Shown here one piece after another: positions 1 to 64,000 of a stretch of DNA of 64,000 nt; position 1 is the first letter of the stretch; each line of letters starts with the position of its first letter. The notes under the pieces were generated by a model. The model was not told where the DNA came from. It ran no database searches and saw only the letters and a list, made by a program, of their open reading frames with translations. The DNA comes from a virus: IMG/VR virus record IMGVR_UViG_3300030107_000800, positions 1 through 64,000 of that record; one strand, written 5' to 3'. A program made the translations under genes and the position numbers.

Positions 1-3000
1 GAATTGTACAAGAGTATCTCTTAATGCTTGGTCAGCAATAAGATGTCTGTTACGTGCGATTAGATATGCAGCATCAAGATAAGTATCAGCAGCATTATTT
101 GAGATAACATCTACGTATAATAATGCAAGAGTATCAATAGCAGCTCTTACATCATCACAAGCAGGAGTACCAGCAGTTGCAGTTCTTGTGGTTGGGTCAA
201 AATATCTTGCAACAGAAGAATGCTCTGGAACATACTGAAGATCAGTTGGTAATCTATTACCAGTTCTCCAGTTACACATAGCATATGTTGCTAGTTCCTT
301 CGCATAGAAGATACTACGAACTACCTGTGTTATTTCATAATCAATATATGTAATCTTACCATCAACAATAAGCTTCTTACCTGCCTCAATGATGTTATGA
401 TTTGTTCCAAATTCTAAGTCTCTTACAAGAGCATTCAAGAAATGTACAGTATCCTCACGACATTGCTCATCACCATCTGCTCCACTAGCATCTGGAGAAC
501 TATATGCAGGATACTTCTTCTGACCTGCTGCACAAGACATTAAAATATTTGCTAACTTAACAGTATCATCTTCTGCAATATTTGGAATAGAAGTTGCTAG
601 TGTAATAGTTGCATCACCAGTTACAGCATTATCGTATACAAAGTCACTGATGTTATATGAACTACCACCAAATTCTACAGTACCACCACTTACATAAGTA
701 TGTGGTTCTGGTGTTACACCAATATTAGCCTTAAATGTATTACCACCAATAGATATAGCATTTGTTGCTGCTCTTATGAATGTATGTACAGACTGTGGAA
801 GATTCTTAATACAATTTGTAGCAGCAGCAATAAATGTATGACTTGATTGTGGTAAGTATTGAACAGCCTCTGAAGTAGCACTTACAAATTCGTGTGCATA
901 TTGACCACCTATTACCAATGCTCCAGCAGTTGCAGATACAAATGTATGAGGATAATCACCACCCGTTACAATCGCTCCTGTGGTCGCTGAAACAAAATTA
1001 TGAGCATAGTTACCACCACTCACTACAGCATTGCTTGCAGTGCCACCAGCCCATGTATGAGTGTATTCACCACCAGTGATCAATGCATCAGTAGCAGCAC
1101 TAATGAATGTATGACCAGAAATATCAGATGAAGTACCAACATTCATCTTAATTGTAGTAGCAGTTACACCTGTAATTGTAATTGATGTATCATATGCAGG
1201 GTCAGGAGTACCAGCATTAGCACCTTCACCAGATGAACGTGGATATGTCTTCTGAGTGACGTTACCATCAAGTCCACAAGTAAATGTTAATGAATCAGCA
1301 GCAAGTTTAACACTTTCACCTGTAGATAGACTATGAGCACCAATTGTTAGTTCTAATTCTCCATTGACAGGATTATAAGAAGCATTGGTTGGTGTGTACT
1401 TGAGTAAAGGAGTTGTTCCTACATTAACAGTAATTGTTGTTGATGTAGTTCCTGTGATAGAAATAGATGTATCACTATATGGGTCTGTAGAACGAGGATA
1501 AGTATGGTTTGAACTATTTCCATCCATTCCACAAGTAAATGTCAAAGCATTATTTGGAATCTTAATGCTTGTACCTGTAGTTAAATTATGAGTACCAATT
1601 GTTAGTACTAAGAAACCTGTTGTTGGATTATATGTTGCGTCTGTAACATCCCATTGCTTCAGAGGTGATTTACCAACATTAACTTCAATTACTCCACTCT
1701 GATGCTTAAGGCCACCTGTGGTAGCAGAAACAAATGAGTGAGTTGAAGTATTACTAGAAACACCAACGTTAACAGAGAATTTGTTTGCTGTTACGTTTGT
1801 AATTTCTAACCATTCGTCAGCACCAGGATCAGTTAATCTTGGATATGTGTGCTGAGTATTATTATTATCTTTAGTACATGTGAATACAATAGATCCAGTA
1901 TCAATTTTAACTCTATTAGTATTCTGGAATCCGTGGTTGGTAATTGTTAATTCTAAATTACCAGTTTCAGGAGTATAAGTTGCATTCTCAATAGTGTGAC
2001 TTGTTGATCCAGCTGTGTAAATGGGAACAGCAGTTCCATATACAGGATCAGTAGAACGAGGATATGTATGCTGAGTAGCATCACCATCTTGAGCACAAGT
2101 AAATGTTAGAGAATCATCTGCGATTCTAATAGAATCACCTGCTCTTCTTACTCCATTTGCAACAGCACTAATGAAGTAGTGTGTTGTTACGTTAGTAGAA
2201 GGAGCAGAATCTAAAACTTGAACATCAAATGTATTTGCTGTTATGTTAGTAACATCTAACCATGAACCAGATGCAGGGTCAGTTGCTCTAGGATAAGTAT
2301 GTTGAGTTGAACGAGAATCCTCATCACATTCAAATACAAGTGAATCATCAGCAATCATTACACGATCACCAAGATGGAATCCATGATTAGCAACAGTAAG
2401 AGTCATTACACCCGTAGTTGGGTTGTAAGCAGCACCTGTTGCTGTGTAATCAGATCCACCAAGTAGATTGTGGTTACCAATAGTAAGACTTAATACACCT
2501 GTAACTGGGTTATATGTTGATGCAGTTGGTGTATAAGATGAAAGTGGAGTAGATCCAACATTAACTTGGATTGTTCCATCCTGTCTGCTTATTCCATTAG
2601 CATTTGCAGATACAAATGTGTGTGCGGAAGTATTGGAAGATGTACCAACATCAACAGTAAAACTATTAGTTGCTACATTAGAAATTACCAACCACTCATC
2701 ACCAGCAGGATCACTTACTCTTGGATATGAGTGTGTAGAGAAATCATTATCTAAATCGCAAGTAAATGCTAATGACTTCTGATCAATTTTAATTCTATCT
2801 CCATTACTAAATCCATGACCAGGTATAGTCAATGTCATTATACCTGTAGTTGGATTGTAGTATGTACCTCCAAATGTTACTGCATTTGTAGCAGTACCAC
2901 CAACCCATGTGTGAGTGTAATTACCACCACTAGTAATAGCATTAGTTGCAGTAAATCCAGGCTTCCATCTATGAGTTGAAGTATCTGGAGAAACACCAAC

Positions 3001-6000
3001 ATCCAATGTTATTGTTGTTGCTGTAACTGCTGTAATATTAACTGCTGTATCACGAGCAGGGTCAGATGAACGTGGATATGCATGATCAGTTGCATACTGG
3101 TCTTTCTGACATTGGAATGTTAATGAATCATCAGCAATCTTTACACTAGTACCAACAGCAAGACTGTGAGCACCAATGGTTAATGTCATAAGACCTGTTA
3201 TAGGGTCATAAGAACCGTCTGTAGCGGTGTGTTGTACGTTTGCGGTAGTTCCAACGTTAACAGTAATTGTCGTTGCTGCTGTCGCTGTGATAGCGATTTC
3301 CTGATCATACTGTGGATCTACACCAGGACGAGGATATGTCTTAGTTGCAGTTTGTCCATCCATTGAACATCTGAAGGACAATGAATTCTGCTTAATCCTA
3401 ACTGTATCAGATGTTGTTAAACTATGAGAACCAATAGTTAATACCATATCACCCGAAGATGGGCTATAGGTAGCATTGGTTACACTAAAGGATTGTTCTG
3501 GACCTGTTGCTGTATGTTGAGTTAATCCAACACCTACAACCTCAAGTGAAGTGTCAAATGCAGGATCAGTTGGCCTTGGATATGTATGGTTAGTAGCATT
3601 TGAATCCATTCCACAAGTGAATGTCAATGCATTATCTGCAATCTTAACAGAATCACCAACAGCTAAATTATGATCTCCAATGGTAAGAGTTAAAATACCA
3701 GATGTAGGAGTATATACAGCATTTGTAATATCTTTGTTTACAATAGATGTTGATCCAACATTGATTGTAATATCTCCAGTTTGTCTCTCTAATGCATTAG
3801 CTTGTGCTGATACAAATGTGTGAGTACTTGTATCTGAAGAAATACCAACATTAATTGTAAATGTGTCTGCTGTAGCACCAGAAATCTTAACCCATCTATC
3901 ACCAATTGGATCTAATGGACGAGGATAATCATGGTTAGTAGCATTGCCATCTAATGCACAAGTAAATCTAAGTGCTGCATCAGAAAGTTTAACATAATCT
4001 CCATTAGTAAATCCATGTCCAACTATGGTAAGAACCATCTCACCAGTAGCAGGAGTATAAGAAGCATTAGTTACTGTATGCTGAGTCTTAGTAATACTCT
4101 GAACTACAACTGAACTTCCAGCAGTGGGGTCTGTTCCTGGACGAGGATATGTATGAGTAGAAGCATAATCATCCTGTTCGCAACGGAATGATAGAGAATT
4201 ATTTGCAAGAATTATATCTGCTCCTTCTCTAATACCATGCTGCCCTATGGTCATTGTTAAATCACCAGTAGCAGGGTTATAAGTAGCGGCTGAAGGAGTA
4301 AATTTCTTATCCTCACCAGCTGTTCCTACATTAACAGTAATAGAATTTGCATCAGCAGCAGTAATTGCTATTGATTTTCCAGCAGCAAGATCACTGAAAC
4401 CAGCAGATGCACGAGGATAATTTTGTGTGCTCTGGTTTCCATCCATTGAACATGTAAATGACAATGATTCATCATCAATAGTAACACTGTCACCAACTGA
4501 TAATGTATGACTACCAAGTGTTAATATTAAATTACCAGTAGCAGGATCATAACTTGCGTTAGTAGGAGTGTACTGACTGTTTACACCAGCATTACCAACA
4601 TTAACAGTAAATGTATCTGTAGTTACAGATGTAATAGGAAGTGCTTTTCCAGAAGCAGGATCAGTTGACTTAGGATAGTAATGCTCTGTAGCATTAGAAT
4701 CCATAGAACATGTAAATGTTAATGAACTATCTGCTATTCTTACACCAGCACCTGCTGATAATCCATGACCAGCACTTGTAAGTACTAAATCACCTGTAGC
4801 AGGATCATAAGTAGCATCTGTTGGTGTTACATTTGAAGCAGCAGTACCAGCAATATTAAAGATTGAATAGTAATCTTTAGCAAATTGTGCTCCAACTTTA
4901 CCTAAAACTTCATCTGCAATGAAATCTCTGTTATTCTTAATATAATTTGCAGCATCTTGGAAACGTCTGCTAACAGATGTTGTTAATGGGAAACTATTAG
5001 GAGAGTTAAGTAATGATAGATATACAACTCTTGAAGCATTCTTAACTACAGCAAACTGACCTGGATCATAGTTTGGATCTGTAAGAGTAGGATCTTTCTT
5101 AGGAATAACAAATCGTCTGCAACGACCATCATTATCTTCTAATACTTTATAAATTCTTTGCTTACCATTCAAGAATGATAAGTCTGGAGAGTTGGTTGGT
5201 AGACCTGATATTTCTACCTCTTGACCTTCTTTAAACTCGTGAGTGTTAGTTCTACCAACAAGCTGGTTAGTATAGAGGATTATACCACCTACATCTTCAG
5301 CATTACCATACTGAGGACTCTGATAACCACCAGTTGCTATAGAAGGATCTCCCTGTAGAGAGAAGTCAATTCTAGAAATAGGTAGAGTAGAAATGAAATC
5401 TTCATCTACCTCAGTAACTTCACCCTCTGCCCTGATTGACTTAATCTTAGTTGTGTCAATAGTTTCAACGTTTGGTGTGGCAGCAAACATTTGAATAGTA
5501 GCAGCATTGTTACTATTCCAAGTTGGAGCATTAAGTGATTTTAATGGTTGGAATGTTACATCCCAGTAAGTAGGAGCATTATCTGTATTAATTCCAACTA
5601 CTTGATAGAAACCTTCAGTAAATTCTTGATCATTAGTATCATCAAGTTTTACATATGTACCAGCAGGAATTGCAGAAGAAGGATCAGCAGTAAATTTTAA
5701 TATATTAGAACCATTAGTTCCTTCAATGGTTGCAGCAATTTGAGAACCTGCACCAGCAGATGTAATATACTCAAATCGTTCACCCTCAACAAAGGAACCA
5801 CTTGATAGGTTAACATCAACTGTACCATTAATGTATGCATTAGCACCAGTAGTATCAGTAAAAGAAACATCAAATATATCTGCTCTAGCACCAGTGTTTA
5901 AACCAACAACTTCTAATCCAGCAGTAAGATTCTGAAGGCCAGTATTCTGCTGGAAACTAACGCGGAATTGATCTGGACCAAAGACCTGTGTACCAACTGC

Positions 6001-7293
6001 AAAATTAACACCAGCATCTCCATTGACATCAGAATCGACGATAATACGTTGCTTATCGTCAAAGACCATCGCGTAGTCCCAAGTAGCAACAGCGTCACCA
6101 TTAGAGTCAATCTGGTCTCTGAACGTTACACCAATAACGTAGTTCTTATCACCAAACTTGAATATATGTTTACCTGGATTTGCAGGACGTACAATAACCA
6201 AACGTAAGTTGTCACCAACGATTGATGCATCAGGTGGAATGGATATTGGGTTATCTTCTACATAATCTCCACCAGAAACAACAATAGTTTCTTTAACACC
6301 AGGAGTTTTCCATGCCTCTTGACATGCTTTCTTAATAGTTCTTACTGGGTTTACAGCAGATCGACCATCGTTAAGGTCAGAACCAATCTGTTGTGAAACG
6401 TAAATACGACCACCAACGTCATTCGTTGCTAGGTTGAGGACGTATTCTGTAGTAGCAATCTTGTCTGATCTGTCACCTAATAGAGGTGTAATAGATCTTG
6501 GGAATACACCAGAGTCTCCAGTAACATTATATCCAAATCTATCGCTATCAACTGCATGGAAACCAATGTGTTTGAACTGAACTTCTCCATTCAGTACAAT
6601 ACCATCCTTATGAGTTGGAGCTTCAGTACCAGTTTGACCTGAATTTATTGATTGATAAACGTTAGCACCAAAATATCTGTATGCATCTTTTTGGAGAATA
6701 ACGTTAGGAGCCCAAGGTATACCAGTATTATTCTGATATGTCTTTAAACTTGGTGCTCTAAAGTTAGCATCAGGAGTAACAAAGTTATCAATATCAAGGT
6801 TAAGGATTCTTGCAGTATCAGAAATGATAGAAGTTGATGTTCTAATAGCACCAGAAACATCAAGTTCATAATCAACTGTGTCAAGAACAGCAACGGCAGT
6901 TGCACCTTGTCCACCACCACCTTCAATTGTTACTAAAGGAGCAGTTGTATATCCTAAGCCTGGGTTGTTGACGGCAATTGTAACAACTTGACCATTGAAT
7001 ATAAATGCGGAAGCTTGTGCTTGAATACCACCAACACCAGGAGGAGGTTCTACTGTAACAGTAGGTTGTACAGTAAATCCACCACCACCATTAGTGATGT
7101 CAATGTTATTAACTCTCTGTCCAGTTCTATTAATACCAACACGAGGTAACCCTGTGGTATCGTCTAATTCGGTACGTATGATCTCTTTTTCTAAAGATCC
7201 AGTACCAACTCTTATGGTTGCTTCATTATCACCGATAAGAGCAGGTTTAGAACCTCTAATTTTCTCCTTATCGGAATTGATGTTAAAACTCAT
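1..7293 (-). CDS. Giant virion structural / tail-fibre-like repeat protein, >2430 aa, runs off the left edge (absent from the ORF track)
   Basis: ATG at 7293 (MSFNINSDKEKIRGSKPALIGDNE...). The same frame still reads openly at position 1 (...QALRDTLVQF). Contains a parallel beta-helix-like entry motif (IYVSQQIGSDLNDGRS...RTIKKA) and tandem repeats. Late promoter core upstream. Confidence 0.88.
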   Translation of the reverse strand, partial: MSFNINSDKEKIRGSKPALIGDNEATIRVGTGSLEKEIIRTELDDTTGLPRVGINRTGQRVNNIDITNGGGGFTVQPTVTVEPPPGVGGIQAQASAFIFNGQVVTIAVNNPGLGYTTAPLVTIEGGGGQGATAVAVLDTVDYELDVSGAIRTSTSIISDTARILNLDIDNFVTPDANFRAPSLKTYQNNTGIPWAPNVILQKDAYRYFGANVYQSINSGQTGTEAPTHKDGIVLNGEVQFKHIGFHAVDSDRFGYNVTGDSGVFPRSITPLLGDRSDKIATTEYVLNLATNDVGGRIYVSQQIGSDLNDGRSAVNPVRTIKKACQEAWKTPGVKETIVVSGGDYVEDNPISIPPDASIVGDNLRLVIVRPANPGKHIFKFGDKNYVIGVTFRDQIDSNGDAVATWDYAMVFDDKQRIIVDSDVNGDAGVNFAVGTQVFGPDQFRVSFQQNTGLQNLTAGLEVVGLNTGARADIFDVSFTDTTGANAYINGTVDVNLSSGSFVEGERFEYITSAGAGSQIAATIEGTNGSNILKFTADPSSAIPAGTYVKLDDTNDQEFTEGFYQVVGINTDNAPTYWDVTFQPLKSLNAPTWNSNNAATIQMFAATPNVETIDTTKIKSIRAEGEVTEVDEDFISTLPISRIDFSLQGDPSIATGGYQSPQYGNAEDVGGIILYTNQLVGRTNTHEFKEGQEVEISGLPTNSPDLSFLNGKQRIYKVLEDNDGRCRRFVIPKKDPTLTDPNYDPGQFAVVKNASRVVYLSLLNSPNSFPLTTSVSRRFQDAANYIKNNRDFIADEVLGKVGAQFAKDYYSIFNIAGTAASNVTPTDATYDPATGDLVLTSAGHGLSAGAGVRIADSSLTFTCSMDSNATEHYYPKSTDPASGKALPITSVTTDTFTVNVGNAGVNSQYTPTNASYDPATGNLILTLGSHTLSVGDSVTIDDESLSFTCSMDGNQSTQNYPRASAGFSDLAAGKSIAITAADANSITVNVGTAGEDKKFTPSAATYNPATGDLTMTIGQHGIREGADIILANNSLSFRCEQDDYASTHTYPRPGTDPTAGSSVVVQSITKTQHTVTNASYTPATGEMVLTIVGHGFTNGDYVKLSDAALRFTCALDGNATNHDYPRPLDPIGDRWVKISGATADTFTINVGISSDTSTHTFVSAQANALERQTGDITINVGSTSIVNKDITNAVYTPTSGILTLTIGDHNLAVGDSVKIADNALTFTCGMDSNATNHTYPRPTDPAFDTSLEVVGVGLTQHTATGPEQSFSVTNATYSPSSGDMVLTIGSHSLTTSDTVRIKQNSLSFRCSMDGQTATKTYPRPGVDPQYDQEIAITATAATTITVNVGTTANVQHTATDGSYDPITGLMTLTIGAHSLAVGTSVKIADDSLTFQCQKDQYATDHAYPRSSDPARDTAVNITAVTATTITLDVGVSPDTSTHRWKPGFTATNAITSGGNYTHTWVGGTATNAVTFGGTYYNPTTGIMTLTIPGHGFSNGDRIKIDQKSLAFTCDLDNDFSTHSYPRVSDPAGDEWLVISNVATNSFTVDVGTSSNTSAHTFVSANANGISRQDGTIQVNVGSTPLSSYTPTASTYNPVTGVLSLTIGNHNLLGGSDYTATGAAYNPTTGVMTLTVANHGFHLGDRVMIADDSLVFECDEDSRSTQHTYPRATDPASGSWLDVTNITANTFDVQVLDSAPSTNVTTHYFISAVANGVRRAGDSIRIADDSLTFTCAQDGDATQHTYPRSTDPVYGTAVPIYTAGSTSHTIENATYTPETGNLELTITNHGFQNTNRVKIDTGSIVFTCTKDNNNTQHTYPRLTDPGADEWLEITNVTANKFSVNVGVSSNTSTHSFVSATTGGLKHQSGVIEVNVGKSPLKQWDVTDATYNPTTGFLVLTIGTHNLTTGTSIKIPNNALTFTCGMDGNSSNHTYPRSTDPYSDTSISITGTTSTTITVNVGTTPLLKYTPTNASYNPVNGELELTIGAHSLSTGESVKLAADSLTFTCGLDGNVTQKTYPRSSGEGANAGTPDPAYDTSITITGVTATTIKMNVGTSSDISGHTFISAATDALITGGEYTHTWAGGTASNAVVSGGNYAHNFVSATTGAIVTGGDYPHTFVSATAGALVIGGQYAHEFVSATSEAVQYLPQSSHTFIAAATNCIKNLPQSVHTFIRAATNAISIGGNTFKANIGVTPEPHTYVSGGTVEFGGSSYNISDFVYDNAVTGDATITLATSIPNIAEDDTVKLANILMSCAAGQKKYPAYSSPDASGADGDEQCREDTVHFLNALVRDLEFGTNHNIIEAGKKLIVDGKITYIDYEITQVVRSIFYAKELATYAMCNWRTGNRLPTDLQYVPEHSSVARYFDPTTRTATAGTPACDDVRAAIDTLALLYVDVISNNAADTYLDAAYLIARNRHLIADQALRDTLVQF
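1080..4840 (-). repeat. About 13 degenerate intragenic repeats of ~75-115 aa (ATYxPxTGxLxLTIGxH...SLTFTCxxDxxATxHTYPRxxDP...TVNVG)
   Basis: xFxC-encoding motif near 1276, 1530, 1876, 2094, 2326, 2757, 3108, 3367, 3612, 3956, 4180, 4449 and 4710, with recurring acgaggata/cttggata (YPR). Confidence 0.85.
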
Positions 7294-7331
7294 GGTGCCG
7301 TCTTACTCCAAGCCTTTAATATCCTCAGATA

Positions 7332-7338
7332 TATTTAG
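7332..7338 (-). promoter_or_regulatory. T4-type late promoter core (CTAAATA)
   Basis: Intergenic, ~40 nt upstream of the giant structural gene. Confidence 0.7.
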
Positions 7339-7340
7339 CA

Positions 7341-7841
7341 TCAACTCCACGCAATACTGATAACTTCTGTCACTGCGGCCCATTTTAAAGTAGCAGTTGT
7401 ACCAGCTCTGGTTGTACTATAACTAAATCTATTAGTTGATCCTAAAGGTTGAATATCCCAAGTTTGACCAGTTGGAATATCATCCTTAATAACTGTTGTC
7501 ATTGTAGATAAAACATTTGTATTACCTAGATTATCACAAAACAATGCAGTCTCCATTTTAGCAGAATAAACTGTGCCTGTTGGATTAACACAGATTATAT
7601 GTCCAGTTATAAAATTACAAGTATTACTACTAATAACTATCTGTCCAGCAGTAGTATCTAAAGAAAGTACAGCAGTATTTAATCCACGTAAAATATACCT
7701 TGTAGAACTACTATCTGTATAATGTGAATTAGCAATATGCAAAGTATTGAAATCTTTTGCATTTCTTTTATCATCAAATATTGTAGTTTGTCCTATAGAA
7801 AAACCGCCATTTGAATCTAATTGTTCTTTTGTTACTGCCAT
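7341..7841 (-). CDS. Virion structural protein (166 aa, beta-rich)
   Basis: ORF tightly packed in the late structural operon. Confidence 0.7.
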   Translation of the reverse strand: MAVTKEQLDSNGGFSIGQTTIFDDKRNAKDFNTLHIANSHYTDSSSTRYILRGLNTAVLSLDTTAGQIVISSNTCNFITGHIICVNPTGTVYSAKMETALFCDNLGNTNVLSTMTTVIKDDIPTGQTWDIQPLGSTNRFSYSTTRAGTTATLKWAAVTEVISIAWS

Positions 7842-7843
7842 TG

Positions 7844-10800
7844 TTATTTCTTAGTAATATTTGATACAACTGTTATCTTAATAGTATGAGTTGCTAATAC
7901 ATTAGCTCCTAAATCAATATTTAGTCTGACCTCACTATTTGTCGTCATCTCCCAAGTTGGTACAATCAACTGAGCACCTGTTCTCAAATTACCATATTCA
8001 TTGTATATGACATTGGTTGTGTCATCTATAACACCAAACTCATACATCTCTCTAGCACCATTAGATAAGTTTTCTGCTACCACAGTAACCTTAGCACCTT
8101 TCTCAGTTGCAGTAGGATAGATAATAGAATTACCAGAGTTAGATGAACCTTTAACTAGAGTAATTACATCAGATAAAATTCTTACATCAGATAATTCAAA
8201 TTCTTTAAGATCACTATCAAAGACCTTAACTCCATTATAGTTACCTGTGCCAAATCCTGTGTTTAGATATACATCACCTTGATCATCAAATCTTAAAATT
8301 GGATCTGTATATACACCAGATGATACACCTAGATCAAAGTATTGCTTAGAACTATGTAAGAATGTCTTAGTAGTAGATGTATTATCAAGAGTTGTAGCAG
8401 CATTATCAAATGTGAATAATGATGCAGTAATTTCAAATTCGTCACTTGTAGCAGAAACGATTGTATCAACTGTATAAAATTCAAATGCTGACTGAGTTAG
8501 TCTCAATGAGTTATTACCAGCGTTGTAGAAGTATAGAGTATCTTCATCACCACCAGCAGTTAATTCAGGAACAATATAAGTATCTTGGTCAACGTCTTTA
8601 ACACCACCCAATGATCCCCAGTTAAGGCCATCAAATCCTTCATATTGAAGTGTTCCTGTGTTATATCTAATAGAACCTCTCTCAGCAACACCTCTTTGTG
8701 CAGTATTACCAGATGGAACTACTAATGATGTAGCAGCATCAATCTTAACTTTTTTACCAGAGTTAGGTCTAATATTTAAGTCACTGATATCTGTAGAAAT
8801 TTCAGCACCAAATAATCTTAAATCTCCACCGATAACAAGTGGACATGTCTTATTAGGACCAACTCTAAGTTCTTGAATATCATCAAATTCTAATGGAGCA
8901 ACACCTAATCCCCAGAATGTTAGTACAGCAGTACCATTAGCAAGAGCACCAGATGTGTGTATTGGTTCATTACCAGTAGTAGCAGTAGTACCAGAAGTAG
9001 TTACTTCATATAAGTTGTTTAACCACTTAAGGTATTGTCCTGCTGTTACAGGTGCGTTAGCATTCCATTCTGTATATGCAGGTGCAAGTACGTTCACAGA
9101 ACGTATCTTCTTCATGTTTACAAACTCAAGGAAGTTAGGACTTACCTTAAGTGTATTAACATTATCGTTAAAGAACCAGATAGTGTTATCATTAGCACCA
9201 ACTGTCTCTTCTGCCAACATGTAGGTATTACCATCTAGGTCTCTTACACCACCTAGAGATGACCATGATGTTGTACTAGAATGATAACCTTCGTACTGGT
9301 TAGATGTAGTATTAAATCTAATACAACCATCCTTAGTAATAGCAGGGCCAGGTCTGGATGCTGTATCACCAGCAGGAATAACAAAACCACTTAAAGCAGT
9401 TACTTCTACAATCCTTCCAATGTCAGGATTAAGTATAAGGTCATTACCTCCTAATGAAGCAATAGTTGTATTAGGACCAGTAATCTTTAGATTATCACCA
9501 GCTCTAATATCTTCAGATTTTATATAACCACCTACTGCAACCTCTAAATTACCAGTATCAGCAGCAATTGTTAATTTAGGAGTAAATGTTCCAGCTACAT
9601 CCAAACCAACTTTAAAGTTCTGAGTTAATACTTCAATATCTTTATTGGTATCAGTTTGAATAGTAAGTTTCTTTCCAGTAACAGCACCAGCAGTTAAAGG
9701 AGCAGTTAATAATGGAGTCTCTATAGAAGTAGCAGCTTTTGCTACTGTAGTATCTAAATTAGTAACAGTACCATTTGATATGGTAGCATCTGTTGAAACA
9801 ACATCTTTAACTGTAAATGCTCCAGTTAAAACTTCACCTTTAATAATTTCTTCTACAACAACATCATTAACAAGTAGTTGGAATCCACTACCAAATGTCT
9901 TGGGGTTGTTAAGATCTATAGTGATAGTTGCTTCTTCTCCATCCTCACCACCTTCATTAGTATGGTCAACACTATCAGTAGCACAATAGTAGTAAAGTGT
10001 TGGAGTAGTTTCTGTTACCTTAATTGTTAATGATTCTGAACCTGCTGCTGTAACTCTCGTTACACCATCAGTATATTCAGCACCATAAGCATTAAATTCA
10101 ATTGCACCACCAACTGTAGGTAATTTGTCAACAGTAAATTGAGTTGAACTATCAACAGTTACAATTCTTGTATCAGCAGCAAATGCACCTAATCCTTGGT
10201 CAGCAAGATCTTTTTCAACAATAAATCCTACTTTAAGTCCAGTTGTTGAACCAACTGTAATTTGAGTTGCTGTTGATGTTAATGTTGCAGTTATTCCTTC
10301 TACTCTATCCCATCTTCCATCTGGAAATGAACTTAAGGAGAATACATGGCCACCAAGTGTAGCACTGTTTAAATCGAATGAATATGAGTTACCAGCATAG
10401 AATGTTAATGATGGATTAAAAACAGTATCTATTAAGAAACGATAATCATCAACTGAAGTTTGTACTTCATATGCTGTGGTTGGAGCATTCTCATTAACAA
10501 TAAATCCACCAGCACTAAAACCAAAATAATCACAAATTATATAAGAAATATTACCACCATTGGTTTTTATCTTCTGTATATCAACAGCATTACCAGCAGT
10601 AGTTACCTGATCAACATTAGCAGTAATATTATCAGCAGGTGCTGAACCACCAACCAAATTACCAGCTATAGTTATAGTATCAGTATCAGTATAGAATATA
10701 CCAAGTCCACTTTGATTAACACTGAGTGAGATTACTGCACCAGTATTATCACGAGTAACATCAAAAGTAGCACCAGTACCATTTCCCCCACTAGTTGATG

Positions 10801-13357
10801 CAACCCCAGTATATGTCTGATCAGCTTGTCCAGCAATTGTACTAGATGCTGTTGCTGTTACAGATTGGATTCCACCACCAGGATCTCGTACTTTATCTCC
10901 AACTTGGAATGTTGCAGCAGCAATATTGTTTAATACAGGAGTAACTTGTTCTACCTGTGTGTTAGTTACTACCTTAGTTTCTGGTTGTACTAGATCAGAT
11001 GCATTGACAGTAAGAATATCATTCTTAGAATAACCATTACCACCATCTGCAACAGTTGCTTCAGTTACAACACCAAGTTCAGTAATAGTAAACTCAAAAT
11101 TTTGTCCATTACCATAAGAAGGAACAAAGTTTGCAACAATAGGACCAGCAGCATCAGGTGCAACAGATATTTCTACAGTAGTAGCATCAATAATACCAGT
11201 AACAGTAGTACCAGCAGCAAGAGAACCAGTACCACTTACTTTATTAACTTCCATTCCGTCTCCAATGAGACTAGAATTAGGAACAGTTAAGTAAGTTGTA
11301 TTCTGGTTAGTAATACTAATATCAGCATCACCTGGAGTTGGTGCTCCAACTGATAATGTTATTTGAGTAGCATTATCAACAGATGCAACAGTAGTACCAG
11401 CAGCTAACTGACCACTATTGTTAATGTTGGCAATAATATCAACAGTGTCACCAACTAAAATACCTGTTGTATCACTAAGTGTGATTTGTGGGTTAGAAGC
11501 AGCAACAGTCTGTACAGCAATAGTTAAATCTTCATTTGGAGTAGCACCACCAAGTAAATCACCAGTAATTAAAAGTTGGTCTGAAGGAAGATATCCTGTA
11601 CCAGCATTGTTAACAGTAATAGAATCATATGATGCGTTACCACCAGCATATATGACATTAACATCACAATTAAATCCAGTACCAGCACCACCAGTAGGAG
11701 TTATATTAGTAAATGTTGCGTTCGCACTACCAGCAGCAATACCAGTTAAGTTGTAAGTTTCAATTGCACCAGTAGAAACAAAAGTAGTACCTGGCCCAGT
11801 GAATTCTAATGTACCTCGTGCTTGAGTAGCAACATTAGTAGTACCACTTGGTAGAGTTAATGTATCATTAACAGCATATCCTGAACCATATGCAGAATAG
11901 TCATCAATAGCAAGAATAGCACCGAATTGACCACCAAGAGTATATTGGAATCCAGAACCTTCTACACCAGCACCTACATCTCCAGATGCCATTAAATCTG
12001 TTGCAGCAACTCCTAGTACATCACCAGAAGTATAAAGTCCATCACCAGAGTTAACAACAGAAACTGATGTGATAAGTCCACCAATATTTGTTATCTCAAC
12101 AGATAATCCATTACCAGTTGCATGATCAGTTAATGTAACTTGACCACCCATTCCTGCATGTTGGCCACAGTTTAAGTATAGAGGATTATTTGCAGGGTTA
12201 GCAGGAACTACAAATGTTATTTGTTTTGTTGTAGAACCTGTATAATTTGCTAACCAATCTGCCTCTGAAACATCTGTTCCATCAAGTGTGTATGTAACAC
12301 CATCAGAACTACCTATAATAGAAGCAGTATCATCTACAACAGTACCAAAGAATATTGGATGCGTATCCATACCAGCATCACTGGCATTGAATATATACGT
12401 TTTTCCTTTGAATAATGCGAAGTCTCCAGCTTGCTTTCCATCAAAGTAATATCTACCACTAGCAGCCTTAACTACAAATGTCTGTGTACCAGCAAGAGGA
12501 AGAGTTCCAGTAAGTACGTCACCTACTTGATAACCAGCACCTGCTGATACAACTTCACTACCTCCAGCAGCACCAAATTCTTGTACAACACTACCCTGAA
12601 CAGAAATATTAGCAAGGAAATTACTACCATTTCCTCCTGTTAAGGGAATACTCTTAAATATTCCATCTGGATACCCAGTACCACCAGTTGTAGTTGTAGT
12701 CCATGTCTCAACTGTGATGTCTGCTTGTAATCCACTACCAGTACCACCAGTAAGAACTACGTTAGTATAAGAACCACTTTGATAATTGCTACCACCATTA
12801 GTTAAAGCACCGCCAATCTCATCAATAGTAAAATCAATAGTAGCACCAGTACCACTACCACTTGTAGATACAGGAATATTTTGATATGAACCTGGAGTAT
12901 AAGCAGTACCATTATTGGTAATAGTTCCAATAAATCCAGCAACTGTCATTGCAAGAGAAGCACCGTCACCAGTACCACCCAGTGTTGCTACCTCTGGATA
13001 TGAACCAGCATCATAATTTGAACCAGCAGTTTGAATTGAAACAAGTAATGAATCGAGACTATTCTTTTCAACAACGAAATCCCTATAATACTTCGTTGCT
13101 GCTTCTGATAAATCTGATAATTTCTTACTATTACTAACAAATCCAAATACACCATTGGATTGTTTGTACATTCCCAAATCTGGATCGTTTGTAAAAGCCA
13201 AACTGGGATTGGAGATTGTACCATCTCCTAATTTTATATTACCTGCCTGTAGATCACTTCCTCCAGAAGTAACATTGAACAGTTGGTTGGCGATGTCGTT
13301 AACCTTTACCCTCTGCATTTCAAGGGTATCGGTTCTCGCTATATTAATTGCTGGCAT
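7844..13357 (-). CDS. Tail fibre / structural protein (1837 aa) with G-x-G-Y repeats, two cupredoxin-like modules and G.IR(F/Y)N...YEG fibre motifs
   Basis: Repeated GSGYxxxD/GGxGxGA units, GCIRFNTTSNQYEGY and GSIRYNTGTLQYEGF motifs, and HP...LYLNCGQHAGMGG. Confidence 0.82.
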   Translation of the reverse strand: MPAINIARTDTLEMQRVKVNDIANQLFNVTSGGSDLQAGNIKLGDGTISNPSLAFTNDPDLGMYKQSNGVFGFVSNSKKLSDLSEAATKYYRDFVVEKNSLDSLLVSIQTAGSNYDAGSYPEVATLGGTGDGASLAMTVAGFIGTITNNGTAYTPGSYQNIPVSTSGSGTGATIDFTIDEIGGALTNGGSNYQSGSYTNVVLTGGTGSGLQADITVETWTTTTTGGTGYPDGIFKSIPLTGGNGSNFLANISVQGSVVQEFGAAGGSEVVSAGAGYQVGDVLTGTLPLAGTQTFVVKAASGRYYFDGKQAGDFALFKGKTYIFNASDAGMDTHPIFFGTVVDDTASIIGSSDGVTYTLDGTDVSEADWLANYTGSTTKQITFVVPANPANNPLYLNCGQHAGMGGQVTLTDHATGNGLSVEITNIGGLITSVSVVNSGDGLYTSGDVLGVAATDLMASGDVGAGVEGSGFQYTLGGQFGAILAIDDYSAYGSGYAVNDTLTLPSGTTNVATQARGTLEFTGPGTTFVSTGAIETYNLTGIAAGSANATFTNITPTGGAGTGFNCDVNVIYAGGNASYDSITVNNAGTGYLPSDQLLITGDLLGGATPNEDLTIAVQTVAASNPQITLSDTTGILVGDTVDIIANINNSGQLAAGTTVASVDNATQITLSVGAPTPGDADISITNQNTTYLTVPNSSLIGDGMEVNKVSGTGSLAAGTTVTGIIDATTVEISVAPDAAGPIVANFVPSYGNGQNFEFTITELGVVTEATVADGGNGYSKNDILTVNASDLVQPETKVVTNTQVEQVTPVLNNIAAATFQVGDKVRDPGGGIQSVTATASSTIAGQADQTYTGVASTSGGNGTGATFDVTRDNTGAVISLSVNQSGLGIFYTDTDTITIAGNLVGGSAPADNITANVDQVTTAGNAVDIQKIKTNGGNISYIICDYFGFSAGGFIVNENAPTTAYEVQTSVDDYRFLIDTVFNPSLTFYAGNSYSFDLNSATLGGHVFSLSSFPDGRWDRVEGITATLTSTATQITVGSTTGLKVGFIVEKDLADQGLGAFAADTRIVTVDSSTQFTVDKLPTVGGAIEFNAYGAEYTDGVTRVTAAGSESLTIKVTETTPTLYYYCATDSVDHTNEGGEDGEEATITIDLNNPKTFGSGFQLLVNDVVVEEIIKGEVLTGAFTVKDVVSTDATISNGTVTNLDTTVAKAATSIETPLLTAPLTAGAVTGKKLTIQTDTNKDIEVLTQNFKVGLDVAGTFTPKLTIAADTGNLEVAVGGYIKSEDIRAGDNLKITGPNTTIASLGGNDLILNPDIGRIVEVTALSGFVIPAGDTASRPGPAITKDGCIRFNTTSNQYEGYHSSTTSWSSLGGVRDLDGNTYMLAEETVGANDNTIWFFNDNVNTLKVSPNFLEFVNMKKIRSVNVLAPAYTEWNANAPVTAGQYLKWLNNLYEVTTSGTTATTGNEPIHTSGALANGTAVLTFWGLGVAPLEFDDIQELRVGPNKTCPLVIGGDLRLFGAEISTDISDLNIRPNSGKKVKIDAATSLVVPSGNTAQRGVAERGSIRYNTGTLQYEGFDGLNWGSLGGVKDVDQDTYIVPELTAGGDEDTLYFYNAGNNSLRLTQSAFEFYTVDTIVSATSDEFEITASLFTFDNAATTLDNTSTTKTFLHSSKQYFDLGVSSGVYTDPILRFDDQGDVYLNTGFGTGNYNGVKVFDSDLKEFELSDVRILSDVITLVKGSSNSGNSIIYPTATEKGAKVTVVAENLSNGAREMYEFGVIDDTTNVIYNEYGNLRTGAQLIVPTWEMTTNSEVRLNIDLGANVLATHTIKITVVSNITKK

Positions 13358-13547
13358 TTACTATTTCTCGCAACAGGGACTTAATCTCGAAGAGTTCATT
13401 CTTCAACATATTTATGTCCTCCAATGCGGAAGATAGCTGTTTTGACTTTCTTCTAGCTTCTATAGCAGAATCGTCACGATTGATGATGGCCCCTGTATTT
13501 ACGTCTCTTACGAGACCATCATGGCCATCAACCTTCAAATAGTCCAT
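13344..13547 (-). CDS. Small conserved T4-like protein with C-terminal coiled coil (67 aa)
   Basis: KVDGHDGLVRDVNTGAIIN motif, typical of the gene following VrlC-like genes. Overlaps the next start. Confidence 0.75.
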   Translation of the reverse strand: MDYLKVDGHDGLVRDVNTGAIINRDDSAIEARRKSKQLSSALEDINMLKNELFEIKSLLREIVNASN

Positions 13548-13555
13548 ACGCGGAA

Positions 13556-16500
13556 TTAGAAAGATGCTACTGCTCTAATGTCTTGAATCTTAGGAACATA
13601 TGATGGATCAACTGATTTCATTACTACTTTAACAGCAAATGATGAGAACTCAGGAAGATCAGAAGCACTAAACTTCAATTCTTGATATGCAGATTGTTTT
13701 TCAACAATACCTGATATATTATTCTCACTAGTTGCTACTTCAAGACTATCTGGTTCACCAGAATTATTGAAATATACCCAATCAATATCCTCAAAATTCT
13801 CCTGACTAGAGGCTTTCTTATATCTGTATAGAACAGCAACATTAGAAATATCTTTAACGTTAGCTGTTAAACGAACATCAACAGCAGTTGCTGGACTACC
13901 AATAGAAACTTCTTTAGTTACATACTTAGCAACAGAAGAACTATTCTTAGATGTATTCTCTGATACAAAATCATCACCATTTGTATAAGTTATTGTACCA
14001 ACCTCTAAGAATGATGCTTCATCATCTGGTTGATTTGGATATTTTACAAAATCACCAACGCGGAAAATGTCAGCAATTTGAGACGCTACATCAGCATTTC
14101 TGTTGTAAAGAGCATTATCCTGTATTCTTCCTGTGAAATCATCATTGATTGGTTGTGTATCTACTCTAAGAGTTAATTCTTGAGTCTTATTATTCCAGAG
14201 AGTTGCACTACCTGTAATAAGATTATCATATGTCTGAGTAATAGTAGATGGATTACGAGCAATTATTGTTGCAGCATCTGCTATCTCAGCTAATACTTGA
14301 GATGGACTACTATCAATAGTAACATTTGTTAATGAAGATTGATTAGCAAGTTCTACACCTTCACCTTTCTGGAAGAATTGACTTGTTTTAACTCGTACAT
14401 AAACTGTAGTACCATCAACTTTAGCAATAGTACCTGTGGCCTTTGTTGCTTTTCCTTGAATAGTTTGATCAGCAGTTATTGCAGTACCACCATTTCCAGC
14501 AAGTTGGAAAGAATAGACTGGATAGAACTCAATAATTTGATCTCTTCTTCCAAATCTATCTTCTTGACCACTAGCATTTTCTACTCTATTAGAAGATGTT
14601 ATGACAGAAGAAGTAGAAAGATCTACAATTGGACTCAAATGAGACACAGTAGACGAGAGCCACATTTTATAAACCAATGAATTAGATACATTGTTCATAG
14701 TTTCATTGATCTTAGAAGCAATAAACTTCTGATTTGTAAAATAATGAGACTCATTTAAGAATGTCTTCTCATAATCTGTTTGAGAATAAGAAGTATAATT
14801 GGTTGTTGTAGAGTCTACTGGTATTACATTAGTAGTCTTAACCCAACTTTCTAATTTAGTTCCAGTAAATGTTAGATAACTTACTTGTGGATATAAAGTT
14901 TCAAACTTTCTATTGTAACTAGCATAAGTTACATCTCCACCACCAATAGTATTACCTGCTGCTTTAGAAGTAGAAGTAATATTATAAGTGTCAATACCAG
15001 AGTTTGTTACTTGGAAGAGAGTATTATTTAAAATATCTGCTGTTATACCACCAGTTTCTTTTGCATCTCTATAGAAGACGTAAGAATCACCACCAGTTTC
15101 AAATCCATTATCTCTATGATGTACTCTTAATACACTGTTATTATTCTTGAATAATTTTGCAGTAGCAGCTGTACTTGCACCAGCATTTGTTTCAAATGGA
15201 TTACTATCAAGTAATTCATATCCAAGACTCTTATTCTTAAGAAGTAACTCAGCAGGTCTTGTTATATCAAATTCTGCACGATAAACTTTAAACTTAAGAT
15301 CCTCAAATATATCTTCTGTCCAGTTATCTACGTTTTGTGATCGGTATACCGAACCTAATGAAGGTTGAGTCGTGATAGTTGTACTTGTTGATATGTCGGT
15401 TTCCCCTAAACGAGATGCCCACATTTCATAATCTACAGAATCAGTCTCTGCTGTTAATGCATACTCAGTATCATTCTGTAAATATACAGGATAATCAAAT
15501 GCAAAGTGTGTAGGTGTTGTAGATTCAGTAACTCCTACTTCATCTATTGCTACACCCATACTAACTGCTGGAGAATCAATATCAATAAATGTTTCAATCT
15601 CACATCCACCTGCACCATTACCAACACCTTTAACTACAACAGATGGTGGTTCTGTATATCCATAACCATTAAGAGATATTTCTGTATTATAAACTTTACC
15701 ACCAGAAACTTCTATACGTGCAGTAGCAACTGATCCACCTGGAAGTTGAGGACTTTCAATAGTAAGAATAGCACTATCATAATTAAGTCCTGGGTTAGTA
15801 ACTCTAATATCTGATAACTTACCACTATCCTTAGCAATAGTTAATTTTATTTCTGTTCCTTCAGTAGCATTTGCTAATGTAACAGATGGAATAGATAGAT
15901 CTTCATTCTGTTGGAATGAACGTCCATTATGATTACTTAAAACAAGTGTATAAACTTGTTCATTAGTTAGAGAAAACTTACCAGAAGCAGATGCAACTAG
16001 ATCAACACCATTCTTATCAATTACTTTAAGAATAGGGCCACTAGCAGCAGAAGATGTACCAGTTACTTTCTCATCTTTATATACTGATGCATTACCATTA
16101 GTATAACATTTAAGGAATGTATTTGGTGTTAAAGTTTTCTCTGTACCAGGAATAACATTCTTACCAGGTTTATCACTATCTACATTAGTTAAGTATACTT
16201 TAACAGGGATATTACTACTCTTCTTATTAAAGAATAAATCAACTCCAGTTGCAAATACACCACCTTCATAATTCTCAACTTTAAATGTCTGAGCAAGAGG
16301 ATTAGGTCTAATTGGATTGTCTGTATTACTATCAACTAATTGAACACCTTCATTTGCTTTGAAGTATGCAGGTTTAGTTGAAACAATACTAGATGGATTT
16401 TCTGGAAGAATACCTGTAGCATAATATGTAACCTCTGCATAACTATCTACTGTTGCTTTATCTTCATCAGTAGAACTAGAAGTAAATCTTATTGTCTTAG

Positions 16501-19500
16501 CACCAGTAGTGATTCTTATCTCTTCTGCTGTTGTGTCATAATCAACAGTATCAACATCTCCAGGCCAAGTAGCATTTTCTCTTGGTGGATTACCAGCAGG
16601 AAGTAAAATTATTCCACTAGCATTACCATATTCATCAGTAATAACTTCACCATTAAATGCTGATAATGAGTTACCAGCAATACCAGTAAATCTAAGGTCA
16701 GGGTTAACCCAACGATTAACATTTCTACCTTCTAAGAAAACATTAATCTTAGTATTTGGTTTTAGTCTTCTTACAGCAAACTTAATAGGAGTACTCTTAG
16801 CAAAGAATTGTAATGCAGTAGATACAAGATTTCCTCTTACACTCTTAGTTTGTAGTCCTTTTCCAACATCATTATTTTGAGGACTGATATTAGAAGAACT
16901 TGAAACAGATGCTAAATTAATTGATGATTGAGCCTCTTGTGTATTAACTGTTCCTAATGAATTAATAGAACTAAATGATGGAGCAGAACCAACCCAGTTT
17001 ACAACAAATGAATTATGTAAACTAGAGAAACTTTCTTTAATACTTTCCTTAGCAAGGAATATTGTGTATAAGTTAGTATTTGTATCAACAACTAATGGTT
17101 CTACACTTTGATCATACCAAGTATTAACACTAGGTGATATTTCACTATCACCAACATATTGAATAACAACAAATGGATTTGGATTTAATTTCTTAGATGC
17201 AAAATCATTTCCTAAAAGATCTAAATGTGAATATGGTAAAGTAATAATATCACCAGACTTCTTATATCCAGAAACAGATCTTTGATCTTCTCTTGTATTA
17301 ACTTCTACTAGAGATACAGAATCTTCTTTCGACTGTGGCCTTAGAACAGACTGTTGAGTATTAATAGAACAATTATAATCTAATGATGATAGATTACCAA
17401 CTTGATGTGCCTCAAAGTTATCAACAAAGAATCCACTCTTAAAGCGATCCATACCAATCTCATCCTTGACCTGCATGTTCAATGCCTGTTGCTCAAGAAT
17501 GCTTAATGTTGTGTAATATTCTAAACGATCAATACGTTTCTCCAACTTACCAATATCACGCATTGTATAACGCTTATTGTCAACAGGAGTAATTCTTACA
17601 TCCTTACTTGTTGTAGTATAAGCAGGAATATAAACATAGAATAATGATACAGCATCATCTACAGGATCTGGTTTTGATGGGTTAAGAGAAGAATTACCTT
17701 CCTTAATGAGAAACTCACCCTTCTTATTGAGAAAGACTCCATCAATACGATCTAAGTATTGAACCTGACTGAATGAGAATGTATATTCTAAATTAGTATC
17801 TGGAGCAGGAGTAGAAGCAACTACAGAACCAGCACCAGCAAATTGACCAGCTGTAACTTCTAATGAAGATACATCTTGGAATCCAGCAATAATTGCATCA
17901 TTATCTACCTTTGGTCTAAAGTCAATAACATTCTTAAGTTGTAATATTCCATGAACAGATGAGTTGAAAGAAGGAATTTCATCTTCTGTAACACCTGCTT
18001 CATGTAAGTAACTATCAATAGTACAGAAATCACCTTGTGATTGCTCGAAGTAATCAAAAGCAACTACTAATTGTCCTGTAGGTTGCTCGAATCCTGGCTT
18101 GAGAACAATTCTTGAAACGTCGTAAATCGTATCTCTTTGACCATTATCGAAGGTGAACCTGTTAGTAACGTCAGTACCACTAATAAGATTACCAGCACTA
18201 TCAACTTCAGGCGGTTGTGATGTTGATCCTTCATATACATATCTAAGTTTGTATGCATCAGAATAAGATAATATTTCTACAACTTCAGTATCATAACTAG
18301 TTCCTCTAAGTGGAACTACACGATCACCTGAAGAATCAATAACAATCCTCTTATTCTTAATTGCTGTCTTAAGTCTTGGCTTAGCATTAATAACTTCAAG
18401 TGTAGCAGTTAATTTTAATGTTGGGAATGTTCCATTAGATGCAATACTACCAAAGTAATTAGATGGTAATTGAAGACTAATACTACCAGAAGTAAGGCCA
18501 CTAGCAGTATCAGTAGCAGAAGTTACTTCGACAGAATCAGCAGGAACATAGATTATATCACCATTTGAAATATCAGTTGAATCACCTTTGTTTAATACAG
18601 TAATAATAAAGTTACTTTCAGAGAAAGTAGCAAATCTTTGTGTTCCAAATGGTAATTGTGCAGCGAATGTTACAGTACCACCAGATGTAGAAGCAGTAGT
18701 AACAAAATCTCTACGGAAGTAATACTTAATTTTACTATCTTCAGTACCAGCAGATATCTTCTCTACTTGCTTACTTCCAGTTGGGAATAATAATGTTCCA
18801 GAGTTTGAATTATTAACTTTAGGACGTAACCTAACAATACTTGTATTAGTTACATCACCAGGTAATGCAATATCAAGATATATACGAGTCTTAGCAGATC
18901 CTTCTTGTTTAGTAGCATATTGAACTACTGCACGTACAAGATTGTTTGCAGAATCTGAGAACTGTACTAAATCTCCTTGTTGTAATAAAGGAGCAGCATC
19001 AGCACTAAAACTAGTAGACTCTACAAAATTGTATCCTTTGCTACCAAAGAATGTAAAATCTGTTACACTCTTAATTTCTGAAAAATCTTGACTATCTACA
19101 ACAATATCAGCACTGAATGTATTTGCATTTCCAGATCCATATGAACATCCAACAGACTTAACATTCTGTGGTGTATATGTTGTTACTGCATTCCTATTTA
19201 AAACAGGAAGTATATTAGCAGCAGTACTTGGATTACCAGCACCACTTGGGTTCTTGGCAACTATAACTGGTGGTTGAGCATATTCAACATTAACAGCATT
19301 TCTATTAACTACTTCTACTTTAAGAACATTACCAGCAGGATTCTTAGTTACAAGAATCTTAGATGGATCATATTCAACACCATTAACAACAACAGTAACA
19401 CCATCTGCATATCCAACACCTCTATTGTTAACAATGAAATGAGATATTGTATTATCTTTAGCAATCTTAATTGTTACTCCACCTTCATCTCTAATCGTCT

Positions 19501-21649
19501 CACCAGACTGGAATCTACCAGAGAGCGTCTTAATGAACAAAATCCTACCAGTAGTATAAACACCAGAAGGAGCACCTTCTACGACACCATAAGCACCACT
19601 GTTGATGCCATAGACATACTTACCTTCATCAAATCCTGTTACTGGGACAGATTCTAATAAAATCTTAGTAAAGAATTGGGGATCAAAGTACGATAGTCCA
19701 AATGTACTATTATAAGAAGCAGTACCTTCAGAAAGACGGCCTTTAGATAAAACAATATCAGAATCAGAATTAAATCCTAATCCTCTCTTATGTAAGAAGA
19801 AGTTACTTGGTTTTACCTTACCTATAACAGGAGTAACTGTTTCACCATAATCTACAATATGTCCTAACTCATTATTATCATTTTCAGCATCACTTGCAGA
19901 TAAGAATAACTTTCTACGATTATTTCCATCTCCAGCATCATATTCTGTTAATAATAATTCTAATTCATCTTTAGAACCTTTAACTGTTAGTTCTAAGAAG
20001 AATACAGAATCAGAAGAATTAACAAGTGGCTTATTAACTTTAGCATATGCTAATGATGTAATAGAACTAGTAGCAGTTGGACTTCCACCACCACTTCTTG
20101 ATTTAACAATATAAAGAGTACCAAGACTACTTTCAAATGTTCCATCTGTAATGGAAGTTATAGTTGTAGTAGCATTAGTTATAGCAATACTAATAGTTTT
20201 TACAGCATCATTAGAACTGAAAATAGTACCTCTCTTATTAAGAGTTTGTCTATGATCAGTTGCTAATTCAGTTCCATTTAATCCTATAGAACCATCATTA
20301 AAAGTAGAATATAAAAATACGTCAGGATATGCAGTAAGTTGAGATCCTTCTTTATTAAGTGGTACACTACCAAATACATTAGATACATTAAATGTAGGTA
20401 GACCTTTAGTTTTTAAAGTTACATTATCACTAGAGAGACTTTCTCTTGCTTTTTGAATATCTAAGTACTTAGTCTCTTTATTGACAATTTCATATCCCTT
20501 AATATATGCTTTACCTGGACCAATACTTGCAACCATCTTCTTAGATGCATCAGTTGCTGATTGGCCATTAAAAAGTCCAAATTCATCAACAGCATATATT
20601 CCTTGATTGCCATCCTTCTGAGCATATTCTCTAATATCAATAGAAAAATCTCTTACAACATAATCACCACTCTCGTCATATGTTCTACGAGCAAGTGTTT
20701 GTTCTAAGAGATTATAATTTGTTGGTGATATCTTCTTCTGTACAACTCCTCTTGAAACAGTGAGAAGTTGAATAAAATTCTTATCTGTAATTGCATTAAG
20801 AGCAAACTCCTTAAGAGTAAGAGATATCTTTAATCTATGTCCACCTGGAGCAGTATAGTTAGATGATCCTATTGCATTATCATATAGAGATGCATCCTTC
20901 TCAGGAGTTATAATATCTTCTACAATATTAAATCCAACCTTTGCAGATGGTTTATTGTAATACTCATCAATAACAAGCAATCCAGCGTCGTTACGGACAA
21001 AGTAACCATTAATGAAGTATATACCTTCTTCTACCTTAACAGCAGATCCATATCCCATTGCAGGACTCTCTAAAGAAGCAACTTCACCTGTATCAGGATT
21101 AGTTACTTGAATACTCGTAGGAAGTACACTACCGTCTGTACCTACCACGAGTAAAGGAGTATTTACACCATCAACAACTTCCAGAGTTTCACCTTGTCTG
21201 AAAGTTGGTTCAGTATTTGAGTTACCACTGTTTAAGTAATTAACATAAACTGTATCAGCAGTTGCTTCAGTTGCTAGTTTAGTTGTTAATACAGTACCAA
21301 TAACACCAGAAGTTAGACCTTTCAACTGCTGACCAACTAGCTGAGAAATGTCGTACTTTTTATAAACTATATTACCTGCACCATCGTTAACTGCTACCTC
21401 TGAAACAGATGATAGTTTAACGTAATCTAATTTCGTATTTAATCCTACTTCACCAGGTATGACAAGTTCACCCTGTTTAAAGGCATACTTACCAAAACTT
21501 TCTACTTGGTTTTGTAGAATAGATTGTAATTGAGTTAATTCCCTTCCTTGGATTGAATATCCAGGTCGAAAGAGAATTTTATAAAAATTCTTACTACTGT
21601 CAAAGTCCTCGTAATAAGGAGCTACATTTAAGTTGGTCTTCTGTGGCAT
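13556..21649 (-). CDS. VrlC-like / DUF4815 large virion structural protein (2697 aa)
   Basis: N-terminus NLNVAPYYEDFD..KNFYKILFRPGYSIQGRELTQLQSILQNQ, plus LARRTYDESGDY, RYTMRDIGKLEKRI..LEYYTTLS and C-terminal PKIQDIRAVA. Confidence 0.85.
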   Translation of the reverse strand: MPQKTNLNVAPYYEDFDSSKNFYKILFRPGYSIQGRELTQLQSILQNQVESFGKYAFKQGELVIPGEVGLNTKLDYVKLSSVSEVAVNDGAGNIVYKKYDISQLVGQQLKGLTSGVIGTVLTTKLATEATADTVYVNYLNSGNSNTEPTFRQGETLEVVDGVNTPLLVVGTDGSVLPTSIQVTNPDTGEVASLESPAMGYGSAVKVEEGIYFINGYFVRNDAGLLVIDEYYNKPSAKVGFNIVEDIITPEKDASLYDNAIGSSNYTAPGGHRLKISLTLKEFALNAITDKNFIQLLTVSRGVVQKKISPTNYNLLEQTLARRTYDESGDYVVRDFSIDIREYAQKDGNQGIYAVDEFGLFNGQSATDASKKMVASIGPGKAYIKGYEIVNKETKYLDIQKARESLSSDNVTLKTKGLPTFNVSNVFGSVPLNKEGSQLTAYPDVFLYSTFNDGSIGLNGTELATDHRQTLNKRGTIFSSNDAVKTISIAITNATTTITSITDGTFESSLGTLYIVKSRSGGGSPTATSSITSLAYAKVNKPLVNSSDSVFFLELTVKGSKDELELLLTEYDAGDGNNRRKLFLSASDAENDNNELGHIVDYGETVTPVIGKVKPSNFFLHKRGLGFNSDSDIVLSKGRLSEGTASYNSTFGLSYFDPQFFTKILLESVPVTGFDEGKYVYGINSGAYGVVEGAPSGVYTTGRILFIKTLSGRFQSGETIRDEGGVTIKIAKDNTISHFIVNNRGVGYADGVTVVVNGVEYDPSKILVTKNPAGNVLKVEVVNRNAVNVEYAQPPVIVAKNPSGAGNPSTAANILPVLNRNAVTTYTPQNVKSVGCSYGSGNANTFSADIVVDSQDFSEIKSVTDFTFFGSKGYNFVESTSFSADAAPLLQQGDLVQFSDSANNLVRAVVQYATKQEGSAKTRIYLDIALPGDVTNTSIVRLRPKVNNSNSGTLLFPTGSKQVEKISAGTEDSKIKYYFRRDFVTTASTSGGTVTFAAQLPFGTQRFATFSESNFIITVLNKGDSTDISNGDIIYVPADSVEVTSATDTASGLTSGSISLQLPSNYFGSIASNGTFPTLKLTATLEVINAKPRLKTAIKNKRIVIDSSGDRVVPLRGTSYDTEVVEILSYSDAYKLRYVYEGSTSQPPEVDSAGNLISGTDVTNRFTFDNGQRDTIYDVSRIVLKPGFEQPTGQLVVAFDYFEQSQGDFCTIDSYLHEAGVTEDEIPSFNSSVHGILQLKNVIDFRPKVDNDAIIAGFQDVSSLEVTAGQFAGAGSVVASTPAPDTNLEYTFSFSQVQYLDRIDGVFLNKKGEFLIKEGNSSLNPSKPDPVDDAVSLFYVYIPAYTTTSKDVRITPVDNKRYTMRDIGKLEKRIDRLEYYTTLSILEQQALNMQVKDEIGMDRFKSGFFVDNFEAHQVGNLSSLDYNCSINTQQSVLRPQSKEDSVSLVEVNTREDQRSVSGYKKSGDIITLPYSHLDLLGNDFASKKLNPNPFVVIQYVGDSEISPSVNTWYDQSVEPLVVDTNTNLYTIFLAKESIKESFSSLHNSFVVNWVGSAPSFSSINSLGTVNTQEAQSSINLASVSSSSNISPQNNDVGKGLQTKSVRGNLVSTALQFFAKSTPIKFAVRRLKPNTKINVFLEGRNVNRWVNPDLRFTGIAGNSLSAFNGEVITDEYGNASGIILLPAGNPPRENATWPGDVDTVDYDTTAEEIRITTGAKTIRFTSSSTDEDKATVDSYAEVTYYATGILPENPSSIVSTKPAYFKANEGVQLVDSNTDNPIRPNPLAQTFKVENYEGGVFATGVDLFFNKKSSNIPVKVYLTNVDSDKPGKNVIPGTEKTLTPNTFLKCYTNGNASVYKDEKVTGTSSAASGPILKVIDKNGVDLVASASGKFSLTNEQVYTLVLSNHNGRSFQQNEDLSIPSVTLANATEGTEIKLTIAKDSGKLSDIRVTNPGLNYDSAILTIESPQLPGGSVATARIEVSGGKVYNTEISLNGYGYTEPPSVVVKGVGNGAGGCEIETFIDIDSPAVSMGVAIDEVGVTESTTPTHFAFDYPVYLQNDTEYALTAETDSVDYEMWASRLGETDISTSTTITTQPSLGSVYRSQNVDNWTEDIFEDLKFKVYRAEFDITRPAELLLKNKSLGYELLDSNPFETNAGASTAATAKLFKNNNSVLRVHHRDNGFETGGDSYVFYRDAKETGGITADILNNTLFQVTNSGIDTYNITSTSKAAGNTIGGGDVTYASYNRKFETLYPQVSYLTFTGTKLESWVKTTNVIPVDSTTTNYTSYSQTDYEKTFLNESHYFTNQKFIASKINETMNNVSNSLVYKMWLSSTVSHLSPIVDLSTSSVITSSNRVENASGQEDRFGRRDQIIEFYPVYSFQLAGNGGTAITADQTIQGKATKATGTIAKVDGTTVYVRVKTSQFFQKGEGVELANQSSLTNVTIDSSPSQVLAEIADAATIIARNPSTITQTYDNLITGSATLWNNKTQELTLRVDTQPINDDFTGRIQDNALYNRNADVASQIADIFRVGDFVKYPNQPDDEASFLEVGTITYTNGDDFVSENTSKNSSSVAKYVTKEVSIGSPATAVDVRLTANVKDISNVAVLYRYKKASSQENFEDIDWVYFNNSGEPDSLEVATSENNISGIVEKQSAYQELKFSASDLPEFSSFAVKVVMKSVDPSYVPKIQDIRAVASF

Positions 21650-21684
21650 GGTATTATCGCCAATACTAGCATTCTTATCTCTAG

Positions 21685-21691
21685 TATTTAG
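21685..21691 (-). promoter_or_regulatory. T4-type late promoter core (CTAAATA)
   Basis: Intergenic, upstream of the VrlC-like gene. Confidence 0.7.
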
Positions 21692-21706
21692 CGACTTTTA
21701 CCAAGA

Positions 21707-23521
21707 TCAGAACTCGATAACTAGTTTGATATCTTCAATCTGGTCAGGAGCACGAGTAATTAGTCTTCTGTTCTCAATGTAGATCACATTACCTGAGTTA
21801 TTCTCAATCTCAGGAGTTGCAAGACCTGAAGCGAATGTAGAACCTAATAGTGAGTTACTATAACTAGTATCTACATTACCTGATCCAGCAGATTGTGCTC
21901 CACTAACAGCATTAGAACCATTACTCTCAAATGCTCTTACAACACCAGTATCAGTGTGAGCATCATTTGTTTGGATGTACTTAAGAACACCAGCAGTTGT
22001 TGAACCACTATCAAGTGTCCAAGAAACTACAGTTCCTTGTGCAGTACCACCTGTTACAGTTTGAGAGATTGTTTCATCAGGAATAAAGTCAGCAGTTGCT
22101 CCAGTAATCTTAAGTGCTTTTAGGCCACTAAGAGTATCAGCAGTAGCAAATGTTGTTGTTCCAAACTCATATGGATCCTGAATTATACCAATACGACGGA
22201 AATCGTTATCTACTGGGAAGTCTCCAGAACCTTCAGCATATGTTAGACGAATATTTGTCATAACACGCTTACCATTAAGTTCTGTCTCGTGGTCAGAACC
22301 ATGTCCACCTTGAGGTGAAATGATTGCTTCAATAGCACCAGTTGCAGTTGCACCAGTTGCTACACCACTAGAAAGTCCAGCATCACTGAATAGGTTACCA
22401 TTACCTAAAAGAACGTTAGCATAGGTATAACCTGTTCCAGCAGTCTGTATTTCAGCAGATGTAATAGATCCAGATCCATCAGTTACGAACTTAACAACTC
22501 CGTTAGATCCGTCTCCTTTAAGACCTGTATAAAGTGTCTGAGAAGCAGGGAGGTTTGCTCCAGCATTCTCGATTAAAGCTACATGTACAGCACCAGCAAC
22601 AGCAGCACCAGTTACGGCAGTACGAGTTGCATCAGCAGGAAGTACGATAGGCATGAAGTCAGAAGAAAGGAACTTCAGAACATCATCTGTTGGAATCGTG
22701 TACATATACTTCCAAATATATCCAGCACCAGTACTCTCTGTATAAAGACCTGTACCAGATGCATAGTTACCACCAGTTGTGGTAGGCTCTTCAGTAGCAT
22801 TCTGTCCTGTTGCGTTTGAAGGATCTTCTCCATTATAGAGACACTTGAATACTTCATATGAAGAGTTCATTACATAGAACTTGGCATCAGCAATAGATGT
22901 TGCACCAGTTGCAGTTGCTTTACCTATTTGACCACCACTACCAGGAGTAGCAGAATAGTCAGGCTTCCACATATCAAACTTAGGGTTGGCAACCAAATCC
23001 CAGTTATAACGACGGATTACTGTACGAGCATATGCATCGTTAATTCTCTTAGCTGCGATAATCTCATCATAGAGATTAACTTTTTCAGTTTGGTTGTCCA
23101 GTGGTAGAGGTGGCACATCCTCTGTTGCATAACGATAAACGCCTGAAACTGCTGTAGCACCTGTGTCAGATCCACCTGATCCACCAGTTCTACCTTTAAG
23201 AGTAGATCCTAGAGTAGGAGCAGAGTTAACACCAGATGCACCAAAGATGTCGGTAAGAAGAAGTGCATTGTCATAAACAACACTAATCGTTCCACGGAAC
23301 GCTGTTGATCCATACGTACCAACGTATACTTCATCTCCCACATTAAATGCAGTAGAATTTTTAGAGTGTATCTCTACATATGCCTTCCATGCTTGCGGAC
23401 GACCTACAAAGAAGTACATTCTTGTTCTTTCCGCAGAGGTGGCGTTAGGGCCTTCACTCAGGGATTCTAGGAACTGTTTCGCGTTGAATATCCTAAATTT
23501 ATCAGAAATAATAGCAGCCAT
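21707..23521 (-). CDS. gp8: Baseplate wedge subunit, T4 gp8-like (604 aa)
   Basis: FYVMNSSYEVFKCLYN, GYIWKYMYTI, NDFRRIGII.DP and C-terminal SGNVIYIENR..ITRAPDQIEDIKLVIEF. Confidence 0.9.
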   Translation of the reverse strand: MAAIISDKFRIFNAKQFLESLSEGPNATSAERTRMYFFVGRPQAWKAYVEIHSKNSTAFNVGDEVYVGTYGSTAFRGTISVVYDNALLLTDIFGASGVNSAPTLGSTLKGRTGGSGGSDTGATAVSGVYRYATEDVPPLPLDNQTEKVNLYDEIIAAKRINDAYARTVIRRYNWDLVANPKFDMWKPDYSATPGSGGQIGKATATGATSIADAKFYVMNSSYEVFKCLYNGEDPSNATGQNATEEPTTTGGNYASGTGLYTESTGAGYIWKYMYTIPTDDVLKFLSSDFMPIVLPADATRTAVTGAAVAGAVHVALIENAGANLPASQTLYTGLKGDGSNGVVKFVTDGSGSITSAEIQTAGTGYTYANVLLGNGNLFSDAGLSSGVATGATATGAIEAIISPQGGHGSDHETELNGKRVMTNIRLTYAEGSGDFPVDNDFRRIGIIQDPYEFGTTTFATADTLSGLKALKITGATADFIPDETISQTVTGGTAQGTVVSWTLDSGSTTAGVLKYIQTNDAHTDTGVVRAFESNGSNAVSGAQSAGSGNVDTSYSNSLLGSTFASGLATPEIENNSGNVIYIENRRLITRAPDQIEDIKLVIEF

Positions 23522-23551
23522 TTAATTTACCGACGTGTTTTGTGCCAAAGT

Positions 23552-23565
23552 TATTTATATTTATA
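23552..23565 (-). promoter_or_regulatory. Two overlapping perfect T4 late promoters (TATAAATA x2)
   Basis: tatttata at 23552-23559 and 23558-23565, upstream of gp8. Confidence 0.8.
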
Positions 23566-23569
23566 CAGA

Positions 23570-26500
23570 TTATGTGGGTTCAAACGGGATAATATCCTCT
23601 CCTGCATTAATAGAGTCAGGCCCAGAGAAGAGAGTGCATCCCTCAAAGGTTGTTGCAGTCTTACTTGTGTATTGAATTACAGTACCACCAGATGTAAATA
23701 TGTATCCAGCAGCAGGGAAGTTGTCAGTCATTGCTACAACTATAGGACCACCAATAGTACCAGTAGATTGAGATATTGCAACAGGATTTTGAATAGATCC
23801 ATTTACAATTCTCCAGTACTGGCCAGCAAGTGTCCACGCGGACAATCCTCTCATCTCAAAGTCTTGGATACCCAATGATGGATAATGTATATCCAATTCT
23901 TGTAGTGTTGTACCAGATACATTAGTGAATCCAACATCCCATCCAGAGATATCAAAATGATTCAATGTATTACCAACATTAGTAACAATATAGTCACCAA
24001 TATAGTCTTGTGTTTTTCCAAATACTAAGTTAGTAACATCAACTATTCCACCACCTCTTTGTACAACATCATAATCATCTGTAATATCTACAGATCCTGT
24101 ATGAACAGTACTAGTTGCAATTCCTCTTGTAGGAACTGGATCATTGATGAATGCTTCTTCAACATATTGATCAATAGCACCAGAAGCAGGTGGTGTTAAT
24201 ACAACTTCTGTTTGTGTTGTACCAGGACTTGCAATTGATTGAGTAATAGTGATCTCTGATAGTACATTTGTACTAATTGATACATCAAGTATCAAATCAG
24301 TCGTAGTAGTCTCAGAAGTAGACTCAATCTTAGCAACTCCAGCAGGTGCAACAGATATACGTTCTGGAACTTGACGTAAGAATGTTCCAGCAGCCCAGAA
24401 CTTAGCAGTCGTATCTTCTTGGCCTCTTTGAACCATATAGAAACGATCAGTCAACTTACGATAGTAACGAACTACCTCATCACCAATTAATAGATATCCA
24501 CTATTAGAGAATTTCCATGTATCTGGAATGTATATTACTTCATCAGCAATATCAGTATCAACGTTAGTATAAGCACCAACCTGATAGTAATTAATATTAT
24601 CTAATGAAGTATTATCAATATCAACAGTGAAGGAAGAAGTTATTTGCTTACTTACTGTTTGAATAGAGTTGAGAGATACAATATCCTGAATTGCAACATT
24701 AGCAATAGATGGTTGAGCACCACTACCTGCTGCACCACCAGACTCAATAACTAGAGGATCAGGTTCAATGAAAACAATTTGACTATTATCTGGTTGTTCA
24801 GTTCCAGCTGGCATATCAAATCCAGATTGTCCTTCTGCAATATTATCGGTATCAATCTGAATCTCTGCTTCAATATCAGGAGTAACTGATTTAGGACTCT
24901 CAAATGCTGTACTTGTGAAAGTAGAAATATTCTGAACCTGAGTACCAAGGATAGTAATATGTGCAGAAGATGTCTGAGTTTGAGAAACATCAACTTTAGT
25001 AACACCAATCCTTTGTGTAATAACAATACCAATATCTCTTTCAGCTAAGATGTCATATCTTCTTGCAACCACTACCTGTGGTGCTTCTGTATAACCAGAT
25101 CCACCATCAAGAAGATCAACACTAATAACTTGTCCTTTACTTACTAGAGCAGTTGCTCTAGCACCACCACCATTACCATTCTTAGGAATGAAATGTAGTA
25201 TGGGTGGTGTTTCATACTGATATGCAGTTGGTTGAGTTAAAGGATCATAACTACGTTGATTCCATTCTAACTTAGTAACAGATCCATTCTCAATAGTGGC
25301 CACTACTGAGAGTCCTTCACCTCTTGTAGTACCATTATATCTCTCAACTTCGACTTGACCAAAGTGTGATGTAGAAACTGGTTCACCAGCTCTCTGTTCT
25401 TTACTGGTTGTACTTCCAGGAAGTTTCTTAATTGCTCTGAATCCTTCCTCACCTTCAATTCTAATCTTATCTAAGTTAGAAATACCTATAAATGGTTGTC
25501 TATAATTCTTACCTAATAAAGTACCAGACCATATAGAGTTCAAATCTGATAGAACTGCTCTACCATCAACATCTGCTTCATATACTACACCTGAACCAGA
25601 TGAAGCAAGAGTAACAGATGTATTAATGTTATACTTTCCACCTACAGCAAATACAACAGGTAATGTTTGATCAATTTCTGCTTTTGGTCCTGTTGCTGTA
25701 AACCTGACCATATCATTAAGTCTAAAGAAATTAGAAGCAATACCAATAATTTTCTTTATTCCACCTACCTCTTGGTAAGCATGTACTGGTAATCCAATTG
25801 AATCTCCCATCCAACGGAATCTAAGAAGATCATCTGCTCCAGCAGTAGTTTCTAATGTTACAACACCTTTAGCATAGTAACTATCAGGGTTGAAATCATA
25901 TATGTTTAATACTTGACCGACATTTCTACCATATAGGTATCTCATGTCAATTTTTGTTGCACTATTGATAGGAACATTAAAGTATATGTTAGGCCCAGCA
26001 ACAGTATAACTATATCCCTCTCTTTGTAATATTCCATCAACAAATACATAGAGGAATTCTTTCTGTTCAATTGTTTGAACAGTCATATCCTCAACATCTA
26101 AGATAAGGAAAGGACCAGACTTAACATTATCAACTAAGTTATAGTCAATAGTTAAACGTTTATAGTTAGCAACACCAATACCACTAACTTTCTCAATAGC
26201 AGTTACTTCACCTAAAGTTTTTGCTCCAAGATCCTGATCACATATAGGAGCAACATCAAATATTATTTGGTTTGGTATTACAGATCTATTGATATAATAA
26301 GCATCAGCACCAGGATAAGTTTCAGTATACTTAGGTCTCTGTAATACTGCGTTAATAGTAAGGAATAGATCTTCATCTACTTCAGTATCTACTGCTGTAC
26401 TATCATCCCAATATAATTCAAATATCTTATTCTCTCCATCAATAAAGTCTGGAAGAGATCTAGTAGTAGAAACTTCATTAATTAAAGTATTAACATTAGC

Positions 26501-29500
26501 ATATAAAGAATCAACAGCAGATATAACATTGTCACATTCTTGTGCTGTTAATTGAGAATCAGCAATGATATTATAGTTACTATATGTTAACTTAGTAGTC
26601 CAATTACCAGACTTATTAATATTATCTTTTACAACCTCTATGATACCTGGCCCTTTAACAATAATTTCCTTAAAGGACTCAATCATTGTATCTACAGAAG
26701 ATATTACTTCAACACATGCTGGATTATTGGTATCAAATGCAATACTACCATCTGTTACAGGTGCAATAGCAGTATAAGTTCCTGTTGGAAGATTATTCCT
26801 TACAGTAAGAGTAATTTTATCTTTTAATGTATCCCATGCTTCAATAGCAGCAAGTCTTTCATCAGAAGTTCTGTTAAGACTTGTTAACTCTTGTCCACCA
26901 GGATATGTGCTAACTGTCCAATAACGTCTTGCATAATCAACAATCTTTTCATTACCACCAAATTTTAAATGATAGGTAATAGCATCTATCAAAAGACCAA
27001 TATCTCTAGAACATTTTGCTTTATCACCTGTTTGAAGACTAGTGTAAGTAGCATAAATGTATTCACTGATCTCTTCTTGAAGATATGCTTTATTAGAAGT
27101 AATTAGATTTGATGCATCTACATATTGACCATTATTAACAGCACTGAGAGTAAATGTTGCTATCTCTCCTCCTGTTGTAGCAGGTGCTACTGCAAATGTT
27201 TGTCCTTGTGGAACTTGTAATGTTTGTCCTTGTGGAACCTGAACTGTATTAGTTCCAGCAGTACCTGACTGACTACCAGATAATTGACTAATTCCAGCAG
27301 CAACACCAGTACCAGAAGTTAATAATGCATTGTTAGATAATGTTATCTTAGTTGATGTATCAATTGATACAATCTTAGTATTTGCAGGGAATGCTCTACC
27401 AGCACTGATATACATTCCAACAGCAAGATTATTAGTATCTCCAACTGTTACTTCTGCTGATCCTATTGCATAATCTACACTAATTTGATAATCCCAATTT
27501 CTAATAGCAAGACCTACTAAATTAGTAGCATATCTAAAGATATCAAGAGATTCAGTTTTATTAGATGTAATGTAATCATAGTCACTGCCTTGATTAAAGA
27601 GATTTACATAATCATAAGTTTTAACATTTCCACCAAATCTCAAATCATGTTCATAACCATCTATAATATATCCAATGTCTCTTTGATAATCATCTAACTT
27701 TGTACTCCAATCAAGTGAAGCATACTTAGACTTACCATAACCTACTGCTTCTGCAACTATAAATTCTCTATTCCTTTCAACCTGATTAGCAGCATCTAAC
27801 CATCTACCACCACGTTCAAATATATTTCTTATCTTCTTAAGATATTTTGTATTATACTGATTATCTACAAAGTAGAAAGTTCTACCATAGAAAGTAACTC
27901 CATTATATGCAGATCCTGCTTTTGTACCAGGACCAAGTGGAGGTTGTGCAAATACTATATTATCACCAGATACTGTGTATGCTTTTTCTGGTTCTTGAAG
28001 AACACCATCTAATGTAACAATTAGACTCTTAGCATTAACTGGTGTAAATGGAGTACCATTTTGATCTAATACTTGGAATGACTTTGTGCCAATTAGTTGA
28101 CCGTCATTATTGTATGTTCCATCAAATGCTCCATTAAGAGTAAATGTAAATGCACGAGTATTATTAAAGTTAAATTCAGAATTAGAAGCAGAACCAGATC
28201 CCTTACGAATTCTCTGACTTTCTACCTTCTGAGTTGTTACTGTTACTATTCTCTTAGTACTTTCAACTGTTATCTTATTCTTTTCTGGATCCCAAAGTTG
28301 AACAATAGTGAAATGAGCATCTTTTGGTTGTGATACAGGCATTGGTACTGCTGCATCACTTTCAATATCAACTTGTCCAAATAACTTAAATCCAGCAGGG
28401 TGTGTAGTAGACTTAATTAAGTCTCTCCACTGTTCTATTGAAGTCTTAGACTTAACAACATATGAATAATCCTGATAGAAATTACTATCAATAAGTTTCT
28501 GATTAGAAACACCTAATTTACCTTTATCAGACTTATAGTATCCTAGATTATCATAAAAACTTGTTATAGATTTATCAAAAGTAGTTACGAATACTGAAGT
28601 AATAGTTCCAGTGGCCTTAGATGTTATTCCTTCTATAGAATTGTTCTGTCTAAAGATACCAGTTATATTCTCTACTTTAAGAAGATTAGATCTCCATTCT
28701 GAAACTACTGCTCTTGCAACTTCATTTCCACCAATCTTCTGAATTAATGTTTCTCCTTTCTTAAAGGTTCCATTAAAGTTCTTAAGAACAAAAATACTCT
28801 TAGATGTAAACTTAGATGCTACAGTTTTATCTAAATGGAATGCTCCACCATTCTTAGTAATAGAAACACTCTGAGGAACACCAATAGATGAACTATTAAC
28901 ATAAGCATCTAAATCAGATTCTACTATTTCAATCTCAGGAGCAAAAGTATATCCTACACCAGGATAATCTATAGTAATAGAGAATATAGAACCATCTCTA
29001 ACTACAACATTAAATGTAGCATCTACACCATCACCATTAGTAATTACTATTTTAGGATTGATGTAATTAGATCCTTTATCACTAACATTAACACCTGTAA
29101 TAGTATTAGTAGTTGTATCAAATAATACAGTTGCTTTTGCTTTAAATTCTGAATTAGGATCACATCCTTCTATAATAGGAATTTTTTTATAATTAAGTCC
29201 TAGATTTATAATTTTAAATGAATCAATCTCACCAATAGCAAATTGGCCAGTTGTAGTATATGTTATTGTTCCTGACCCGTCCCAGAGAGGAGGATCGCCA
29301 ACCAAATCATATACAAAGCGATTGCTAGTAACATAGTTTACCTTCCTGACTCCTTGTAATGGGTCATCTACAATTTTTAAATATTTTCCTTCTGAATTTA
29401 CAATACCATTCTTGTCAAAGTAATAGTAATTTGCAAAATCAGTTCCTATCTTCTTATCGTAATTATTTGTTGCTAACCTAGATCCAAATCCAAACTTAAC

Positions 29501-32500
29501 ATCTGTATATGCTCCAAAGTTACCAGGAAGAACTGGAGAAGCAATCTTCTCAACAGTAATTAGATTATAACTTTTACTTGGACTAATATCAAAGTAAGTC
29601 CCAACGAGACTAGAATGAGACGTATCAAATCTATACTTGTAATACTCTTGTATATCAATATTGATGTTTGGTACATATGTACTATCATCTTCTGAGAATT
29701 CAAATTTGTATTCTACTGGTTCTATAGAAGATATTGATACTGTTCTTCTAGGAAGACTAAAATCAAAGAAAGTTGAATTAATAGTTACATCTTGAGCATT
29801 TGATTTCTCAATAGCATAATCAAATATAATACCTACTTGTTGAGTAGTAGGATCATATGACTGAATATATCCAGTACCTGCACCAGTAAAGATTTGATAG
29901 TTACTAGGGAAATTATATTGTGGTTTATAAAGTATTACTTCTTGAGTATTGAAATGATCAGCATCAACTGTACCTTCTTGGCCTCTATCAACATTCAATG
30001 AATCAGTTGTTATAGAAACAACCTTTAATACTTCATCACCAACTTTTACTAAATCATTCTTGCAGAACCCAGTGACATCCTTGATTTTCAGAGATGTCTG
30101 TCCAGCAGCAAATCCTACATGATCAACATATATTGTTAATCTCTGACTACTTAATGATCCACCAGATCTTACAAGACTCTCATCTGCAACACTTAAATAA
30201 TCTCCTTTTCTATAATCAGATCCACTATCTTGAATTGTAACATTTGATACAATACCAGCATTAGAGACTGTAATACTAGCAGTAGCACCAGTACCACTAC
30301 CACCAGTTAAAGGAACATTATTATAAGTGTTAGCAGTATAATCTGCACCACCATTTAATATTTGAAATCTTCCAATTCCAGTATCATCAATAGTACTCTT
30401 ATTGGATGGTGCTTTAAGAACTATATTCTGATAAAGACGTTTTCTTACATACCATGTCTTAAGTTTTGTAGCATCATCTGGAATAATATCAACAGTTACT
30501 TCATCACCAATACCTAGGCCATGACTAGATGCTGTCTCTATAAGAGCAACACTTTGATTAACAATAAATGGTTCTAAATTATCACTTAAAGAAGTTAAAG
30601 TAATAATTCTAGATCCTGATGTATTAAAAAGATTAGAAGATTGTAAGAAATAGGTATCATCAACAATCCATGTTCCTGTAAGAACTTTAATCTTTAATGT
30701 ATTTTGCTGAGTAGTACCTTCTAAAATTTCAGCAGTAGCAATAGGTGCATTTACACCATCAGTTAGACTTAGAATAGCACCTTCTGTATAAGAACTGTCT
30801 TGATCAATTATTAAAGAGAAGGTCTTAATATCAGCAGAGAATGTTCCTGTATTATCAAACGTTCCATTAACATTCTTAAGAACTATAACATTATCGCTTG
30901 CAACATTTCCTACTATTTCACCATAAGCACTTGAAGATGGTTGTCTTAATGTATCATTAGCAAACAAATATGCAGTCTGAATTGTTGTTAATTTAACAAC
31001 CTTATTTTCCTTAGATTGTAGATAACTAACATCTTTACCTTTAACAGAGGATATTATAGATTCTGCTTCTGATCCTTCTGTTCCTCTATTATCGAAATAA
31101 ACTTTTGAATTGACTGAGAAGTTAGCAGATGATCTATCTACAGAGATAGAATCTACTGTTCCAGATTTAACTTCTGATATTGTAGCAATAACTCCTTCAC
31201 CATTTCTAGGCATACCAGCAGTATAAAGTCTCTTAGCATCTTTAGGAATATCATCCTGAGTGATATTAGAGTTGTAATTACTATCTACTGGTAATGAATA
31301 GAAGTTCTCACCTATGATATATGGATATTGCGGTATTTGATTGCTATCAATAGTAAGGAAATAAGCATAAGTTCCTTCTGGAAAGTCTGGGGTAATACAA
31401 AATCTTCCATTGTTTTGATCTAGAGTTCCACTTTTATGATTGTAAACAAAATCATTAGTGAATGATCCTAGAGGCCATTGTCCCTCATCAGGTCCAGCAG
31501 TACGTTGACCAACTATAGAATAACTAGAAGCCATCCTAATAATAGATGATGTTGCATCTAGTGGGTCTTCATATCCAAATGCACCATATATGGGGTTACC
31601 ATCATAAGCAAAACCTATGATAGGTGAATGTGTCTTAGTTGCTGGTTCAGTACCTGCACCATTTAAGTTGTCATTTAAGGCCACCCTAAGTGATTTGGGG
31701 TTACCTACATGAGCATATCCATAATCAAAAACATTATTGAAGTTTTGGAAAACATAACCATTATCAGTATCTAAGGAAAGTTTAGTAAACCTATTCTTAT
31801 TCCACTCTTTCAATAAAGGAATACCAGTAGCACCTTCACCAACAGGTATAATATCTACAACAACTGTATTTTGATTATAGAAATTACCCTCATCAATCTT
31901 TTCAAAATCTGTTATCTTACCATCTGTAAGAAGAGCTTTGTATTCAGCGAACCTTCCTCTACCAGCATTATCTCTAATTCTAACAGTTGGTGGAGAAGAA
32001 TAGTATTCACCAGCATTATCAATAACAAGACTGGTTACTTTAGCACCAGTAACGATAGCACGAACTTCTGCTCTTCTACCAGAGGTAATTAATATCTCTG
32101 GTGTGGTTGGGAATGTATCAGTTGTGTCTACAATAATACTTTCAACTACATTTCCAGAAAGGACTGCTCTTGCCTTATCTCTAACACCATCTACAAGAAC
32201 ATATGGTGGACTAGCATATCCCCTTCCTTGAGTGTTAACTTTAATTTCTTCTAGTTTACCGTAACGTATGCTTTCTTCATCCTTGAAACCGTAGGCCAGG
32301 ACACCGTTTAGAAGGACTCCAATATCACGTTTTGGAGTTGGGTAAACTTCTGTTGTTCTAGTTGCTTGTTTCCTAATAATACGAAGCAACTTCTGATCTT
32401 GTACTGGTTCACTTATAGTAGGACCATCTAATATCTTATATGATGGAAAACCAGAACTTGAGACATAATAATATTGCTCATCTTCAAATAATGCGGATAC

Positions 32501-33880
32501 ATCAGTAGATACTTGATCTAAAGAAGTTTCTACATTGGTATTTGTTGGTGCATCTACAGAATTACCTACCTGTCCTAATACCCACCTAGGCTGGTTTGTA
32601 CCAGTCTTAACAATTTTAGGATCAGTTGTCTCGAATCCTGGGTTAGAGACCTGTATCTGGTCTCCTACAGCAGAGTGTGGGTGTGAATCTTGTGGAGAAA
32701 GATTATAGACTACACCTAGAGTCAATAAAGATGCATTAGTACCTTCAATGATTACTGGTTTATAAACTGAAGTACCAGATGCATGTGTAGTAGGTACACT
32801 ACCTCTCTTTTCAATTATAAACTGTGTAGCGGTCTTATTATCAAATTTTATTTTCTCATCAGCAATAAGAATCTCACCAGTTGGTTCCCATCCAATAGTA
32901 GAGAAAACATCTATTCTCTTTCCTACACCATCTGTACTAGGAAGATTTCTCTCTAAACGAGTCTTAGTTGAGACTGCAAAGAATCCATTAACTGTCTCAG
33001 GAGCAAGTACAATATTCCATATTGATTCTCCATCAGCAGTATTATCTGGATAAACATTATCTACAGTAGCATCAGCATATCCATATTCATCAGTAACAGA
33101 CTGTACTATCTTCTTACCAATTAATAACTTAGGATCTCCTGATATAACTTTACATTTAAGAGCATAAACACTGATCCAATCAGCATTAGATACTTTATAT
33201 GTGTAATCTCTTGGTTTGTATACCTCTGGTTTTGTATCATTATTAACCAGAGTATTGAAAACAAATTCAATAGAACTATTAGTTCCTTTGGCCTTATAGA
33301 ATTTACTGATATTCTTAATCAGTGTTCTCTTATCAACTTCACCTTTAAGATACTTCTCAGGGAAAGAACCTAGATACTGACTCTCAAAATTTCTAACTAA
33401 GGCATATAGAAATAGATTACTTACATTATATACTGTCTCACCTGAATTATGAGGTGCAGCAGTGGTGCTAGAATAGGTTGAAGTATTGTATAGGTCACCA
33501 AGGGTAGTATTTCCACTAACGCCTCTTACACACTCTCTCAGCTCGGTATCAGTACGTGTACCATAGAATATAATTTCATCACCAATTCTTACGTAACCAT
33601 TTGCCTGTGGAAAACTCGACGCATCTTGTAGTACAATTGTATCAGCAGTAGCAGAAATATAAGCATCCAAGCTATCAAACTGTCTAAGAATATTTTGCTC
33701 ATAATAATCAATGTTGGAATAAGTTTGTAAATTGCTGGCAATATCTAAGGGGCCACCCTGAACTTCCTGACCTTCATAGTATTTCTGAACAAACTTGTGG
33801 AAAAGTGGGTATTCAGATACTATAAACTCAGGTAGTTGCGACTCAATAAGAGTGCTAATTCTTTTAGTCTTTACTGCCAT
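23570..33880 (-). CDS. gp7: Baseplate wedge initiator, gp7-like giant protein (3436 aa) with internal YHYH-like domain
   Basis: Lies between gp6 and gp8. Motifs LIESQLPEFI...FYKAKGT, DSNFYQDYSYVVKS...HPAGFKLFG and HSPIIGFAYDGNPIYG...LDQNNGRFC.TPDFPEGTYAYF. Confidence 0.8.
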   Translation of the reverse strand: MAVKTKRISTLIESQLPEFIVSEYPLFHKFVQKYYEGQEVQGGPLDIASNLQTYSNIDYYEQNILRQFDSLDAYISATADTIVLQDASSFPQANGYVRIGDEIIFYGTRTDTELRECVRGVSGNTTLGDLYNTSTYSSTTAAPHNSGETVYNVSNLFLYALVRNFESQYLGSFPEKYLKGEVDKRTLIKNISKFYKAKGTNSSIEFVFNTLVNNDTKPEVYKPRDYTYKVSNADWISVYALKCKVISGDPKLLIGKKIVQSVTDEYGYADATVDNVYPDNTADGESIWNIVLAPETVNGFFAVSTKTRLERNLPSTDGVGKRIDVFSTIGWEPTGEILIADEKIKFDNKTATQFIIEKRGSVPTTHASGTSVYKPVIIEGTNASLLTLGVVYNLSPQDSHPHSAVGDQIQVSNPGFETTDPKIVKTGTNQPRWVLGQVGNSVDAPTNTNVETSLDQVSTDVSALFEDEQYYYVSSSGFPSYKILDGPTISEPVQDQKLLRIIRKQATRTTEVYPTPKRDIGVLLNGVLAYGFKDEESIRYGKLEEIKVNTQGRGYASPPYVLVDGVRDKARAVLSGNVVESIIVDTTDTFPTTPEILITSGRRAEVRAIVTGAKVTSLVIDNAGEYYSSPPTVRIRDNAGRGRFAEYKALLTDGKITDFEKIDEGNFYNQNTVVVDIIPVGEGATGIPLLKEWNKNRFTKLSLDTDNGYVFQNFNNVFDYGYAHVGNPKSLRVALNDNLNGAGTEPATKTHSPIIGFAYDGNPIYGAFGYEDPLDATSSIIRMASSYSIVGQRTAGPDEGQWPLGSFTNDFVYNHKSGTLDQNNGRFCITPDFPEGTYAYFLTIDSNQIPQYPYIIGENFYSLPVDSNYNSNITQDDIPKDAKRLYTAGMPRNGEGVIATISEVKSGTVDSISVDRSSANFSVNSKVYFDNRGTEGSEAESIISSVKGKDVSYLQSKENKVVKLTTIQTAYLFANDTLRQPSSSAYGEIVGNVASDNVIVLKNVNGTFDNTGTFSADIKTFSLIIDQDSSYTEGAILSLTDGVNAPIATAEILEGTTQQNTLKIKVLTGTWIVDDTYFLQSSNLFNTSGSRIITLTSLSDNLEPFIVNQSVALIETASSHGLGIGDEVTVDIIPDDATKLKTWYVRKRLYQNIVLKAPSNKSTIDDTGIGRFQILNGGADYTANTYNNVPLTGGSGTGATASITVSNAGIVSNVTIQDSGSDYRKGDYLSVADESLVRSGGSLSSQRLTIYVDHVGFAAGQTSLKIKDVTGFCKNDLVKVGDEVLKVVSITTDSLNVDRGQEGTVDADHFNTQEVILYKPQYNFPSNYQIFTGAGTGYIQSYDPTTQQVGIIFDYAIEKSNAQDVTINSTFFDFSLPRRTVSISSIEPVEYKFEFSEDDSTYVPNINIDIQEYYKYRFDTSHSSLVGTYFDISPSKSYNLITVEKIASPVLPGNFGAYTDVKFGFGSRLATNNYDKKIGTDFANYYYFDKNGIVNSEGKYLKIVDDPLQGVRKVNYVTSNRFVYDLVGDPPLWDGSGTITYTTTGQFAIGEIDSFKIINLGLNYKKIPIIEGCDPNSEFKAKATVLFDTTTNTITGVNVSDKGSNYINPKIVITNGDGVDATFNVVVRDGSIFSITIDYPGVGYTFAPEIEIVESDLDAYVNSSSIGVPQSVSITKNGGAFHLDKTVASKFTSKSIFVLKNFNGTFKKGETLIQKIGGNEVARAVVSEWRSNLLKVENITGIFRQNNSIEGITSKATGTITSVFVTTFDKSITSFYDNLGYYKSDKGKLGVSNQKLIDSNFYQDYSYVVKSKTSIEQWRDLIKSTTHPAGFKLFGQVDIESDAAVPMPVSQPKDAHFTIVQLWDPEKNKITVESTKRIVTVTTQKVESQRIRKGSGSASNSEFNFNNTRAFTFTLNGAFDGTYNNDGQLIGTKSFQVLDQNGTPFTPVNAKSLIVTLDGVLQEPEKAYTVSGDNIVFAQPPLGPGTKAGSAYNGVTFYGRTFYFVDNQYNTKYLKKIRNIFERGGRWLDAANQVERNREFIVAEAVGYGKSKYASLDWSTKLDDYQRDIGYIIDGYEHDLRFGGNVKTYDYVNLFNQGSDYDYITSNKTESLDIFRYATNLVGLAIRNWDYQISVDYAIGSAEVTVGDTNNLAVGMYISAGRAFPANTKIVSIDTSTKITLSNNALLTSGTGVAAGISQLSGSQSGTAGTNTVQVPQGQTLQVPQGQTFAVAPATTGGEIATFTLSAVNNGQYVDASNLITSNKAYLQEEISEYIYATYTSLQTGDKAKCSRDIGLLIDAITYHLKFGGNEKIVDYARRYWTVSTYPGGQELTSLNRTSDERLAAIEAWDTLKDKITLTVRNNLPTGTYTAIAPVTDGSIAFDTNNPACVEVISSVDTMIESFKEIIVKGPGIIEVVKDNINKSGNWTTKLTYSNYNIIADSQLTAQECDNVISAVDSLYANVNTLINEVSTTRSLPDFIDGENKIFELYWDDSTAVDTEVDEDLFLTINAVLQRPKYTETYPGADAYYINRSVIPNQIIFDVAPICDQDLGAKTLGEVTAIEKVSGIGVANYKRLTIDYNLVDNVKSGPFLILDVEDMTVQTIEQKEFLYVFVDGILQREGYSYTVAGPNIYFNVPINSATKIDMRYLYGRNVGQVLNIYDFNPDSYYAKGVVTLETTAGADDLLRFRWMGDSIGLPVHAYQEVGGIKKIIGIASNFFRLNDMVRFTATGPKAEIDQTLPVVFAVGGKYNINTSVTLASSGSGVVYEADVDGRAVLSDLNSIWSGTLLGKNYRQPFIGISNLDKIRIEGEEGFRAIKKLPGSTTSKEQRAGEPVSTSHFGQVEVERYNGTTRGEGLSVVATIENGSVTKLEWNQRSYDPLTQPTAYQYETPPILHFIPKNGNGGGARATALVSKGQVISVDLLDGGSGYTEAPQVVVARRYDILAERDIGIVITQRIGVTKVDVSQTQTSSAHITILGTQVQNISTFTSTAFESPKSVTPDIEAEIQIDTDNIAEGQSGFDMPAGTEQPDNSQIVFIEPDPLVIESGGAAGSGAQPSIANVAIQDIVSLNSIQTVSKQITSSFTVDIDNTSLDNINYYQVGAYTNVDTDIADEVIYIPDTWKFSNSGYLLIGDEVVRYYRKLTDRFYMVQRGQEDTTAKFWAAGTFLRQVPERISVAPAGVAKIESTSETTTTDLILDVSISTNVLSEITITQSIASPGTTQTEVVLTPPASGAIDQYVEEAFINDPVPTRGIATSTVHTGSVDITDDYDVVQRGGGIVDVTNLVFGKTQDYIGDYIVTNVGNTLNHFDISGWDVGFTNVSGTTLQELDIHYPSLGIQDFEMRGLSAWTLAGQYWRIVNGSIQNPVAISQSTGTIGGPIVVAMTDNFPAAGYIFTSGGTVIQYTSKTATTFEGCTLFSGPDSINAGEDIIPFEPT
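27195..27238. repeat. 24-bp-period tandem duplication inside the gp7-like gene (QVPQGQTL-QVPQGQTF)
   Basis: aatgtttgtccttgtggaac at 27195-27214 and 27219-27238. Confidence 0.85.
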
Positions 33881-35676
33881 TACTCTTTATACGCAACGAA
33901 GCTGGAATTTGCAATGTCAACATCAAGATACATCTCTCGAAGTGCCTTGACATCATTAGATAGTGGTTTCACTCTAAGTGAAATACGATTGTCGAAGAAA
34001 CTACCTTTAATAATAGTTAAGTCGTATAACTTTAGTTCACCTTTGACATAATCAATATCACCAACTTCCTTGTCCAGGACAACCTTCTCACCAGTTGAGG
34101 AATCTATTCTATATAGGACAATCTTCTCATCTCTGTCTTCTAAGTAGACATCAAAAGTAGGATATTCTGTTACTCTAAATCCTGTTGATGAGAGAACAGG
34201 ATTATCACAATCCTTATCAAATGCATTCTGATAACAAACTTCATAGAAGAAAGTAGAATTTAATTGAGGATAGAAGTCTCTCCTCATAGTAACTGATGTT
34301 AAATTAGAATTAATACTCGAATCTGCCTCATCAATTACAGCAGTAAACTTACTATATCTAAATTTACCCTTAAATTTCTCTGTACCACTAGTATTAGTAT
34401 ATTGTTTTACTGCACCAATGGCCACATCTCGTATTTCAGCAGGAGGAGAATCTGTTTTTGACCCACTATAATAGATCTCACTGGTCAATTCTACGAATAA
34501 AACAGCAGGATCAACGATAACTGGTTCAACAGAAGCAACAACATACTTCTTTAACTCCTCAACAATCTGATTTTTAGTCAAAGATGTCAAATATGAAGCA
34601 TCAGTTGGCTTTAAAACAACAAAAACTTTACCATAATCAGGTGGATCTTGGTCTTCTCCACCAAAAATTATGATATCGCTAGTAGCAGGATAGATATTTC
34701 TTACGATTGCACCATAGTCTTCAGCAGTTACAGCACGATCTTGAGTACCAAATGTCTTAGGTGCATTAAATTTGATCTTTTCTGTGGTTTCTTGCTCTTC
34801 TCCACCAGCAGCAGGAATAGAATTATTGATTGTTACGTTATATGAATTAGGAGTAAGACCACTTCCATTAACTAAAACACCATTAAACACAAAAGATTTG
34901 ACTCCATTGGACTCAGAACCAGATGTTGTGATGTAAGTTACACGAATTTGAGCATTATTTTCTAATTTTTTACCTAAAACACCATCTCCAAATATCAATT
35001 CATACCTATCATCAGCAATTTCTTCTAAAAAGAAGACTTTTGATGTGCTATCTACACCTAAAATATTGTCTGCCCTCAGATATGGCTCGTTAAATGACCC
35101 TCCAGTAGGATAAACTTGGACTGATATTGTATTTGTATCAATATCTGGGTTGTTTAAAATGAATTTTTGTGATTTTTGTGCTGTCTGAACAGTAAATGTC
35201 TGTGATACTTGTGTTCCTTCTCTTAAAGGAACGTTAGTGAAGACGGCCTGATTGTTTGCAACTGCTGCTTTTACACCTTTTTCCACAACATATTGATAAA
35301 CATTGTTATCATAGGTAGTAAAAAACCCAGTTCCACCTTTTAAGTTTAATTCTGTATCGGTAGTAGGATTGCTATAGTCAACTGTAAAGTCAATATATGC
35401 AGTAGGAGATGTTTTTGACTTAGGTGTATATCCTAACTGCTTTGCAATTGCTACTACATTGTCTCTTAGAGACGCGGAATCAATGAATAATTCATTGACT
35501 ACCATGTTTGTATTGAACGCAGTATAGTACGTATTATAAGCAAGTACGTCTATTAAGTTCGATATAGCAGAACCTTCAAAATCATAGTCAGTAAAATCTG
35601 ACTGCGACTTTAAATAGTCCTTCAGCGTAGTTTTGATCTGTTCAAAATCTAAATTAGCAACTTGAGTATAAGGCAT
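33880..35676 (-). CDS. gp6: Baseplate wedge subunit, T4 gp6-like (598 aa)
   Basis: LDFEQIK..LKDYL..QSDFTDYDFEGS...LAYNTYY and QDRAVTAEDY motifs. Confidence 0.93.
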   Translation of the reverse strand: MPYTQVANLDFEQIKTTLKDYLKSQSDFTDYDFEGSAISNLIDVLAYNTYYTAFNTNMVVNELFIDSASLRDNVVAIAKQLGYTPKSKTSPTAYIDFTVDYSNPTTDTELNLKGGTGFFTTYDNNVYQYVVEKGVKAAVANNQAVFTNVPLREGTQVSQTFTVQTAQKSQKFILNNPDIDTNTISVQVYPTGGSFNEPYLRADNILGVDSTSKVFFLEEIADDRYELIFGDGVLGKKLENNAQIRVTYITTSGSESNGVKSFVFNGVLVNGSGLTPNSYNVTINNSIPAAGGEEQETTEKIKFNAPKTFGTQDRAVTAEDYGAIVRNIYPATSDIIIFGGEDQDPPDYGKVFVVLKPTDASYLTSLTKNQIVEELKKYVVASVEPVIVDPAVLFVELTSEIYYSGSKTDSPPAEIRDVAIGAVKQYTNTSGTEKFKGKFRYSKFTAVIDEADSSINSNLTSVTMRRDFYPQLNSTFFYEVCYQNAFDKDCDNPVLSSTGFRVTEYPTFDVYLEDRDEKIVLYRIDSSTGEKVVLDKEVGDIDYVKGELKLYDLTIIKGSFFDNRISLRVKPLSNDVKALREMYLDVDIANSSFVAYKE

Positions 35677-36069
35677 TTATCGAGTACGTTCTAAGAAGAA
35701 ACCTGCCTGTTGTTGTCTATCTTCTCGTCCTATAATTCTATAGAAAATTTCTACCTCATATCCATTAGTATTGAAGTCTGGTTCGCATAGAACATCCTCT
35801 ACAATTACTCGTGGTTCCCATCTTTTAATGGTTTCCTTAACTTGAGACTTAATCATACCAGCAGTACCATAATCTAATGGTTCAAATAATGACTTCTGGA
35901 GATTAGATCCTAGTTGAGGTTGGAATAGACGCTCACCTTTATTAGTAAGAAGCAGGTTTTTGATTGATTGAGTAATCGCAGCCTTATCCTTCACCGTGAT
36001 TACATCATCGGTTACAGGATGCTTCTTAAATGTAACGCTTAAATCTTTAAACGTTTGGAACGTGGGCAT
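35677..36069 (-). CDS. gp25: Baseplate wedge subunit gp25 (130 aa)
   Basis: AITQSIKNLLLTNKGERLFQPQLGS...WEPRV is the GPW/gp25 signature. Confidence 0.93.
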   Translation of the reverse strand: MPTFQTFKDLSVTFKKHPVTDDVITVKDKAAITQSIKNLLLTNKGERLFQPQLGSNLQKSLFEPLDYGTAGMIKSQVKETIKRWEPRVIVEDVLCEPDFNTNGYEVEIFYRIIGREDRQQQAGFFLERTR

Positions 36070-36090
36070 TTAGACACAGCAAAGCTATTT

Positions 36091-36384
36091 CTATTTATCC
36101 ACTGTAACTGAATAGAATGTATATTTCAAAAATAATTCCTCGCCCTTGTGGATGGGCTTAATTGTCTTTACGAAGTATTTGTCATCTTCTAACCACTTCA
36201 CACAGTTAGGATCTTCTGAGTGGTTTATGAACCCACCCAGAGGTGTTCTATAGATCACTTCGTCCACAATAAGATGAGACATACCCAATACCATACCAGC
36301 AGGTATATCTTCTCGTGCGAATATACCTTGTCCTGCTATTGGACTATTTTTAATATGGAGTCTACTGGGTAATGCTTGATACAT
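36091..36384 (-). CDS. Minimal SET-domain protein (putative protein-lysine methyltransferase, 97 aa)
   Basis: SET motifs in order: SPIAGQGIFA (GxG), FINHSEDPN (NHS), GEELFLKY (ELxxxY). Confidence 0.85.
   Translation of the reverse strand: MYQALPSRLHIKNSPIAGQGIFAREDIPAGMVLGMSHLIVDEVIYRTPLGGFINHSEDPNCVKWLEDDKYFVKTIKPIHKGEELFLKYTFYSVTVDK
36092..36098 (-). promoter_or_regulatory. T4-type late promoter core (ATAAATA) for gp25-gp6-gp7
   Basis: Overlaps the end of the SET gene, 23 nt upstream of gp25. Confidence 0.7.
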
Positions 36385-36414
36385 GATCGGCGTTTTCGGT
36401 GCTCGGAGCGTGCG

Positions 36415-36615
36415 TCAATCTAAAGGTGCGTGACACTTTGGACAGAAATCTTTCTTCTGTGCCATAAACTGTTGATAGATATCCTCACACATCTCATGAG
36501 CAGAGTGTCTAGGAACCATCACCTTGTAGATAAGACCCTCCCTAGCGGAAAGAGTCTCTAACATACTACCCACTTCTTTCCAGAGGGCCTCATTGTCCAA
36601 GTTCTCGTAACTCAA
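36415..36615 (-). CDS. Hypothetical protein (66 aa) with C-terminal CPKCH
   Basis: TTG start overlapping the upstream stop (TTGA). Confidence 0.6.
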   Translation of the reverse strand: MSYENLDNEALWKEVGSMLETLSAREGLIYKVMVPRHSAHEMCEDIYQQFMAQKKDFCPKCHAPLD

Positions 36616-36761
36616 TTTCCCTGTCCTCTATACTTCTTCCTCGCAGAGTTACGCGAGGTGGCACTCAACTTCGTGTATTGGCTACGCCCTTGTCGCGTTT
36701 TCTTCGGTTGGGCAGCAACATAACTGCTAGATCCCCACACTCCAGATTTTGCTTTTGCCAT
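36612..36761 (-). CDS. Small very basic peptide (49 aa, MAKAKSGVWG...PKKTRQGRSQYTKLSATSRNSARKKYRGQGN), not in the ORF track
   Basis: Manual translation. The KKYRGQG ending is typical of the small gene found between PAAR and gp25 in T4-like marine phages. Has its own promoter. Confidence 0.8.
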   Translation of the reverse strand: MAKAKSGVWGSSSYVAAQPKKTRQGRSQYTKLSATSRNSARKKYRGQGN

Positions 36762-36783
36762 AATTCAAAAATAATGTATGTAT

Positions 36784-36812
36784 ATTGTAAATGATTCGGT
36801 AAGACTTGTCAA
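36784..36812 (-). promoter_or_regulatory. Near-consensus sigma70 promoter TTGACA-N17-TACAAT
   Basis: tgtcaa at 36807-36812 and attgta at 36784-36789, upstream of the basic peptide, 66-aa ORF and SET gene. Confidence 0.8.
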
Positions 36813-37120
36813 GACCCGACAACCACATCTTCAGATCCATCTGAAATCTTATGATTACTTGCCATATCACCTACAGAAAGACACTTCTTTCCTTCCCACA
36901 ATACCTTACTAGAAGAGGCTGCCGAGAATTCTACAGTTGGACATGTAACACAACTAGGACCAGCATCTCTAGTATGACCAGTAAACACATCTCCTTCCAA
37001 TGACACCAGTTGATTATTCACTTTAATCTTACTAGACTTTACAGCACCTGCAAGATTTGACTCAAGATCACACCCATGAAGGTTGTCAACCTTATCGTTA
37101 ACTCGTGCTACTTCTGGCAT
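36809..37120 (-). CDS. PAAR-repeat baseplate spike tip (T4 gp5.4-like, 103 aa)
   Basis: MPEVARVND...HGC...IKVN...GD...H...SSKV...GD...I.DGSEDV.VG pattern. Confidence 0.85.
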   Translation of the reverse strand: MPEVARVNDKVDNLHGCDLESNLAGAVKSSKIKVNNQLVSLEGDVFTGHTRDAGPSCVTCPTVEFSAASSSKVLWEGKKCLSVGDMASNHKISDGSEDVVVGS

Positions 37121-37347
37121 TAGACTGAACTCGCTGTTTTTACTAGATCTTTCTTAAGACCTTCTATGTTATTATGTAGGTAGTCCAATGTATCTGAGAG
37201 GGACTCGTATTCACTCTTCTGAGGACGACGGTATATCAACGATGGCTGCTCTAGCTGGGATATCCGTTGGTCCAGGCTTTGCAATCTCTCTGACAGCATC
37301 AGGAGTGCTTGCTCCAATTTTTTCTGATTCGCTTGTAACTCTTCCAT
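37120..37347 (-). CDS. Coiled-coil hypothetical protein (probable start 37347, MEELQANQKKLE...)
   Basis: GGAG Shine-Dalgarno ~10 nt upstream of ATG 37347, heptad pattern, stop overlaps the PAAR start. Confidence 0.7.
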   Translation of the reverse strand: MEELQANQKKLEQALLMLSERLQSLDQRISQLEQPSLIYRRPQKSEYESLSDTLDYLHNNIEGLKKDLVKTASSV

Positions 37348-37465
37348 TATTTTGATCTCCACGTAAAAATGCCTCTGCTGCTCGTGATTCAAACGAGTCG
37401 CAGAAGCTGTCAAAGTTATTGATTACATCATCAATGTTTTTAAACTGTTCCACTGTAACCCTCAT
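37211..37465 (-). CDS. Hypothetical protein (84 aa) overlapping the downstream gene by 137 nt
   Basis: ORF track. N-terminal half has protein-like composition (NFDSFCDSFESRAAEAF). Confidence 0.55.
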   Translation of the reverse strand: MRVTVEQFKNIDDVINNFDSFCDSFESRAAEAFLRGDQNNGRVTSESEKIGASTPDAVREIAKPGPTDIPARAAIVDIPSSSEE

Positions 37466-37865
37466 CTAGATTTATATCACCATCATTGCAATGTGCCTGA
37501 TGATGGTGCTCCTCTTGCCTATGCATATGTTCTAATACATGGTCGAGTTTACCTTCAATGTTATGAAGTACATCTATCATCTCACGATGTGGGTCATGTC
37601 CCTCTGGAGGATAAAGATCATTTCCATATCCTGCTGGTGGTGACACGGGCGTTCCTGGAATATTTCCAATTACTTCCTGAATAAGGCCAGGTTGTGAAGT
37701 TACCTCTGTACCAGGCACAGGGCTAGCAGCATCCCTTATGTCTGCATGGAGTCGCTCTGTCCTCTGAATCTCTTCGTTAGTCATATTATTTTCTATCTCC
37801 TCTTTAGTTTTAATTATATCAGGTATATCATCTGCTGTAAAGCTATGATCGACTTTTTCGGCCAT
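37440..37865 (-). CDS. Acidic, His-rich late protein (141 aa)
   Basis: First ORF after the late promoter at 37924. Contains HVLEHMHRQEEHHHQAHC. Confidence 0.75.
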   Translation of the reverse strand: MAEKVDHSFTADDIPDIIKTKEEIENNMTNEEIQRTERLHADIRDAASPVPGTEVTSQPGLIQEVIGNIPGTPVSPPAGYGNDLYPPEGHDPHREMIDVLHNIEGKLDHVLEHMHRQEEHHHQAHCNDGDINLDEGYSGTV

Positions 37866-37923
37866 TTTTTTGCTGGAAAAATTTTTTGGAATTTCTTGTT
37901 TTAAAAAACCAATTTTGTAATTA

Positions 37924-37930
37924 TATTTAT
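37924..37930 (-). promoter_or_regulatory. T4-type late promoter core (ATAAATA) opening the late baseplate module
   Basis: Intergenic at the early/late boundary. Confidence 0.7.
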
Positions 37931-38002
37931 CTCTCGACTGGATACTTTTGTAGGTTAGGGGAGTCTTCGTTTTTTGAAATCGCTTGGCGACCCCTAAGTA
38001 AC

Positions 38003-38030
38003 AAAAAAGGGGGCAAATACTGCCCCCTAA
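38003..38030 (-). terminator. Rho-independent terminator closing the early region
   Basis: AGGGGGCA-gtatt-TGCCCCCT followed by a T run on the minus strand. Confidence 0.88.
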
Positions 38031-38041
38031 CTGTTAATAAC

Positions 38042-38194
38042 TCATGCGGTGACTAATTCACATTTAAAACCACAACTTCGGTAGTAATATAACATATCCA
38101 TTGCAGATTGCAGTGATGGAAATGATATTAATCGAGGGTGATTTTGGTCACTATCTGTCCAATAGCGAATTAATTGCGGTCCGATTGTGTACAT
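38042..38194 (-). CDS. Small early protein (50 aa, MYTIGPQLIRYWTD...YYRSCGFKCELVTA)
   Basis: Manual translation, stop immediately before the terminator. Confidence 0.7.
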   Translation of the reverse strand: MYTIGPQLIRYWTDSDQNHPRLISFPSLQSAMDMLYYYRSCGFKCELVTA

Positions 38195-38319
38195 AATGAA
38201 GAATCAATTTGACATAATTTGTTGTTACGTTCCTCAACCATATTAGAGAAGGAATGTATTATATTAGCACCCACGATTGCGGACACTAATATAAAAGAAA
38301 TAGCGAGGGTCACTCTCAT
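38170..38319 (-). CDS. Small protein with N-terminal hydrophobic helix (probable start 38319)
   Basis: MRVTLAISFILVSAIVGANII...LCQIDSSLC. Confidence 0.6.
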   Translation of the reverse strand: MRVTLAISFILVSAIVGANIIHSFSNMVEERNNKLCQIDSSLCTQSDRN

Positions 38320-38326
38320 AACTGTC

Positions 38327-38524
38327 CTAGTGGCGGTCTGAGATGTACCAAGTCCCACCCGTGGGAACCTCGCGAGGCATCCAGTTGTTTTCCTGGAGTG
38401 CGGTCAATGCTGCCATGACTGCCGCGTCCTTCTTAGCGGATTCGTTCATAAGAACTGCTCCCCCAAATTCGGGTGTTAGGTCGCGGTTGAAAGTCATGGG
38501 CAAATCCTGTGATTGATTTTTCAT
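38327..38524 (-). CDS. Small early protein (65 aa), probably leaderless
   Basis: The ATG is the 7th nt after a TAAAAT -10 box. Confidence 0.7.
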   Translation of the reverse strand: MKNQSQDLPMTFNRDLTPEFGGAVLMNESAKKDAAVMAALTALQENNWMPREVPTGGTWYISDRH

Positions 38525-38530
38525 ATATTC

Positions 38531-38607
38531 ATTTTAGCGGATCGTGAGCGAAAAAAACGAAATGTTAAGAAAAGCAACTGTATAATGACCAGTGCGGTAA
38601 CTGGCAC
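38531..38607 (-). promoter_or_regulatory. Early promoter, class A (-10 TAAAAT, middle box, 22-bp palindrome 50 nt from -10)
   Basis: atttta 38531-36, tgttaagaaaagcaac from 38563, tgaccagtgcggtaactggcac 38586-38607. Confidence 0.7.
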
Positions 38608-38705
38608 ATTATTTGTTAACTCTTTGGGTGCTTCAAATTGCAAGTTCTTTGTAATAGGAAGTGGGGTGAAATTGTGATGCAATTGTTGTTAGATAGTGGG
38701 AAAAA

Positions 38706-38849
38706 TTAATCCACAATAATGTTAGTTACTAATTCAAATACCTCTGGTTTGATATCATTTTGCCTAGCAAGTGCATCTAGAAAAATGTTAGTAACTATAT
38801 CTAATTCGTCACCAGTTAGTGATTCATAGATGTCGAAAGTTTGTGCCAT
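38706..38849 (-). CDS. Small acidic early protein (47 aa, MAQTFDIYESLTGDELD...)
   Basis: Manual translation, starts 3 nt after the upstream stop. Confidence 0.65.
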   Translation of the reverse strand: MAQTFDIYESLTGDELDIVTNIFLDALARQNDIKPEVFELVTNIIVD

Positions 38850-38852
38850 TGT

Positions 38853-39158
38853 TTATATAAATGCGTCAGATGTTTCTACTTCACTAATAAGAACTGCGTC
38901 CTGCCTAAATGCAACTTTGTAGGCGATTGCGATCTTATTAAATACTTTTCTCATAGAATCTAACTCGCTATTCATAACATCTACATAGAGAATCTTCACT
39001 GGTTCGCTAACACCTTTCCACCAACCTTCACCATCAATTAGTGTGCCATATTCCATAACTGGCATAATATTTTGTCTGACAAATTCGTCCATCAAATAGT
39101 CATTAACTGTTCCTCCGTTAGGTATCATTCTACCCATAGAAAGTTCAAGACGTTTCAT
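38853..39158 (-). CDS. DUF3574-like protein (probable start 39158)
   Basis: GRMIPNGGTV...GTLIDGEGWWKG..E..KI...YK..FRQDAVL pattern. Confidence 0.65.
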   Translation of the reverse strand: MKRLELSMGRMIPNGGTVNDYLMDEFVRQNIMPVMEYGTLIDGEGWWKGVSEPVKILYVDVMNSELDSMRKVFNKIAIAYKVAFRQDAVLISEVETSDAFI

Positions 39159-39198
39159 AATAAAAAAGAGAGAGATTAGGGAAATAAAAATGTGCATG

Positions 39199-39221
39199 AA
39201 AAGAGGGGGATTGCTCCCCCT
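39199..39221 (-). terminator. Rho-independent terminator
   Basis: AGGGGGA-gcaa-TCCCCCT followed by cTTTT, 5 nt after a stop codon. Confidence 0.8.
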
Positions 39222-39226
39222 AATTG

Positions 39227-39391
39227 TTACTTAAGAGGAAGGATTGGGCATGAGTTTGTGTAATTAACTACCTTGGAATCTACTCCGCAATAGTTTAACA
39301 AATACGCTTCAATCTCTTCCGCAAAATGTTTAGAATTAAACTCGGATTGTTCATCAAAAATGAAATCACAAGTGAAGCGATATGTGGTCAT
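39227..39391 (-). CDS. Small early protein (54 aa, MTTYRFTCDFIFDEQ...)
   Basis: Manual translation. Confidence 0.65.
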   Translation of the reverse strand: MTTYRFTCDFIFDEQSEFNSKHFAEEIEAYLLNYCGVDSKVVNYTNSCPILPLK

Positions 39392-39393
39392 AA

Positions 39394-39570
39394 TTAACAC
39401 ATTGCCTCAAATCTTTCCATAGTTGTTGACTCTAACTGGTCACGAGTTCCCTGACTAAATGATAACAATTCATCCATCATTGCGACAGTTAATTTGTTAC
39501 TTAGTCTGAAATCTTCATAAACTTCATCATAAAGATTTTCAAGGATTGATTCATTGTTGATGTTAGACAT
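39394..39570 (-). CDS. Small acidic early protein (probable start 39570, MSNINNESILENLYDEV...)
   Basis: ORF track, start overlaps the upstream stop. Confidence 0.7.
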   Translation of the reverse strand: MSNINNESILENLYDEVYEDFRLSNKLTVAMMDELLSFSQGTRDQLESTTMERFEAMC

Positions 39571-39712
39571 TGGCAAAAAACTTGTTACAAAAGGACTCGT
39601 AATCATCAGGGTTGATGTTATCGGGAAGACCGCAATCGTTGAAGAAAGTTATCATATCGAGCAAAACTTGATCTTCTTCGGATGTTAGTCTGTAAGTAAA
39701 TTCGTTAGGCAT
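39563..39712 (-). CDS. Small acidic early protein (49 aa, MPNEFTYRLTSEEDQ...)
   Basis: Manual translation, first gene after the promoter at 39741. Confidence 0.7.
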   Translation of the reverse strand: MPNEFTYRLTSEEDQVLLDMITFFNDCGLPDNINPDDYESFCNKFFANV

Positions 39713-39725
39713 TAAATGTAAAGAA

Positions 39726-39818
39726 TTTGTTTACTCTTTTATTATACAGACAAATTGCAACAAATAGGGCAAATGTAACGGATTACAACAGAGGCGAGGA
39801 CAGTTTATAAACTGGTCG
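39726..39818 (-). promoter_or_regulatory. Early promoter, class A (-10 TATAAT, palindrome 51 nt from -10); 65-bp near-identical repeat of 40936-41000
   Basis: attata 39741-46, tgtaacggattacaaca 39774-90, CAGTT-tata-AACTG 39801-14. Confidence 0.85.
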
Positions 39819-39832
39819 GGGCCTTGGGCATT

Positions 39833-39961
39833 TTAGTCGTGTGCTGTGTAATCATATTCCATAGAAACAATTTCATTGCAGTGTGCCTCTAATGCCTCAT
39901 CCTCATTAGGATGTGCATCATAATACTTTAACTCTTCGCGGATGTATTCTTCAAACGTCAT
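39833..39961 (-). CDS. Small acidic early protein (42 aa, MTFEEYIREELKYYD...)
   Basis: Manual translation, GGAGG upstream. Confidence 0.65.
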   Translation of the reverse strand: MTFEEYIREELKYYDAHPNEDEALEAHCNEIVSMEYDYTAHD

Positions 39962-40067
39962 TGTTAGTTTCCTCCGCAATTAGTTGTTTATATTCATCAC
40001 TATCAATGGAATAATATCCATTTTCAGTGATAACGTATCCATGAATGATTAGATAGTTAGTTGACAT
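39951..40067 (-). CDS. Small early protein (38 aa, MSTNYLIIHGYVITENG...)
   Basis: Manual translation, GGAGG upstream. Confidence 0.6.
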   Translation of the reverse strand: MSTNYLIIHGYVITENGYYSIDSDEYKQLIAEETNNDV

Positions 40068-40097
40068 TTTCCTCCATGAAATTGTTTTTAATTGTTG

Positions 40098-40289
40098 TTA
40101 TTTAGATGGATAATATGCAATGAAATCTTCTTGACTTGCATCCCATAATAGCACGAATTGTTTTAACCAATCCTGCTCAAATTGCGATAGTTTATAAACA
40201 TCTTGCTCGTCTGCACTTACATGAGGTAAATCATACTTAGAGCAAAAATCTTCATAGACTGTTGTTAAGAAGTCAATGGAATCAATCAT
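40098..40289 (-). CDS. Small acidic early protein (63 aa)
   Basis: ORF track. Confidence 0.7.
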   Translation of the reverse strand: MIDSIDFLTTVYEDFCSKYDLPHVSADEQDVYKLSQFEQDWLKQFVLLWDASQEDFIAYYPSK

Positions 40290-40350
40290 GGTAAATTAAA
40301 AGAATAGTGTGTGCATTAAATGTTAATTAGTCGATCAAATTGTAAACTGT

Positions 40351-40530
40351 CTATGAGAATAATGGTCTCATATAGTCTTTGAATTCTTCACACATAGCAT
40401 GTGCTAAAATTCTTAATTGTTTATCATCACTGTTATTTCCATCTGCTATTAGTTCATCATAGCACGCTTGCCTGATACCTAAATCAGTAATATCGTACTC
40501 GTGAAGTTTAACGTGCTTGAAAAATGACAT
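40351..40530 (-). CDS. Small early protein (59 aa, MSFFKHVKLHEYDITD...FKDYMRPLFS)
   Basis: Manual translation. Confidence 0.7.
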   Translation of the reverse strand: MSFFKHVKLHEYDITDLGIRQACYDELIADGNNSDDKQLRILAHAMCEEFKDYMRPLFS

Positions 40531-40566
40531 AGAAAAATGTTAATTAGTAGTAGAACAGTTGTTAAT

Positions 40567-40593
40567 AAAAAAGAGGGGAGATTGCATCCCCTC
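40567..40593 (-). terminator. Rho-independent terminator
   Basis: GAGGGGA-tgcaatc-TCCCCTC followed by TTTTTT after a stop codon. Confidence 0.85.
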
Positions 40594-40601
40594 GTTGTTA
40601 C

Positions 40602-40922
40602 TTAGTGGTTTAATTCGATTCCAGAGTAGAAAGGAATTGTCCCACCTGATTGTAAATTAACGAACCAATTCCAATTCTTTTGATATACACCAGATCCAAC
40701 ATGAAAATCATCTAAAATTGCATTTAGTCTTGATTTTGTAGTGTTAGACTGCCAACCTCCGTCAAATAGTTGCACGAAATGTTGTGAAACTTTGGCGATA
40801 AAGTTGCCGTGTAAGTAAACTAAAGCATCGTTGGAATCGTTGATGACGACTGCGGTGTTGCCACTTCTCCAGTCACGTCTGCCTCTAATGGCAGAATTCA
40901 TTTGAGATTCGATTTTACGCAT
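40602..40922 (-). CDS. Conserved phage early protein (106 aa)
   Basis: MRKIE..M...GNT.V...VYLHGN.IA...DGGWQSNTTKSRLNA pattern. Single gene bracketed by promoter and terminator. Confidence 0.8.
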   Translation of the reverse strand: MRKIESQMNSAIRGRRDWRSGNTAVVINDSNDALVYLHGNFIAKVSQHFVQLFDGGWQSNTTKSRLNAILDDFHVGSGVYQKNWNWFVNLQSGGTIPFYSGIELNH

Positions 40923-40935
40923 GTAAAAAACTTGT

Positions 40936-41027
40936 TTTGTTTACTCTTCTATTATACAGACGAATGAGACCAAATAGGGCAAATGTAACGGATTACAACA
41001 AAAATAAATCAGTTTGCCAACTGGCAC
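40936..41027 (-). promoter_or_regulatory. Early promoter, class A (-10 TATAAT, palindrome 50 nt from -10)
   Basis: attata 40951-56, tgtaacggattacaaca 40984-41000, CAGTT-tgcc-AACTGGCAC 41010-27. Confidence 0.85.
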
Positions 41028-41029
41028 AT

Positions 41030-41054
41030 AAAAAACGGACTCTTTAGAGTCCGT
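41030..41054 (-). terminator. Rho-independent terminator overlapping a stop codon
   Basis: AACGGACTC-taaa-GAGTCCGTT followed by a T run. Confidence 0.8.
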
Positions 41055-41226
41055 TCATATAATCGTGGATCGCTTCCATGTATTCGGCATACGTTGAATA
41101 ACGATCTTTGAAACTGTCGGGAACTTCTCGCTTGAGATGTTTTTGGCATGACTCGCGGATCTCGCTTGCAGTGTATCCCTTTTGAATGAGTGAAGGGAAA
41201 AACTCGTTTAAAGTTGAATTATTCAT
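41044..41226 (-). CDS. Small early protein (60 aa), probably leaderless
   Basis: The ATG is the 7th nt after a TAGACT -10 box. Confidence 0.72.
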   Translation of the reverse strand: MNNSTLNEFFPSLIQKGYTASEIRESCQKHLKREVPDSFKDRYSTYAEYMEAIHDYMNGL

Positions 41227-41232
41227 ATAGAC

Positions 41233-41309
41233 AGTCTAAACGATCACGCACAAAAAAACGGCGTATGTAACGCCGTTGTAACAATTTAGGTCAGTTTCTA
41301 AACTGTCCA
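41233..41309 (-). promoter_or_regulatory. Early promoter, class A (-10 TAGACT, palindrome 50 nt from -10) with embedded terminator hairpin at 41252-41277
   Basis: agtcta 41233-38, AACGGCGT-tacat-ACGCCGTT plus T run, CAGTT-tcta-AACTG 41292-305. Confidence 0.75.
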
Positions 41310-41642
41310 TGCTTTAACTTGTTTTACCAGTTGAGCATGGTATGGTGTAATAAATGATACACCTTTAGAAAAATCTCTGAATAGTTCTTGAATTTCAAAC
41401 TGGTGGATTGCCCAACGAGTTTGTATATCCTTGAGATAACGATCTCCAGAAATTAGTCTAGCAGTTGAAGGACGCTTGAGCGTTGTAACTTTTGATACTG
41501 CCTTGCCACCTTTAAAAGTAGTGGTGGTCACTTTCGCAACTGTCACAGGTTTTGTCTGCTTTGCTGCTGGTTTTGCTTTGCGTGTTCTGGTCTTCCTTAC
41601 TGGTTTAGTTGAGGTTGACTTAACAGTTGAAGCGGTTGGCAT
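41298..41642 (-). CDS. Early protein (114 aa) with K/T/R-rich histone-tail-like N-terminus and an ISxxxYxxDxxxRWxIHxxE domain
   Basis: ORF track. C-terminal domain resembles 48565-48867. Confidence 0.78.
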   Translation of the reverse strand: MPTASTVKSTSTKPVRKTRTRKAKPAAKQTKPVTVAKVTTTTFKGGKAVSKVTTLKRPSTARLISGDRYLKDIQTRWAIHQFEIQELFRDFSKGVSFITPYHAQLVKQVKAWTV

Positions 41643-41668
41643 ACGTTAAAAAACGAATTTACTCTTCC

Positions 41669-41773
41669 ATTATACAGACGAATTGTTGACAAACTCGAAA
41701 ATCGTTACACTATGCAACAAAAAAGTCCAGTTTGTCAACTGTCCGTGGCCTTGTGCCAATTTCTAACTGTCAC
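41669..41773 (-). promoter_or_regulatory. Early promoter, class A (-10 TATAAT, palindrome 50 nt from -10) plus a second upstream palindrome
   Basis: attata 41669-74, cgttacactatgcaaca 41703-19, CAGTT-tgtc-AACTG 41728-41, gtgccaatttctaactgtcac 41753-73. Confidence 0.82.
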
Positions 41774-41924
41774 CCCCATTTGTTTCTCTATAGTCTTTGA
41801 ATTTATTTACTTTCTTTTTACTTTGCCTCTTAACATTTTTGACTGTGTAACCAAAATCCTCGAAATCTTCATCAAATTGTTGATAATCAACATAAGAAGA
41901 TGACTTGATATTATGTGTAGTCAT
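41763..41924 (-). CDS. Small protein (53 aa, ...FDEDFEDFGYTVKNVKRQSKKKVNKFK...), acidic then basic
   Basis: Manual translation, GAGG SD-like motif and ATAAATA (41953-59) upstream. Confidence 0.7.
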   Translation of the reverse strand: MTTHNIKSSSYVDYQQFDEDFEDFGYTVKNVKRQSKKKVNKFKDYRETNGGDS

Positions 41925-41968
41925 AGGGGTGAATTACCTCGTTAATTAACATTATTTATTTTAAATTG

Positions 41969-42217
41969 TCATGCTTCAACATCAGTTAGTACACCAGATT
42001 TCCTGCTATTTGATATAAATCTGCCCAAACTTGCCTCTTTATTGTTTAATTCAACGCCAGTTAATACTTCACACAAATTATTACTGAAATCTGCTATATT
42101 TTCGCAATTATATACATATTCCTTGGCAATATTACTGTTATATGTAACAAATACCTGATTTTCCTTGGTTTCTATTGAATTAATTGCCGATGAGTCGAAT
42201 CTTGAATAAAATGTCAT
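41969..42217 (-). CDS. KTSC-like small protein (82 aa)
   Basis: SSAINSI....VFVTY.....YVY...SLGRFI pattern resembles KTSC domains. Confidence 0.55.
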   Translation of the reverse strand: MTFYSRFDSSAINSIETKENQVFVTYNSNIAKEYVYNCENIADFSNNLCEVLTGVELNNKEASLGRFISNSRKSGVLTDVEA

Positions 42218-42411
42218 TGTTTTTTAGTAATTTGTAGAATAAAGTGTTAAATAGGCACGCGAATAACGTTTTCCACAACCCTGTGAAAAACTTTATAACT
42301 TATAATTCTCAAAAGTCTTAAAAATTAATAAAAATGAGATTATAAGATTTTATAAAAAGTGAAAAACTCGCTTTTCTGAGTTTTTTGGATTTCCTCGAAT
42401 GTCATAAACCA

Positions 42412-42469
42412 ATTATAACGGATTTCCGAGTGTTTTGGAGACACCTTGTGCCACTTTGTGAACTGGACT
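42412..42469 (-). promoter_or_regulatory. Early promoter, class B (-10 TATAAT, palindrome 31 nt from -10)
   Basis: attata 42412-17, gtgccactttgtgaactggact 42448-69. Confidence 0.78.
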
Positions 42470-42496
42470 CGGAATGTTACAAAGTATTTCAGGGGG

Positions 42497-42525
42497 TTGA
42501 CATTTCGTTCGATAGGTGGTAGCCT
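42497..42525 (+). promoter_or_regulatory. Plus-strand sigma70-type promoter TTGACA-N17-TAGCCT with TGn extension, no convincing downstream ORF
   Basis: ttgaca 42497-502, tagcct 42520-25. Confidence 0.55.
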
Positions 42526-42676
42526 TAGACACCTTCGTGAGCGTCACATAGTTCACACATACTATATTTAATTAACCATTTATAAAGTTTTCCACAACAA
42601 CCTCCTAAACCTGTGGAAAACCCAGTGATAGCAATGTGCGGATGGTTACTCAAGGATAGTATCCTGAGAACATTTC

Positions 42677-42868
42677 TCAATAGTCTGTATCAACCTCCTT
42701 GAAACACATTTCGATGATAGTTTGTCTATCTAATTTGTCACCATGTGATGCCATTAGTCTGTGGAAAACTACATCTAATTCTTTATACTGACCATAACTT
42801 ATGTCAGTCCATGCTCTAGGAAATAGTTCTTGTTGTGATGCCATTTCTTTTGTTGTTAATGTGAGCAT
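42677..42868 (-). CDS. Small early protein (63 aa)
   Basis: ORF track, TAATG coupling. Confidence 0.65.
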   Translation of the reverse strand: MLTLTTKEMASQQELFPRAWTDISYGQYKELDVVFHRLMASHGDKLDRQTIIEMCFKEVDTDY

Positions 42869-43044
42869 TAGTATGCTGCCCTTAGTAGTGAGTACATTTT
42901 GTCACGAACTTGATGAGTGTCCTCTTCTGCTCCCTCGTATGGTTGTGATTGAGCATAGCAGTCAAGTGCCTGATCTATCACATCCCATTGTGCTTGAGTG
43001 AAGAAATCATACATCAAGTTGAGTTCTTTGTGAGAATAGTTCAT
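42868..43044 (-). CDS. Small early protein (58 aa, MNYSHKELNLMYDFFT...)
   Basis: Manual translation, TAATG coupling at both ends. Confidence 0.7.
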   Translation of the reverse strand: MNYSHKELNLMYDFFTQAQWDVIDQALDCYAQSQPYEGAEEDTHQVRDKMYSLLRAAY

Positions 43045-43304
43045 TAGTGCTTTAACTGACCATTATCATCATACCACTCATCAGTGACATTTTCCAACTC
43101 TACACCAGTATTGAAACATCCTGTAACATTATTATTGTTTAGGATGTGGATAAACTCATTGTATTCTTGTGTAGTGTATGCTCTCTTGTCACTAGGGTGG
43201 AAGTCTTGCCAGTCAGTTCCTTCTATTTTATATGATAGTGTGTTATCATTGTTATGATAGTATTCTATTTCAGTACCATCATGTGATACAAATACATTAC
43301 GCAT
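43044..43304 (-). CDS. Acidic early protein (probable start 43304)
   Basis: ORF track, GGAGG upstream. Confidence 0.7.
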   Translation of the reverse strand: MRNVFVSHDGTEIEYYHNNDNTLSYKIEGTDWQDFHPSDKRAYTTQEYNEFIHILNNNNVTGCFNTGVELENVTDEWYDDNGQLKH

Positions 43305-43422
43305 TGTCATCCTCCAATGGTACTTCAAATGTTACCTCAAAGAAATCAGTGAAGTCCTCGTAACGTGTTATCTTAACAGGACATTCATTTAACCACTCTT
43401 GAAATTCTGTGTACTGTGACAT
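43297..43422 (-). CDS. Small acidic early protein (41 aa, MSQYTEFQEWLNECPV...)
   Basis: Manual translation, GGAGG SD. Confidence 0.7.
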   Translation of the reverse strand: MSQYTEFQEWLNECPVKITRYEDFTDFFEVTFEVPLEDDNA

Positions 43423-43604
43423 TAATACTTACCTCCAGTATTGTTTACATCAATGAATGTGTTACTATCTTGTGCTTCCCTTATCTTATCAAATACATTC
43501 TCTATTTCTATTGGACATTCATCTATCATATCCAAATCTAACATTGTTTCGTACAATTTATTCATTTGATATGCTTCATCAAATGTGAGATTAATTGATA
43601 ACAT
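43422..43604 (-). CDS. Small acidic early protein (60 aa)
   Basis: ORF track. Confidence 0.7.
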   Translation of the reverse strand: MLSINLTFDEAYQMNKLYETMLDLDMIDECPIEIENVFDKIREAQDSNTFIDVNNTGGKY

Positions 43605-43618
43605 TTGTTTACTGAATT

Positions 43619-43683
43619 AAGGAATGGGACTTACAGGACGTAATTTCTCAACTGGATCAAGACAACCATAGATCCCTGCCCTA
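43619..43683 (-). ncRNA. Candidate structured 5' leader / small RNA
   Basis: GC-richer non-coding stretch starting at the predicted TSS, with GGAUC/GAUCC and CAGG/CCUG pairings and an AGUU-GAGA-AAUU GNRA hairpin. Confidence 0.35.
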
Positions 43684-43688
43684 TTAAT

Positions 43689-43746
43689 ATAATACATCAT
43701 TTTGGGATGATTACTATTGGCCTTGTGACACTAATCTAACTGTCTT
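43689..43746 (-). promoter_or_regulatory. Early promoter, class B (-10 TATTAT, palindrome 31 nt from -10)
   Basis: ataata 43689-94, gtgacactaatctaactgtctt 43725-46. 25 bp identical to 45010-34. Confidence 0.8.
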
Positions 43747-43758
43747 CCTATGAGATGT

Positions 43759-43986
43759 TCATGCAATGTCCTCCTTTAGAATAAACCAATCTTGACGAAA
43801 TACTATCTCATTATCAACTTCTTCCCCTAACTTGTTAAATGATTTGTTTAAACAAGGAACACCAAGTTTCCCATCTGGGTATAAACTATCGAGCATAATC
43901 TTGAACCATTGGTTATTAGCATCATGCTCAAATTGTTCTAAATCAGGAAAGAAAGTTTGACTCCAATTAGTATCATTGTATTTCAT
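43759..43986 (-). CDS. Small early protein (75 aa)
   Basis: ORF track, GGAGG SD. Confidence 0.72.
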   Translation of the reverse strand: MKYNDTNWSQTFFPDLEQFEHDANNQWFKIMLDSLYPDGKLGVPCLNKSFNKLGEEVDNEIVFRQDWFILKEDIA

Positions 43987-44202
43987 TCAATTAACCTCCT
44001 TTAAGTTAGAATTAATGTAATCAATTTGCTCTTGTGTTGTTAATGGTTTTTCAGCATCTTCATCATAAATGCGAATTGATAACTCTGCATCTTGTGATAA
44101 TGCAATGCCCTCATCATCAAGTGCTTCCCATATACGGTTAGCAATTTGTGAATGTTTGTCCTCTGGTATTACTTCCCATAGGTTAATGTAATCTTGGTTC
44201 AT
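43987..44202 (-). CDS. Small acidic early protein (71 aa)
   Basis: ORF track, ATGA coupling. Confidence 0.72.
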   Translation of the reverse strand: MNQDYINLWEVIPEDKHSQIANRIWEALDDEGIALSQDAELSIRIYDEDAEKPLTTQEQIDYINSNLKEVN

Positions 44203-44408
44203 TTGTAACTTGTTAATGGGTGGATTAAATTAAGTGTGTAATCAATATTTCTTATGCACCATCCTGTAACATCACTTATCTTATCTACCAACTCATCTTC
44301 ATCTTCTACTTCCCATATACCTAGTGCGGTATCATGTAATGAAATCTCTTCATCAAATGTTAATTCATCATCAGTATCAAATTCAATGTCAGTAACTAGA
44401 ATTTTCAT
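44199..44408 (-). CDS. Small acidic early protein (probable start 44408; ...EDELVDKISDVTGWCI...)
   Basis: GGAGG SD, ATGA coupling. Confidence 0.72.
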   Translation of the reverse strand: MKILVTDIEFDTDDELTFDEEISLHDTALGIWEVEDEDELVDKISDVTGWCIRNIDYTLNLIHPLTSYK

Positions 44409-44566
44409 GCTACCTCCCAATCTGATTTGTTGACTGATTCTCTGCAACATTGGCATGTAATTGCCGACCAACAAAAATGATATACTCTGTTGTATTGTTG
44501 GCATTTAGGACATACAATTTCTTTACCATTGTATCCTGCCCTAGTGTAACGATTGACTTTACTCAT
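44405..44566 (-). CDS. Small zinc-ribbon protein (probable start 44566; CPKC...HF.WSA..CQCC)
   Basis: Two CxxC pairs. Confidence 0.72.
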   Translation of the reverse strand: MSKVNRYTRAGYNGKEIVCPKCQQYNRVYHFCWSAITCQCCRESVNKSDWEVA

Positions 44567-44804
44567 AATACTGTGGTCTTTGCTTAGGATACTGTTGAGT
44601 AATATTATCAACTAACTCATCATACAACTCAGGATCATAATTATCAATTTCTTCTTTTATCTCATCACTGCTGCACTTTTCATAGTATTCAGTCAGTTGA
44701 TCTGTTACTACTGCAACTAGAGTTTTGAGATCCATGCCATCTACAATTATTTCAACAAATTGTGATGCCACTTCTCTGTCTTGATCTTTGGTTAGATTAG
44801 GCAT
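44559..44804 (-). CDS. Acidic early protein (81 aa)
   Basis: ORF track, AGGAGG SD. Confidence 0.75.
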   Translation of the reverse strand: MPNLTKDQDREVASQFVEIIVDGMDLKTLVAVVTDQLTEYYEKCSSDEIKEEIDNYDPELYDELVDNITQQYPKQRPQYYE

Positions 44805-44955
44805 AGTGTCCTCCTTGTGCCTGTTCGACTGCTACCACATACCCAGTTCTTTCAAAGTATTCATGTGCTATATTACTTGCTTCTTCCAGTGATTTTGTAA
44901 ATTTAACTGGACTGGTGAATACACAATAGAATTGTGGAAGATCGGGATTGAGCAT
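44797..44955 (-). CDS. Small early protein (52 aa, MLNPDLPQFYCVFTSP...)
   Basis: Manual translation, first gene after a promoter. Confidence 0.68.
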   Translation of the reverse strand: MLNPDLPQFYCVFTSPVKFTKSLEEASNIAHEYFERTGYVVAVEQAQGGHYA

Positions 44956-44980
44956 AAGTGCCTTGCTTGACTACCTTTAT

Positions 44981-45038
44981 ATAATAACAGACCATGAGAG
45001 ATTATCCCATGGCCTTGTGACACTAATCTAACTGGTTG
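44981..45038 (-). promoter_or_regulatory. Early promoter, class B (-10 TATTAT, palindrome 31 nt from -10)
   Basis: ataata 44981-86, gtgacactaatctaactggttg 45017-38. Confidence 0.8.
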
Positions 45039-45266
45039 TTACTTGCGTGTGTTTTCCACATCATACTCTATGATGATCTTCTTAGATGCTCTACCAACAC
45101 TATTAAGTGTCTCAATACGCTCTACACTTCCGTTTAGACACGCTGCTATCTGAAGTATTTCAGATATTAGTTCACCTCTATCCATATACATGAACTGATC
45201 CTCCTGTAGGCGACTACAAGAGATCTCAGTGTCATCCTCGTAACACTTCACATCATTATTGTTCAT
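45039..45266 (-). CDS. Hypothetical protein (probable start 45266)
   Basis: AAGGAG SD, C-terminal KKIIIEYDV. Confidence 0.7.
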   Translation of the reverse strand: MNNNDVKCYEDDTEISCSRLQEDQFMYMDRGELISEILQIAACLNGSVERIETLNSVGRASKKIIIEYDVENTRK

Positions 45267-45987
45267 TTTGTTTGATCTCCTTCCAGTGGGCATACATTCT
45301 TCCGAATAACATTCCTTCATGCGATTTGATTGAATCACCCTCAAGAATCTCTCTCTGTCTCTTGTCTAACGTCACATTCATTGAGAGATATTCTTTCTCC
45401 CAGTTCTGTATTTGCTCAACACTGAGTTTCATTGTGTAATAATGATCGTATGATTATTTGTTTGGACATTAAAATGTTTCTGAACATTCATGTTATTGTC
45501 TAGCATGTGTTTTGCTAGATCTTGTAACAGTCTTTCAGTGGCAACTGTCATAGGGATGATGTTACCATGATCGGATTTATCCATCGTCCATTTTGCTTTC
45601 TTCATTGTTAAGTATCAATTTTAGTAAGTATATTGGTATGAGAGCGAGCGAACCGCCGAGCATTGTGAATACTACTATAGAATATAGATCAATTAGATTA
45701 TTTGCCATTATTCCAAGGCATTGTATTACCAGTTTCATTATAAGGAAATAGTTTATGTTCCTTGCGGTAGTGTACTATTTCCATGATGTCATCACGTTTT
45801 GCAATACATTGACGAATTAGATATTCTATCATAAAAGAATTGCACCTATGATGAATCCCTTAGCGAAACTTATACAAACTACTTGATAGTCTGTCCATCC
45901 AAATTTGTCTTGACACTTCTTGATAAGTTTCTTATCCCAAGTAACTATCTTGTCAAATATTTGTGATGCTTTATTACCTAATTTCAT
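45256..45987 (-). CDS. Run of five coupled mini-genes absent from the ORF track: 45829-45987 (52 aa, WDKKLIKK..DKFG.TDYQ...FAKGFIIGAILL), 45698-45832 (44 aa), 45577-45708 (43 aa, TM), 45429-45605 (58 aa), 45256-45432 (58 aa)
   Basis: Manual translation. Consecutive ATGA or short overlaps tile the interval without gaps. Confidence 0.65.
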
Positions 45988-46190
45988 TTCTTTTTAATAT
46001 AATGGTTAATTACTTCTATTTGGTCATGCCATCGAGCGATCTTGTCTATTTCCTGTTGCATTGCTTCAGTAATATCAGGATGCTCACCTATACCAACAGG
46101 ATTATTTAGATATACTTCAATATTGGCAAGGTGCATCTGGATTTCACCATTTGCATGTGCTAGTAGTGCCTTGATTAGTTGTTCTCTCAT
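45984..46190 (-). CDS. Conserved T4-like small protein (probable start 46190; ANIEVYLNNPVGIGEHPDI)
   Basis: GIGEH motif. The longer ORF-track start crosses a divergent promoter region. Confidence 0.78.
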   Translation of the reverse strand: MREQLIKALLAHANGEIQMHLANIEVYLNNPVGIGEHPDITEAMQQEIDKIARWHDQIEVINHYIKKK

Positions 46191-46255
46191 AGTTACAAAT
46201 GATACAATTAAAAATATATAGGTATAAATTTTTGTGTCTATTTCAACACTCTTTA

Positions 46256-46263
46256 TATAAATA
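46256..46263 (+). promoter_or_regulatory. Perfect T4 late promoter TATAAATA on the plus strand
   Basis: ~80 nt upstream of ATG 46346. Confidence 0.75.
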
Positions 46264-46345
46264 ATAGTAGAATTGAGGAAGAGCAAGATGTACCCAAAAC
46301 ACATACATTATGCTGTCCACCGAATACAATTAATGGTTTAATCTC

Positions 46346-46525
46346 ATGCACAATATAATTTCTCAAAATAGAATGGCAAACTGGAATCATCATAGTTACG
46401 ACACTTATGCCGTTAGTCATCAAATGGATGACGAAATGTTAGATGATTACTACGAGTGCCTTATTGAGTGTGAAGATAACCAGTCTAGTTGTAAGAGGAT
46501 ATGTAGAGAATTACTGATAACATAG
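46346..46525 (+). CDS. Small Cys-rich protein (59 aa, MHNIISQNRMANW...DDYYECLIECEDNQSSCKRICRELLIT); the only credible plus-strand gene
   Basis: Manual translation. Has its own late promoter and terminator. CX3C-X6-CX3C motif. Confidence 0.82.
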   Translation: MHNIISQNRMANWNHHSYDTYAVSHQMDDEMLDDYYECLIECEDNQSSCKRICRELLIT

Positions 46526-46550
46526 GCCAAGACAATTAAATAACTGTCAC

Positions 46551-46582
46551 AAGACCTCTGAGAATCCTCTCAGGGGTCTTTT
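46551..46582 (+). terminator. 13-bp hairpin terminator between convergent genes
   Basis: AAGACCTCTGAGA-atcc-TCTCAGGGGTCTT followed by TT. Confidence 0.85.
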
Positions 46583-46588
46583 AATATG

Positions 46589-46840
46589 TTATCTGATAAT
46601 CATAGGGTGATCTTCCCATCCTCGTCCTGTATGGGGAACAGGGATGACTTTAGGAGTAGGTATTTCAATTAAGACTTTAATTCCACTCATTAAAGTATCA
46701 ATGGAATTACTCATCTTACGATAACCAGTACCGACATACAACTGACCTGCGAACACTGATACTGTTGCTGCACCCCAGAATAGATAATAAAATCTACTCT
46801 TTACTTGATGTCTTAGTTTTTCTTTGTTCTTTTTGGTCAT
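46589..46840 (-). CDS. Membrane-anchored cyanophage protein (83 aa)
   Basis: RHQVKSRFYYLFWGAATVSVFAGQLYVGTGYR hydrophobic segment. Confidence 0.75.
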   Translation of the reverse strand: MTKKNKEKLRHQVKSRFYYLFWGAATVSVFAGQLYVGTGYRKMSNSIDTLMSGIKVLIEIPTPKVIPVPHTGRGWEDHPMIIR

Positions 46841-47111
46841 AGTATTTCAATAAGTTAAATTCAGACTCTTGTAATTTGAGTCGTTCAAGGTGCTTTCTTG
46901 CATCAATTATATCCCTGAACCATGCACGATTGAAAGCATCTTTTTTTGTTGGTTCAAGGTAGATAGGGAACATTGTGTAAGGAAAATTCTCTTTGCTCCT
47001 GCAATACTTTGCTTCTATCTTATCATAATTGATTTTACGTTTACGTCCGCTTGTCCTCCGCTTAGTTAATTTCTTTGCATTTTCATCAAAGTTACGCTGA
47101 GTTCTTGCCAT
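46794..47111 (-). CDS. Basic hypothetical protein (105 aa)
   Basis: ORF track, K/R-rich, FPY..FPI.L motif. Confidence 0.72.
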   Translation of the reverse strand: MARTQRNFDENAKKLTKRRTSGRKRKINYDKIEAKYCRSKENFPYTMFPIYLEPTKKDAFNRAWFRDIIDARKHLERLKLQESEFNLLKYYDQKEQRKTKTSSKE

Positions 47112-47247
47112 TTAGTTCATCAATTAATGATCTTAGTTGATTAATTCTTTGAAGTAATATCTCTGACTTCTCATCATCTGACTCGTTAAATGCAGTCATA
47201 TAATCGAGAATCAATGATCTTAGTTCCTCACTCTTTGCATGATTCAT
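47092..47247 (-). CDS. Small helical protein (51 aa, MNHAKSEELRSLILDY...)
   Basis: Manual translation fills the gap. Confidence 0.6.
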   Translation of the reverse strand: MNHAKSEELRSLILDYMTAFNESDDEKSEILLQRINQLRSLIDELNGKNSA

Positions 47248-47473
47248 AGAGTTCTTGGAGTTCATCCTCATTATAGAATAGAGTTGACTCAGTATTTAAT
47301 AGATCTGGGTTCAACCACTCGAACCATTCATCCGCAAAATATAATGCGGAATCTACGCAATCCGTTGCCATTAGTGACTGGAATCGTTCAACAACCCAGT
47401 CACGAAGCACTTCGCGTTGTGCGGAAACTATACTCAATTCCTGCTCATTTACAGTTAGATCTTCATTGTTCAT
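47228..47473 (-). CDS. Acidic hypothetical protein (probable start 47473)
   Basis: ORF track. Confidence 0.7.
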   Translation of the reverse strand: MNNEDLTVNEQELSIVSAQREVLRDWVVERFQSLMATDCVDSALYFADEWFEWLNPDLLNTESTLFYNEDELQELYESCKE

Positions 47474-47633
47474 TGGAAAATTCCACTTTAAGTTTAGCAT
47501 CAGCGAGTGCTGCCACCATTGTCCATGCGGTCTCTCCACTCACCATATTTGTATCACAATAATACTCAATAGTATCCTCAAGTAATTCCTTGATTTCTAC
47601 GAGTTGTGATGCTCTTTCATTAGAAATATTCAT
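47463..47633 (-). CDS. Small protein (56 aa, ...LLEDTIEYYCDTNMVSGETAW...)
   Basis: Manual translation, ATGA coupling. Confidence 0.72.
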   Translation of the reverse strand: MNISNERASQLVEIKELLEDTIEYYCDTNMVSGETAWTMVAALADAKLKVEFSNEQ

Positions 47634-47920
47634 CGTCTTACCAGTGTAAGGTCATTGGTCAAGTGATTGTATGAATAAAATGCCAATTCACTTGGTAATA
47701 CTTCTTCTATTGCTTTACAGAACTCAAGTGTAAAGAAAGACTGGTATCTCCAGAATTTCTTCTCTTCATCTGAGTGTGGTAATGCACTGGTCTTAACTTT
47801 AATAGTATATTGCTTAGAATCCTCTAACTTAATTTCAGATAGAAGTTCCTTAACATGAGCAACAATCATAGGTGCTGCTTTCTGTGCCTTCAATTTAGTA
47901 AGTGATGGAAGATTTTTCAT
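47630..47920 (-). CDS. Hypothetical protein (probable start 47920)
   Basis: Downstream of the sigma70 promoter at 47941-69. Confidence 0.72.
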   Translation of the reverse strand: MKNLPSLTKLKAQKAAPMIVAHVKELLSEIKLEDSKQYTIKVKTSALPHSDEEKKFWRYQSFFTLEFCKAIEEVLPSELAFYSYNHLTNDLTLVRR

Positions 47921-47940
47921 TAAAAAGATGCAATGGGAAT

Positions 47941-47980
47941 AGTATAGCATGAAAAATGGATGCAGTCAAGACTACATCCA
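47941..47980 (-). promoter_or_regulatory. Sigma70 promoter TTGACT-N17-TATACT (TGn extended) whose -35 lies inside a terminator hairpin (47952-47980)
   Basis: TGGATGTAGTC-tt-GACTGCATCCA-TTTTT, agtcaa 47964-69, agtata 47941-46. Confidence 0.8.
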
Positions 47981-47989
47981 CTATTGAAT

Positions 47990-48448
47990 TTATCTCATAT
48001 ATAAATATCCTCCTGACCAGTCACAACTCAGTAAGCAATTCTCTCTTGACTTATCATCAAGTAAGTTGTATCTTACATGTTGTGCTGGTTTTGCCCAACC
48101 TGCTGGTTTGTAAACATCACCAGTGATCTTATCAACAAAAGCATGAACACTACCATCACGATACTCATTACGATTTTGGAATGTATCGTAATCTTGTTGG
48201 ATGATCTTGAAATACTTTCTGCCTGATTGAACTCTGAATCTCATCAAGTTAGCAGTACCATTATCTAATGCTGCTAATTGACCCTTGGCATAATCAGATA
48301 AATCTGTTCTGCCATTTGAGAATCTCTCAACATTGCCCTCAATCATTCTTCTATGGTATCCTTCATACTGTGCTGCTAGTGCATCACATAAGTCATCAAC
48401 ATACTGTCTGACTTGTTCTGTTTTGGAAACGAATAATGTTTTGGACAT
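47990..48448 (-). CDS. Conserved phage early protein (GRKYFKI...SVHAFVDK.TGDVYKPAGW.KPA.HVRYNL family)
   Basis: Recognisable motif, GAGG SD. Single-gene unit with promoter, structured leader and terminator. Confidence 0.82.
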   Translation of the reverse strand: MSKTLFVSKTEQVRQYVDDLCDALAAQYEGYHRRMIEGNVERFSNGRTDLSDYAKGQLAALDNGTANLMRFRVQSGRKYFKIIQQDYDTFQNRNEYRDGSVHAFVDKITGDVYKPAGWAKPAQHVRYNLLDDKSRENCLLSCDWSGGYLYMR

Positions 48449-48467
48449 AAACCTCAATGTATTTTAA

Positions 48468-48557
48468 GTGAGAGAAACAAAATCCCAGATGTCTGACCTA
48501 TGCTAACTTGTTTACCAAGTCTAATTAAGATCTCAGGGATGGGATTTCGTTTCCCAT
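48468..48557 (-). ncRNA. Candidate structured 5' leader RNA (~90 nt)
   Basis: 15-bp closing stem GGGAAACGAAAUCCC / GGGAUUUUGUUUCUC with two G-U pairs, beginning at the predicted TSS. Inner GACUUG-GUAAA-CAAGUU hairpin. Confidence 0.6.
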
Positions 48558-48563
48558 ATTCTT

Positions 48564-48621
48564 ATTATACATCAGTTGAGGATGTTGTCTCTGTGGCCTG
48601 TGCCACTTTCTCAACTGGTTT
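48564..48621 (-). promoter_or_regulatory. Early promoter, class B (-10 TATAAT, palindrome 31 nt from -10)
   Basis: attata 48564-69, gtgccactttctcaactggttt 48600-21, inside the 3' end of the upstream ORF. Confidence 0.8.
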
Positions 48622-48867
48622 TGATTTGCTGCTTTCCTGTGCCTTTGCCTTTATACTATCAATGGTCTTTAATGACCATGAATATACGTTCTTAGCAGTA
48701 GGTACAATAACATCAGTGGTAAATTCATCCCACTCATATAGATGTATCTGCCAACGTACCTTGGCATCTTCAATGTATTCACCTAGACTGATATGTGTTT
48801 CATCAGGTCTATCTGTTGGTGGTTTGTAGAGACTGCCTTTAACTTTTGGTCGTGGTGATTCAGTCAT
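48565..48867 (-). CDS. Hypothetical protein (100 aa), paralogous domain to 41298-41642
   Basis: ISLGEYIEDAKVRWQIHLYE versus ISGDRYLKDIQTRWAIHQFE. Confidence 0.75.
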   Translation of the reverse strand: MTESPRPKVKGSLYKPPTDRPDETHISLGEYIEDAKVRWQIHLYEWDEFTTDVIVPTAKNVYSWSLKTIDSIKAKAQESSKSKPVEKVAQATETTSSTDV

Positions 48868-48885
48868 AGCATTGTATAATATGTA

Positions 48886-49263
48886 CTATTTGGTATTTAT
48901 TCTAACTGGTACATCTATCGTCCAAGAGGGTGATGATAACTTAACCATCTTAAATTGTTTCTTTGCTGCTTCTCTTGCCTTTGCTGCTTTCTCCAGTTGA
49001 TTTAATTCCTTTTCACGACCTGCTTCAGGTTGTATCTCACCATAATGAGTATCCCATATCTCAGGATGTTCGTGATTATCAAAGAACTCTAAGATAGAGG
49101 TATCTACCATGTGATACAATGTATCCCATGTTAATGTTCTTCTTAATTTCTCAGCAATATAATCATTCTGATTAACAGACATTTCTTGCTTAAGAAATTC
49201 ACCTCTATCCCATACGAGTCCATTGAGATCAATGGTAATAGTTACGTTAGAATGAATACTCAT
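48886..49263 (-). CDS. Hypothetical protein (125 aa)
   Basis: ORF track, TAATG coupling. Confidence 0.75.
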   Translation of the reverse strand: MSIHSNVTITIDLNGLVWDRGEFLKQEMSVNQNDYIAEKLRRTLTWDTLYHMVDTSILEFFDNHEHPEIWDTHYGEIQPEAGREKELNQLEKAAKAREAAKKQFKMVKLSSPSWTIDVPVRINTK

Positions 49264-49472
49264 TAGTCGTTAAATCCATTGTGAATACCTTCAATTAAAT
49301 CTGCCTGAGCCCCTAGTTTGGTAACAACAGTACGAGCATTGACACCAAATGCGTCAGCACTTTTCCCAACTGCATTTCCTTTTGATGCCATAATAAGGTC
49401 AATTAGAAAATCACATTCTTTGGCATCTAATCTGTTTTTCATGTCTCTAATAAAACTATTTGTTGTCATCAT
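49263..49472 (-). CDS. Hypothetical protein (probable start 49472 or 49469)
   Basis: GGAGG SD. Confidence 0.7.
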   Translation of the reverse strand: MMTTNSFIRDMKNRLDAKECDFLIDLIMASKGNAVGKSADAFGVNARTVVTKLGAQADLIEGIHNGFND

Positions 49473-49650
49473 CAACCTCCGTAATTTCTGATAGTTTTCT
49501 AAGGATACTTTGACCATCCTTGTCTTCGTCAGGAGTAAACTCTGACCATTGTTGTTCTAAACAATATGCAATGAGATTGAACTCATTTTCATTTAATTTT
49601 ATATGCGAAGCATATAAATTAGGTTCATCAGGAGTAATAATTAATGCCAT
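49456..49650 (-). CDS. Small acidic protein (64 aa)
   Basis: AGGAGG SD. Confidence 0.72.
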   Translation of the reverse strand: MALIITPDEPNLYASHIKLNENEFNLIAYCLEQQWSEFTPDEDKDGQSILRKLSEITEVDDDNK

Positions 49651-49651
49651 T

Positions 49652-49882
49652 TTAAATTCCTCCTTTAATTGTTAATGAACCTCCATGATTCCATGCGTTA
49701 TATAAACATGATTGATGGATAGAAAGAAGATTTTCAAGATTAACACCTTCTAAATCTGTCCACTCTGAAACATAATCAGAACAGTCAAAATCTCCTGTTC
49801 CATCTATATGTTGTGGACATGATCTAAATTCATTATCATTATCTACCCAAAAGATTCGTCCAAAAGATTCACTGTGGAACAT
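49652..49882 (-). CDS. Small acidic protein (76 aa, MFHSESFGRIFWVD...SCPQ..DGTGDF)
   Basis: GAGG SD, directly downstream of the structured RNA. Confidence 0.75.
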   Translation of the reverse strand: MFHSESFGRIFWVDNDNEFRSCPQHIDGTGDFDCSDYVSEWTDLEGVNLENLLSIHQSCLYNAWNHGGSLTIKGGI

Positions 49883-49904
49883 TAGTTGACCTCAAATAAA
49901 AGAA

Positions 49905-50043
49905 ATGTTGAGAGAGTGGGGCATCGACATAGGTTTCACCTATATGCCCAAATTTACCTACTGGGAATCGCTTACACCTGAATACAAGGTCAGGTACTAA
50001 CTCAGTCAATGTTCGGGCAGTAGAACCACATATCCCTCAACAT
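49905..50043 (-). ncRNA. Candidate 139-nt multi-branched structured RNA (leader or sRNA)
   Basis: Terminal stem AUGUUGAGGG/CUCUCAACAU. Internal stems CUACUG/CAGUAG, ACCUGA/UCAGGU and GGGCAU/AUGCCC enclosing AUAGGU-GAA-ACCUAU. Starts at the predicted TSS and has a U-rich tail. Confidence 0.7.
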
Positions 50044-50047
50044 TTAT

Positions 50048-50105
50048 ATAATACATCATTTTGAACCCAATGCTCGTGGCCTTGTGACACTTATTATTCT
50101 GTCCC
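50048..50105 (-). promoter_or_regulatory. Early promoter, class B (-10 TATTAT, palindrome 31 nt from -10)
   Basis: ataata 50048-53, gtgacacttattattctgtccc 50084-105. 18 bp identical to 43687-704. Confidence 0.78.
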
Positions 50106-50384
50106 TAATCTTTCCTCTTTGGTTCTCTTCTTGATAAACTTTAGATTCTTCCAATCCTCCTCGTAACAAAGTAGCAAGGTATGTATCATCTTATGGTGAT
50201 CGTTTTTTGCATACCTACATTTAGGTTTGGGTTTAACACCAGTTTCAATAGTAATATAACGAGGATGTGGTCTCCCTTTAAGATCATGTGAAATTCCTTC
50301 ACACTTAAAATAGACCCATCCCTCATCATAACCATATTCACCCTGATCCCAGACTACATAGTCGTCAACTTCAGGTTCATACAT
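50094..50384 (-). CDS. Conserved cyanophage protein (probable start 50384; YEPEVDDYVVW...EGWVYFK...YITIETGVKPK)
   Basis: ORF track, recognisable motif. Confidence 0.75.
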   Translation of the reverse strand: MYEPEVDDYVVWDQGEYGYDEGWVYFKCEGISHDLKGRPHPRYITIETGVKPKPKCRYAKNDHHKMIHTLLLCYEEDWKNLKFIKKRTKEERLGTE

Positions 50385-50385
50385 G

Positions 50386-50613
50386 TTAATCGTCTGATTT
50401 TTTAATACCAGTGATTTCATCGTAGAACTCGAATGGTTCACGATTCTTGTTGCTTGTTTTAGGAATATTGAATAGATCTCTGAACTCTTTCATTTGATCT
50501 ATCTGGTCTTGTAGTTTGTCTATCTGCCTTTGTAGAATTTCAAAATTTCTTTCATTATTATTCTGCATCATCAAGAAGTTCTTGATTGCTGCTTTAAACT
50601 CATCTTCTTTCAC
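50386..50613 (-). CDS. Coiled-coil small protein (75 aa, GTG start)
   Basis: AGGAGG SD. Confidence 0.72.
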   Translation of the reverse strand: MKEDEFKAAIKNFLMMQNNNERNFEILQRQIDKLQDQIDQMKEFRDLFNIPKTSNKNREPFEFYDEITGIKKSDD

Positions 50614-50625
50614 GTTAAGAACCTC

Positions 50626-51168
50626 CTAATATAATTCGTGTAATTTGTATAAACTGATGAGATCTACGTTAGCGGACACACAATTATTATGTGCTTCCTG
50701 ACTCTCTTGTCTATCTACAATAGTAATTATACGATCAACTTGATATTCAAGTTCCCTGAGTCTTACCACTGCTTGTATTGATGAACTAGCAGTTGTCACT
50801 ACATCTTCAAGGACTGCAATTTTACTACCTTTGGGTGGAAGTTTACCTTCTACCCATTTATTAGTGCCATAACCTTTAGGTTTCTTCCTAACGATTAAGG
50901 CATCTACATTGTTATGATTCTTGCTAAGATATGATGCCATTGATACACCAGTTACTAAAGGATCAGCACCTAATGTTAATCCTGCAACTGCAATCGTATC
51001 AGGTTCTATACATTCTAGCATCAAACATGATGCCATAGATATACCTTCAGCACTTAATGTAACTGGTTTACAGTTTACATAATGTTCGCTATGTTTACCA
51101 GAAGATAATACATAGTTACCTCTTTTATAGGCATATTGTTTTAACAATTCAAGGAAATCTTTCTGCAT
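50626..51168 (-). CDS. pyrE: Orotate phosphoribosyltransferase (auxiliary metabolic gene)
   Basis: LSSGKHSEHYVNCK, GLTLGADP, VRKKPKGYGT, PRPP-binding VLEDVVTT.SS. Confidence 0.95.
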   Translation of the reverse strand: MQKDFLELLKQYAYKRGNYVLSSGKHSEHYVNCKPVTLSAEGISMASCLMLECIEPDTIAVAGLTLGADPLVTGVSMASYLSKNHNNVDALIVRKKPKGYGTNKWVEGKLPPKGSKIAVLEDVVTTASSSIQAVVRLRELEYQVDRIITIVDRQESQEAHNNCVSANVDLISLYKLHELY

Positions 51169-51186
51169 ATTAATAATAACAATTAA

Positions 51187-51312
51187 TTAATATCTTTCAG
51201 GTATTTCATTATACCTATCAGTTCTATTTTCCTTTGATTCTTTACATTTAGTGTCCGAATCTTCAGTTGATTCTTTATACTTAGGGTCAGGATCTTTCGG
51301 TCTAAGTTTCAT
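51187..51312 (-). CDS. Small charged peptide (41 aa, MKLRPKDPDPKY...DRYNEIPERY)
   Basis: Manual translation, ATGA coupling to ho1. Confidence 0.55.
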   Translation of the reverse strand: MKLRPKDPDPKYKESTEDSDTKCKESKENRTDRYNEIPERY

Positions 51313-52007
51313 TTTTCCAATCCTAATTTAGATTTGACAAAATTACATAACAATTTGACAAAAGATTTAGAAGCACTACCTTCTAACTCTTCAAACATAT
51401 ACATATTCAACTTGAATGCATAATTGGCCTCGCGTATGATGAGGTCTACATCATCTTGTCCTACGTCAAGTCCGTCTAAAAGCTGACGGTACACTTTTTT
51501 GTAATTTTTAGAATCTGAGATTTCTGAAAAATCGTAAAAACTCAATCCTTTGCCTTTTTCAGGTTTAAGAGAATTTTCAGCAATGCCTCTAAGTATTTGA
51601 CCTCCAGAGAGGTCACCCAAGTATCGGGTGTAATGATGACCAACCAATAGGTTGGGATCATCTTTTGCAATTTCACGAATCCTGTTAACATACTTCACAC
51701 ATGCCTCTGATTGTTTAATCTCGGTCTCCCAAGATGGGCCATAATAATATGACAGATCCTCCTTGAGTGACTCTTTACGAGGTAACTCTGGTAGATTGAT
51801 CTTACCAACTACAGGATGATCTTTAAGTGCTTCTACCTCTTCCTCCATTGCAGAGTAAACAAAGTAGAAGTTAGCAATTAATTTACGATACTCTTGTGGA
51901 TCTAAGACACCACGAAGAAATGAAGCAACGAACTTGGTGTTCTCTGCTGCTGAGTGAGACTCTTTAGTCCCTTGTTTAATTTGTGCTGCAAAATCTGCGA
52001 CTGCCAT
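51309..52007 (-). CDS. ho1: Ferredoxin-dependent heme oxygenase (auxiliary metabolic gene)
   Basis: GTKESHSAAENT with proximal His, HHYTRYLGDLSGGQIL, EANYAFKLNM. Confidence 0.96.
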   Translation of the reverse strand: MAVADFAAQIKQGTKESHSAAENTKFVASFLRGVLDPQEYRKLIANFYFVYSAMEEEVEALKDHPVVGKINLPELPRKESLKEDLSYYYGPSWETEIKQSEACVKYVNRIREIAKDDPNLLVGHHYTRYLGDLSGGQILRGIAENSLKPEKGKGLSFYDFSEISDSKNYKKVYRQLLDGLDVGQDDVDLIIREANYAFKLNMYMFEELEGSASKSFVKLLCNFVKSKLGLEK

Positions 52008-52009
52008 AA

Positions 52010-52207
52010 TTAATCATCAATATATTTTCTTGGGTTAGACATCCCACGAACATACTCAACTACCTGTTCTCTTAACATCATTAGATCGTCATAACACTCT
52101 TGGTTATGAGCACATCCTCTGAGTCTAGTGTCAGGTTTATATAATGACTCTAATAACAGAGTCCTAGCACGATCCCATGATTCATGTGATTTAGAAGGAG
52201 TGGTCAT
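52010..52207 (-). CDS. Conserved cyanophage small protein (65 aa)
   Basis: LLLESLYKPD.RLRGCAHNQECY motif. Confidence 0.75.
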   Translation of the reverse strand: MTTPSKSHESWDRARTLLLESLYKPDTRLRGCAHNQECYDDLMMLREQVVEYVRGMSNPRKYIDD

Positions 52208-52229
52208 GTGCTTTTAATAGTGTAAGTAT

Positions 52230-52287
52230 ATTATAGGTGTTCTTGCAATTCAATGGGGTTGCCTTGTGACACTTCTTTTTGTGTCCA
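52230..52287 (-). promoter_or_regulatory. Early promoter, class B (-10 TATAAT, palindrome 31 nt from -10) driving the ho1-pyrE operon
   Basis: attata 52230-35, gtgacacttctttttgtgtcca 52266-87. Confidence 0.75.
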
Positions 52288-52482
52288 ACCAAATCCATTT
52301 TTCTCTTCTCTTCGTGCGTTAATAAGTTTATCCTCACAATCACGAAGTTCTTTCTTCATCTGATGGATTTCTTCCTCAGTATATAGAAATGGACTTCGTT
52401 CACTTGCTTGAAGACATTTCTTAAGTATTACTGTTTGACTCTTATATCCTACAATAGGATCATATGGTTGGTTATTCATCAT
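52231..52482 (-). CDS. Hypothetical protein (83 aa; LYTEEEI..MKKEL...KNGFG)
   Basis: ORF track. Confidence 0.72.
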   Translation of the reverse strand: MMNNQPYDPIVGYKSQTVILKKCLQASERSPFLYTEEEIHQMKKELRDCEDKLINARREEKNGFGWTQKEVSQGNPIELQEHL

Positions 52483-52654
52483 CTACCATCTCAAATTCAT
52501 CTATATTTTGTGCAGGAAGCAAATGTCCTCCTATCTCATATATATGTTCTCCATTGACACAACCTTTGTACTCAAGGCCATTAAGAGAGCCATGCTCACG
52601 CACGGCTGCTTGGATCTTATAGTGCATCAGTTGTCCTTTATCAGGTACTTTCAT
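52472..52654 (-). CDS. Hypothetical protein (60 aa)
   Basis: Downstream of a sigma70 promoter. Confidence 0.7.
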   Translation of the reverse strand: MKVPDKGQLMHYKIQAAVREHGSLNGLEYKGCVNGEHIYEIGGHLLPAQNIDEFEMVDDE

Positions 52655-52675
52655 AACAAAATGCGATTTGATATA

Positions 52676-52704
52676 ATGCTAAAGCATTATGCTAGATTTG
52701 TCAA
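52676..52704 (-). promoter_or_regulatory. Sigma70-type promoter TTGACA-N17-TAGCAT at the late/early boundary
   Basis: tgtcaa 52699-704, atgcta 52676-81. Confidence 0.65.
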
Positions 52705-53048
52705 GTAGGTTTGTTTTCCCATACAATATCACCCCATGTATCAACCACGAATGCTTTCATATAGTGGTCAGCATCAGGACAGTCTGCTAACTTAGGGAAC
52801 CATGATGCTCCCATTAATGTGGCCTGATCCTCATCTTGATACTCAACAGTATTAAAGATACCTTGCTTCATTATATCAACAATATATTCATCTACGAAAC
52901 CTTCGTAATATGCTGTAACAGTTGCTTTCTTATCTGCAGCCAGATTATTATAGGTACTCAGGTCAAAATATAATACTGACACTTGATGTCTCTGAGCCCA
53001 ATAAGCAATGAGATCAAAGTGTGATAGTTCTTTTCCATTGATAATCAT
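52701..53048 (-). CDS. Hypothetical protein (115 aa), tail module
   Basis: AGGAGG SD, follows the chaperone gene. Confidence 0.75.
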   Translation of the reverse strand: MIINGKELSHFDLIAYWAQRHQVSVLYFDLSTYNNLAADKKATVTAYYEGFVDEYIVDIMKQGIFNTVEYQDEDQATLMGASWFPKLADCPDADHYMKAFVVDTWGDIVWENKPT

Positions 53049-53049
53049 C

Positions 53050-53961
53050 TTAAGAACCTCCTAGTGCATCTAGCTCCGCTTGTGCTTCGATAATTATTTT
53101 ATCTAACCAATCTTTCTTCGCTGAATTTTCAGAGTTTGCAAACTCATATGCAGTAGGAGTTTCATCAGCAGCAAGTTGAGCAGCTCTTACATTCTCATAC
53201 TCTAGTAATAATTGTGGGAAGTATGCTGTTTCAGTCAATGATTTCTGTAGTAGATAATATGAGATCTTCTCTCTAAATGCCTTAAGATAATGCTTACCTA
53301 ATGGTAAGAACTGTTCAGGTGTAGTTAAGTAATCAATATCAGGGAAATCCTTAGACCATACTTCTGTATAGAAATCAGGTGAGATTGGAAACTTAGTATT
53401 CTCTACTTCAGTAGCAAATTCTGCTGTTCCTGTTAATTCTCTTAGTTTCTGTCTGTATAATGTATATTTTGCTTTAGTGTCTGCATCTAATGGTGAGTCT
53501 GTGACCATGACCCAATCAGTCTCACTTAACAAGAAATTTCTAGCAAGTCTTACGGAAAATGGAGTAACTATCCTTTGTTTAGCATATAATCTACCTAGTT
53601 CTTTCTGGTAGTCTTCATTCTCAAGAGAGTCTATTAAATAAAATGCTTCAATCAGTTTATCTTTTAGTTGAGTGGCTTCAGGTATGTCAGCCTGCTCCAT
53701 CTCATAGTCTTTCCATTCAAAGGCATCAGTCTTAAAATTCTTTAAGAACTTCCTACGCTTCGCATGATATGTTCCATTAGTATACCAATGAAATGATATG
53801 AGTTTATCTTTATCACTATCCCATAGAGGATATAAAAATGTAGACAAAGTATCCTTCCAGTAACTCTCTGGAATTACTTTGGGTGTTCCATTGTATGATA
53901 TCTCCTGTGCTATTGTATCTAATTCAATTTGTAGTACAGGTGGATCAGCATTGATAGCCAT
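53050..53961 (-). CDS. Tail fibre assembly chaperone-like protein (303 aa)
   Basis: RLARNFLLSETDWV...D.PL....K..Y..YRQKLREL motif. Confidence 0.78.
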   Translation of the reverse strand: MAINADPPVLQIELDTIAQEISYNGTPKVIPESYWKDTLSTFLYPLWDSDKDKLISFHWYTNGTYHAKRRKFLKNFKTDAFEWKDYEMEQADIPEATQLKDKLIEAFYLIDSLENEDYQKELGRLYAKQRIVTPFSVRLARNFLLSETDWVMVTDSPLDADTKAKYTLYRQKLRELTGTAEFATEVENTKFPISPDFYTEVWSKDFPDIDYLTTPEQFLPLGKHYLKAFREKISYYLLQKSLTETAYFPQLLLEYENVRAAQLAADETPTAYEFANSENSAKKDWLDKIIIEAQAELDALGGS

Positions 53962-53985
53962 CTTGTTAACTATAGTCTCCGTATG

Positions 53986-53992
53986 TATTTAG
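53986..53992 (-). promoter_or_regulatory. T4-type late promoter core (CTAAATA)
   Basis: Overlaps the fibre stop codon, upstream of the chaperone. Confidence 0.65.
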
Positions 53993-56900
53993 TATGCCTT
54001 GATCAAGTATTTGCATGTTCTATAAGGATGTAGTAATGGTACATGAATATCAGGATCAATGGTTGCCTGTGGTTCTATCTTAGTTGTTGACTTTAAAGTC
54101 AACTTTGCATCAGATGCACCAAGACCAGAACTGTATGTTATACCTGGCCCAGTTTCACCTTCAACAGTATAAGTTAGACTATCAACCAATGGTTTTGATA
54201 TAGCACCAGGACTCTGTTGGAATACAAGACCAGATACCTGAGAGTACCACCAAATAAATTCAATAATACCATAATGATCACTATCATCAGCATTATCATT
54301 AGCACCAGATGGTGTTGCTCTTGGTTGCTCAAGTCTGAATCTAGTATCAGTTGCTCTTGCTGCTTCAGGTACTGCCACTGAATATGTATACCAATTAGTT
54401 GTACCATTACCATCCCAAGTATTCTCAATAAGAGGAACATTACCAATGATAGGATCATTCCTTACTGATATTGGTGAGATAATAGTATCAATTAAATTCC
54501 AGTTGGTTGATCCTGAAAGTTGATAGTACACACGTAGTGATTCTTCAGGTGTGTTTCCACCATTAACTCCATTACCTCTACAAGCCTTAATTGAGAAGTA
54601 ATTGCAATTAGTGGTATCAACTGGCCTTAAATTAATCCAACGTGTTCCTCCATTACCACTCAGTCCACCAAATTTAACATACTGTGTGTATGACTGTGAT
54701 GATGCAGGTGTTAATGTTAAACCACTTACTTGTCCAGCAGCCTCATCAACAGTAGCTGTTGCTGTAGTACCACCAGATACTCCATTCATTATATAAACGT
54801 ATGGTTGAGATTGATAACCAGCACCATTACTATCAAGAGAAATAGCATTGACTGTTCCTGCACCAGATAATGTTACTGATCCTGCTGCATTAGTAGTTGC
54901 TCCACCTCCTGCAAATATAACGTCAGGTACTTGAGAAGCTGTTGGTAAAGCAAATGATCCTGCACTTCCAGTACCAGTACCATTACCAAAGATGTCAACA
55001 TCCCACACATTTGCATCTTGTGATGCAGATTCAATTATATCACCAGTAGTAGTTCCAGTTTGACCACCTTCATATCCAGTGATAGTTCCTAATCCTATCT
55101 TAGCATATCCATTACCAGCACTAGCACTAGATCCTGTGGTTTGTCCACCCATTGATACACCAGCACCACCAGTTCCAACTTCTACAGTAATATCAGCAGG
55201 ATCATTTAAGAAAGAAAAATCAATATTACCAACGAATGAACCTCCAGCAGCACCACCACCGCCACCAGCAGTCCAATAATCATTATTATATTCTACTTGT
55301 AATCTTACAGCTGCTTCTCCTCTTTGAATGAGGTCAGTAGATGCACGAGAATGAGTTTCAGCAAAACTAGCATTTTCCAAATAATCTGAACGATATGATG
55401 AAATACCTTGTCTACCACCAGCACCACCTTGGTGCTGACCATCACCACCAGGTCCACCACCGTCTCCAGCAGAACCACCACCATTTCCTGAACCACCAAA
55501 TGTGAGACCGTTGCGAGCGACACCGCCACCGCCTCCTCCACCGCCACCACCGACGCAGGTATAGTTACCACCAACACCACCTTGTCCAGCACCGAGAGCT
55601 TGAGTTGTTGCATCAACTCCTTGAGGTGGTCCAATACCAACAGTACCAGTACCTCCATCATCACCATCTGAACCAGCACCACCTCCACCACCAACACCAG
55701 CGATGATAAGTGATCCACGTTTTATCAATGTAGATGCTCCTCCACCTCCACCAGCATTGACTCCATGACCATTACCACCTTGTCCACCATTACCAGAGTT
55801 ATAATCATTACTTGCACCAGCAACGTTATTCTGAGCAACTTGCCAAGGACTTACACCAATTGCTTGTCCTGCTCTTCTTCCTATCTCTACACTCCATACC
55901 TGTGATTGAAATGTAGTTAATTCTCCACTAACTAAATCAACCTGTAAATATCCACCAGAAGATCCTTGATAGTTACCTCTATGTGATCTTCCTCCCTTAG
56001 CACCCCACATTGTAAATGTTGCACTAGTAGGATTAGCAATCAAATTAGTATCAGGGAATATTGTTGTTGGAGAAGTATTACTACCACCAGTACAATTTGC
56101 TCTTGATTCTGCTACTACATTATTAGTTCCTGCATCCTTAATTTCAAATGCAAGTCCACCAGGATTATCAGACCATGTATTTTGATTAATACTACCAGTA
56201 TTTCTGACTCTAAATGTTACTCTATTCAATCCTGCATCAACTGGTCCAATTGTAACATTTGTAGATGTAGTAGTACCTGCTGCTGGGCTGTTATTAGTCG
56301 TACCCAAGTCATTAATTGCACCTGTCCAATGCATAGTGGCTTCATTATCAGAAGCAAACTCTACATCATATGAGTTACCACCAGTAGCAGTTATTTCTAT
56401 TACACATTCTAGCCAATCACCATAATAAGGATCTGGATTACTTAATCCTGGAAATGTTTTATATATTGCATGATCCTTCATGAACTGAGACCATACACCT
56501 GCTGTTCCTGTTGATAACTGTGCTGTTCCTATTGCTACCCAATTTCTAGTATATAATCCAATAGTAAGATCTAATGTTTGATCATATGTACCAGTCTGTC
56601 CACCTACCAATACGTTAACACCATTAGATCCAGATGAATAAGGATCAACAGTAGCTAATGCTCCGTTACCTCCACCTTGAGGATCATTTGGATACTGTGA
56701 ATATAACCAACCTGGAGAAGTTGGAGCATTTGCTCCCGTTTGACCAGCAGCACCCGTAGCTCCACCAATAACATTAACTGATCCATTATTAACAGCTGAA
56801 CCACCTATTCCACCAGTTCCACCACCCATTCCAACATTTCCTTGGCCACCACCGCCACCACCTACTACTAAATCAACCTCTGCTCCATCACCAACCTTTA

Positions 56901-58356
56901 TCCTACTTCCAGTACCCTGATTACCTGCTGTTGTACCAGCAGCACCTGATCCACCACCAGCAAATACTTCATATATTAATTTGTCTGGAGCACCAGTTAT
57001 ATTTCCTAAATTTATACTATAATTTCCTGGTGTAGTATATGTCCATTCATTAGAATAATCATATATTGGAGTACCACCTGTATTAACAGTTCTTCCACCA
57101 ATAACAGATGATCCACTGAATTTTCTAAAGACTGGACTAGGTATAAAAGTTTGGAATACATATGTTCCTACACCACTAGTACCTGAAGCAAGATACTTTT
57201 GTTCTGATGCTGTTACAGTTGGGTCTTGAATTGTTCCAGGACCACCAGCACCACCAGCATAATCAAGTACATCATATGTACCAACAGTATTATCTGTATT
57301 TGGTTGTCTTAATAATCCATGACTATGTGTAAAGACCTGTCCAGTTGTAGGATACCATCTTGTTATTCTTCCTGTTCCTTCACGATAATCTTGTTGGTAT
57401 CTATCACCACTAGCCTCTTGAATCCATGAGTTAGTACCTGCTTGTGCATGATAAACTGTATGACTGTGTTGTTGAGCACCAGAGAGTTTAGTCTCTCTCA
57501 TACTTATCTCAACTGTCTGCTGTCCTATTATAGTACACTCTGTAGTTTCAACTACATTCTCATATCCAGAAGTAACTATCCTACCTAATGAAAAATAATT
57601 ATCTTGTAATGTCTTATCTAAGTACCATCCACCACCTGTAGTACCCACACCCATTGAAGAGTTTGCTATAGTTGGTGAGTTCTGACCCCATACAGGGCCA
57701 TTACCAACTACTTTCTTGGCAACCATATTAGGAACTTTAAATGTTCCCATTAATGTATCACCTAAAAAATCTAATACATTATTCTGAGTTATACCTTCTA
57801 ATGATCCATCATTAGGATTAATTCTTGCTTGAACTGTAGCTTGCGTTGATGCACCACCACCAGTAAGAACTACATTAGGTGCAGTAGTATATCCAGATCC
57901 TTGTTCAAATACTGTAAGAGATATTACTACACCATTTACAGCAGTTGCAGTAGCAGTAGCAGTAGTTCCTCCTGGAGTTGATGGAGCATCAATAGTTACA
58001 GTTGGATTACTTGTATATCCTACACCTCCTGTTAATATATCTAATCCATTACTAGCAGTTCCACCATAATCATTACCAATTATTTCAAATAATCCTGGAT
58101 AATCATTTATATTATATTCTGTGCCATCACAATATAAGTATCCCTCATGTGTATAAGCTGGATCATCACCAGCTTGATATGCATTACCAGTATTTTCACT
58201 TAATGCTGGAAATGCAGCTGCACCTGCTTTAATAAAACTATGATCATAAGAATTTGCACCAGCCTTAAGGTTAGGCACAATAGCACCTATAGGTGTTGTG
58301 TCTGTTAAGATATCTGTTAGATATCCTGTCCTTGCATTTCTATAAGTCTGGGTCAT
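53989..58356 (-). CDS. Tail-collar-domain tail fibre (1455 aa) with Gly-rich, PA14-like and reelin-like modules
   Basis: PIGAI...GYLYCDG.EY.I.DYP.LF.IIG..YGG collar motif, HSH motifs, C-terminal P....KYLIKAY. Confidence 0.85.
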   Translation of the reverse strand: MTQTYRNARTGYLTDILTDTTPIGAIVPNLKAGANSYDHSFIKAGAAAFPALSENTGNAYQAGDDPAYTHEGYLYCDGTEYNINDYPGLFEIIGNDYGGTASNGLDILTGGVGYTSNPTVTIDAPSTPGGTTATATATAVNGVVISLTVFEQGSGYTTAPNVVLTGGGASTQATVQARINPNDGSLEGITQNNVLDFLGDTLMGTFKVPNMVAKKVVGNGPVWGQNSPTIANSSMGVGTTGGGWYLDKTLQDNYFSLGRIVTSGYENVVETTECTIIGQQTVEISMRETKLSGAQQHSHTVYHAQAGTNSWIQEASGDRYQQDYREGTGRITRWYPTTGQVFTHSHGLLRQPNTDNTVGTYDVLDYAGGAGGPGTIQDPTVTASEQKYLASGTSGVGTYVFQTFIPSPVFRKFSGSSVIGGRTVNTGGTPIYDYSNEWTYTTPGNYSINLGNITGAPDKLIYEVFAGGGSGAAGTTAGNQGTGSRIKVGDGAEVDLVVGGGGGGQGNVGMGGGTGGIGGSAVNNGSVNVIGGATGAAGQTGANAPTSPGWLYSQYPNDPQGGGNGALATVDPYSSGSNGVNVLVGGQTGTYDQTLDLTIGLYTRNWVAIGTAQLSTGTAGVWSQFMKDHAIYKTFPGLSNPDPYYGDWLECVIEITATGGNSYDVEFASDNEATMHWTGAINDLGTTNNSPAAGTTTSTNVTIGPVDAGLNRVTFRVRNTGSINQNTWSDNPGGLAFEIKDAGTNNVVAESRANCTGGSNTSPTTIFPDTNLIANPTSATFTMWGAKGGRSHRGNYQGSSGGYLQVDLVSGELTTFQSQVWSVEIGRRAGQAIGVSPWQVAQNNVAGASNDYNSGNGGQGGNGHGVNAGGGGGASTLIKRGSLIIAGVGGGGGAGSDGDDGGTGTVGIGPPQGVDATTQALGAGQGGVGGNYTCVGGGGGGGGGGVARNGLTFGGSGNGGGSAGDGGGPGGDGQHQGGAGGRQGISSYRSDYLENASFAETHSRASTDLIQRGEAAVRLQVEYNNDYWTAGGGGGAAGGSFVGNIDFSFLNDPADITVEVGTGGAGVSMGGQTTGSSASAGNGYAKIGLGTITGYEGGQTGTTTGDIIESASQDANVWDVDIFGNGTGTGSAGSFALPTASQVPDVIFAGGGATTNAAGSVTLSGAGTVNAISLDSNGAGYQSQPYVYIMNGVSGGTTATATVDEAAGQVSGLTLTPASSQSYTQYVKFGGLSGNGGTRWINLRPVDTTNCNYFSIKACRGNGVNGGNTPEESLRVYYQLSGSTNWNLIDTIISPISVRNDPIIGNVPLIENTWDGNGTTNWYTYSVAVPEAARATDTRFRLEQPRATPSGANDNADDSDHYGIIEFIWWYSQVSGLVFQQSPGAISKPLVDSLTYTVEGETGPGITYSSGLGASDAKLTLKSTTKIEPQATIDPDIHVPLLHPYRTCKYLIKAY

Positions 58357-58358
58357 CT

Positions 58359-59759
58359 TTATATCTTAATTAAGTATTCCATTACAATAAAAGGAGCAGC
58401 AGCAGAATCAATTGATACTGAAGAATCAACTCCTATAGACATAGTTGTAGATAAATTCTCTGGTGGAATTGATATAGCAGCAGTCTTTACTTTATATGTA
58501 TGATCTCCTTTAACAATATCAACACGATGGTTATGTGATGTAGGATCAATTCCACCTTCTCTAGGTAAATCAAGAGTATCCGTCATCTCATTATCACAAT
58601 CTGGAGTACATTGATTACTATTAACATCTAAGTTAGATTGTAATGGTAATACATCATACAAACTATTTCCTGCCCAATCATCAGGAACTCCTTGAGCACC
58701 CTGAACATATGTTACTGGAACAGTCAATGATGAAGTTGCTAAGTTACCACAACCACCAGGCGTTCCAACAAGACAAACATATGTTAAAATTAACCAAATT
58801 CTACTAGCATTACAATATCTTGCTAGATTCTGTCCATCAGCAGAACCAGCGAGATCAAATCTATTCATACTATAACTGGAGTTACTAAGACAGTTATATG
58901 TGTATTGAGATCCAGCACCAAATATACAATGTCCGTAATAAACAGTCTGTTGTAATCCTAATGCTTGAATAGATGTAGGTCCACCATTATCACCTGGACT
59001 CCATTTATCTATTGCTTTACATGGTTCTTGAGCACTACCTGGTGGTTGTGCAGGATCATTATTATATCTTGTTGCATCCAACCAATCTTGAATAGGAACA
59101 GTAGATGCATTTCTTCTACCAGTTCTACCAGCACCTATAGGATTTTGTGAATTTGTTTCGTTGGTCTGTAAGTTTCTTGATCTATTCCATGTACCAAAGT
59201 GAGCATGAGGATGTACAGCATTTTCTTCTACACCTTCACTATCAGTTCTATGTGTTTCACCAGCATAATTCCATGATGGCTTACCACGAACTTCTATCTC
59301 TTGGCTGGGAACACTAATTGAACCAGAATATTGTATGGTAACATTTTCACCAATAGCAGATGCAATTTCTACACCAATACCACCTCTACTTATCTCAGTA
59401 CCTAGAGCATTGGTAGTTCTTATATTATCATATACACCAGCATTAGCACCAGAAGTAGGCTCTGGATACTTAGATCCAAAGTCAGGAACCATGAACTGAT
59501 CATCTGTTATAAAATCAAATGCAGTATTATCAAGATTTCTTCTAAGAAACTTAGTCTGTTCACCTGTTCCTAATATAGCAGCAAGTTGTGGATAATCCTC
59601 TGCATAATATATTGTACCATCACACCTTAAATATCCAGCTGGTAAATTTCTAACGTTGTTAGTCTCTTCAGGTGGTCCCTCATACTCAACTGGCCAAATA
59701 ATTATTTGACCTGTAAGATTACCATACTTTGATTTTTCTTTTCCGTATAGTACTGTCAT
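58359..59759 (-). CDS. Tail-collar-domain short fibre (466 aa)
   Basis: PAGYLRCDG......YPQLAAILG...F.VPD, HxH motifs, PFIVMEYLIKI. Confidence 0.85.
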   Translation of the reverse strand: MTVLYGKEKSKYGNLTGQIIIWPVEYEGPPEETNNVRNLPAGYLRCDGTIYYAEDYPQLAAILGTGEQTKFLRRNLDNTAFDFITDDQFMVPDFGSKYPEPTSGANAGVYDNIRTTNALGTEISRGGIGVEIASAIGENVTIQYSGSISVPSQEIEVRGKPSWNYAGETHRTDSEGVEENAVHPHAHFGTWNRSRNLQTNETNSQNPIGAGRTGRRNASTVPIQDWLDATRYNNDPAQPPGSAQEPCKAIDKWSPGDNGGPTSIQALGLQQTVYYGHCIFGAGSQYTYNCLSNSSYSMNRFDLAGSADGQNLARYCNASRIWLILTYVCLVGTPGGCGNLATSSLTVPVTYVQGAQGVPDDWAGNSLYDVLPLQSNLDVNSNQCTPDCDNEMTDTLDLPREGGIDPTSHNHRVDIVKGDHTYKVKTAAISIPPENLSTTMSIGVDSSVSIDSAAAPFIVMEYLIKI

Positions 59760-61414
59760 TAGTATGCCTTAATGAGAAATGTACAAGTTGCTGATGGTTG
59801 AGTTACGTCCGCAGAAATATTTAGAGCATTTTCAAGACTATCTGCCTGTAATGCTGATCCATCAGCATCACTAGCAGTGTGTGATGGTGGCCCTGACATA
59901 GATCCCATTCCTTGAGAAATTTCAAAACTACCATGATTATGCGATTTAAAGGCTTGGTTTAATGGATCTTTGTTAGTAGCACTTAAGTTCATACTTGTTG
60001 GCCAAGTACCATTCTTGAATACTAAATTTCTTGTTCCACTAGCAAGAGTCTGTTGATTTAATGTAATTTCATAGACACCACCACCAATATCTTCAATGGT
60101 TTGTACCCATGTTCCTTCCCTTAAGTATGTATATTTCTGATCATTATCAGCATCAACAATATACATTAACGGAGTAATCATATCATATTGATACCACCAA
60201 TCTACATTTTGTGTCCCAGTAGGATCACCATATACTCTTCTTATATCTGTACCTGCTGGTAACTGGAATTTGTTAGTACTAGCAGTAATAGTAACACTAT
60301 TAACTGTGAATACTGGTGAGGTTTCTGGATCGTCCACCAATCCATCAGCTCTTACAGGTGCTCCTGTATCATATCCAAAGAAGTTAGGTCTATTCCTAGT
60401 CTCCATTGGTCTTGGGAACATACCTGTATGACATGGTGTTGCATGTGAATCTTCTGGAGTTATATCAACCATATCAGCAGTATCATACCTACCAAATACA
60501 GTCTGTGTATAAGTCTCTGTTGCTTGACCTGATCCTCTATTTGTTCCTCTCCAGTTGGATGCACCAGCTGGGACATTATTCCAATAGTTCTTTCCTGTGC
60601 TATCCTGAACATATTCCCTAAATGAATCCATCATAGGTAATGTATGTTCTTTGTTAGCATCACCATAAAATGTTAAATTTGTAGCACCATTGCTCCATGT
60701 TGTAGGTTGTGCTTCTTCAAGAGCACAAGTATTTGGACCTCTACTTACGTTACAATGAATAGTAGCACTACCAGTCATGGTAATACCTAAGTCAGTTCTA
60801 AAATTCATAACACCAACATCAGTTGGGTTTACAGATGGAATAGTATCAGAGTGACCGTGTGCTGGTGTATGGTTAATACCCAACTTACGATTCAATGTAT
60901 GAACAGTTTCTAAGAAATCTGGTGCTTGTAGAGTAATATCACTAAATTTAAAATATAAATTACCTGCTATGTTAAGACTAAAATCTATATCAGATGTGGC
61001 CTCATATGTGGTAGAGATAATAGTAGTCTCACCATAATCACTAACTAAACTACCAACAACAGTTGCAGCATCATCCTGACCCATTTGATATGCTGGTTGA
61101 TCAAGATGAAATCTCTCTAAGTCCATCAATACACTTGCTGATAACTGAGGTAATCTAAATGTTGCTGCTGTAGCAATATAAGGGAACTGATAATGATTAC
61201 CACCACCATCAGTCATGTCACCTCCATAAGTATCACCAATAACAGATGCTAATAATGGATAATCAGATGCAGGTAGTGTAGATCCATCACAAACAATCCA
61301 ACCTTTAGGTATATTGGATGCGAGGAAACCAGTTCCTCCATCACCACCCCAAGGTAGGATAGTTCCTATCTTGGCGGTTCTCATACTTTTTAGTGAATCG
61401 TAATGTACTGTCAT
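59759..61414 (-). CDS. Tail-collar-domain short fibre (551 aa)
   Basis: IGTILPWGG...IPKGWIVCDG..L...DYPLLASVIGDTYGG, PAHGH, QPS..CTFLIKAY. Confidence 0.85.
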   Translation of the reverse strand: MTVHYDSLKSMRTAKIGTILPWGGDGGTGFLASNIPKGWIVCDGSTLPASDYPLLASVIGDTYGGDMTDGGGNHYQFPYIATAATFRLPQLSASVLMDLERFHLDQPAYQMGQDDAATVVGSLVSDYGETTIISTTYEATSDIDFSLNIAGNLYFKFSDITLQAPDFLETVHTLNRKLGINHTPAHGHSDTIPSVNPTDVGVMNFRTDLGITMTGSATIHCNVSRGPNTCALEEAQPTTWSNGATNLTFYGDANKEHTLPMMDSFREYVQDSTGKNYWNNVPAGASNWRGTNRGSGQATETYTQTVFGRYDTADMVDITPEDSHATPCHTGMFPRPMETRNRPNFFGYDTGAPVRADGLVDDPETSPVFTVNSVTITASTNKFQLPAGTDIRRVYGDPTGTQNVDWWYQYDMITPLMYIVDADNDQKYTYLREGTWVQTIEDIGGGVYEITLNQQTLASGTRNLVFKNGTWPTSMNLSATNKDPLNQAFKSHNHGSFEISQGMGSMSGPPSHTASDADGSALQADSLENALNISADVTQPSATCTFLIKAY

Positions 61415-61417
61415 TGA

Positions 61418-64000
61418 TTATAACTCCATTAGCCACCATCCGCGTAGTGCAGGTGGTATTGTTCTTGAATTTGCAGATCCCTCAATGTCAACCGTACCAG
61501 CAAATACTAGTCCGAATGATGCATTGCGTGTCTGAATAACCAATTCACCTGAATCCCATGCTGTTGCTAGAGACTGACCATTTCCTGCATCTAACTTAGA
61601 TCCAGTTGAATCACCCTGAATAGCAGTGGCAATACCACTAATCTTCTTCGCTCTAATGATTAGACTTGTGTTATATGTTAAGTTTCCACTTAATTCAACG
61701 AATCTAATCATATCACCTGTTTGTGGATTATCTGGTAGATATAGAACTATGTTACTTCCAGAAGATGAGTTAACAAGATAGTTATTATTAACCTGTAGTG
61801 GATTATCTATCTGCTGTCCTACACCAGTAGCAGTATCGAATGCGACATATGTATGTCTTCTACCACCATTTCCTGTCCAGTATTTCTCAATACCAAATGA
61901 ATCAATAGCGTTGTTCTGATAGATTCTAAAGTCCTTAGCACCTTCAGTACCACCAACTCCAGCAGATCCAAGGTTATCAATGTGGAACATTGTCTTGGAT
62001 GCAGTCTCAGTCTCGTAGACCTTACCTGCTTGATAGTACTCTTCACCTAAGAATACATTACCTTCTCTATTAGTAACTTTAAATGTTGTTACATCAGAGC
62101 AGAGACCAAATGCCTGACAGTTCTCATAGTTGATCTTAAGATCACCACCAAGTTGAGCTCCACCATGTAATGTTAGTCCAGAAGTTGATGTCTTCGCATC
62201 AGCAAGTGATCCGTCTCCAGAGTGGCCATCGTCATTAGCGATAGACATAACCAGAGTCTGACCATCAGAACCATACATTCTGAGGTTACCACTGTATATC
62301 TCAACGTCATCGTGAACAGTTAGTTTACCACCACCATATAGATCAACTAAAGGAGTACCAATAGTATTTGGATTTCTAATTTGCTTAGGAGTCTTAACAG
62401 CGAAGCTAATATCATTAGAACCATCAACACTATCAGGTATGAACCACTCAGTTCCAATTCTGACGTATGTTATATAATCAAGTTTAGGAGCAATTAGATC
62501 AGCATCACGTAATGTAATCTCAAGTCTGATATCACTTGTGTTAGGTGTTCTAGCCTTAAGTGCAGTTGCTCTATCACCCTGTGTTGCAGGTACATCATGT
62601 AATAATGTAGTAGTTCTATCATACTTGTCTAACTTAACAACATTAGCACCTATCGAGAATGCTTGTGCTGCTGTTCCTTCTAATCCTCTACCTCCAGATG
62701 GATACTGAGCATTAGTAGCTGTTGGAAGTATTAGTTCTCCACCACCACCTGTGTAAGGATCATCAGTAATCTGAATAACCTCGATTGCAGCACCAGCACC
62801 ACTTACATAGATTGCAACCAAGTCACCTTTCTGGAATGCAGTTAGGTTACCTTGAATCTCAATGTTAGATGTGGCAGTTACAATATTGTCCGCAGTAGTA
62901 GATGAAGGACCACCTGATATAGTAGACTGAGCATTATGTCTATAAACATATACTACATCATTATCTTTACTGTATCCAGCAGGAGATGAACCGAACTGTT
63001 CAGAAAGCATGAATACTGTTCCATGCTGATTACCAACATCTGTATTACCTGTGCAAGTATCAACCTTGAATATATCAACAGTCTGATTATTAGTAATCTT
63101 AAGTTTTCTGTTGGTATCTGCATCAATGTATGGTGTTGTGCATGTTCCTGTTAGGTTCAATGAACCACCAATATTTGCATCACCACCAGTTACTAATGTA
63201 CCATCAGTAGAATCAACAGAGAATACTGACTCTTCTTGTGCAGTATCACAACCATTCTTAATATAGAAACTCTTAGCTACCTGTGATAGGAGAGTTTCAA
63301 CCTTGAATAGTTCACCTTGATCATCAACACCATCAGCAGGGACAGTAGTATCTTCACGATCAATGATTACATAATCACCAAGATCTATATCTCCACCAAA
63401 CTGTGATAGATATACATCTTCTGATACTCCACCAGAATCAATTGCACTAGTAATCCATGTAGCATCATACTGAACATTACACTTATAGATTGGAGTTGTA
63501 TCAGGATGATCTGATCTTGTTGTTGTCCATGTACCAAATGGTAGTCTCTCAACTACAATATAGAATGGAGCAGTACTAATCCTTGGTAGTGAAACGATCT
63601 TAACAAATTCAGGATGTAATGTACCACCTGAATCATCTGTATCAATCAATAGAATATCATTCTCATTGAAATACTGATTACCACCAGCATCTTCTGGCTT
63701 ATTCTTAATAGGTAGATAGTATTGATTACCAGTTAGAGCAGGTAAAGTCTGAGGTTCAATTACTGGTACTCCACCAACATTAGGAATCTCTTGCTGGAAT
63801 GTTGCTCCACCCCATGCACCACTACCAGATGTATCAACTTGGTTGTAAGTATCAATCAGAGTATTGTTTGAAGTCACTCTTAGAACATCAACCAAATCAA
63901 CGTTGCTGTTGAATAGATTGTTACCAAGTACTCCACTAGCATGAGCAAATGCAGTTGATCCTGCCTGTGCTCTCTTAGCACTGAATGAGTAAGAAGCAAA
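61418..64000 (-). CDS. C-terminal >860 aa of a giant virion structural protein, 5' end beyond the window; gp9/gp10-like C-terminal module
   Basis: The frame stays open from 63895 to 64000. Contains YLVNSSSG...LYLPDNPQTGDMIRFV...GWWLMEL. Confidence 0.82.
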   Translation of the reverse strand, partial: FASYSFSAKRAQAGSTAFAHASGVLGNNLFNSNVDLVDVLRVTSNNTLIDTYNQVDTSGSGAWGGATFQQEIPNVGGVPVIEPQTLPALTGNQYYLPIKNKPEDAGGNQYFNENDILLIDTDDSGGTLHPEFVKIVSLPRISTAPFYIVVERLPFGTWTTTRSDHPDTTPIYKCNVQYDATWITSAIDSGGVSEDVYLSQFGGDIDLGDYVIIDREDTTVPADGVDDQGELFKVETLLSQVAKSFYIKNGCDTAQEESVFSVDSTDGTLVTGGDANIGGSLNLTGTCTTPYIDADTNRKLKITNNQTVDIFKVDTCTGNTDVGNQHGTVFMLSEQFGSSPAGYSKDNDVVYVYRHNAQSTISGGPSSTTADNIVTATSNIEIQGNLTAFQKGDLVAIYVSGAGAAIEVIQITDDPYTGGGGELILPTATNAQYPSGGRGLEGTAAQAFSIGANVVKLDKYDRTTTLLHDVPATQGDRATALKARTPNTSDIRLEITLRDADLIAPKLDYITYVRIGTEWFIPDSVDGSNDISFAVKTPKQIRNPNTIGTPLVDLYGGGKLTVHDDVEIYSGNLRMYGSDGQTLVMSIANDDGHSGDGSLADAKTSTSGLTLHGGAQLGGDLKINYENCQAFGLCSDVTTFKVTNREGNVFLGEEYYQAGKVYETETASKTMFHIDNLGSAGVGGTEGAKDFRIYQNNAIDSFGIEKYWTGNGGRRHTYVAFDTATGVGQQIDNPLQVNNNYLVNSSSGSNIVLYLPDNPQTGDMIRFVELSGNLTYNTSLIIRAKKISGIATAIQGDSTGSKLDAGNGQSLATAWDSGELVIQTRNASFGLVFAGTVDIEGSANSRTIPPALRGWWLMEL

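Follow-up and report, generated by a model that had tools for sequence, protein, structure and literature searches.

Why should a T4-like cyanophage carry, in its largest intergenic gap, a cluster of the DnaA boxes with which its host starts chromosome replication, and does such a cluster mark an origin copied from the host or a control point wired to it? Much of the mortality of Synechococcus and Prochlorococcus in the ocean is due to T4-like cyanophages, and we know of no account of where their replication starts or of how they read host physiology at the DNA level. T4 ignores DnaA, so that conserved, selected host DnaA boxes in a cyanophage cassette are unexpected. In the literature searched, no publication turned up that connects DnaA boxes with cyanophages or T4-like phages; for the cyanophage origin, a review gives only the predicted single theta origin of Syn9 (PMC2984593).

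The window analyzed here is a 64,000-nucleotide stretch of a 78.5-kb IMG/VR fragment (~40% complete) of a T4-like cyanomyophage (Kyanoviridae). It belongs to such a phage because the 598-aa product of 33880-35676 shares 71-76% identity with the baseplate wedge protein gp6 of S-B43, S-WAM2, S-RSM4 and the ACG-2014 series. All long open reading frames (ORFs) of the window lie on the minus strand, and positions 42218-42676, which an earlier reading of the sequence alone had singled out as the largest gene-free gap, are indeed its largest internal stretch without a minus-strand ORF. The block around this gap is made up of small early genes, dozens of them of unassigned function, and lies ~6 kb upstream of gp25/gp6. 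The first gene downstream (41969-42217, minus strand; 82 aa, phrog_4357) had been described as KTSC-like; a Pfam search gave no KTSC match and no other family above the cut-off, and we dropped that identity for want of Pfam support. Rfam and tRNA scans of the whole window returned no match, no terminator-like site was called in the gap, and blastn of 41900-43100 against the phage collection found no match; synteny to relatives was reached via the 82-aa protein instead of a nucleotide match.

The 9-mer at issue, TTTTCCACA, is a published cyanobacterial DnaA box (PMC4674748), as the sequence-only reading had recognized, and our comparisons place it under selection. Exact copies in and beside the gap start at 42269 (plus strand), 42588 (plus), 42612 (minus) and 42760 (minus). 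Three exact boxes and one 1-mismatch box fall within 354 bp of the gap and form two facing pairs, located where they had first been noticed, the arms proving to be 10-mers. Pair B (GTTTTCCACA-ACCC-TGTGAAAAAC, spacing N4, 10-nt arms; 42268-42291) combines an exact box at 42269-42277 with a minus-strand 1-mismatch copy, TTTTTCACA, at 42282-42290; within the transcribed leader it borders an AT tract, and the 82-aa gene follows ~50 nt further downstream. Pair A (GTTTTCCACA-N15-TGTGGAAAAC, also with 10-nt arms; 42587-42621) occupies what we call the operator slot and consists of two exact 9-mers (42588-42596, plus; 42612-42620, minus). The two pairs bracket an early promoter and the AT-richest 100 bp of the 78.5-kb contig.

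Across both strands of the window, we found eight exact copies of the 9-mer compared with 0.79 expected from dinucleotide shuffles and 0.4-0.75 expected from Markov models of order 2-5. Copies with one mismatch occur at chance level (23 found, 25 expected), so the TTATCCACA at 43145 (minus strand), present as reported, carries no evidential weight. The earlier count of only two further exact copies in the window was too low; there are four (33606, 33796, 35279 and 45052), of which 33606 and 35279 had been overlooked. Five exact boxes lie inside coding DNA, and we count these against the explanation proposed below. The box at 42760-42768 (minus) had been correctly spotted, but it falls inside a 63-aa ORF (42677-42868) and reads TTTTCAACA in the closest relatives (L001 and L002), and is thus specific to the present lineage. 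Another box, 45052-45060 (plus), falls in the 3' end of an ORF and precedes the class A early-promoter element at 45017 by 15 nt; it could serve as an additional input for DnaA.

The gap represents a control cassette that is common to the Kyanoviridae and present in a single copy. Using the 82-aa gene as anchor, we located homologous gaps in six IMG/VR contigs and in S-RSM4, S-WAM2, S-MbCM7, S-B43 and S-CAM4 and aligned them block by block. Read on the gene strand, the cassette consists of TCCGCRC, a 12-nt segment, the operator slot (~35 bp), an AT block, a CTTAGC...GTCAA block (TTGAC-N17-TA on the opposite strand), the early promoter, an A/T-tract leader (~110 nt) and the gene. The cassette profile covers 53 non-redundant copies among the loci fetched, including P-SSM7 (L012, 100% identity) and S-RIM50, and matches once each in P-SSM7, S-RIM50 and the present contig. 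In the window, the motif TCCGCAC (plus GTGCGGA at 42636-42642) and the 12-nt segment form the upstream border of the slot (42622-42642, minus strand), the segment occurring in either orientation among relatives. Two further pairings around the slot were considered and set aside: a long-range helix between TCCGCAC and GTGCGG, complementary in only some lineages, and a 21-nt inverted repeat (42559-42579 with 42642-42662), which by eye is not kept in L003-L005.

Box placement within this cassette is recurrent. In a 684-column alignment of eight non-redundant, diverged cassettes of the present architecture, the Pair A boxes are the two longest invariant runs (TTTTCCACAG and TTGTGGAAAA, 10 columns each), and the 14-15-nt loop between them varies freely. 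Relatives keep an N3-N5-spaced pair either at the place of Pair B or immediately behind the promoter; two loci (L084 and L096) share the TTTTTCACA variant. Boxes are found at three recurrent positions, namely the slot, just downstream of the early promoter's start and at the leader end. The box-carrying genomes counted have 4-9 boxes (4-6 in most phages), and in complete genomes the exact ones cluster only at the cassette, which holds 4 of 6 in P-SSM7, 4 of 6 in S-RIM50 and 6 of 6 in one further genome (G004); some relatives reach eight exact boxes in ~350 nt (L043). The enrichment seen in the window (eight copies, <1 expected) is matched in the relatives, with a density of 3.7 boxes per kb in homologous cassettes compared with 0.105 per kb in flanking phage DNA.

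The early promoter, P2 (42412-42469, minus strand), has a -10 TATAAT at 42417-42412 and an upstream element CCAGTT-N6-AGTGGCACAAGG at 42466-42444. The same element, with the same spacing, recurs at five other promoters of the window (43725, 45017, 48600, 50084 and 52266), which makes P2 an ordinary early promoter of this phage, and its -10 is conserved in all relatives. P2 is typical of cyanophage early promoters, for which a motif is reportedly given in the Syn9 transcription study by Doron et al. 2016. A consensus promoter scan called neither P2, owing to its poor -35, nor the plus-strand promoter described below; the minus-strand promoter of the sequence-only reading therefore stands as a member of a window-wide promoter family but not as a scan hit. 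That reading had also seen promoter architecture switch class at this locus, and it does: class A promoters occur at 42448 and above, and class B promoters, which have a longer spacer, at 41724 and below.

Between P2 and Pair B lies the A/T-tract leader (42292-42400, minus strand), a candidate unwinding element. At ~82% A+T, 42287-42386 is the AT-richest 100 bp of the contig, in agreement with the very AT-rich tract first noticed next to Pair B, and the tract is the second least stable 100-bp window of the 64 kb (dG of -107 compared with a mean of -124, sd 5.8). A/T-tract leaders are kept in relatives. Metatranscriptome contigs cover the AT leader and Pair B, and one RNA contig spans 42391-42554. 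In two studies, RNA contigs break off at 42394/42395, which is 10-14 nt past the start that the P2 -10 predicts, with higher depth on the gene side; such contigs carry neither strand nor true ends, uncovered parts of the stretch have no evidential value, and the boundary is a weak hint of the P2 start. On the upstream side of the 42394/42395 break, one RNA contig derives from a slightly different strain.

The remaining blocks include two weaker promoter candidates. TTGACA-N17-TAGCCT (42496-42530, plus strand; CTAAG...ATCGAA...GTCAAC when read on the minus strand) is a backward-facing candidate promoter and the most widely conserved block of the cassette, with TTGAC-N17-TA(A/G) kept in P-SSM7, S-RIM50, S-RSM4 and IMG/VR relatives. 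The scan was silent on this plus-strand promoter, which had been proposed earlier, and the conservation of TTGAC-N17-TA is its sole support. Directly downstream of the operator slot, a conserved AT block of the AAATGGTTAAWWAAATATAG type (42558-42586, minus strand) is present in all cassette classes and possibly contains a second promoter, P1 (-10 TATAGT, 42566-42561, minus strand). Both P1 and the backward promoter are weak by consensus in the promoter scan.

The picture of conservation changes when cassettes are sampled without regard to their boxes. Among 20 non-redundant cassettes found via the conserved block alone, ten contained at least two exact boxes, one contained a single box and nine contained none; positional conservation, which the sequence-only reading had put forward as a check, is thus complete for Pair A in the eight aligned cassettes but fails in 9 of the 20 unbiased ones. 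Of five isolate genomes of ~190 kb, those of S-RSM4, S-WAM2 and S-B43 have no exact box at all, and those of S-MbCM7 and S-CAM4 have one and two, respectively, none of them in the cassette.

In S-RSM4, S-WAM2, S-B43, S-MbCM7 and seven IMG/VR cassettes, a slot of the same length contains GGTTCTCAATAAG facing ATTGA(G/T)AATCAAT. This Fur-type motif is present in three copies, the third ~45 nt upstream of the facing pair, and the background of the Fur-type 8-mer is 0.087 per kb. The slot motif is a 6-1-6 palindrome, ATTGA(T/G)-A-ATCAAT, which contains TTCTCAATAA and closely resembles the central part of the Fur box of E. coli. Its likeness to the cyanobacterial Fur box, for which the Anabaena FurA consensus is AAATAAATTCTCAATAAAT, lies in the TTCTCAATAA core (PMC4005646); such sites are found in the slot of S-RSM4-type relatives and are absent from the cassette of the present window. 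A degenerate Fur-type pattern searched over five genomes was too loose to discriminate. In one lineage the slot contains GTA-N8-TAC, possibly by chance. An origin driven by DnaA would not be expected to give up its boxes or exchange them for the site of another regulator, whereas a host-wired control point can, and the DnaA boxes look like an optional host-sensing input, not a copy of a host origin. We infer that the DnaA input is accessory, as the cassette of sister phages either has no such input or carries Fur-type sites in its place.

Whether the pairs act as protein sites on duplex DNA or as RNA or DNA hairpins, with a coincidental likeness to DnaA boxes, can be judged from the same relatives. 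A hairpin could stabilize the leader, terminate transcription or mark a processing site. Both pairs are able to fold (Pair B as a perfect stem with one G-U, in the sense leader), and the gap folds better than shuffled sequence (z = -3.4). The sequence-only reading had named compensatory changes that keep base pairing but lose the 9-mer as a sign of hairpins; we found none in the eight-cassette alignment, where the arms are invariant and the loop varies. Cassettes sampled without a box requirement carry, at homologous positions, direct arrays of two or three boxes set 3 bp apart, a direct pair turned the other way, or mixed arrays. None of the direct arrays is able to pair and all keep TTWTNCACA, and relatives with two or three direct boxes at the slot make RNA hairpins unlikely. 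The variants TTATCCACA, TGTGGATAA and TTTTTCACA in relatives also stay within TTWTNCACA, and changes to TTATCCACA or TTTTTCACA break pairing yet keep the box consensus. Facing 10-mers occur at >120 loci in IMG/VR, nearly all with cyanophage-like G+C, and the spacing of inverted pairs peaks at N4, N14-15 and N25-27, in steps of about one helical turn that speak against a loop of a hairpin. Where Pair A would be, S-RSM4-type phages do carry another inverted repeat, and in form this is what hairpins would predict, but the replacement is a fixed, protein-type motif with a third copy outside any hairpin. Three copies of that motif, together with direct-repeat boxes elsewhere, point to swappable protein sites rather than hairpins. 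Structured RNA or an intrinsic terminator also failed on the scans of the gap, with no terminator-like site called and no Rfam match, and we regard the hairpin explanation as very improbable.

A direct link to host origins comes from cellular genomes. Pairs of the same 10-mer in bacterial genomes have DnaA as a neighbor at 39 of 120 loci, DnaN at 34, YidC at 23 and RecF at 17. Several phage cassettes contain the tandem TGTGGAAAA-ACC-TGTGGAAAA; among Cyanobacteriota, 28 of 301 genomes have it, compared with none for the reversed control. All six cyanobacterial tandem loci examined lie in the dnaA-dnaN spacer and have 5-7 exact boxes. The small 'Cyanobacteriota' genomes sampled have TTTTCTACA arrays upstream of dnaN and lack psbA, which indicates that they are non-photosynthetic and not picocyanobacteria. 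These comparisons support the view that the phage 9-mers are host-type DnaA boxes under selection, neither chance occurrences nor RNA stems.

What such boxes would do can be framed by three further explanations. The sequence-only reading called the locus a host-type oriC mimic and proposed either a DnaA-assisted or transcription-activated origin or a datA-like sink. At a true host-type origin, DnaA oligomers would melt the AT tract and start theta replication as at oriC. The box cluster matches TTWTNCACA and adjoins an AT-rich unwinding element, the boxes flank some of the least stable DNA of the contig, the cassette is single-copy, box arrays copy cyanobacterial oriC layouts, and a single theta origin has been predicted for Syn9 (PMC2984593). 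Instead of being conserved in all relatives, however, boxes are missing from the corresponding cassette of five isolates and of 9 among 20 unbiased samples, other lineages have Fur-type sites in the slot, and the present cassette has only four boxes; inspection by eye, which carries little weight, showed no clear DnaA-trio or GC-cluster beside them. T4-like phages moreover have a helicase of their own, whose loading does not involve DnaA (PMC3016281). In the present contig and in the complete relatives P-SSM7 and S-RIM50, cumulative GC skew runs monotonically past the locus, with neither an inflection nor a switch at the site, and AT skew is monotonic as well, although all genes are on one strand and a GC/AT skew test is therefore weak and uninformative here. 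Given the dispensable boxes and the monotonic skew, we did not retain the oriC mimic and consider a host-type origin unlikely.

A datA-like sink, by which rising phage copies would titrate host DnaA and block new rounds of host replication, fits perfect, high-affinity boxes that are multiplied by phage copy number and reach eight in ~350 nt in L043. Most phages have only 4-6 boxes per genome, however, boxes are optional among close relatives, and titration alone would not need their placement to be fixed relative to promoters, all of which leaves a sink improbable. To a similarly low degree we credit a phage-encoded early protein that shares the specificity of DnaA or competes with it for the 9-mer. 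The dozens of small early genes of unassigned function near the cassette could supply such a reader, and operator motifs differ by lineage as if reader and site co-vary. Yet the sites are identical to the universal host motif including its flanks (G before, AG/ACC after) and share the oriC-like tandem spacing, and the alternative slot motif is a host-type (Fur) box as well. No DnaA-like HTH is encoded; DnaA domain IV is absent from the present contig and from three complete box-carrying phages.

On balance, we consider it somewhat probable, judging by sequence comparison, that host DnaA docks at a swappable operator slot and tunes transcription of the cassette, which may in turn prime replication. 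Host DnaA would bind the boxes as monomers on double-stranded DNA, and bound DnaA would modulate the firing of cassette promoters or passage from them. Pair A would be centered at about -38 and -62 of the putative P1 and, lying downstream of the backward promoter, would fall at about +60 to +95 of its transcript; Pair B would act downstream of P2, in the geometry of the DnaA boxes at lambda pR and pO. In this way the DnaA state of the host would bear on early transcription across the AT-rich leader, and cassette transcription may prime phage replication via an R-loop, as at T4 oriF/oriG. Because its layout of promoter and unwinding element equals that of the minimal T4 oriF/oriG, the cassette is a fair candidate for a cyanophage origin, with DnaA as a putative accessory gate. 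A bolder extension, in which the cassette would be the replication start of the Kyanoviridae at large, an R-loop origin gated via the slot by DnaA here, by Fur in S-RSM4-type phages and possibly by NtcA elsewhere, is speculative and rather doubtful; if true, ocean cyanophages would begin to copy their genomes in response to the replication, iron or nitrogen status of the host. That other lineages have Fur-type sites in this slot does suggest a general principle, by which a single control point of the phage is connected to one host regulator or another. The cassette also offers a concrete 400-bp target for origin mapping and DnaA binding tests, with P-SSM7 and S-RIM50 available as culturable phages.

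Phage control regions with host DnaA boxes are already known, for example in lambda, and the control regions of P1 and iteron plasmids also have them. Newly added here are the Fur-type sites that fill this slot in other lineages, the spacing in helical phase, the direct connection with dnaA/dnaN origins and the RNA contig boundaries. The datA locus of E. coli serves DnaA titration and DnaA-ATP hydrolysis and needs IHF. It resembles the cassette as a strong DnaA-box cluster outside an origin but, unlike it, is IHF-dependent and acts in cis to the host cycle, and box numbers in the cassette are low. Cyanobacterial oriC shares with the phage the identical 9-mer, the same ACC-linker tandem and facing pairs (PMC4674748). 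In the origins examined, 5-7 boxes are packed into 170-320 bp of dnaA-dnaN spacer, whereas the phage cassette distributes 2 + 2 boxes across 350 bp around promoters, and relatives can do without them.

The closest parallels are found in phages. As at T4 oriF/oriG, a short element between or within genes has a sigma70-type -10 promoter firing into an AT-rich, easily melted ~100 bp of a T4-like genome. A promoter plus an unwinding element is the minimal oriF/oriG (PMC3016281), and the cassette has TATAAT at 42417-42412 with the early-promoter element and RNA contigs over the leader. The T4 promoters belong to the MotA-dependent middle class, whereas P2 is of the early class; cyanomyoviruses are without motA/asiA (PMC2984593), and T4 oriE uses an early promoter too (PMC3016281). 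T4 differs further in having several origins and no DnaA boxes, the cassette being a candidate origin. Lambda is unrelated to the present phage and host and has its own initiator O and iterons, and its boxes downstream of pO/pR have been footprinted. In lambda, as in the cassette, host DnaA boxes lie beside and downstream of phage promoters; there DnaA stimulates the transcription that activates ori-lambda, and acts as a transcription modulator coupled to the start of replication, not as a melter (PMC3985674).

The operator slot of the cassette (the control region in the gap at 42218-42676), which in the window holds the two facing DnaA boxes of pair A (42587-42621), is occupied by a Fur-type motif, present three times, in S-RSM4 (L127:2080-2230) and in three other isolates (loci L128, L129 and L130). 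Three Fur-type copies also occupy this slot in seven IMG/VR loci (L260, L264, L266, L302, L344, L345 and L350). The copies comprise GGTTCTCAATAAG and the palindrome ATTGA(G/T)AATCAAT, and they occupy fixed positions; the background frequency of the Fur-type 8-mer is 0.087 per kb. Downstream of the cassette in S-RSM4, at a distance of 2.3 kb, a separate intergenic gap contains a second facing Fur-type pair (NC_013085.1 137911-137940, about L127:4496-4525). In one lineage only (L284 and L343), the slot contains GTA-N8-TAC, an NtcA-type box that could be a coincidence and whose spacing to the closest -10 element is non-canonical.

Two short segments within the cassette differ in orientation among relatives. 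The 12-nt segment between the TCCGCRC border and the slot (window 42622-42635) is reverse-complemented in other lineages, for example S-RSM4, with the variants TTGCTATCACT versus AGTGATAGCAA and TTGGTATGACTG versus CAGTCATACCAA; a search for a pairing partner for this segment found none. The 4-nt spacer of pair B, the facing boxes at 42268-42291, reads ACCC on the plus strand (42278-42281) in the window and in the related cassette L001, and is reverse-complemented in a second relative, L002, which has a neighbouring gene product 98% identical. The difference between the window and L002 is a loop flip between inverted boxes.

Eleven early promoters on the minus strand (38586-52266) share CCAGTT-N6-7-AGTG(G/T)CAC and fall into two spatially separate spacing classes: class A at or above 42448, and class B, with a TTACA-type insert, at or below 41724. 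Over the whole window, duplex stability in 100-bp segments is lowest at 46174-46273 (dG -105.9).

Exact DnaA boxes also occur in baseplate genes, at 33606 and 33796 within a 3,436-aa gp7-like ORF and at 35279 within gp6; these three alone exceed the number expected for the whole window. The densest array seen, eight exact boxes in about 350 nt surrounding a TTGACA-N17-TACAAT promoter, is on another cyanomyophage contig (IMGVR_UViG_3300017917_003154; L043:370-720). Among small, psbA-less genomes assigned to the GTDB phylum Cyanobacteriota (L390, L391, L393 and L394), TTTTCTACA arrays replace TTTTCCACA upstream of dnaN, apparently representing a lineage-specific variant of the DnaA box.

Follow-up and report, generated by a model that had tools for sequence, protein, structure and literature searches.

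The phage-encoded RNAs GOLLD and ROOL are large and ornate, measure 500-800 nt and are both Rfam families. Small ribozymes are also common in phages, and the put antiterminator RNA of phage HK022 consists of two simple hairpins. T4-like cyanophages carry two orphan structured RNAs, manA (RF01745) and wcaG (RF01761), both supported by covariation (Weinberg et al., 2010, PMC2864571). In T4-type phages, PeSLs combine sigma70-like promoters with stem-loops and lie at the borders of shuffling (Arbiol et al., 2010, PMC2839356). We analyzed a window of 64,000 nucleotides, positions 1 to 64,000 of the IMG/VR virus record IMGVR_UViG_3300030107_000800, and within it a folded element of 139 nt on the minus strand (50043..49905), hereafter the window copy. 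Judging from sequence comparison, it belongs to a new family, a structured RNA of marine T4-like cyanophages that has no Rfam entry.

Like manA and wcaG, the family is nearly restricted to marine metagenomes and T4-like cyanophages, where it occupies gene-poor regions ahead of genes of various kinds. It differs from them in having no Rfam match, in its fold, a three-way junction whose P2 carries a bulge and an exchangeable arm, and in showing no link to sugar or photosynthesis genes. With GOLLD and ROOL it shares its phage origin, many conserved junctions and loop-E-like motifs and a variable periphery, but its members span 115-335 nt around a 120-nt core rather than more than 400 nt, they match no Rfam model, and no tRNA lies near them in 60 loci. 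By genomic setting the closest relatives are the PeSLs, as here too an early sigma70-like promoter is followed by a structured element in a hyperplastic early region; PeSLs, however, are plain terminator hairpins present many times per genome, while the new RNA has six helices and was matched a single time in each of six genomes or records. Like put, it is a promoter-proximal folded RNA that would act whatever genes come next, and contact with a conserved host machine would explain its sequence conservation, but there is no homology between the two and many copies of the new RNA are not promoter-proximal. The resemblance to 5S rRNA (RF00001) is one of shape only. Both are about 120 nt long and form a three-way junction in which the first helix joins the ends and the last arm meets the closing helix without a spacer; an internal loop of the GAA/AGUA type is present in one arm, and the strings CCCGAAC and GUGAAAC recall loop C. 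In the new RNA, however, these strings lie in different arms, the 19-nt bulge has no counterpart in 5S rRNA, and the Rfam 5S model gave no match at E≤10.

Members of the family were found in about 150 marine T4-like cyanophage contigs and in the Prochlorococcus phages P-SSM2 and P-SSM5. A blastn search against phage records recovered the same intergenic stretch from P-SSM2, P-SSM5 and four single-cell-derived marine virus contigs at 80-93% identity; in P-SSM2/P-SSM5 the RNA lies unannotated between PSSM2_070 and _071. For the core, identity to P-SSM2 and the single-cell virus contigs is 85-93%. For the neighboring 8-kb stretch of the window, cultured cyanophages matched at most 10% of the length, with 69-77% identity. 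An exact 20-mer of the element was present in at least 119 IMG/VR contigs, and a second scan, using another part of the RNA and independent of the 20-mer, yielded 34 additional contigs, 24 of them with a copy recognized by our model of the family (R1). One model match each was obtained in the 78.5-kb record of the window, in P-SSM2, in P-SSM5, in a complete 202-kb genome and in two partial IMG/VR genomes. One contig, L018, contains two core copies approximately 900 nt apart (1216-1339:- and 2125-2260:-), the second of which has a long P2a insert and scores 69.7 bits only. Searching 185,579 species genomes with a two-part pattern returned a single match, in a 1.9-kb contig of a Poseidoniales archaeon MAG (L165, CAZRCY010000231.1), which is probably mis-binned cyanophage DNA. 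Since the only match in a cellular genome is most simply explained in this way, we consider the RNA viral and not borrowed from the host.

The initial annotation of this locus could assign the element neither to the tRNAs nor to a named RNA family, and our searches agree with it. ARAGORN called no tRNA or tmRNA in the window or in 60 related loci. At the gathering score, Rfam 15 (including its wcaG, manA, PhotoRC-II and glutamine riboswitch models, which that annotation had singled out) gave no match over the whole window, nor in 20 related loci (97 kb). With the threshold relaxed to E≤10, the region 49800-50200 gave three chance-level matches (E 2.5-4.9; snoRNA and 6A models), none of them on the fold of the element. 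As no Rfam match was obtained, manA, wcaG, PhotoRC-II, the glutamine riboswitches, 5S rRNA and the known ribozymes are excluded as families. No description of the RNA family was found in the literature, where the catalog of 10,006 viral csRNAs (PMC10690425) lay outside the comparison.

The fold was assessed in an alignment of 54 distinct homologs aligned independently with MAFFT (alignment A2). Its six helices contain 31 base pairs, with 96.6% of the cells paired and 174 compensatory cells, and 15 of the pairs show changes on both sides. None of 500 column shuffles attained these pairing and double-change values, and sliding the partners by 1-3 columns lowered pairing to 34-50%. Compensatory changes keep P1, P1b, P2, P3 and P3b, RNAalifold agrees with this structure, and in canonical copies the unconstrained minimum free energy (MFE) fold is the consensus fold. 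The initial annotation had proposed a discrete structured phage RNA and had made the proposal depend on covariation; the homologs bear it out, including stems P1, P2 and P3 with its GGUGAAACC hairpin. Across the family, 43 cells are G-U and 4 are A-C, and because of this 43:4 excess we assign the folded strand to the minus strand of the window, to which the G-U wobbles of the single copy had already pointed. Taken at the level of aligned sequences, these patterns indicate that the family is a real, strongly conserved structured phage RNA. A mutual-information search for tertiary pairs or pseudoknots in the core gave the known helices only, because the candidate regions are invariant. A coding reading of the element was rejected: its 46- and 31-aa ORFs are unsupported, the inserts show no 3-periodicity, and the substitutions in the stems are compensatory. 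An antisense "protein cluster" over the RNA was likewise discarded as an artifact of nucleotide conservation.

The family core of approximately 120 nt is a three-way junction, in which the closing stem P1/P1b joins both ends. P1 comprises 8-11 bp and is followed by a UAU bulge and the 3-bp P1b, which P3 adjoins without a spacer. P2 has 6 bp; its 5′ strand runs directly into the variable arm P2a, and on the 3′ strand a bulge of 19 nt parts P2a from P2. This near-invariant bulge, CAGGUGUAAGCGAUUCC, has the form U-N-CAGGUG-Y-AAGCGAUUCC and stays unpaired in canonical copies. Its variation, also in the independently retrieved set, is limited to two or three positions, namely the pair of letters that precede CAGG and the U/C of GUGYAAG. 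The junction GUAAAUUU leads into P3/P3b, which is capped by the invariant GGUGAAACC. Altogether, approximately 60 nt of the core are invariant and unpaired or in junctions. The length of the members, 115-335 nt, includes a P2a arm that measured 8-231 nt in 119 copies and lacks 3-periodicity. Three forms of this arm were distinguished: a short hairpin CCCC-GAUUAAGUUU-GGGG (38 unique copies), CCC-GAA...AGUA-GGG (49 unique copies), and CCCC-AAA...AGUGGU-GGGG (23 unique copies). The GAA/AGUA combination of the second form looks like an internal loop of the sarcin-ricin or loop-E type, and since variants with CUCC/GGAG occur, the CCCC/GGGG base of P2a is paired. Long P2a inserts reuse RNA modules that in other phages stand free beside the core.

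In the window, all features described by the initial annotation were found in place on the minus strand, and the copy has the P1/P1b, P2 and P3/P3b helices, the CAGGUGYAAGCGAUUCC bulge, the GUAAAUUU junction and the GGUGAAACC loop of the family. Model R1 matched it over its full length (49905..50043, model positions 1-136; 127.7 bits, E 2.6e-33), and neither the window nor its 78.5-kb source record contained another match. P1 pairs AUGUUGAGGGA with UCUCUCAACAU (50033-50043 with 49905-49915); four of its eight modeled pairs are changed on both sides, one pair varies between U-A, G-C and A-U, and mutual information lengthens the stem by 1-2 pairs. Next come the bulged UAU (50030-50032) and P1b, GUG/CAC (50027-50029 with 49916-49918), which is paired in 100% of cells and becomes ACG/CGU and AAC/GUU in relatives. 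P2, CUACUG/CAGUAG (50018-50023 with 49958-49963), is also paired in 100% of cells and shows double changes in four of its six pairs, its other versions being CCAUAG/CUAUGG, CCUAUG/CAUAGG and GCUAUG/CAUAGC. On its 3′ side lies the 19-nt bulge UUCAGGUGUAAGCGAUUCC (49964..49982), near-invariant in the family, and then, beyond P2, the junction J2/3, GUAAAUUU (49950..49957), which is nearly invariant in alignments A2 and A4 and contains the palindrome AAAUUU. P3 and its inner hairpin P3b (49919..49949) carry the invariant GGUGAAACC. The P3 strands GGGCAU and AUGCCC pair 49949-49944 with 49924-49919, and the P3b hairpin AUAGGU-GAA-ACCUAU spans 49943-49929. Double changes affect two of five pairs in P3, where GGGCA/UGCCC is replaced by GGACU/AGUCC and GGUCU/AGACC, and three of six in P3b. 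Folded by itself, the window copy has an MFE of -44.4 kcal/mol (z = -2.74; 3 of 200 shuffles equal or better). Its MFE structure lacks P2, the fold given in the initial annotation lies 1.7 kcal/mol above it, and the ensemble probability of P2 is 0.077. As the fold is only moderately better than that of shuffles and P2 is absent from the MFE structure, the window sequence taken alone is not proof of structure.

The P2a arm of the window copy (49983..50017) is atypical. The CCC-GAA of its 5′ strand (50017-50012) is kept, while the 3′ strand AGUA-GGGG is absent: among 147 copies (111 unique), this one alone lacks the GGG(G) strand before the bulge and has CUUGUA instead. After CCC-GAA it carries GAGUUAGUACCUGA, which pairs with UCAGGU of the invariant bulge. 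The two resulting inner hairpins, AUUGAC-UGA-GUUAGU (50010-49996) and ACCUGA with UCAGGU (49995-49976), occur in no other copy, and one of the two covers a conserved element that is otherwise single-stranded. The initial annotation had read P2 as a stem enclosing two functional hairpins; this part of its proposal did not hold, as the position is that of the hypervariable arm and UCAGGU is part of the invariant bulge. GAGUUAGUACCUGA is similar to the 5′ half of a distinct module, GACUUAGUACCUG...CAGGUGAAGC, that lies beside the core in P-SSM2-type phages. The model scored the window copy lower than that of P-SSM2 (139.5 bits). Since the 3′ strand of P2a is lost and the gained segment pairs with the invariant bulge, the window copy may be weakened or self-masked, and it may be decaying or non-functional. 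An obligatory pairing of the bulge with the UUAGUACCUG half of "module B" was considered and rejected, as the helix of the module itself covaries (CCUG/CAGG, CCUA/UAGG, CCUU/AAGG) with no change in the CAGG of the bulge, and as module B is absent from the window.

The window copy is flanked by minus-strand genes, a 115-aa ORF on its 5′ side (50441-50094, phrog_522) and a 76-aa gene on its 3′ side (49882-49652), which starts 22 nt after the RNA and matches phrog_13427 (E 8.9e-28). A U-rich spacer follows the RNA and leads to the GAGG Shine-Dalgarno (SD) sequence (49893-49890), 7 nt ahead of the ATG at 49882, and no terminator was called on the minus strand between the RNA and this gene; the two are probably co-transcribed in this genome. 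The GC content of the element, 44.6%, exceeds that of the 2-kb flanks (35.4%) and of the whole window (36.3%). These observations on GC content and on the SD sequence behind a U-rich tail repeat those made initially. The initial annotation further had the RNA begin at an early promoter, and we hold this to be likely. A -10-like box, TATTAT with TG ahead of it (50048..50053, minus strand), precedes UUGAG by 7 nt as in related copies and predicts a start at approximately 50041-50043, but there is no good -35 element and a consensus promoter scan called no promoter at the window copy. We treat TATTAT (50053-50048) as the putative -10 of an early-type promoter. A palindrome of the type GACAG-N10-CUGUCAC lies approximately 30 nt upstream of the box (50084-50103, minus strand), and similar ones are found some 20-30 nt upstream of the -10 in many related copies (e.g., L040, L061, L059); by its sequence it looks like an operator of early promoters. 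Elsewhere in the window, 9-mers resembling TAGTACCTG occur 38 times against 17.4 expected (0 of 100 shuffles), mostly on the plus strand (e.g., at 11206, 11392, 11785, 56271, 57177 and 57432) and often spaced by multiples of three; they may encode a repeated peptide motif in structural genes and have no relation to the RNA.

The surroundings of the RNA vary among phages. In about 55-60% of the copies, including that of the window, a TAnnnT box stands exactly 7 nt before UUGAG, often after the terminator of the preceding gene and a palindrome of the GACAG-N10-CUGUC type. The remaining approximately 40% have other RNA modules upstream, so that the core is a link in a chain. Of 97 unique downstream contexts, 38 have an ORF at most 35 nt away, from several unrelated families, while in 31 the core is followed by either of two other conserved RNA modules, one of them an H-type pseudoknot with visible covariation; the rest include more RNA modules, and in some a strong terminator belonging to the RNA or a fresh promoter precedes the next gene. 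A U-rich stretch follows P1 in only 14 of the 97. No constant protein family was found within 3.5 kb of the RNA. The commonest neighbors, a Dam-like methylase, DUF7717, a UvsW-like helicase and phrog_1987, are each present in 25-40% of contexts, and we rejected a constant protein neighbor as partner because even the best families reach only about 40%.

Several of the neighboring modules are conserved RNAs themselves. A second uncatalogued module lies directly 3′ of the core in L015 (1240-1335:-), L064, L061, L098 and about 30 other loci. It forms an H-type pseudoknot, CUGCUGCAACCC..GGUAGUUUC..GGGUUGGAGG..GAAACUACC, in which both stems covary (e.g., CUCUAAUC/GAUUAGGG), and has no Rfam match. 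A third module, GUGGUAUGACUUAGUACCUG...CAGGUGAAGCACCUCUUGAGCAUACCAC, is found in P-SSM2 (L001:1590-1680:+) and about 12 other loci, and its inner helix covaries as CCUG/CAGG, CCUA/UAGG and CCUU/AAGG; its 3′ half resembles the invariant bulge of the core, which suggests common descent of parts. Modules of approximately 55-70 nt that are nested in P2a in some phages (L005, L004, L116) are free-standing in others (L075, L056, L102), for example GGCAAGGAUCUAUGG...CCUGUAAGUCC and GGGUAUGGUGAGAGUCCAUAC, and many modules end in GUAAGUCC or GUAAGACC. A further string, GACUUAGAAGCAGACACAUGAC / AAGAAGCAGAGACAUGAC, recurs in P2a inserts (L023, L065, L080, L091) and in 3′ flanks (L073, L104, L123). It may echo UUAGAAGCAGCCA of the L11-binding region of 23S rRNA, and we note this as a lead.

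Marine RNA libraries gave hints of expression. Assembled contigs from four studies contain the core, and in contigs of three metatranscriptomes the summed word depth over 49892-50055 was 20-60 times that of the flanks, a figure in which the core pools many genotypes. Because of this pooling, and because some contigs continue into promoter DNA, the excess could reflect pooling or DNA carry-over, and the contig depth is a weak hint of abundant RNA. One RNA-library contig (49400-49935) joins the 76-aa gene to the 3′ part of the RNA. The breaks of RNA-library contigs at 49907 and 49982 are branch points of the assembly graph where conserved and variable sequence meet, rather than transcript ends, and no RNA-library contig spanned the window-specific junction 49982/49983 with 31 letters on either side.

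Regarding function, we give about an even chance to an RNA that is made early, folds autonomously, binds a conserved partner and is a stable product rather than a gene-specific sensor. Such an RNA would be transcribed early from a host-type promoter, with its 5′ end at P1, and would persist either free or after being cut from the head of an early transcript. Its approximately 60 invariant unpaired or junction nucleotides would form a fixed tertiary surface for one conserved partner, be it a protein of host or phage or another RNA, while P2a would face away from this surface and act as a docking site for swapped-in RNA modules. The pattern of contexts fits a free trans-acting product and a generic cis leader alike; we favor the stable RNA, with the leader close behind. 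In the window, a gene lies 22 nt downstream without a terminator (cf. 39% of contexts), which fits a leader equally well. Further points against a stable trans-acting RNA are that roughly 40% of the copies are not promoter-proximal and that the window copy lacks a stem strand kept by all others. The main rival, at a lower probability than we give the stable product, is that the RNA is a cis-acting leader of an early transcription unit, indifferent to the genes behind it, which might shield the 5′ end against host RNase E/J, take part in the processing of a multi-module leader, or modify RNA polymerase in the manner of put. In about 55-60% of the copies P1 is at the predicted transcript start, 7 nt after the conserved -10 box. 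The RNA is co-oriented with the genes behind it, 38 of 97 contexts have an ORF no more than 35 nt away, no terminator was called in the window, and the RNA-library contig links the 3′ part of the RNA with downstream genes; the indifference to the identity of these genes also suits a generic leader. However, each genome or record checked has a single copy, simple protection would need no 60 or so invariant unpaired nucleotides, in some copies a terminator-like hairpin or a new promoter stands between the RNA and the following gene, and the fold is unlike the two plain hairpins of put.

The functions listed initially, a riboswitch-like leader, a ribozyme or a protein decoy among them, form too wide a set to be judged right or wrong as a whole. 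The initial annotation had also considered a riboswitch-like leader, in which the junction would bind a metabolite and control the 76-aa gene or its operon. A compact three-way junction with approximately 60 invariant nucleotides, junction and bulge included, and 15 covarying pairs is like many aptamers, and the RNA lies in a 5′ UTR in the window, where UUGAGG of the SD region repeats the 5′ strand of P1 and could compete for CUCUCAA; these phages also have orphan riboswitch candidates, manA and wcaG (PMC2864571). Yet a gene-specific riboswitch is unlikely because the downstream genes vary and some copies are followed by their own terminator or a new promoter. The downstream ORFs are unrelated, most of them without an assigned function, more RNA modules come after many copies, and no expression platform is conserved, with a U-rich tail in 14 of 97 contexts. 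The mimicry of P1 belongs to the ribosome site of the 76-aa gene, which follows another module in L097, and is not conserved; overall we hold this reading quite improbable. Low odds also go to a self-cleaving or processing ribozyme that would separate module arrays or trim the early transcript. Its invariant core nucleotides, compact multi-helix fold and place inside module chains would suit processing, but no Rfam ribozyme matched even at E≤10, module borders show no conserved cleavage-site context, one copy per genome is unlike most self-cleaving ribozymes, and many copies have nothing upstream of P1 to remove. Least probable of all is that the element acts as DNA, as a PeSL-like mobile unit of promoter and palindrome for gene shuffling whose RNA has no function. 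The element does lie in a mosaic early region, and its flanks and inserts are swapped among phages, but PeSLs are repeated while the genomes and records checked have a single copy, and the fold goes far beyond a terminator hairpin. In addition, the compensatory changes in five helices and the G-U:A-C ratio of 43:4 indicate that selection acts on the folded, single-stranded form of one of the two strands.

Going beyond the favored stable RNA, we raise with considerable doubt the possibility that the RNA is the core of a new modular class of viral RNAs. It would be the first stable product of infection, with a decoy or docking surface for a conserved host machine, built from the invariant bulge, junction and loop, and with P2a as a socket for interchangeable modules. 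Candidates for this machine would be RNA polymerase, a defense sensor, or a protein of the ribosome or of RNA decay. By analogy with other ornate phage RNAs, the invariant AAAUUU junction might join copies into multimers.

The present analysis adds the core anatomy across the family, the division of P2a into three classes, the finding that cellular genomes lack the RNA, and the unique variant of the window. For structural biology, the family offers a compact fold defined by covariation with a natural insertion socket, and P-SSM2 and P-SSM5 are cultured phages. T4-like cyanophages kill a large share of the Prochlorococcus and Synechococcus of the ocean, and to our knowledge their take-over of the cell does not rely on the MotA/AsiA switch found in T4. 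The RNA has been kept across phages whose other genes have diverged beyond recognition at the DNA level. Because it is preserved nearly letter for letter, is apparently early and is absent from the cellular genomes scanned, one probably mis-binned contig aside, it is a strong candidate for a factor of take-over or counter-defense in these phages.
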